This document shows positions 1-64,000 of a stretch of 64,000 nucleotides of DNA, in pieces. The notes below the pieces were generated by a model. That model was given only the letters and a program-made list of their open reading frames with translations, had not been told where the DNA came from and did not search any database. Position 1 is the stretch's first letter. Every line of letters starts with the position of its first letter. A program made the translations under genes and the position numbers. The stretch covers positions 620,001-684,000 of the forward strand of contig BROI01000001.1 in the NCBI GenBank assembly GCA_027923505.1. Reading direction: 5' to 3'. This DNA comes from Mayamaea pseudoterrestris (lineage: Eukaryota).

Positions 1-3000
1 ACGCCCCTACAGCAGGCCATGTATACACCCAAATGACACCAGAATGGTGCCAACATCATTATTCAGGCTGCACAACATGGTATGCCTGGCTAGTGTCTCA
101 GGGTAATGATATTGGTGACAACTTGTCACCAGTCTCAGCCTGCAGATGCCGTGACATTCAAACGCCCCTACAGCAGGCCATGTAGGTGCCCCAAATGACA
201 CCAGAATGGTGCCAACATCATTATTCAGGCTGCGCTACAAGATGGTATGCCTGGCTAGTGTCTCAGGGGACGGCAATGATATTGGTGACAACTTGTCACC
301 AGTCTCAGCCTGCAGATGCCGTGACATTCAAACGCCCCTACAGCAGGCCATGTATACACCCAAATGACACCAGAATGGTGCCAACATCATTATTCAGGCT
401 GCGCTACAAGATGGTATGCCTGGCTAGTGTCTCAGGGGACGGCAATGATATTGGTGACAACTTGTCACCAGTCTCAGCCTGCAGATGCCGTGACATTCAA
501 ACGCCCCTACAGCAGGCCATGTAGACCCAAATGACACCAGAATGGTGCCAACATCATTATTCAGGCTGCGCTACAAGATGGTATGCCTGGCTAGTGTCTC
601 AGGGGACGGCAATGATATTGGTGACAACTTGTCACCAGTCTCAGCCTGCAGATGCCGTGACATTCAAACGCCCCTACAGCAGGCCCTGTAGGTGCCCAAA
701 ATACACCAGAATAGTGCCAACATCATTATTCAGGCTGCGCTACAAGATGGTATGCCTGGCTAGTGTCTCAGGGGACGGCAATGATATTGGTGACAACTTG
801 TCACCAGTCTCAGCCTGCAGATGCCGTGACATTCAAATGCCCCTACAGCAGGCCATGTATACACCCAAATGACACCAGAATGGTGCCAACATCATTATTC
901 AGGCTGCGCTACAAGATGGTATGCCTGGCTAGTGTCTCAGGGGACGGCAATGATATTGGTGACAACTTGTCACCAGTCTCAGCCTGCAGATGCCGTGACA
1001 TTCAAACCGCCCTACAGCAGGCCTGTATACACCCAAATGACACCAGAATGGTGCCAACATCATTATTCAGGCTGCGCTACAAGATGGTATGCCTGGCTAG
1101 TGTCTCAGGGGACGGCAATGATATTGGTGACAACTTGTCACCAGTCTCAGCCCGCAGATGCCGTGACATTCAAACGCCCCTACAGCAAGCCATGTAGGTG
1201 CCCAAAATACACCAGAATGGTGCCAACATCATTATTCAGGCTGCGCTACAAGATGGTATGCCTGGCTAGTGTCTCAGGGGACGGTAATGATATTGGTGAC
1301 AACTTGTCACCAGTCTCAGCCTGCAGATGCCGTGACATTCAAACGCCCCTACAGCAGGCCATGTATACACCCAAATGACACCAGAATGGTGCCAACATCA
1401 TTATTCAGGCTGCGCTACAAGATGGTATGCCTGGCTAGTGTCTCAGGGGATGGCAATGATATTGGTGACAACTTGTCACCAGTCTCAGCCTGCAGATGCC
1501 GTGACATTCAAACGCCCCTACAGCAGGCCATGTATACACCCAAATGACACCAGAATGGTGCCAACATCATTATTCAGGCTGCGCAACAAGATGGTATGCC
1601 TGGCTAGTGTCTCAGGGGACCGGCAATGATTTTCGTGACAACTTGTCACCAGTCTCAGCCTCAGATGCCGTGACATTCAAACGCCCCTACAGCAGGCCAT
1701 GTATACACCCAAATGACACCAGAATGGTGCCAACATCATTATTCAGGCTGCGCAACAAGATGGTATGCCTGGCTAGTGTCTCAGGGGACGGCAATGATAT
1801 TGGTGACAACTTGTCACCAGTCTCAGCCTGCAGATGCCGTGACATTCAAACGCCCCTACAGCAGGCCATGTAGGTGCCCAAATACACCAGAATGGTGCCA
1901 ACATCATTATTCAGGCTGCGCAACAAGATGGTATGCCTGGCTAGTGTCTCAGGGGACGGCAATGATATTGGTGACAACTTGTCACCAGTCTCAGCCTGCA
2001 GATGCCGTGACATTCAAACGCCCCTACAGCAGGCCATGTATACACCCAAATGACAGCAGAACCTGTGCCAAATCATTATTGCTGCGCTACAAGATGGTTG
2101 CTGGCTAGTGTCTCAGGGGACGAATGATATTGGTGACAACTTGTCACCAGTCTCAGCCTGCAGATGCCGCGGACATTCAAACGCCCCTACAGCAGGCCAG
2201 TAACACCCAAATGACACAGGGCCAAATATTATTCAGGCTGCGCAACAGATGGTATGCCTGGTAGTGTCTCAGGGGAGGAAAATTGGTGAAATTGTCACCA
2301 GTCTCAGCCGCAGATGCCGTGACATTCAAATGCCCTACAGCAGGCCATGTATACACCCAAATGACACCAGAATGGTGCCAACATCATTATTCAGGCTGCG
2401 CTACAAGATGGTATGCCTGGCTAGTGTCTCAGGGGACGGCAATGATATTGGTGACAACTTGTCACCAGTCTCAGCCTGCAGATGCCGTGACATTCAAACG
2501 CCCCTACAGCAGGCCATGTATACACCCAAATGACACCAGAATGGTGCCAACATCATTATTCAGGCTGCGCTACAAGATGGTATGCCTGGCTAGTGTCTCA
2601 GGGGACGGCAATGATATTGGTGACAACTTGTCACCAGTCTCAGCCTGCAGATGCCGTGACATTCAAACGCCCCTACAGCAGGCCATGTAGTACACCCAAA
2701 TGACACCAGAATGGTGCCAACATCATTATTCAGGCTGCGCTACAAGATGGTATGCCTGGCTAGTGTCTCAGGGGACGGCAATGATATTGGTGACAACTTG
2801 TCACCAGTCTCAGCCTGCAGATGCCGTGACATTCAAACGCCCCTACAGCAGGCCATGTATACACCCAAATGACACCAGAATGGTGCCAACATCATTATTC
2901 AGGCTGCGCTACAAGATGGTATGCCTGGCTAGTGTCTCAGGGGACGGCAATGATATTGGTGACAACTTGTCACCAGTCTCAGCCCGCAGATGCCGTGACA

Positions 3001-6000
3001 TTCAAACGCCCCTACAGCAGGCCCTGTATACCCCCACATAACACAAGAATGGTGCCAACATCATTATTCAGGCTGCGCTACAAGATGGTATGCCTGGCTA
3101 GTGTCTCAGGGGACGGCAATGATATTGGTGACAACTTGTCACCAGTCTCAGCCTGCAGATGCCGTGACATTCAAACGCCCCTACAGCAGGCCATGTATAC
3201 ACCCAAATGACACCAGAATGGTGCCAACATCATTATTCAGGCTGCGCTACAAGATGGTATGCCTGGCTAGTGTCTCAGGGGACGGCAATGATATTGGTGA
3301 CAACTTGTCACCAGTCTCAGCCCGCAGATGCCGTGACATTCAAACGCCCCTACAGCAGGCCATGTATACACCCAAATGACACCAGAATGGTGCCAACATC
3401 ATTATTCAGGCTGCGCTACAAGATGGTATGCCTGGCTAGTGTCTCAGGGGACGGCAATGATATTGGTGACAACTTGTCACCAGTCTCAGCCCGCAGATGC
3501 CGTGACATTCAAACGCCCCTACAGCAGGCCATGTATACACCCAAATGACACCAGAATGGTGCCAACATCATTATTCAGGCTGCGCTACAAGATGGTATGC
3601 CTGGCTAGTGTCTCAGGGGACGGCAATGATATTGGTGACAACTTGTCACCAGTCTCAGCCTGCAGATGCCGTGACATTCAAACGCCCCTACAGCAGGCAT
3701 TTAATACACCCAAATGACACCAGAATGGTGCCAACATCATTATTCAGGCTGCGCTACAAGATGGTATGCCTGGCTAGTGTCTCAGGGGACGGCAATGATA
3801 TTGGTGACAACTTGTCACCAGTCTCAGCCTGCAGATGCCGTGACATTCAAACGCCCCTACAGCAGGCCATGTATACACCCAAATGACACCAGAATGGTGC
3901 CAACATCATTATTCAGGCTGCGCTACAAGATGGTATGCCTGGCTAGTGTCTCAGGGGACGGCAATGATATTGGTGACAACTTGTCACCAGTCTCAGCCTG
4001 CAGATGCCGTGACATTCAAACGCCCCTACAGCAGGCCATGTATACACCCAAATGACACCAGAATGGTGCCAACATCATTATTCAGGCTGCGCAACAAGAT
4101 GGTATGCCTGGCTAGTGTCTCAGGGGACGGCAATGATATTGGTGACAACTTGTCACCAGTCTCAGCCTGCAGATGCCGTGACATTCAAACGCCCCTACAG
4201 CAGGCCATGTATACACCCAAATGACACCAGAATGGTGCCAACATCATTATTCAGGCTGCGCTACAAGATGGTATGCCTGGCTAGTGTCTCAGGGGACGGC
4301 AATGATATTGGTGACAACTTGTCACCAGTCTCAGCCCGCAGATGCCGTGACATTCAAACGCCCCTACAGCAGGCCATGTATACACCCAAATGACACCAGA
4401 ATGGTGCCAACATCATTATTCAGGCTGCGCTACAAGATGGTATGCCTGGCTAGTGTCTCAGGGGACGGCAATGATATTGGTGACAACTTGTCACCAGTCT
4501 CAGCCCGCAGATGCCGTGACATTCAAACGCCCCTACAGCAGGCCATGTATACAACAAAATGACACCAGAATGGTGCCAACATCATTATTCAGGCTGCGCT
4601 ACAAGATGGTATGCCTGGCTAGTGTCTCAGGGGACGGCAATGATATTGGTGACAACTTGTCACCAGTCTCAGCCCGCAGATGCCGTGACATTCAAACGCC
4701 CCTACAGCAGGCCATGTATACACCCAAATGACACCAGAATGGTGCCAACATCATTATTCAGGCTGCGCAACAAGATGGTATGCCTGGCTAGTGTCTCAGG
4801 GGACGGCAATGATATTGGTGACAACTTGTCACCAGTCTCAGCCTGCAGATGCCGTGACATTCAAACGCCCCTACAGCAGGCCATGTATACACCCAAATGA
4901 CACCAGAATGGTGCCAACATCATTATTCAGGCTGCGCTACAAGATGGTATGCCTGGCTAGTGTCTCAGGGGACGGCAATGATATTGGTGACAACTTGTCA
5001 CCAGTCTCAGCCCGCAGATGCCGTGACATTCAAACGCCCCTACAGCAGGCCATGTATACACCCAAATGACACCAGAATGGTGCCAACATCATTATTCAGG
5101 CTGCGCTACAAGATGGTATGCCTGGCTAGTGTCTCAGGGGACGGCAATGATATTGGTGACAACTTGTCACCAGTCTCAGCCTGCAGATGCCGTGACATTC
5201 AAACGCCCCTACAGCAGGCCATGTATACACCCAAATGACACCAGAATGGTGCCAACATCATTATTCAGGCTGCGCTACAAGATGGTATGCCTGGCTAGTG
5301 TCTCAGGGGACGGCAATGATATTGGTGACAACTTGTCACCAGTCTCAGCCCGCAGATGCCGTGACATTCAAACGCCCCTACAGCAGGCCATGTATACACC
5401 CAAATGACACCAGAATGGTGCCAACATCATTATTCAGGCTGCGCTACAAGATGGTATGCCTGGCTAGTGTCTCAGGGGACGGCAATGATATTGGTGACAA
5501 CTTGTCACCAGTCTCAGCCTGCAGATGCCGTGACATTCAAACGCCCCTACCGTACAGCAGGCCATGTATACACCCAAATGACACCAGAATGGTGCCAACA
5601 TCATTATTCAGGCTGCGCAACAAGATGGTATGCCTGGCTAGTGTCTCAGGGGACGGCAATGATATTGGTGACAACTTGTCACCAGTCTCAGCCCGCAGAT
5701 GCCGTGACATTCAAACGCCCCTACAGCAGGCCATGAGTACACCCAAATGACACCAGAATGGTGCCAACATCATTATTCAGGCTGCGCTACAAGATGGTAT
5801 GCCTGGCTAGTGTCTCAGGGGACGGCAATGATATTGGTGACAACTTGTCACCAGTCTCAGCCCGCAGATGCCGTGACATTCAAACGCCCCTACAGCAGGC
5901 CCTGTAGACACCCAAAAGACACCAGAATGGTGCCAACATCATTATTCAGGCTGCGCAACAAGATGGTATGCCTGGCTAGTGTCTCAGGGGACGGCAATGA

Positions 6001-9000
6001 TATTGGTGACAACTTGTCACCAGTCTCAGCCTGCAGATGCCGTGACATTCAAACGCCCCTACAGCAGGCCATGTATACACCCAAATGACACCAGAATGGT
6101 GCCAACATCATTATTCAGGCTGCGCTACAAGATGGTATGCCTGGCTAGTGTCTCAGGGGACGGCAATGATATTGGTGACAACTTGTCACCAGTCTCAGCC
6201 CGCAGATGCCGTGACATTCAAACGCCCCTACAGCAGGCCCTGTAGTACACCCAAATGACACCAGAATGGTGCCAACATCATTATTCAGGCTGCGCTACAA
6301 GATGGTATGCCTGGCTAGTGTCTCAGGGGACGGCAATGATATTGGTGACAACTTGTCACCAGTCTCAGCCTGCAGATGCCGTGACATTCAAACGCCCCTA
6401 CAGCAGGCCATGTATACACCCAAATGACACCAGAATGGTGCCAACATCATTATTCAGGCTGCGCTACAAGATGGTATGCCTGGCTAGTGTCTCAGGGGAC
6501 GGCAATGATATTGGTGACAACTTGTCACCAGTCTCAGCCCGCAGATGCCGTGACATTCAAACGCCCCTACAGCAGGCCATGTATACACCCAAATGACACC
6601 AGAATGGTGCCAACATCATTATTCAGGCTGCGCTACAAGATGGTATGCCTGGCTAGTGTCTCAGGGGACGGCAATGATATTGGTGACAACTTGTCACCAG
6701 TCTCAGCCCGCAGATGCCGTGACATTCAAACGCCCCTACAGCAGGCCATGTATACACCCAAATGACACCAGAATGGTGCCAACATCATTATTCAGGCTGC
6801 GCAACAAGATGGTATGCCTGGCTAGTGTCTCAGGGGACGGCAATGATATTGGTGACAACTTGTCACCAGTCTCAGCCCGCAGATGCCGTGACATTCAAAC
6901 GCCCCTACAGCAGGCCCTGTAGGTGCCCAAATGACACCAGAATGGTGCCAACATCATTATTCAGGCTGCGCTACAAGATGGTATGCCTGGCTAGTGTCTC
7001 AGGGGACGGCAATGATATTGGTGACAACTTGTCACCAGTCTCAGCCTGCAGATGCCGTGACATTCAAACGCCCCTACAGCAGGCCATGTATACACCCAAA
7101 TGACACCAGAATGGTGCCAACATCATTATTCAGGCTGCGCTACAAGATGGTATGCCTGGCTAGTGTCTCAGGGGACGGCAATGATATTGGTGACAACTTG
7201 TCACCAGTCTCAGCCCGCAGATGCCGTGACATTCAAACGCCCCTACAGCAAGCCCTGTATACACCCAAATGACACCAGAATGGTGCCAACATCATTATTC
7301 AGGCTGCGCTACAAGATGGTATGCCTGGCTAGTGTCTCAGGGGATGGCAATGATATTGGTGACAACTTGTCACCAGTCTCAGCCTGCAGATGCCGTGACA
7401 TTCAAACGCCCCTACAGCAGGCCCTGTATACACCCAAAATACACCAGAATGGTGCCAACATCATTATTCAGGCTGCCCTACAAGATGGTATGCCTGGCTA
7501 GTGTCTCAGGGGACGGCAATGATATTGGTGACAACTTGTCACCAGTCTCAGCCTGCAGATGCCGTGACATTCAAACGCCCCTACAGCAGGCCATGTATAC
7601 ACCCAAATGACACCAGAATGGTGCCAACATCATTATTCAAATTGCGCTACAAGATGGTATGCCTAGCTATTGTCTCAGGGGACAGCAATGATATTGGTGA
7701 CAACTTGTCACCAGTCTCAGCCTGCAGATGCCGTGACATTCAAACGCCCCTACAGCAGGCCATGTATACAACCAAATAACACCAGAATGGTGCCAACATC
7801 ATTATTCAGGCTGCGCTACAAAATGGTATGCCTGGATATTGTCTCAGGGGATGGCAATGATATTGGTGACAACTTGTCACCAGTCTCAGCCTGCAGATGC
7901 CGTGACATTCAAACGCCCCTACCGTACAGCAGGCCATGTATACACCCAAATGACACCAGAATGGTGCCATGATCATTATACAAACTGCGCCACAAGATGG
8001 TATGCCTAGCTATTGTCTCAGGGGACAGCAATGATATTGGTAACAACTTGTCACCAGTCTCAGCCCGCGGATGCCGTGACATTCAAACGCCCCTAGAACA
8101 GGCCATGAGTATACCCAAATGACACCAGAATGGTGCCAACATCATTATTCAGGCTGCGCTACAAGATGGTATGCCTGGCTAGTGTCTCAGGGGATGGCAA
8201 TGATATTGGTGACAACTTGTCACCAGTCTCAGCCTGCAGATGCCGTGACATTCAAACGCCCCTACAGCAGGCCATGTATACACCCAAATGACACCAGAAT
8301 GGTGCCAACATCATTATTCAAATTGCGCTACAAGATGGTATGCCTGGCTAGTGTCTCAGGGGACGGCAATGATATTGGTGACAACTTGTCACCAGTCTCA
8401 GCCTGCAGATGCCGTGACATTCAAACGCCCCTACAGCAGGCCATGTATACACCCAAATGACACCAGAATGGTGCCAACATCATTATTCAGGCTGCGCAAC
8501 AAGATGGTATGCCTGGCTAGTGTCTCAGGGGACGGCAATGATATTGGTGACAACTTGTCACCAGTCTCAGCCTGCAGATGCCGTGACATTCAAACGCCCC
8601 TACAGCAGGCCCTGTAGGTGCCCAAAATACACCAGAATGGTGCCAACATCATTATTCAGGCTGCGCTACAAGATGGTATGCCTGGCTAGTGTCTCAGGGG
8701 ATGGCAATGATATTGGCGACAACTTGTCACCAGTCTCAGCCCGCAGATGCCGTGACATTCAAACGCCCCTACAGCAAGCCATGTAGGTGCCCAAAATACA
8801 CCAGAATGGTGCCAACATCATTATTCAGGCTGCGCTACAAGATGGTATGCCTGGCTAGTGTCTCAGGGGACGGTAATGATATTGGTGACAACTTGTCACC
8901 AGTCTCAGCCTGCAGATGCCGTGACATTCAAATGCCCCTACAGCAGGCCATGTATACACCCAAATGACACCAGAATGGTGCCAACATCATTATTCAGGCT

Positions 9001-12000
9001 GCGCTACAAGATGGTATGCCTGGCTAGTGTCTCAGGGGACGGCAATGATATTGGTGACAACTTGTCACCAGTCTCAGCCTGCAGATGCCGTGACATTCAA
9101 ACGCCCCTACAGCAGGCCATGTATACACCCAAATGACACCAGAATGGTGCCAACATCATTATTCAGGCTGCGCAACAAGATGGTATGCCTGGCTAGTGTC
9201 TCAGGGGATGGCAATGATATTGGTGACAACTTGTCACCAGTCTCAGCCTGCAGATGCCGTGACATTCAAACGCCCCTACAGCAGGCCATGTATACACCCA
9301 AATGACACCAGAATGGTGCCAACATCATTATTCAGGCTGCGCTACAAGATGGTATGCCTGGCTAGTGTCTCAGGGGACAGCAATGATATTGGTGACAACT
9401 TGTCACCAGTCTCAGCCCGCAGATGCCGTGACATTCAAACGCCCCTACAGTAAGCCCTGTAGGTGCCCAAAATACACCAGAATGGTGCCAACATCATTAT
9501 TCAGGCTGCGCTACAAGATGGTATGCCTGGCTAGTGTCTCAGGGGATGGCAATGATATTGGTGACAACTTGTCACCAGTCTCAGCCTGCAGATGCCGTGA
9601 CATTCAAACGCCCCTACAGCAGGCCATGTATACACCCAAATGACACCAGAATGGTGCCAACATCATTATTCAAGCTGCCCTACAAGATGGTATGCCTGGC
9701 TAGTGTCTCAGGGGACGGCAATGATATTGGTGACAACTTGTCACCAGTCTCAGCCCGCAGATGCCGTGACATTCAAACGCCCCTACAGCAAGCCATGTAT
9801 ACACCCAAAATACACCAGAATGGTGCCAACATCATTATTCAGGCTGCGCTACAAGATGGTATGCCTGGCTAGTGTCTCAGGGGACGGCAATGATATTGGT
9901 GACAACTTGTCACCAGTCTCAGCCTGCAGATGCCGTGACATTCAAACGCCCCTACAGCAGGCCATGTATACAACCAAAATACACCAGTGGTGCCAACACA
10001 TTACACGCGCAACAAGAATGGTATGCCTGCTAGTTGATCCCGTTACAAAATCACCAAGACGACTTTTTGGACCGACGCGAGCCAGCACCTCGGCCGTCAC
10101 ATTCAAACGCCCTTACAGCGACGCCAGTCTCCAACCATCATGACACCAGAATGGTGCCAACATCATTATTCAGGCTGCGCAACAAGATGGTATGCCTGGC
10201 TAGTGTCTCAGGGGATGGCAATGATATTGGTGACAACTTGTCACCAGTCTCAGCCTGCAGATGCCGTGACATTCAAACGCCCCTACAGCAGGCCATGTAT
10301 ACACCCAAATGACACCAGAATGGTGCCAACATCATTATTCAGGCTGCGCTACAAGATGGTATGCCTGGCTAGTGTCTCAGGGGATGGCAATGATATTGGT
10401 GACAACTTGTCACCAGTCTCAGCCCGCAGATGCCGTGACATTCAAATGCCCCTACAGCAGGCCATGTATATACCCAAATGACACCAGAATGGTGCCAACA
10501 TCATTATTCAGGCTGCGCTACAAGATGGTATGCCTGGCTAGTGTCAGCGGAAAGGCAGTATAGGTGACAACTTGTCACCAGTCTCAGCCTGCAGATGCCG
10601 TGACATTCAAACGCCCCTACAGCAGGCCATGTATACACCCAAATGACACCAGAATGGTGCCAACATCATTATTCAGGCTGCGCTACAAGATGGTATGCCT
10701 GGCTAGTGTCTCAGGGGACGGCAATGATATTGGTGACAACTTGTCACCAGTCTCAGCCCGCAGATGCCGTGACATTCAAACGCCCCTAGAACAGGCCATG
10801 AGTATAGGCACCAAAGTGACACCAGAATGGTGCCAACATCATTATTCAGGCTGCGCTACAAGATGGTATGCCTGGCTAGTGTCTCAGGGGACGGCAATGA
10901 TATTGGTGACAACTTGTCACCAGTCTCAGCCTGCAGATGCCGTGACATTCAAACGCCCCTACAGCAGGCCATGTATACACCCAAATGACACCAGAATGGT
11001 GCCAACATCATTATTCAGGCTGCGCTACAAGATGGTATGCCTGGCTAGTGTCTCAGGGGACGGCAATGATATTGGTGACAACTTGTCACCAGTCTCAGCC
11101 TGCAGATGCCGTGACATTCAAACGCCCCTACAGCAGGCCATGTATACACCCAAATGACACCAGAATGGTGCCAACATCATTATTCAGGCTGCGCTACAAG
11201 ATGGTATGCCTGGCTAGTGTCTCAGGGGACGGCAATGATATTGGTGACAACTTGTCACCAGTCTCAGCCTGCAGATGCCGTGACATTCAAACGCAACCCT
11301 ACAGCAGGCCATGTATGCACCCAAATGACACCAGAATGGTGCCAACATCATTATTCAGGCTGCGCTACAAGATGGTATGCCTGGCTAGTGTCTCAGGGGA
11401 CGGCAATGATATTGGTGACAACTTGTCACCAGTCTCAGCCCGCAGATGCCGTGACATTCAAACGCCCCTACAGCAGGCCATGTATACACCCAAATGACAC
11501 CAGAATGGTGCCAACATCATTATTCAGGCTGCGCTACAAGATGGTATGCCTGGCTAGTGTCTCAGGGGACGGCAATGATATTGGTGACAACTTGTCACCA
11601 GTCTCAGCCTGCAGATGCCGTGACATTCAAACGCCCCTACAGCAGGCCATGTATACACCCAAATGACACCAGAATGGTGCCAACATCATTATTCAGGCTG
11701 CGCAACAAGATGGTATGCCTGGCTAGTGTCTCAGGGGATGGCATATATGGTGACAACTTGTCACCAGTCTCAGCCTGCAGATGCCGTGACATTCAAACGC
11801 CCCTACAGCAGGCCATGTATACCCCACCAGACTGGTGCCAAGCATCATTATTCAGGCTGCGCTACAAGATGGTATGCCTGGCTTGTGTCTCAGGGGATGG
11901 CAATATTGGTGACAACTGCACCAGTCTGCCTGCAGATGCCGTGACATTCAAACGCCCCTACAGCAGGCCATGTATACACCCAAATGACACCAGAATGGTG

Positions 12001-15000
12001 CCAACATCATTATTCAGGCTGCGCTACAAGATGGTATGCCTGGCTAGTGTCTCAGGGGATGGCAATGATATTGGTGACAACTTGTCACCAGTCTCAGCCT
12101 GCAGATGCCGTGACATTCAAACGCCCCTACAGCAGGCCATGTATACACCCAAATGACACCAGAATGGTGCCAACATCATTATTCAGGCTGCGCTACAAGA
12201 TGGTATGCCTGGCTAGTGTCTCAGGGGACGGCAATGATATTGGTGACAACTTGTCACCAGTCTCAGCCTGCAGATGCCGTGACATTCAAACGCCCCTTCA
12301 GCAGGCCATGTATACACCCAAATGACACCAGAATGGTGCCAACATCATTATTCAGGCTGCGCTACAAGATGGTATGCCTGGCATGTCTCAGGGGATGGCA
12401 ATGATATTGGTGACAACTTGTCCCCAGTCTCAGCCTGCAGATGCCGTGACATTCAAACGCCCCTACAGCAGGCCATGTGTACACCCAAATGACACCAGAT
12501 TGGTGCCAACATCATTATTCAGGCTGCGCTACAAGATGGTATGCCTGGCTAGTGTCTCAGGGGACGGCAATGATATTGGTGACAACTTGTCACCAGTCTC
12601 AGCCTGCAGATGCCGTGACATTCAAACGCCCCTACAGCAAGCCCTGTATATGCCCAAAATACACCAGAATGGTGCCAACATCATTATTCAGGCTGCGCTA
12701 CAAGATGGTATGCCTGGCTAGTGTCTCAGGGGACGGCAATGATATTGGTGACAACTTGTCACCAGTCTCAGCCCGCAGATGCCGTGACATTCAAACGCCC
12801 CTACAGCAGGCCATGTATTCACCCAAATGACACCAGAATGGTGCCAACATCATTATTCAGGCTGCGCTACAAGATGGTATGCCTGGCTAGTGTCTCAGGG
12901 GATGGCAATGATATTGGTGACAACTTGTCACCAGTCTCAGCCTGCAGATGCCGTGACATTCAAACGCCCCTACAGCAGGCCATGTATACACCCAAATGAC
13001 ACCAGAATGGTGCCAACATCATTATTCAGGCTGCGCTACAAGATGGTATGCCTGGCTAGTGTCTCAGGGGATGGCAATGATATTGGTGACAACTTGTCAC
13101 CAGTCTCAGCCCGCAGATGCCGTGACATTCAAACGCCCCTACAGCAGGCCATGTATACACCCAAATGACACCAGAATGGTGCCAACATCATTATTCAGGC
13201 TGCGCTACAAGGATGGTATGCCTCGGGCATTGGACTCGTCTCAGCCGGAGTGACATAGCCCAAAAGGGGCAATGATATTGGTGACAACTTGTCACCAGTC
13301 TCAGCCTGCAGATGCCGTGACATTCAAACGCCCCTACAGCAGGCCATGTAGATGCCCAAATGACACCAGAATGGTGCCAACATCATTATTCAGGCTGCGC
13401 AACAAGATGGTATGCCTGGCTAGTGTCTCAGGGGACGGCAATGATATTGGTGACAACTTGTCACCAGTCTCAGCCTGCAGATGCCGTGACATTCAAACGC
13501 CCCTACAGCAGGCCATGTATACACCCAAATGACACCAGAATGGTGCCAACATCATTATTCAGGCTGCGCAACAAGATGGTATGCCTGGCTAGTGTCTCAG
13601 GGGACGGCAATGATATTGGTGACAACTTGTCACCAGTCTCAGCCTGCAGATGCCGTGACATTCAAACGCCCCTACAGCAGGCCATGTATACACCCAAATG
13701 ACACCAAAATGGTGCCAACATCATTATTCAGGCTGCGCTACAAGATGGTATGCCTGGCTAGTGTCTCAGGGGACGGCAATGATATTGGTGACAACTTGTC
13801 ACCAGTCTCAGCCTGCAGATGCCGTGACATTCAAACGCCCCTACAGCAGGCCATGTTTACACCCAAATGACACCAGAATGGTGCCAACATCATTATTCAG
13901 GCTGCGCTACAAGATGGTATGCCTGGCTAGTGTCTCAGGGGACGGCAATGATATTGGTGACAACGTGTCACCAGTCTCAGCCTGCAGATGCCGTGACATT
14001 CCCTCCCGCCCCGCGGCCTCCCCAAATGACACCAGAATGGTGCCAACATCATTATTCAGGCTGCGCTACAAGATGGTATGCCTGGCTAGTGTCTCAGGGG
14101 GCGGCAATGATTTGGTGACAACTTGTCACCAGTCTCAGCCGCAGATGCCGTGACATTCAAACGCCCCTACAGCAGGCCATGTATACACCCAAGTGACACC
14201 TGAATGGTGCCAACATCATTATTCAGGCTGCGCTACAAGATGGTATGCCTGGCTAGTGTCTCGGGGGACGGCAATGATATTGGTGACAACTTGTCACCAG
14301 TCTCAGCCTCGCAGATGCCGTGACATTCAAGCGCCCCTACAGCAGGCCATGTCCTGTATACACCCAAATGACACCAGAATGGTGCCAACATCATTATTCG
14401 GCTGCGCTACAAGATGGTATGCCTGGCTAGTGTCTCAGGGGACGGCAATGATATTGGTGACAACTTGTCACCAGTCTCAGCCCGCGGATGCCGTGACATT
14501 CAAGCGCCCCTACAGCAGGCTATGTATACACCCAATTGACACTAGAATGGTGCCAACATCATTATTCAGGCTGCGCTACAAGATGGTATGCCTGGCTAGT
14601 GTCTCAGGGGACGGCAATGATATTGGTGACAACTTGTCACCAGTCTCAGCCTGCAGATGCCGTGACATTCAAACGCCCCTACAGCAGGCCATGTTACACC
14701 CAAATGACACCGGAATGGTGCCAACATCATTATTCAGGCTGCGCTACAAGATGGTATGCCTGGCTGGTGTCTCAGGGGACGGCAATGATATTGGTGACAA
14801 CTTGTCACCAGTCTCCAGCCCGCGGATGCCGTGACATTCAAACGCCCCTACAGCAGGCCATGTATGCACCCAAATGACACCAGAATGGTGCCAGCATCAT
14901 TATTCAGCTGCGCTTCAGATGGTATGCCTGGCTGGTGTCTCAGGGGACAGCAATGATGTTGGTGACAACTTGTCAGTCTCACCTTCGCGGATGCCGTGAC

Positions 15001-41200: not shown

Positions 41201-41599
41201 TGACAAATTGCAGAAGAATTGTTGGGCTTGTAACCAGTGAAGATCTCCAGCTATCGCAATGGCTACACTAGCAGATGTTTCTCACTCAATAGGATTGAAT
41301 GGAGAGACTGTTATTAAGAGCAACAACAAGAGCAGGGGACTTGAGTAATTGCAACTGCTACAACAACAAAGGTGTTGTTGATTAACTAAGAGAAGATATT
41401 TAGTTGCTACAAATGTACCTCACTCAGCACATTGTGGACACCCACAATTGCTGTTACACAGTGTGATTGATCCGTTGGGGCATCAACTGACACATATATC
41501 AAGATAGGTGCGTTTGTACCTTGGTGGGAAGGTATGATACACCTTCAACTTTGACTCTTGTCAAATTGTGCTTTACTGGTGTGGAATCAGTAGAGTTTT

Positions 41600-43346
41600 G
41601 TAAATATCCTTACAACCACCAAATTTGGTGAAATAATGCTTAAGTACCCAGTTGTCATCAGGTCTCTTCTCTGTCCACAAGCTATTCAAACCCAGAAGGT
41701 GCAAATGTTTGGTAGCTTTCAGGTGGCTTGGCATATTTGCTGACCATTTGGAGCAGACTTCTTATGGGACCATGACAATCAAACATACAGATTGCCATGC
41801 CTTCATGAATGATAAGGTGCAAGTGTATTTGTAAAAGTGTTACACATCCAAACATTAAGATCAGCATTTTTGGAGATGTTGAGCGAACTGTTAATATCAA
41901 CATAGATTGAACTGGATTGCCTGCACCAATCTGGTTGCTTTGCACATACACATCATAGCACTATTCACCGTCATGTCCCAGTCAGGTCTGTCTTGGTGGC
42001 ATGACCCCATTTTTGAAAGGTATCCAACAAAGTACCCAAGATATCTTTGCCTACCTCAACTTTCACTCGTGGCAGCCCATTTGATACAGCACAAACTCTA
42101 CATCACCCAACCAAACTAATGAGCATGCTGAATGATTTGTTGGAATTGCTGACAGTGTTGGCAATGCTCTAACATACTGGGTCTTAGATGAAGACCTACA
42201 TCAAGTTGTCACTTGAAGCATCACCACAGCTTGTCGGGATGATTTAAATCCAAACATTCATCTTGATATGCTGAAAGTTGATCATCTACAGAAGGTGACA
42301 TGTTTGTATATACTGAAGGGTAGTAAGAGTTTCTATCTAGGCAGTCAAAGCTCCAAAGAAAGGCAGCTCCCAGATAGCAGCCCTTATCAGTGGTTGCCAT
42401 CAGCACACCCACACAGACCAATTGATATTATACTAGTGTTCTCACCTGAAGATTGTCAATAAAAGAGCCCATGTGAGCCAAGATTGTTCACAAGCTCCAA
42501 CCATGGTGGATGCAGCCAACCATCACAAGATTAAGGTCCTACTCATAATTGGTGAAAAGAAAGCCAAAGAAGTCATCGACTACACCCAACTATGCAAAGT
42601 GTACAAAGCCAACCAAGCAGTGGCAACAAACAATCCAGAACATCATTGGATGTTCAAAACAGTACAAGCTCACAAAAGGCTCACTAATTGAGCAGCCAGT
42701 TGGGAACATAGCCTCAATAAACAACATCAAAGATTTTGGAAAGATAACTCCACAACATGGGAACCACTGAATGTTTTAGCACAGAATCATGCCATAAGAT
42801 GCACTTGTTATGCAGATGCAAATGGATTACTCAATAAGAAAGGCTGGTCCCATATCAAAGTCAGCCTGACGCGCACACATCACCCGTTGCACATTAAACC
42901 AAGCCAAGCAGTGATGCAGCATTCATCACAAGTTTGATGTCAAAGTCAGCCTGATGTGCACACATCACCTGCCACACAGTAAACCAAGCCAAGCAGCAAC
43001 GCAGCAATCATCACAAGTTTGGTGTCAAAGTCAGCCTGACGCACACACATCACCCACCACACTGTAAGCCAAGCCAAGCAATGACATATCATTCATCATA
43101 AGTTTGGTGTCAAAGTAGCGTTACCCTGCCTAACCCTAACCCAAAAGAAGTTCAACATACCAAATGGACCAACGTGGAGAAGGTAGAGCTAGCAAGTCTG
43201 TTTGAATATGACACCTTTGTTGAACTCAAATTAAATGCCACACCTCCCAAAGGCTTTCAACAGATTTGCACCACCTGGGTCTACAACCGTAAGCAAGACT
43301 TCCATCACAAGGCTCAGATGTTTGCTGGTGCACACCTTACAGATCC
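41600..43346 (+). mobile_element. Degenerate Copia pol remnant (INT end, chromodomain-like region, RT start)
   Basis: FVGIADSVGNALTYWVLDED (~42135), NHHKIKVLLIIG, WKDNSTTWEPL, HKFGVKV, ELASLFEYDTF and HKAQMFAGAHLTDP; many stops. Confidence 0.8.
42856..43115 (+). repeat. ~85-bp tandem triplication inside the degenerate pol
   Basis: CAAAGTCAGCCTGA(C/T)G starts at 42856, 42941 and 43026; a fourth partial copy starts at 43110. Confidence 0.85.
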
Positions 43347-43745
43347 TGTCAATAACACCGTTGACGATTTCGCAGTCAACGTCTTACCTCCAAAAAGCTC
43401 CGATACAGGGTCCTTGGCCACGGTCTGTACAGCTCTTGATGGAGATGGCTCGTTGAATAGTCTTGCGCTCGCCACTACACGAATACGACTGCACTCTCGT
43501 CGCAAACTAGTAGTTCTATATTGTGAGCTTATCGCTACATCGCTACATCGACCACTCGGAAGATCATCCGATCAATCCGTTTCTTTCAATCACATCACAT
43601 CAGTCGTAACTGGTCGTTCCATTCATACAACGCATCCACACGACGGTTGCGCACTTTCTTCATTCACATGTCACATACGACAGCTGCGGACTCGACACAA
43701 GCTAGTTAGGGTTCGGGCTCTTGACTTCGCCGCTCCTACTTGTCA
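43347..43745 (-). repeat. Copia-2 3' LTR (~399 bp)
   Basis: On the minus strand it begins TGACAAG after the PPT and ends TATTGACA, where the interrupted + strand RT remnant stops. Confidence 0.65.
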
Positions 43746-46700
43746 CTCCCCTCGGGTACGCTGCTCGTCGTAGCCGCATTCTTGTCCTTCACAATCGCAT
43801 ACGATGTATCGCCGCGCCAAAACAATACTGGCTTGAGCAATGGCATCGCATCACAGTACGGCAGGTACTTCGTCAGTACGTCCGCAATGTTCTCCTTTCC
43901 GTCAATCTTTACAAACTTGATGATCCCCGCAGCAACTGCCCAACGAACACGATGGTAGGCCAACGCATTGTGTCGCTTGGACAATGTCGAACTCGGGATT
44001 GTAGATTGCGTAATCACTGCTTGGTTATCTCCGTACATCCAGGCAGACTTCTCCAATGGTACGCCCATAGCCATGAGCGACGCGCGTAGAGAAATGCTGA
44101 TATCCGTTCCACTCTTTGCTACTCCGAATTCCGATCCGAAGGTCGCAGTCTCGACTGTAGCCTGGAGTTTGCAATGCCAGTCGACAGGCGTCTGGTTGAC
44201 AAATGACAAAACTCCTTCCAATGACTTGCCTGTCACCATGCAATGCATGAGACACGCATCCTCGAAAGTTGATGTTCGTACAGTCACACCCTTTGGCGGT
44301 GGGTAGACGTCCAACATCTCATCAACTCCGTCCTTCCCGTAAACGCTGCGCTCCCAATCTTGTTCCTCCATGGTGCCGAAGTGCTCCTCGTTGGCTGGCC
44401 GCCGTGCGGAAACGGATTGCTGCGTCAGTAACTCTCGCAAATATCCACAGACTTCGCTTCACCCGCTGCAGGTGTCCCTTGCGCGGCTCCACACGGAATC
44501 GCGACAGGCTCACAACTGCAACGGCAATGTCAAATCGTCCCAAAGTAATCGCCCACTGAAGTGCCCCGACTAGAGACTGGTAAATCTTCTTCTCTTGGTC
44601 GTTCAGTAGCTCGCTTTGGTCAAGTTCGGGATGATCGTCTTTGTCGATTGGTGATGAATACTTCTTCGGAGGACCTTCAAACAAACGCTCGTACTGCGCC
44701 AAGAGTTTCGCAACGTAGGTCTTGGCCGACCAGTAAAGGGTTCCATCAGGGTCTCGTCCAAAGTCACCGCCGAGATGATACTCGGGATGTCCAACACCTT
44801 TGAGCTTAAACTTATACTTCTCCTCTAGCATCTTGAAGAACGCTGCTGGATCGTCTGAAATATTCAACAGATCGTCGACCCATACACAGAGGTAGTCGTA
44901 GCTGTCGCCGGCGTCCTTGATCCACAGATCGGAATCGCAATAGGACGGCTTCCACCCTTCAGCAAGTAGGGGTCGGCTAAAGCGTTCGAAATTGTCGCTT
45001 GTTCGCAATCCGTACAAAGCCTTGACGATGACCAGGATGTGTCCTTCGGCGCTCCCGAACTCGGGGCCTCCAACGAAGTAAACCTTCTCCTTGGTGAACG
45101 CCTGAGATAAGCATTCCCAATGTCACCGACCATGCACTTCTTGCCGTTCGCTTCTCCAATGGCGAGAGCTAGACGCATTGCCTTCAATGAGATAACACTG
45201 AGTAGGCATCGTCGTTGTCTTTCGTCATGTGGCCGCCTGCAACGAGACGTGCCTTGTATCGCAAATCGTGCTTGACATCGTACACAAAATGGACTCGAAT
45301 CTTCTGGTAACCAGTTGGTGGTGTTGTGGTGGAACTTGGACCAAGATCTTGAAACGTCTCGTACTCGTCCAGGTTCGCCAGCTCCACGCCTTCCGCATCC
45401 GTCCACCCGTGTGCCCTGCAGCTTCTTGTAGACGACACGCTTCCTTCCAGTCTCGGGGTACTTGGACTCCAAACTTGTAGCGCGGGTCCGTTTCTTCTGC
45501 TGCTCCATTCGGGCGGTCGCCACCTTGCGCGCAACCTTCTTGGCGTTCCGGGCCCATCGATTCAACGATGACCATCCGTCCTTGTCGAGAAGATTATGCT
45601 TTTGCGCGTAGGCTGCCACTGATACTTTGTCGTTTTTGATCATCGCGTTGAGAGGCTCCCAAGTCTTGGATCCATCGTCCCATTGTACAAGGACGTTCCA
45701 CTTGGAGTGCTTCCAGTTCTTCGACTTGCTCGTCAGCGGACCCTGATGGTCTAGAATCTCCTTGAAGAACCATTTACGCTCAGGATTCGCCATGTCTTGG
45801 TTCACTTTGGCCTCGTAGAGATCGGAAACCTCGACATAGGACATCACTTCGTCCGCTTCGCCGTTACCAAGTTTCAGCATCATTTTAATGTTCTGATGGT
45901 TCTGGGCGTCGCGATTGTTCAGCTTGCTCATGACGGTCGCTCGAACTTCTTGCCCGTCGTCCGTCTTCATGAGAAACGACTTGCCGATAAGTTCATGGCG
46001 TGCATACCTCGAGTTTGCGCCACGGATTGATGTTCTTCTTCTTCGGCTTTGCGTCGCGTCATCGCCAGGGTCGTCATCGGCAGGATTAGGATCTAGCTCC
46101 CCGTCGGTCATATCGTCATCTTCCGGTATTCCACCGTTTTCACCAAAGGGGTATCGTCCCAGGAATGAAAGAATCTTCGTCTCTGCTGTCGGCGTCCGGT
46201 AATCTTCTTGATCATTTCCGCATAAGGATCTCGCCACCTAGACCAGGTACGGTATAGAGACGCGGCTCCCCTTCATGACTGGGAAGCAGGTGCCGGTACG
46301 GAAGGTTCAAAAATGTTGGGTCATTTCGGGGTAAGCAAACCGATCGCGTCATGATCTCGTGTCTCGCAATCGCAGATGAAGCACGCTCAGGTCGTCTCCG
46401 CACGTCGTGTTGGGTCCAAGCCAGTACGCCGCACGCTGGCGGCATTCCGGGGTCGGGCGACATCCTTGACAAAGTAGTTGACAATTTCAAACCAACGAAA
46501 ATGCAAATACTTCGACACGCCGACTTGCCCGTGATAAACTCGATGGGAGACTTGCCGTCAAGGCAGGATGCGACAAAATGACGGTACATCCCGGTTCGAA
46601 AGAGTAAAGCGCGTAGCCAGAAGCATGCCGAGAGTGCCCGTCGTCCATAAGTCGTTCATGACTTTCCTTTACGCGTCCGATGATGCGCTCGGCTGGGTTT

Positions 46701-46892
46701 TGATTCCGGTAGTACGGCTCCGATGTATGACGACGGCGAATCATGAACTCGCGGCATTACTTCGTCAAACTCGGCACTCATCGCTTCTTTCGCATTATCC
46801 GGAGAAGACTTCCAACGGAGCTCCAAACTCGCGGATGAAACACGGAATCGTTTCGCACGCCTGCCTTTTCGGTCCGCATGGGATACACGACA
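43347..46892 (-). mobile_element. Ty1/Copia element, Copia-2; 5'-truncated within integrase, with 3' LTR
   Basis: INT: FIREFGAP..DNA, SEPYYRNQNPAER. RT: YKARLVAGGH, VGDIGNAYL, YLCVWVDDLL. RH: TATFGSEF, YGDNQAV, ENIADVLTK. PPT GAGGGGAG at 43753-43746. Confidence 0.93.
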
Positions 46893-49800
46893 ATGATAAA
46901 ATGCTGCACTGATACGTCAAGATTGCAATCAGATCTGTTACGACATGCCGTGTGAACCTCTAAGAGTTGTTGCCAAATTTTTCAAACAAAGTTCTGCCAC
47001 ATTTCCAGTTTGCTCAAGTAATGCTGAACTCCTCAAGCAGTGCTTGATCCGCAAATGTATCTATGATAGATTTCATGGAATTTACAACGCATTGTAGTCC
47101 GGCTTCCTTATCCACGGAAATGGCAGACTTCCTCGTGATACCAGGGTCGCTGTCTCTATGAGAACCATAGATGATACAGAAGCTCCCAATTTGCTGCTTT
47201 ATCGTCTATGCTTGAGTCAGCGCGGGTTAAAGAAGATATGATCTCGTTGCAGTACTCCAGAGCGTCAACAGAGTTGCGACTTGCATGGCGCTTGGCCTGA
47301 TTCTAACACCTGTACCACTATGCTGGAGGCATGAGACGAGGACGACCCTGATTCCCAAGTGAATGGGATCGCTCCGCCAAGTAGAGAGACAGATAAGTCC
47401 AGCCACTTCATCAACTAAATTGCTTTGAACGCTAAAACATGCACGAAGTCGCTATATAGGAGGAGATGTTGCGCTTCCGATTGTTCCTGACTTGCGGAAA
47501 CAAATGCCGTGAAGATCCGTTCAATAGTAGCGCCTTCAAGAGGTGCAATCTTTTTGAACAATGGTATAAAATATGTCAATGTCTGCCGAACGAACTAGGT
47601 GTAGATCCATCTTTGCCACACGCAAGCGAAACGGTCGCAGCACAGGCCCGAGCATGGGACATCGCCCGGACGTTCCAACGCCAAATTGCTTAAAATGGAA
47701 GAGCTGCCGACCCTAGTTCGAGTTTTCGTCAAAAGTACAAGCCGAAGATCCGTAGTAGTAGAAGCACCCAATAACGATAGCAAAATCGTGATCGTTGGTG
47801 CGCCGAATCCCGGCTTTTGCAGGCGATGTGACAGAATCTGTTGAAGGGCCAAAAAGACGGTACTTCAAGAAGAGTTCGTTCAAATAATGCTGCGTAGATG
47901 CCGTAAGCGATGACTCTTTAAGAGCATTAAATAACATGCCTGCAAGCTCATCGCGTCGGGATGCCAGCAGCCTCGACGAATTTGATCGGAACAAATCCGA
48001 AGGATATACGTTAGGACTATGCTCCCCTTCACTGAAGCAAGATCCTCAACCATCGAACACAAATCGGACGAGTCTAGAGGAAGAGGGTTAAAAAGCCTGC
48101 GAAGCATCGTCAATAATGATTCAGAGCCATAGTGAATCAAAGAGATCGCCATCGCTACTCGTTCTTGCCGCAAATTTGGCGAAAATTTGTTCTCTCCAAG
48201 AAGGCGCTGCCCGACGTCAGTCACAGAATCGAAGCAACCATATCGCATGAGCTGCCATTGCCTTCTTTTAAAATAATCTCAATTAATTGTTTCATGTCTG
48301 CTGGGTATGGATCAAGAACAGACAGACCATCCATCTTCCCAACTGAGTAAGATCGCGTGCGTCTACCAGTACTTCTTGACTTGGTCCTAAATAATTATTT
48401 GCGGGTCGACTACTTTAACTCCTTTCAACATTTTTAGCAGAGTCCTTACCAAAGCACTAGGTATCATTTCAACTTCTCCATAGGTAACAATGCGCGCTCA
48501 GGATGGAGCGAAACCTGCATCATTCCACCGAGTCAGCAACGGGGCTAACTCCTCGCCAGTCTCCTCCAACGAATCTAACAAAACAGCAGCGGCTGTGCTC
48601 ATTCCACTGGCCAATGGTAGAAAAGCCATGCTGCGCTACCCTCGTTATCGTCATGGCCCCATACGTCGATAAACAGCACTGCTCACGCACAACCTCATCA
48701 GTGCATTCCGCAACTTTGCGGTTCCCGGGACCTCTTCAGTAAGGATACTCGACAACACTTGTCCGCCCATTTTTACCAAAGAAACATTGGATATTTCAAG
48801 TTGGTCGCCAATTTCAACAATTCGACCATTTTCCTCACTCTCAACCGACGAAACGTTGCGGCGAGCAAGGCCGTAGCGCAGCCACACGCACTTGCACGTC
48901 ACCGCGCTCAAGCAACACGAGACCAGGTATAACAGCGATGCTTACATCCTTCGCCTCGCCTAGAATAGAAATTGCCAGTTCGTGGCTTCAACACCTCCTT
49001 GTTGCTGTCGCCGATCGGACTGGCAGCTTCTAGATAAATCGCCAATCGCAAATATTCCAAGCATCTTTATCTGAAAGTAAATGCGCCGCAGCAACAGCAT
49101 GCTCCTTGTCACAATTAGTGCTCCAGGAATGAACAATCGCTAATGCTTGACACTCATTCAATTTCATGCTCGAATCACCTCATCAATGTTCATTTCGTCC
49201 GACCCAACTGGCGGCAACATGCCCACCAAATCATTCGAATCCCACCATTGCCGACTCATCAAAAGCAACAATTCCGTTGGTAAATCAATTAACTGCTTGC
49301 AATCAAGCATCTTGTCGCTCATGGAGTCTAACGCTGTGCAACTAGCTCACATGATACGGCGTCAATCTCATGCAACGTTTTTAACACAAGCCGCACTGGT
49401 TCCAGAGCAAGTTCGTCATTTTGAAAATACTTGCCGACAACGTTGGCGGTAACGGATGCGACCAAATGTAGCTGTCGGTCCATCCAAATGGAGCCGCGCG
49501 CCGACTCTTCCGCCAGCTCGACGATTAGACCCAATCGACCTTGATTCATGCTCATGACCACCACAGCCGCCAACAAGGGCGCAACAATAACACGATCGAT
49601 CGATGCAAGTATCCAAGCGACGGTAGAATTCAAGGCCGACGAGCCTGTCAAACGTCGTCTGGTCAAAGCATCAACCGCACTTGTCAAGGCCCACCAACGA
49701 CAGAAAGCAAGCGTCATCGACAAGCGGTTGTCGCTTGGGCGGAAGCAAAATACTTAAGAATGGTCGTCAAGGCGTCCGCCTCTGTTTCAAAAGGCGCGGC

Positions 49801-50680
49801 CCGCGAACAATCCCCCCAGTGACGAGCAAGTCAATTGTTTCTGGCGCCAGCTCCATGTGCTCCACCATGGACGAAACGACAACGTAGCTAGTAGCGGCGA
49901 ACTGGGTGCGAAGGATCCCAACAGACACGAAAAATGGTCCGAATGACTGGCTTCCTTGTCTGCCTTGTGTCACTTGGGCCAACCAGGCAAAGCCTTGCAA
50001 TAGTAGTTTCATAGACCACGACAGCAAAAATGATCGTCCGTCTTGACTGCTTGCACAACGCACCAGTTTCGTCAACCACGAGGTATTCTTGAGCACATGC
50101 TGCGCCACCAAGGCGGAAGGAATCTTTTGTTGTTTTCCAACACTCACGTAGGGCCTCAACCATAGTCGTTTTCCAGAAGCAGGTCGTCGAGCAGAGGCAG
50201 CGGTAAAGTAGACCCACATTTCATTCTTGCCCGCATAGGGAAGGGCGTCCAAAGTAACTCAGAACCATACTGCCGTGCGGTTGTATCGCCGCAGCGTATT
50301 CCCAGAACCTGCAGGGCACTCGTCCGTGATTCGTCCAATAGAACCGTCAGCTGAAGCCAAATGGATCAGATCTGCGACAGCATCGGCGCTTCGGCACTGT
50401 TTGCAAAGAACTGAAACACGAGGTCATAAGCCCAATTCTCAAAGCTTCTCTACAATTTTCTTCCAATACTTTCAAAGGAACATCAGCAGCATCCTTGCTT
50501 TGGCATGCAGCAGGGTTGGGAAAGCGAACCGACTTGTCGGCCATGGTTTGTCCGTGCTTGACAGAGTAGTGGGCCGCGACCGACGGCATCCTCATGGCGC
50601 GCTGCTTTGGAAATGACAAGCCGGCATTCTTGGGATTGTTCAAGGCAGTCAGTTGCGACCTTAGTTAGAGACAAAGACAT
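46893..50680 (-). pseudogene. UTP10: UTP10/HEATR1-like gene, 5' ~3.8 kb, heavily frameshifted and 3'-truncated
   Basis: Joining frames gives MSLSL..SQLTALNNPK...RHEDAVGRG..YSVKHG...DAADVPLKVLEENCREAL...ALQVLEY...ELLW..LPY...LWLRPY, resembling the N-terminus of U3 snoRNP UTP10/HEATR1. Downstream pieces are helical and Leu-rich. Recognised from memory; frameshifts may be sequencing errors. Confidence 0.55.
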
Positions 50681-50809
50681 GATTGTTTTGCTACCGGTAG
50701 TGTATGATGGAGGATCCAGATGTGTAGTGTTGCCGCTGCCAAAAATTAATTTGTACCGATGGCTGTCGTTCAAAACCGGAGCGACGTAAACTATCTTGGC
50801 ACTGCATAT

Positions 50810-51450
50810 GGCATGATTTTTGAATGTCCATACCTTGAGCCATGTGTATGCCCAAATCAAACCAGAATGGTGCTAACATTCTTTTTTCAGGTGCGCTACA
50901 AGATGGATTGCCTGGCTGGTCCCTTGGTAGACTGCAATGTAATTGGTGACAAGTTGTTACCAATCTCAGCCAGCAGATGCAGTGATTTTAGAATGCCCAT
51001 ACCTTGAGCCATGCGTATGTCCAATTCAAGCCAGAATGGTGCTAACATCCTAATTTCAGGTGCGCTACAAGATGGATTGCCTGGCTGGTCCCTTGGTAGA
51101 CTGCAATGTGATTGGTGACAACTTGTCACCAATCTCAGCCAGCAGATGCCGTCATTTTTAAACGCCCCCACCTTGTGCCATGTGTATGTCCAAATCAAGC
51201 CAGAATTGTGCTAACATCCATATATCAGGTGCGCTACAAGATGCATTGCCTGGCTGGTCCCTTGGTAGACTGCAATGTGATTGGTGACAACTTGCTCTCA
51301 TTTCTCACCCCATGCCGTTTCCAATCAAGCACCGGTGCCATTCATATCATAAAAATCAGCCTGCTGGCTTTGGTGATTGGTGACAACTTGTCCCAATCTC
51401 AGCCAGCAGATGCCGTCATTTTCAAAAGCCCCTACCTTGTGCCACGTGGC
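50810..51450 (+). repeat. 169-bp satellite, diverged terminal subfamily C, ~3.5 monomers
   Basis: Diagnostic GGATTGCCTGGCTGGTCCCTTGGTAGACTGCAATGTGATTGG and ACCTTGAGCCATGTGTATGCCCAAATCAA; 169-bp period (50832, 51001). Confidence 0.9.
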
Positions 51451-51454
51451 AACA

Positions 51455-54400
51455 TCTGCGGATGGATTGACTGGCTGGCATCTGCTGAGCTGAGACTGGT
51501 GAGAAGATGTCACCAATTACATTGCCATCCCCTGAGACACCAGCCAAGCCTACCATCTTGTAGCGCAGCCTGAATAATGACGTTAGCACCATTCGGGTGT
51601 ATTTTGGGCTCCTACAGGGCTTGCTGTAGGGGTGTTTGAATGTCACGGCATCTGTGGGCTGAGACTGGTGACAAGTTGTCACCAAATACATTGCTATCCC
51701 CTGAGACACCAGCAAAGCCTACCATCTTGTAGCGCTGCCTGAATAATGATGTTGGCACCATTCTGGTGTATTTTGGGCACCTACAGGGCTTGCTGCAGGG
51801 GCGTTTGAATGTCACGGCATCTGCGGGCTGAGACTGGTGACAAGTTGTCACCAAATACATTGCCATCCCCTGAGACACCAGCCAAGCCTACCATCTTGTA
51901 GCGCAGCCTGAATAATGATGTTGGCACCATTCTGGTGTATTTTGGGCACCTACAGGGCTTGCTGTAGGGGCGTTTGAATGTCACGGCATCTGCGGGCTGA
52001 GACTGGTGACAAGTTGTCACCAAATACATTGCCATCCCCTGAGACACCAGCCAAGCCTACCATCTTGTAGTGCAGCCTGAATAATGACGTTGGCACTATT
52101 CTGGTGTATTTTGGGCACCTACAGGGCTTGCTGTAATGGCGTTTGAATGTCACGGCATCTGCGGGCTGAGACTGGTGACAAGTTGTCACCAAATACATTG
52201 CCATCCCCTGAGACACCAGCCAAGCCTACCATCTTGTAGCGCAGCCTGAATAATGACGTTAGCACCATTCAGGTGTATTTTGGGCTCCTACAGGGCTTGC
52301 TGTAGGGGTGTTTGAATGTCACGGCATCTGCGGGCTGAGACTGGTGACAAGTTGTCACCAAATACATTGCCATCCCCTGAGACACCAGCCAAGCCTACCA
52401 TCTTGTAACGCTGCCTGAATAATAAGGTTGGCACCATTCTGGTGTATTTTGGGCACCTACAGGGCTTGCTGTAGGGGGGTTTGAATGGCACGGCATCTGC
52501 GGGCTGAGACTGGTGACAAGTTGTCACCAAATACATTGCCATCCCCTGAGACACCAGCCAAGCCTACCATCTTGTAGCGCAGCCTGAATAATGATGTTGG
52601 CACCACTCTGGTGTATTTTGGGCACCTACAGGGCTTGCTGTAGGGGCGTTTGAATGTCACGGCATCTGCGGGCTGAGACTGGTGACAAGTTGTCACCAAA
52701 TACATTGCCATCCCCTGAGACACCAGCCAAGCCTGCGATCTTGTAGCGCAGCCTGGATAATGAGGTTGGCACCATTCTGGTGTATTTTGGGCACCTACAG
52801 GGCTTGCTGCAGGGGCGTTTGAATGTCACGGCATCTGCGGGCTGAGACTGGTGACAAGTTGTCACCCATCCCCTGAGACACCAGCCAAGCCTACCATCTT
52901 GTAGCGCCGCCTGAATAATGAAGTTGGCACCATTCTGGTGTATTTTGGGCACCTACAGGGCTTGCTGTAGGGGCGTTTTGTGACAAGTTGTCACCAAATA
53001 CATTGCCATCCCCTGAGACACCAACCAAGCCTACCATCTTGTAGCGCAGCCTGAATAATGATGTTGGCACCATTCTGGTGTATTTTGGGCACCTACAGGG
53101 CTTGCTGTAGGGGCGTTTGAATGTCACGGCATCTGCGGGCTGAGACTGGTGACAAGTTGTCACCAAATACATTGCCATCCCCTGAGACACCAGCCAAGCC
53201 TACCATCTTGTAGCGCAGCCTGAATAATGAGGTTGGCACCATTCTGGTGTATTTCGGGCACCTACAGGGCTTGCTGTTGGGGCGTTTGAATGTCACGGCA
53301 TCTGCCGGCTGAGACTGGTGACAAGTTGTCACCAAATACATTGCCATCCCCTGAGACACCAGCCAAGCCTACCATCTTGTAGCGCTGCCTGAATAATGAG
53401 GTTGGCACCATTCTGGTGTATTTTGGGCACCTACAGGGCTTGCTGTAGGGGCGTTTGAATGTCACGGCATCTGCGGGCTGAGACTGGTGACAAGTTGTCA
53501 CCAAATACATTGCCATCCCCTGAGACACCAGCCAAGCCTACGATCTTGTAGCGCAGCCTGAATAATGAGGTTGGCACCATTCTGGTGTATTTTGGGCACC
53601 TACAGGGCTTGCTGTAGGGGCGTTTGAATGTCACGGCATCTGCGGGCTGAGACTGGTGACAAGTTGTCACCAAATACATTGCCATCCCCTGAGACACCAG
53701 CCAAGCCTACCATCTTGTAGCGCAGCCTGAATAATGATGTTGGCACCATTCTGGTGTATTTTGGGCACCTACAGGGCTTGCTGTAGGGGCGTTTGAATGT
53801 CACGGCATCTGCGGGCTGAGACTGGTGACAAGTTGTCACCAAATACATTGCCATCCCCTGAGACACCAGCCAAGCCTACCATCTTGTAGCGCAGCCTGAA
53901 TAATGAGGTTGGCACCATTCTGGTGTATTTTGGGCACCTACAGGGCTTGCTGTAGGGGCGTTTGAATGTCACGGCATCTGCGGGCTGAGACTGGTGACAA
54001 GTTGTCACCAAATACATTGCCATCCCCTGAGACACCAGCCAAGCCTACCATCTTGTAGCGCAGCCTGAATAATGAGGTTGGCACCATTCTGGTGTATTTT
54101 GGGCACCTACAGGGCTTGCTGTAGGGGCGTTTGAATGTCACGGCATCTGCGGGCTGAGACTGGTGACAAGTTGTCACCAAATACATTGCCATCCCCTGAG
54201 ACACCAGCCAAGCCTACCATCTTGTAGCGCAGCCTGAATAATGAGGTTGGCACCATTCTGGTGTATTTTGGGCACCTACAGGGCTTGCTGTAGGGGCGTT
54301 TGAATGTCACGGCATCTGCGGGCTGAGACTGGTGACAAGTTGTCACCAAATACATTGCCATCCCCTGAGACACCAGCCAAGCCTACCATCTTGTAGCGCA

Positions 54401-57000
54401 GCCTGAATAATGAGGTTGGCACCATTCTGGTGTATTTTGGGCACCTACAGGGCTTGCTGTAGGGGCGTTTGAATGTCACGGCATCTGCGGGCTGAGACTG
54501 GTGACAAGTTGTCACCAAATACATTGCCATCCCCTGAGACACCAGCCAAGCCTACCATCTTGTAGCGCAGCCTGAATAATGATGTTGGCACCATTCTGGT
54601 GTATTTTGGGCACCTACAGGGCTTGCTGTAGGGGCGTTTGAATGTCACGGCATCTGCGGGCTGAGACTGGTGACAAGTTGTCACCAAATACATTGCCATC
54701 CCCTGAGACACCAGCCAAGCCTACCATCTTGTAGCGCAGCCTGAATAATGATGTTGGCACCATTCTGGTGTATTTTGGGCACCTACAGGGCTTGCTGTAG
54801 GGGCGTTTGAATGTCACGGCATCTGCGGGCTGAGACTGGTGACAAGTTGTCACCAAATACATTGCCATCCCCTGAGACACCAGCCAAGCCTACCATCTTG
54901 TAGCGCAGCCTGAATAATGATGTTGGCACCATTCTGGTGTATTTTGGGCACCTACAGGGCTTGCTGTAGGGGCGTTTGAATGTCACGGCATCTGCGGGCT
55001 GAGACTGGTGACAAGTTGTCACCAAATACATTGCCATCCCCTGAGACACCAGCCAAGCCTACCATCTTGTATCGCAGCCTAAATAATGATGTTGGCACCA
55101 TTCTGGTGTATTTTGGGCACCTACAGGGCTTGCTGTAGGGGCGTTTGAATGTCACGGCATCTGCGGGCTGAGACTGGTGACAAGTTGTCACCAAATACAT
55201 TGCCATCCCCTGAGACACCAGCCAAGCCTACCATCTTGTAGCGCTGCCTGAATAATGAGGTTGGCACCATTCTGGTGTGGTGTATTTTGGGCACCTACAG
55301 GGCTTGCTGTAGGGGCGTTTGAATGTCACGGCATCTGCGGGCTGAGACTGGTGACAAGTTGTCACCAAATACATTGCCATCCCCTGAGACACCAGCCAAG
55401 CCTACCATCTTGTAGCGCAGCCTGAATAATGACGTTGGCACCATTCTGGTGTATTTTGGGCACCTACAGGGCTTGCTGTGGTGAATGGCACGGCATCTGC
55501 GGGCTGAGACTGGTGACAAGTTGTCACCAAATACATTGCCATCCCCTGAGACACCAGCCAAGCCTACCATCTTGTAGCGCAGCCTGAATAATGAGGTTGG
55601 CACCATTCTGGTGTATTTTGGGCACCTACAGGGCTTGCTGTAGGGGCGTTTGAATGTCACGGCATCTGCGGGCTGAGACTGGTGACAAGTTGTCACCAAA
55701 TACATTGCCATCCCCTGAGACACCAGCCAAGCCTACCATCTTGTAGCGCAGCCTGAATAATGAGGTTGGCACCATTCTGGTGTATTTTGGGCACCTACAG
55801 GGCTTGCTGTAGGGGCATTTGAATGTCACGGCATCTGCAGGCTGAGACTGGTGACAAGTTGTCACCAAATACATTGCCATCCTAGACACCACCAAGCACC
55901 TGAGTCCTGACACCAGCCAATCTCCACCAACCTCTGTAGCTCAGCCTGAATAATGATGTTGGCACTATTCTGGTGTATTTTGGGCACCTACAGGGCTTGC
56001 TGTAGGGGCGTTTGAATGTCACGGCATCTGCGGGCTGAGACTGGTGACAAGTTGTCACCAAATACATTGCCATCCCCTGAGACACCAGCCAAGCCTACTA
56101 TCTTGTAGCGCAGCCTGAAGAATGAGGTTGGCACCATTTGGGTGTATTTTGGGCACCTACAGGGCTTGCTGTGGGGGCGTTTGAATGTCACGGCATCTGC
56201 AGGCTGAGACTGGTGACAAGTTGTCACCAAATACATTACCATCCCCTGAGACACCAGCCAAGCCTACTATCTTGTAGCGCAGCCTGAAGAATGAGGTTGG
56301 CACCATTCTGGTGTATTTTGGGCACCTACAGGGCGTGCTGTAGGGGCGTTTGAATGTCACAGCATCTGCGGGCTGAGACTGGTGACAAGTTGTCACCAAA
56401 TACATTGCCATCCCCTGAGACACCAGCCAAGCCTACCATCTTGTAGCGCAGCCTGAATAATGATGTTGGCACCATTCTGGTGTGTTTTGGGCACCTACAG
56501 GGCTTGCTGTGGGGGCATTTTCATGTCCCGGCATCTGCGGGCTGAGACTGGTGACAAGTTGTCACCAAATACATTGCCATCCCCTGAGACACCAGCCAAG
56601 CCTACCATCTTGTAGCGCAGCCTGAATAATGATGTTGGCACCATTCTGGTGTATTTTGGGCACCTACAGGGCTTGCTGTAGGGGCGTTTGAATGTCACGG
56701 CATCTGCGGGCTGAGACTGGTGACAAGTTGTCACCAAATACATTGCCGTCCCCTGAGACACCAGCCAAGCCTACCATCTTGTAGCGCAGCCTGAATAATG
56801 AGGTTGGCACGATTCTGGTGTATTTTGGGCACCTACAGATCGCTCTGAAGTTGTCACCAAATACATTGCCATCCCCTGAGACACCAGCCAAGCCTACCAT
56901 CTTGTAGCGCAGCCTGAATAATGAGGTTGGCACCATTCTGGGTATTTTGGGCACGCGGCCTGCAGCCGAGGACTTTTTGGCACCCTGTAGGGGCGTTTGA
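51455..57000 (-). repeat. 169-bp satellite, subfamily B, ~33 monomers
   Basis: Very homogeneous units with diagnostic GGTAGGCTTGGCTGGTGTCTC, GCAATGTATTTGG and CAAGCCCTGTAGGTGCCCAAAATAC; ORF spacing is 169 bp. Confidence 0.97.
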
Positions 57001-57350
57001 ATGTCACGGCATCTGCTGGCTGAGATTGGTGACAAGTTGTTACCAATCACATTGCCGTCTACCAAAGGCCCAGCCAGGCAACCCATCTTGTAGCGCACCT
57101 GAAATAAGGATGTTAGCACCACTCTGGTTTGATTTGGGCATACACATGACTCAAGGTATGGGCATTTGAAAATGACGGCATCTGCGGGCTGAGATTGGTG
57201 ACAAGTTGTCACCAATCACATTGCAGTCTACCAAGGGACCAGCCAGGCAATCCAACTTGTAGCGCACCTGGAATAAAGATGTTAGCACCATTCTAACTTG
57301 ATTTGGGCATACACATGGCTCAAGGTATAGACAATAGGAAATTACGGCAT
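57001..57350 (-). repeat. 169-bp satellite, terminal subfamily C, ~2 monomers
   Basis: Reverse complement of the 50810-51450 variant (CATTGCAGTCTACCAAGGGACCAGCCAGGCAATCC; CATACACATGGCTCAAGGTAT). Confidence 0.9.
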
Positions 57351-57467
57351 GAGCTCGATCTTGTCAACATATTGCATGACCCCGTCTGCTAACCTTTCAA
57401 AGTTTTACATTAGTAATTCATACCAAACAATTTACAAGTAGCTATAGCTTTGTTTAATGATTGATAA

Positions 57468-58646
57468 CTAGAAAATACCAAGACCAGTCGTGACAGCAAA
57501 GACAATGAACAAGCTACCTCCAATGAACCCCAACGCTCGCTCCGAAACATACTTTGCCAAGACGGCGCCACCCGACACGGCGATACCAGTCGCTAATGCA
57601 TGCGCGGCAATGGCTCCTCCAGCCACAGCCACGGGGTTTTGCGCGGCGCTCAACGCAATCGTTGACAGAAAGCTTCGGTCACCAAACTCGGCGGCAAAGA
57701 CGAGCGCGAAAATACTGGCCAATTGTCCCCACGGCGTCACTTGCTTGACACTTTTGGATCCTTCCACTGCTTCCTGCGCATCGGCAAACTCCTCGTCCAT
57801 GGTGGATGCGCCTGGTTCCATCTCAAAGGCTTCCTTAAGCGTTTTGATACCAAAGAACAAAAAGGCCAAGCATGCTGCAACATCATCCAGAGGAAATCCA
57901 TTGGCAAAACCATCAGGAACGGCGTGAAAGATTTGTCCAATTCCCACACACACGAGCGTCATGGCAGCCAGTGCCGCCATGGAACCTAGGAATGAAATGA
58001 GACGCGAAGTCTTGGCGCTCAATAGACCGGCAATGAAGAATGTCTTGTCTCCAATTTCCGATAAAAATACAAGAGAAAATGCTTGATAGAAACCAGTTTC
58101 ACTCAGACTGGATAGCCACACGGGAGTGGCAGCAACGCCAGGCAAGCTGATAGCGTTGGCGGCTGGTGCAATGAGGGATGATGCGGCGGTGGATAGAATG
58201 ACTGCCATGGCCATGGACAATGTTTTGCTTGCCATGCTGGTAGAAGAGCGAGTCGATACCGCAGCTGATGCAGATGATTCCATCAGTCGACATTCCGATT
58301 CTTCGGGCCTGCTCATTGTAAGCCGTGGCTGTTGCAGCCGCGACATGAGTGACGGTGCAGCTAAATGAGTTGATGAAACGGCGTTGATTGATGATGCACG
58401 AGATGTATGCAAAGGTTGCATTGAGCTTGAATATGAGAAAAGTGTGGGTTAGATGAATCTTCAGACATTTCTTCTCTCACTTAATCAAGATTGCCATTTC
58501 AAGGAACTATATCGGATCATGATCATGCAGAAAGGCCGATCGGTAGCGCAGAAAATGATGAGAATGACTTACCTAAACCCTCGTGCTGTCGATACAAGCA
58601 GCAAGCCTGCTAATATGCGAGTCATTCTGATAGCAAAAGATTTCAT
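57468..58646 (-). CDS. GDT1: GDT1/UPF0016-family Mn2+/Ca2+ transporter (PAM71/CMT1-like), plastid-targeted, two exons (58646-58573, 58425-57468), ~343 aa
   Basis: Two E-x-G-D-(K/R)-(T/S) motifs (FLSEIGDKTF, FAAEFGDRSF). Intron 58572-58426 has GTAAGT, a CTAAC branch point and AG. Splicing gives in-frame MKSFAIRMTRILAGLLLVSTARG-FSSMQPL..., i.e. signal peptide, Phe, then a Ser/Arg-rich transit peptide. Confidence 0.9.
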
Positions 58647-58961
58647 TCTGCTGTACTTGGTCGCTTCCGATGAGGCCGTCAAAGGTGCAAATGGATCATG
58701 GTCGAATTGACGACGGCGTTTGGAATTGCGACGATGGGCGCAAACGTGCGCAAACGTCATGTTGAGTCACGAGCGGACAACGATTCAATCGTACGTCTTC
58801 GTCCGTTTCTAAATTTTGACTGCTCGTGTGACCTAATAAGAGAGAGCACGACCTAACTGTAAATTAGGTAGGCCAAATTCAAGTTGTCACTTTATAGTTT
58901 GTCAAAGATGGCTGTTGAATGAAGTTATTAATTGAGGCAGCCTATGCTATGCATTGGAAGG

Positions 58962-61900
58962 TCAGATCCTTGCAGTTTGTAGGTTTTTGCCATGGCAGCC
59001 AGACTGGTGGATACTGGGGTGATAGTTGCCCCAGCATTGGATCAAAATGTCATCCGACATCATAGGAAACAGGTTAATTGGCTTAGCAGGCAAGGCTGAT
59101 GATCCTGTAGCCAAAGCATGGTGCACTGCTAGCACATTCAACAATGTGTTGAATGTGCGGAGTCTCATGGCACAATGCTGCGTTCCACACCACAATTGAC
59201 ATGACTAATGGTCAAATTGTATCATATGTATTTTAGTTACAATATTCTCGGGTCTGCAGGCCCTTCTGGCAGTCTGTGTACCAGGTGAGGTGCACCAATG
59301 GCGGATCCAACAAGTTATTGGATCTGCCGAGTCTCACCATGGCAGCCAGGCTGGTGGATATTGGGGTGATATTCACCCCAGCATTGGATCAAAATGTCAA
59401 CCAACATCATAGGAAACAGGTTAATTGGCTTAGCAGGCAAGGCTGATGACCCTGTAGCCAAAGCATGGTGCACTGCTAGCACATTCAACAACTTGTTGAA
59501 TGTGCGGAGTCTCATGGCACAATGCTGCGGTACACACCACAATTGACATGACTATTGGTCGAATTGTATCATATGTAATTTGGTTTCAATATTCTCGGGT
59601 CTGCAGGCCCTTCTGGCAGTTTGTATACCAGGTGAGGTGCACCACTAGCAGATCCAACAAGTTATTAGATCTGCCGAGTCTCACCATGGCAGCCAGGCTG
59701 GTGGATATTGGGGTGATAGTTACCACGGCATTGGATCAAAATGTCAATTATCATCATAGGAAACAGGCTGGATGGCTTAGCAGGCAAGTCTGATGACCCT
59801 GTAGCCAAAGCATGGTGCACTACTAGCACATTCAACAACTTGTTGAATGTGCGGAGTCTATGGCACAATGCTGCGTTCCACACCACAATTGACATGACTA
59901 TTGGTCGCATTGTTTTTTTATGTATTTTGGTTTCAATATTCTCGTGTCTGCAGGCCCTTCTGGCAGTCTGTGTACCACTTGAGGTGCACCGCTAGCAGAT
60001 CCAACAAGTTATTAGATCTGCCGAGTCTCACCAAGGCAGCCAGGCTGGTGGATATTGGGGTGATAGTTACCCCAGCATTGGATCAAAATGTCAATTAACA
60101 TCATAGGAAACAGGCTGGATGGCTTAGCAGGCAAGTCTGATGACCCTGTAGCCAAAGCATGGTGCACTACTAGCACATTCAACAACTTGTTGAATGTGCG
60201 GAGTCTCATGGCACAATGCTGCGTTCCACACCACAATTGACATGACTATTGGTCGCATTGTTTTTTATGTATTTTAGTTTCAATATTCTCGTGTCTGCAG
60301 GCCCTTCTGGCAGTCTGTGTACCAGTTGAGGTGCACCGCTGGCAGATCCAACAAGTTATAGGATCTGCCAAATCTCACCACGGCAGCCAGGCTGGTTGAT
60401 ACTGAGTTGATAGTCGCCACAGCATTGGATCAAATGTCAACCAACATCATAGGAAACAGGTTAATTGGCTTAGCAGGCAAGGCAGATGATCCTGTAGCCA
60501 AAGCATGGAGCACTACTAGCACATTCAACAACTTGTTGAATGTGCGGAGTCTCATGGCACAATGCTGCGTTCCACACCACAATTGACATGACTATTGGTC
60601 GAATTGTTTCATATGTAATTTGGTTTCAATAATCTTGGGTCTGCAGGCCCTTCTGGCAGTCTGTGTACCAGTTGAGGTGCACCGCTGGCAGATCCAACAA
60701 GTTAATGGATCTGCCGAGTCTCACCATGGCAGCCAGGCTGGTGAATACTGGGATGATAGTCACCCCAGCATTGGATCAAAATGTCCACCAACATCATAGG
60801 AAACAGATTAATTGGCTTAGCAGGCAAGGCTGATGATCCTGTAGCCAAAGCATGGTGCACTACTAGCACATTCAACAACTTGTTGAATGTGCGGAGTCTC
60901 ATGGCACAATACTGCGTTCCACACCACAATTGACATGACTATTGGTCGAATTGGGTCTGCAGGCCCTTCTGGCAGTCTGTGTACCAGTTGAGGTGCACCA
61001 CCATCTGATCCAACAAGTTAATGGATCTGCCGAGTCTCACCATGGCAGCCAGGCTGGTGAATACTGGGATGATAGTCACCCCAGCATTGGATCAAAATGT
61101 CCACCAACATCATAGGAAACAGATTAATTGGCTTAGCAGGCAAGGCTGATGATCCTGTAGCCAAAGCATGGTGCACTACTAGCACATTCAACAACTTGTT
61201 GAATGTGCGGAGTCTCATGGCACAATACTGCGTTCCACACCACAATTGATATGACTAATGATCCAATTGTTTCAAATGTATTTTGGTTACAATATTCTCA
61301 GGTCTGCAGGCCCTTCTGGCAGTCTGTGTACCAGTTGAGGTGCACCACCGTCTGATCCAACAAGTTAATGGATCTGCCGAGTCTCACCATGGCAGCCAGG
61401 CTGGTGGATATTGGGATGATAGTCACCCCAGCATTGGATCAAAATGTCCACCAACATCATAGAAAACAGGTTAATTGGCTTAGCAGGCAAGGCTGATGAT
61501 CCTGTAGCCAAAGCATGGAGCACTACTAGCACATTCAACAACTTGTTGAATGTGCGGAGTCTCATGGCACAATGCTGCGTTCCACACCACAATTGACATG
61601 ACTATTGGTCGAATTGTTTCATATGTATTTTGGTTTCAATATTCTCGGGTCTGCAGGCTCTTCTGGCAGTCTGTGTACCAGTTGAGGTGCACCACCGTTT
61701 GATCCAACAAGTTAATGGATCTGCCGAGTCTCACCATGGCAGCCAGGCTGGTGGATACTGGGATGATAGTCACCCCAGCATTGGATCAAAATGTCAACCA
61801 ACATCATAGGAACAGGTTAATTGGCTTAGCAGGCAAGGCAGATGACCCTGTAGCCAAAGCATGGTGCACTGCTAGCACATTCAACAACTTGTTGAATGTG

Positions 61901-63387
61901 CGGAGTCTCATGGCACAATTCCACACCACAATTGACATGACTAATGATCCAATTGTTTCATATGTAATTTGGTTTCAATATTCTTGGGTCTGCAGGCGAT
62001 TCTGGCAGTCTGTGTACCAGTTGAGGTGCACCGCTGGCAGATCCAACAAGTTAATGGATCTGCCGTGTCTCATCATGGCAGCCAGGCTGGTGGATATTGG
62101 GGTGATATTCACCCCAGCATTGGATCAAAATGTCAACCAACATCATAGAAAACAGGTTAATTGGCTAAGCAGGCAAGGCTGATGATCCTGTAGCCAAAGA
62201 ATGGAGCACTACTAGCACATTCAACAACTTGTTGAATGTGCGGAGTCTCATGGCACAATGCTGCGTTACACACCACAATTGACATGACTATTGGTCGAAT
62301 TGTATCATCTGTAATTTGGTTTCAATATTCTTGGGTCTGCAGGCGATTCTGGCAGTCTGTGTACTAGTTGAGGTGCACCGCTGGCAGATCCAACAAGTTA
62401 TTGGATCTGCCAAATCTCACCATGGCAGCCAGGCTGGTGAATACTGGGATGATAGTCACCCCAGCATTGGATCAAAATGTCAATTAACATCATATGAAAC
62501 AGGTTAATTGGCTTAGCAGGCAAGGCTGATGATCCTGTAGCCAAAGCATGGAGCACTACTAGCACATTCAACAACTTGTTGAATGTGCGGAGTCTCATGG
62601 CACAATGCTGCGTCCCACACCACAATTGACATGACTATTGGTCGAATTGTATCCTATGTAATTTGGTTTCAATATTCTTGGGTCTGCAGGCGATTCTGGC
62701 AGTCTGTGTACCAGTTGAGGTGCACCGCTGGCAGATCCAACAAGTTAATGGATCTGCCGAGTCTCACCATGGCAGCCAGGCTGGTGAATACTGGGATGAT
62801 AGTCACCCCAGCATTGGATCAAAATGTCAACCAACATCATAGAAAACAGGTTAATTGGCTTAGCAGGCAAGGCTGATGATCCTGTAGCCAAAGCATGGAG
62901 CATTACTAGCACATTCAACAACTTGTTGAATGTGCGGAGTCTCCTGGCACAATGCTGTGTTCCACACCACAATTGACATGACTATTGGTCAAATTGTTTC
63001 ATATGTAATTTGGTTTCAATATTCTTGGGTCTGCAGGCGATTCTGGCAGTCTGTGTACCAGTTGAGGTGCACCGCTGGCAGATCCAACAAGTTATAGGAT
63101 CTGCCAAATCTCACCATGGCAGCCAGGCTGGTGGATATTGGGATGATAGTCACCCCAGCATTGGATCAAAATGTCAACCAACATCATAGGAAACAGGCTG
63201 GATGGCTTAGCAGGCAAGGCAGATGATCCTGTAGCCAAAGCATGGTGCACTACTAGCACATTCAACAACTTGTTGAATGTGCGGAGTCTCATGGCACAAT
63301 GCTGCGTTTCACACCACAATTGACATGACTATTGGTCCAATTGTTTCGTATGTATTTTGGTTTCAATATTCTTGGGTCTGCAGGCGC
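58962..63387. repeat. 347-bp tandem satellite, ~12.8 units
   Basis: Period of 347 bp (59195/59542; 62625/62972/63319); one unit has a 31-bp deletion near 60950. Each unit holds two long palindromes. Confidence 0.96.
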
Positions 63388-63426
63388 TAGGCCAAGAAAC
63401 AGCGGTAGATCACTAGGACTTATGAC

Positions 63427-63680
63427 TGCGTACATCTTATCTAGTCCTGGAATCATCAGTGCCTACATCTGTTATTAATGCAGAATCGCACTCATCAATA
63501 TTCCGGCTATGATGAAGTCCGAAATCGTTAAAGTCAAGGCACATTATGTGTCTGCGTATATCTTATCTAGTCCTGGAATCAGCGGTGCCTACATCTTGTT
63601 AACGATGCAGAATCGCACTCATTTATATTCCGGCTAAGATGAAGTCCGAAATCGTTAAAAATTCAAGGCACATTATGTGT
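63427..63680 (+). repeat. ~125-bp direct duplication
   Basis: CTGCGTA(C/T)ATCTTATCTAGTCCTGGAATCA...CAAGGCACATTATGTGT at 63427 and 63552. Confidence 0.85.
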
Positions 63681-63698
63681 TGCTGTTTTGCTATAAAT

Positions 63699-64000
63699 TC
63701 ACGTCAACGATGCCTTTCTCTTTTTGCCCTTTTTCTTCTTTGATTGAACAAGTGGCACCAAGTCAAAGTTCAAGTCAATGAGCTTACCGCCAGCAACTTT
63801 GACTGGATCTTCACTTGGAAGACTGTCGGCCGTTGCGTTAGCGAATGCTTCTCCCCATTGGCGCACCATTTCGGCAATATGCTCGAGAAAGTCGTTTGAT
63901 CCGTCGGGAAAGGGAGACACACCAAGAAACTGGCCTTCAGATTTTATCTTGCCGTTGCGGACATTGTATTCGGCTGGAAACTCCAAGGGCTTTAAAGCAT
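63699..64000 (-). CDS. 3' end of an unknown protein with a basic C-terminus (possible NLS)
   Basis: Open frame from the window edge with protein-like composition, ending QSKKKKGKKRKASLT*. Confidence 0.5.
   Translation of the reverse strand, partial: ALKPLEFPAEYNVRNGKIKSEGQFLGVSPFPDGSNDFLEHIAEMVRQWGEAFANATADSLPSEDPVKVAGGKLIDLNFDLVPLVQSKKKKGKKRKASLT

What the first reader, a model, noticed from the sequence alone, without database searches (positions are those of the whole stretch)
58962..63387. The 347-bp satellite has two palindromes sharing the 169-bp satellite's core, spaced 178 + 169 bp
Seen: each 347-bp unit has GGCAGATCCAACAA-G-TTATTGGATCTGCC (best copy centred at 62397; variants at 59314 and 59661) and a perfect GCACATTCAACAA-C-TTGTTGAATGTGC (centre 59492). 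Centres alternate 178 and 169 bp apart, and both palindromes are followed by GTCTCA 17 nt from the centre. The 169-bp family has TGGTGACAA-C-TTGTCACCA-GTCTCA. All three share an ACAA-S-TTRT core with a 1-nt spacer but have different outer arms that are still self-complementary. CCAACATCAT also occurs in both families. Inference: the 347-mer is an old dimer, and dyad symmetry, core and ~170-bp spacing are conserved while the sequence turns over. This would fit a dimeric protein site, a cruciform or a nucleosome-phasing signal.
Basis: partly seen in the sequence, partly recalled or inferred. Interest (0 to 1): 0.72.

Follow-up and report, generated by a model that had tools for sequence, protein, structure and literature searches.

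The report
Conserved hairpin sites in diatom satellites
Two unrelated tandem DNA repeats of a diatom each carry one short mirror-symmetric site per nucleosome-sized unit that changes more slowly than the rest of the repeat, but the nine-letter core said to unite the repeats is not fixed, so symmetry matters more than that exact core.

Summary
The 347-bp unit is an old direct dimer with two related palindromes 169/178 bp apart; at this locus the second is imperfect in all 12 copies. The 169-bp family is not detectably homologous.

The 'shared core' is not fixed. It occurs in 3 of 12 satellite lineages sampled. Each of the three has a form without it: ACCA-W-TGGT (244 sites genome-wide against 144 with the core), AGAA-S-TTCT (54), and a core-less sister of a third, 181-bp family, where the core is not conserved at all.

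What holds is the dyad. Mirrored double changes and complementary flips of the 1-nt spacer point to arm-to-arm template switching. The arms also change far more slowly than the rest in both lineages, with a gradient centred on the 169 palindrome. Unbiased arm copying does not explain that, so biased repair, conversion or selection is needed. Protein binding, phasing and a centromere role are untested. The scan noted the 347 dyads before on other DNA. Interest 0.38.

The parts
58962..63387 (+). 347-bp satellite array, about 12.7 units, each a diverged direct dimer (169 + 178 bp); one unit has a 31-bp deletion and one a 7-bp deletion
59479..59505 (.). Palindrome A, 13-bp arms, 1-nt spacer, centre 59492; further centres 59145 (damaged), 59839, 60186, 60532, 60879, 61195, 61542, 61888, 62228, 62575, 62922, 63269
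   Evidence: perfect in 12 of 13
62383..62411 (.). Palindrome B, best copy (13 of 14 pairs), centre 62397; further centres 59314, 59661, 60008, 60355, 60701, 61017, 61364, 61711, 62050, 62744, 63091
   Evidence: imperfect in 12 of 12 here
1..18163 (+). 169-bp satellite arrays (main subfamily) with one 9-bp-arm palindrome per unit; continue upstream of the window
18394..21426 (-). 169-bp satellite array, opposite orientation
50804..51318 (+). Divergent 169c copies; neighbouring units in the same orientation have centre G (50953) and C (51122), a spacer flip
51477..57350 (-). 169-bp satellite array (second subfamily), ending in 169c copies with arms extended to 12 bp
57468..58448 (-). GDT1-family Ca2+/H+ antiporter gene lying between the two satellites (neighbour, not part of the repeat)
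   Evidence: PF01169, E 7e-32; diatom homologues
32112..37865 (+). Broken copia-type retrotransposon frames in the same block (neighbour)
   Evidence: (RVT_2, E 5e-6, below the family cut-off)

Best explanation
These are ordinary nucleosome-length satellites of a pennate diatom in which two unrelated lineages (169 and 347-type) each carry one hairpin-prone palindrome per monomer. Shown: the dyad is kept symmetric, and it is the slowest-changing part of the unit. Inferred step 1: polymerase template switching between the arms copies a change to the other arm or removes it, and flips the 1-nt spacer. Inferred step 2: a second process favours copies with an intact hairpin, most likely repair or gene conversion centred on the hairpin that is biased towards the common form, possibly helped by selection on the structure. 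That gives the slow arms and the gradient on both sides. The structure matters more than the exact core: the match of ACAA-S-TTGT between 169 and 347 is coincidence or a very old exchange, and in the 181 family it is probably a decaying remnant of a 347-type palindrome.
For: Mirrored changes: among 967 copies of 169, 11 have both members of a pair changed and 10 of these still pair (0.38 expected if independent; they come from only two or three lineages). Across 465 347-type palindromes the commonest states pair at +-2, +-7 and +-10 in two different ways each. Spacer flips: ACCA-TGGT centres are T 61, A 13, C 0, G 0; AGAA-TTCT centres are C 12, G 12 (some loci picked because they hold these forms); in the main 169 form C-to-G (8 loci) is as common as C-to-T (8 loci) although C-to-G is the rarest background change (1.8 against 7.8 per site). 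Arm homogenisation plus spacer inversion is the published signature of template switching (PMC8604942, passages). Slow arms: 92-96% identity between 347/346/356 subfamilies against 64-69% far from the centre; 94% against 70-73% for 169 vs 169c; 77-81% against 54-60% between the dimer halves. Gradient in 169: singleton rate 0.61, 0.76, 0.79, 0.92, 1.14 of expectation with distance, similar on both sides, trinucleotide-matched; minimum 7-12 bp from the centre for 8 of 8 window starts, lower near than far in 34 of 40 loci; 5 of 6 substitution classes are reduced. Core replaced. Families meet at palindromes in single cases.
Against: The second process is not shown. Array ends are not significantly enriched at palindromes (9 of 60, 9 of 30, 9 of 43; p 0.33, 0.07, 0.06). 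The short-term deficit is strong only in 169; in 347A it is weak in the stricter tests (7 seen against 11.5 expected, P 0.11) and absent in 347B (ratio 0.96), although B still folds a hairpin. The imperfect form of B (TTAT) has itself been amplified (110 of 229 sampled B copies), so an intact dyad is not needed for spread. Breaks at perfect hairpins should erode them over time (own reasoning). The core match between 169 and 347 has a chance of about 0.5% per pair, and the core recurs in another lineage with P about 0.06; this reading leaves that to luck. Rare variants in the assembly may include sequencing errors.
Confidence: 0.5

Rival explanations
1. The palindromes are binding sites of a homodimeric protein with tolerant recognition (common to all perfect forms: Y-R-A-S-M-A, any centre, mirrored), kept by selection or drive in both lineages; template switching only supplies the symmetric variants.
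For: Arms are conserved in sequence, not only in symmetry, at every time depth. Variants shared by two or more copies are about nine times rarer in the arms than far away (14 of 615 against 484 of 2436 locus-positions), singletons only about two times, the pattern expected of purifying selection (shared variants are not independent between loci). Only 1 of 18 arm positions has a minor allele above 2%, against 80 of 106 far positions. Two unrelated lineages share the inner 4 bp and the 1-nt spacer.
Against: The core and the centre base have been replaced in an amplified form that outnumbers the core form (244 against 144 sites). 9 of 12 lineages lack the core. In the 181 family the core window is among the most variable (rank 135 of 156) and less conserved than the rest against its sister (78% against 85%). 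The core is not enriched outside satellites (3 seen, 6.9 expected in 408 kb). No candidate protein was identified.
Confidence: 0.22
2. Nucleosomes are phased on the repeat with the palindrome at a fixed place (dyad or linker), and the mutation or repair rate varies once per unit; the conservation is a chromatin footprint, not selection.
For: The 169 variant profile is one smooth cycle per unit (amplitude 0.25-0.35, p 0.002). Unit lengths of 168-186 bp recur in 9 of 12 lineages.
Against: The abundant 181 family shows no such cycle (p 0.06-0.55). The reduction covers 5 of 6 substitution classes, whereas nucleosome effects are recalled to be base-specific. A twofold mutation difference does not match the roughly fourfold slower divergence of the arms. 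No nucleosome data or repeat length for this alga was found.
Confidence: 0.12
3. Purely neutral: chance palindromes kept symmetric by unbiased template switching, then amplified; the shared core and the conservation are coincidence.
For: Mirrored changes and spacer flips; no homology between 169 and 347 outside the core; most families do without a palindrome; perfect short inverted repeats are reported to be conserved by template switching in bacteria (PMC5941160, passages).
Against: Unbiased copying reverts a change half the time and doubles it half the time, so the rate per site should not fall (own reasoning), yet it falls in two independent lineages, and mirrored doubles are far too few (10 copies against about 190 single arm changes). 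It does not predict the gradient in the flanks.
Confidence: 0.1
4. The palindromes are abutted terminal inverted repeats or a rolling-circle origin of a small mobile element, so the arrays are tandem transposition products and the core is the recognition site.
For: A conserved inner end with covarying outer arms resembles terminal repeats (recalled). Arrays are short and scattered over many contigs. The genome holds four Helitron-like Rep frames without stops. Satellite arrays carried by Helentrons are known in oysters (PMC7492417, search listing only).
Against: Array ends do not fall at one fixed position in the palindrome. The regions downstream of 2 of the 4 Helitron-like frames hold no satellite sequence and no such palindrome. 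In the dimer, symmetry is kept across each centre, not between the two ends of a half-unit.
Confidence: 0.06

Closest known systems
Dyad-symmetry-rich centromeric satellites, non-B-DNA model (Kasinathan and Henikoff 2018, PMC5889037; passages read)
   Same: Nucleosome-length tandem repeats with short dyads predicted to form hairpins or cruciforms, proposed to act by structure when no protein box is present.
   Different: That survey dealt with dyads under 10 bp in CENP-A-defined centromeres. Here one 9-14-bp-arm dyad sits at a fixed place per monomer, arrays form at least six islands on one contig, and no CENH3 data exist.
Template switching at short inverted repeats (Abraham and Hazkani-Covo 2021, PMC8604942, passages; Lavi et al. 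2018, PMC5941160, passages)
   Same: Arm homogenisation, arm extension, reversible spacer inversion on long arms, and conservation of perfect repeats.
   Different: Described in yeast genes and bacterial non-coding DNA, not satellites; spacers were 2-5 bp, here 1 nt; the flank gradient is not part of that model.
CENP-B box type motifs shared across satellite families (CENP-B box; nematode and other box-like cases recalled)
   Same: A short motif in otherwise unrelated satellites, more conserved than its surroundings.
   Different: Here the motif is palindromic, has been replaced in amplified subfamilies, is missing from most lineages, and has no known protein.
Described diatom centromeres (Phaeodactylum, bioRxiv 10.1101/096016, passages; Fistulifera, bioRxiv 10.1101/2021.11.10.468027, passages)
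   Same: Same group of organisms; gene-poor regions.
   Different: Those are low-GC regions without large repeats. These arrays are 45-52% GC tandem repeats at many sites per contig.
Dimeric (higher-order) satellites such as alpha-satellite dimers (recalled)
   Same: Unit made of two diverged monomers of nucleosome length.
   Different: Monomers are only 54-60% alike away from the palindrome; no centromere role shown.

Membership tests
Satellite DNA | High-copy, head-to-tail, non-coding arrays at many loci | tested here: met
   (7,799 exact 169 palindromes, about 1.3 Mb or 4.3% of the assembly); no Rfam match in window 50000-64000; both families present in short-read contigs of 4 of 4 runs laid, two studies, one possibly the source sample
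Dimeric (higher-order) satellite | Unit of two homologous, diverged monomers in direct orientation | tested here: met
   z 2.7, 5.6, 2.7 without the palindromes; cross-subfamily pairs z 1.7-5.0
Protein-box motif shared across satellite families (CENP-B-box-like) | Same motif kept in all subfamilies and most families | tested here: not met
   3 of 12 lineages; replaced forms at 244 and 54 sites; 280 of 432 copies in the 181 family
Protein-box motif shared across satellite families (CENP-B-box-like) | Motif more conserved than the rest of the unit | tested here: inconclusive
   Met for the whole palindrome in 169 and between 347-type subfamilies; not met in 181; no short-term deficit in 347B
Protein-box motif shared across satellite families (CENP-B-box-like) | A protein binds the motif | not testable with these tools
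   Needs EMSA or pull-down
Inverted repeats maintained by template switching | Mirrored changes on both arms | tested here: met
Inverted repeats maintained by template switching | Spacer inversion | tested here: met
   6 locus-level flips against 1.8 expected, P 0.011
Dyad-rich centromeric satellite | Dyads able to form hairpins | tested here: met
   (prediction only)
Dyad-rich centromeric satellite | CENH3 occupancy | not testable with these tools
   No ChIP data
Dyad-rich centromeric satellite | One block per chromosome (if monocentric) | tested here: not met
   Contig C1 has islands near 0.61-0.76, 1.24, 1.69, 2.16-2.21, 2.37 and 2.70-2.72 Mb
Described diatom centromeres | Low GC, no large repeats | tested here: not met
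   GC 0.45-0.52 in the array bins; definition
Tandem products of a TIR or Helitron element | Array ends at a fixed position in the palindrome | tested here: not met
Tandem products of a TIR or Helitron element | Autonomous partner with matching ends | tested here: inconclusive
   Only 3.5 kb at the downstream side of 2 of 4 Helitron-like frames were read; no match

The most novel reading that the evidence does not exclude
Two unrelated satellite lineages of a diatom have converged on one functional dyad per nucleosome (a cruciform or a tolerant dimeric-protein site) that phases chromatin and seeds kinetochore or heterochromatin at many sites per chromosome, a repeat-based system unlike the low-GC centromeres described in other diatoms; the 181 family is a third lineage that is losing the element.
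Probability: 0.13. Interest if true: 0.75.

Novelty: new variant of a known kind. Interest (0 to 1): 0.38.

Why it matters
Satellites with dyads are common, and whether such dyads do anything is an open question. This genome offers a clean test case: thousands of copies, natural symmetric variants that change the core (ACAA, AGAA, ACCA), half-converted intermediates, and abundant control families without a palindrome. The arms evolve about four times more slowly than the rest in two unrelated lineages, which neutral arm copying alone does not predict. If binding or cruciform assays follow symmetry and not sequence, that would directly support structure-based satellite function. If not, the case still documents biased repair at short palindromes.

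Tried and rejected
Homology of 169 and 347: global, local, centre-anchored and profile tests all at background. Inverted-dimer reading of the 347 unit: z 6.9 with the core fell to 2.2, -0.2 and 0.5 in three subfamilies without it. Colinear homology of 169 and 181: borderline only (local z 3.3 among 55 pairs; global z 0.6-3.0 in both orientations); not claimed. GTCTCA and CCAACATCAT as shared elements: compatible with chance. Looser cores in more families: CAASTT in 6 of 12 (null mean 2.7, P 0.024) and AASTT in 7 of 12 (null 3.8, P 0.037), with patterns chosen after the fact and including the three known lineages; not accepted. Array ends at palindromes: not significant. Core enrichment outside satellites: none. 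Helitron link: none in the two stretches read. Structured RNA: no Rfam match. Expression: no RNA holder listed, which is no evidence either way. Read depth is not a copy number and was not used as one; its variant table was cut (275 rows hidden), so spacer flips could not be checked in short reads. Artefact controls for the variant deficit: CpG sites removed, positions near gaps masked, gap-free copies only, homopolymers removed, trinucleotide matching, four window starts, clean against noisy loci; the 169 deficit stayed in all. Two scripts had offset errors and were redone: the 181 part. Literature: searches listed no paper on palindromic satellites in diatoms; one search listed no diatom nucleosome repeat length; one search listed nothing. 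The library holds only openly licensed papers and preprints.
Full report
Setting. The window is C1:620,001-684,000 of a 30.6-Mb assembly in 41 contigs. The gene between the two satellites is a GDT1 antiporter; its named homologues are diatom proteins, and the identical top hit is labelled Mayamaea pseudoterrestris by NCBI. The block holds 169-bp arrays, broken copia-type frames and the 347-bp array. All 11 satellite consensus units tested are CpG-poor (observed/expected 0.05-0.49), which suggests long methylation (inference). Both families are present in short-read contigs of 4 of 4 runs laid, from two studies, one of which may be the source sample, so they are not assembly artefacts.

Observation. 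There are 25 centres between 59145 and 63269, alternating 169 and 178 bp with four exceptions in 24 intervals. Palindrome A is perfect in 12 of 13 copies. Palindrome B is imperfect in 12 of 12, and half of these read TTAA, outside the proposed ACAA-S-TTRT core. GTCTCA is at +17 in 20 of 25 sites but at +10 in the 169 family. All three hairpins fold better than shuffles, and arms of 9 bp or more occur in 0.6% of shuffled units.

The dimer is real. With the palindromes cut out, the two halves align in direct orientation in the window's subfamily and in two related subfamilies of 346 and 356 bp (z 2.7, 5.6, 2.7); an inverted arrangement was not reproduced. Palindromes A and B are homologous, 21 of 26 arm positions identical, with mirrored swaps at +-7 and +-10. 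The 169 family shows no similarity to either half outside the 9-nt core in any test.

Is the core shared more widely? A tandem search for the core found a third family of 181 bp. A census of 935 kb taken beside known arrays gave 12 unrelated lineages; 3 carry the core. The chance that one of the 10 other lineages holds it is 0.06, and the chance that two independent palindromes share their inner 4 bp is about 0.005, so the match is not trivially expected, but it was picked after the fact. In the 181 family the arms are only 4-5 bp, the region does not fold, 280 of 432 copies have the strict core, the window is among the most variable of the unit (rank 135 of 156), and an abundant 352-bp sister reads CCAA-A-TTAT. 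Positions 5-15 on both sides of the 181 core resemble the 347-type palindrome (11.2 of 22 against 5.4, p 0.002 among 48 tests; sister p 0.011-0.016), so it may be a decayed copy; whole-unit homology is not significant.

The core turns over inside the two palindromic lineages. Genome-wide, palindrome A occurs as ACAA-C-TTGT at 144 sites and as ACCA-W-TGGT at 244 sites: a mirrored change inside the core plus a change of the centre from C/G to A/T, in the commoner form. The 169 palindrome occurs at 7,799 sites and as the mirrored AGAA-S-TTCT at 54 sites on at least 21 contigs (50 sites listed). Half-changed intermediates exist for both. Outside satellites the core is not enriched (3 against 6.9 in 408 kb). 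A fixed sequence-specific site common to the families is therefore unlikely.

What keeps the symmetry. Among 967 copies of 169, 11 have both members of a pair changed and 10 of them still pair, against 0.38 expected; they trace to two or three lineages. Some subfamilies have arms extended to 12 bp in two different mirrored ways. The spacer flips to its complement: T 61 and A 13 with no C or G in the ACCA form; C 12 and G 12 in the AGAA form (some loci were chosen for holding these forms); locus-level C-to-G flips number 6 against 1.8 expected in 169 and 347A (P 0.011). Equally perfect ACAA arrays flip rarely (124 C, 2 G), which argues against an assembly artefact. Arm homogenisation with spacer inversion is the published signature of template switching (PMC8604942, passages). 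This step is inferred from its signatures, not observed.

What that does not explain. Unbiased arm copying should leave the rate per site unchanged (own reasoning). Yet the arms are 92-96% identical between 347-type subfamilies against 64-69% far from the centre, 94% against 70-73% between 169 subfamilies, and 77-81% against 54-60% between the dimer halves; flanks are intermediate in all nine comparisons, while the 181 core region is less conserved than its rest. Within 169 arrays, singletons in the arms are 0.48-0.61 of background after controls, shared variants are about nine times rarer (14 of 615 against 484 of 2436), and the rate rises smoothly on both sides over about 45 bp, with the minimum 7-12 bp from the centre for 8 of 8 window starts and in 34 of 40 loci. 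Against this: 347A shows the deficit only weakly in the strict test (7 against 11.5; P 0.11), 347B shows none, and the imperfect B form has been amplified.

Mechanism. Most likely (0.5): a hairpin-prone dyad, kept symmetric by template switching and preserved by hairpin-centred, biased repair or conversion, perhaps with selection on structure. Preferential correction of short repeats is reported in bacteria (PMC5941160, passages). Single junctions fit local exchange: a 169/181 junction lies in a 10-bp match that spans the core and recurs 8 times (one origin, then copied), and a two-unit 169 piece sits inside a palindrome B with both ends in 169 palindromes. Array ends overall are not significantly enriched there. 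Rivals: a tolerant dimeric protein site (0.22), a nucleosome-phase effect (0.12), pure neutrality (0.10), transposon ends or a rolling-circle origin (0.06; four Helitron-like frames exist, but the two downstream stretches read show no link).

Comparison. It works like the dyad-bearing satellites of the non-B-DNA model (PMC5889037, passages) but cannot be filed as centromeric: contig C1 alone has at least six islands, and described diatom centromeres are low-GC and lack large repeats. It fails the test for a CENP-B-box-like shared motif. Searches listed no report of palindromic satellites in diatoms; only openly licensed papers are covered.

Earlier scan notes described the compensatory dyads of the 347-type unit on other contigs at least five times, favoured arm copying, and called a shared module mostly illusory. 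My tests agree on those points and add the genome-wide counts of core-less forms, the spacer flips, and the rate deficit that neutral copying does not cover.

Verdict. Observation partly confirmed; dimer supported; shared fixed core not supported; conserved dyad real and only partly explained. New variant of a known kind, interest 0.38.

Noticed in passing
L059:8698, L060:8587, L063:6179, L065:4151, L070 (G000 C7, C10, C12): The same 169/181 junction, inside a 10-bp match spanning the core and with the same small deletion, occurs 8 times; composite satellite blocks appear to be copied between chromosomes.
   Followed up: partly
L021:7389-7722 (G000 C2): A two-unit piece of the 169 satellite is inserted in the right arm of a 347-type palindrome B, and both of its ends lie in 169 palindromes.
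   Followed up: partly
181-bp family, e.g. L034; G000 C1:724,651-756,000: Very abundant third satellite; its core region resembles a decayed 347-type palindrome; its 352-bp dimeric sister lacks the core.
   Followed up: yes
L033, L041, L031/L104, L093, L038, L090, L108, L116, L120: Nine further unrelated tandem families (352, 173, 171/360, 168, 179, 174, 184, 371, 235 bp) without long palindromes; most have units or half-units of 168-186 bp.
   Followed up: partly
G000 C5:431,186, C25:90,197, C12:211,543, C8:402,308: Four Helitron-like Rep matches in open frames of 790-2373 aa without stops.
   Followed up: partly
L059:6378, L065:742 and 2030, L062:3175: Several array ends abut sequences that begin with TG and recur at different loci, like LTR ends inserted into the satellites.
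   Followed up: no
window 63426-63680 and 42855-43116: Short 127-bp (2 copies) and 85-bp (3 copies) tandem repeats; the 85-bp unit lacks the core.
   Followed up: no
window 57468-58448 (-): An apparently intact GDT1 gene sits directly between two satellite arrays, about 120 bp from one and 510 bp from the other.
   Followed up: partly
352b family, L033: Its variant profile also shows a weak one-cycle pattern (p 0.014-0.11) although it has no long palindrome.
   Followed up: no
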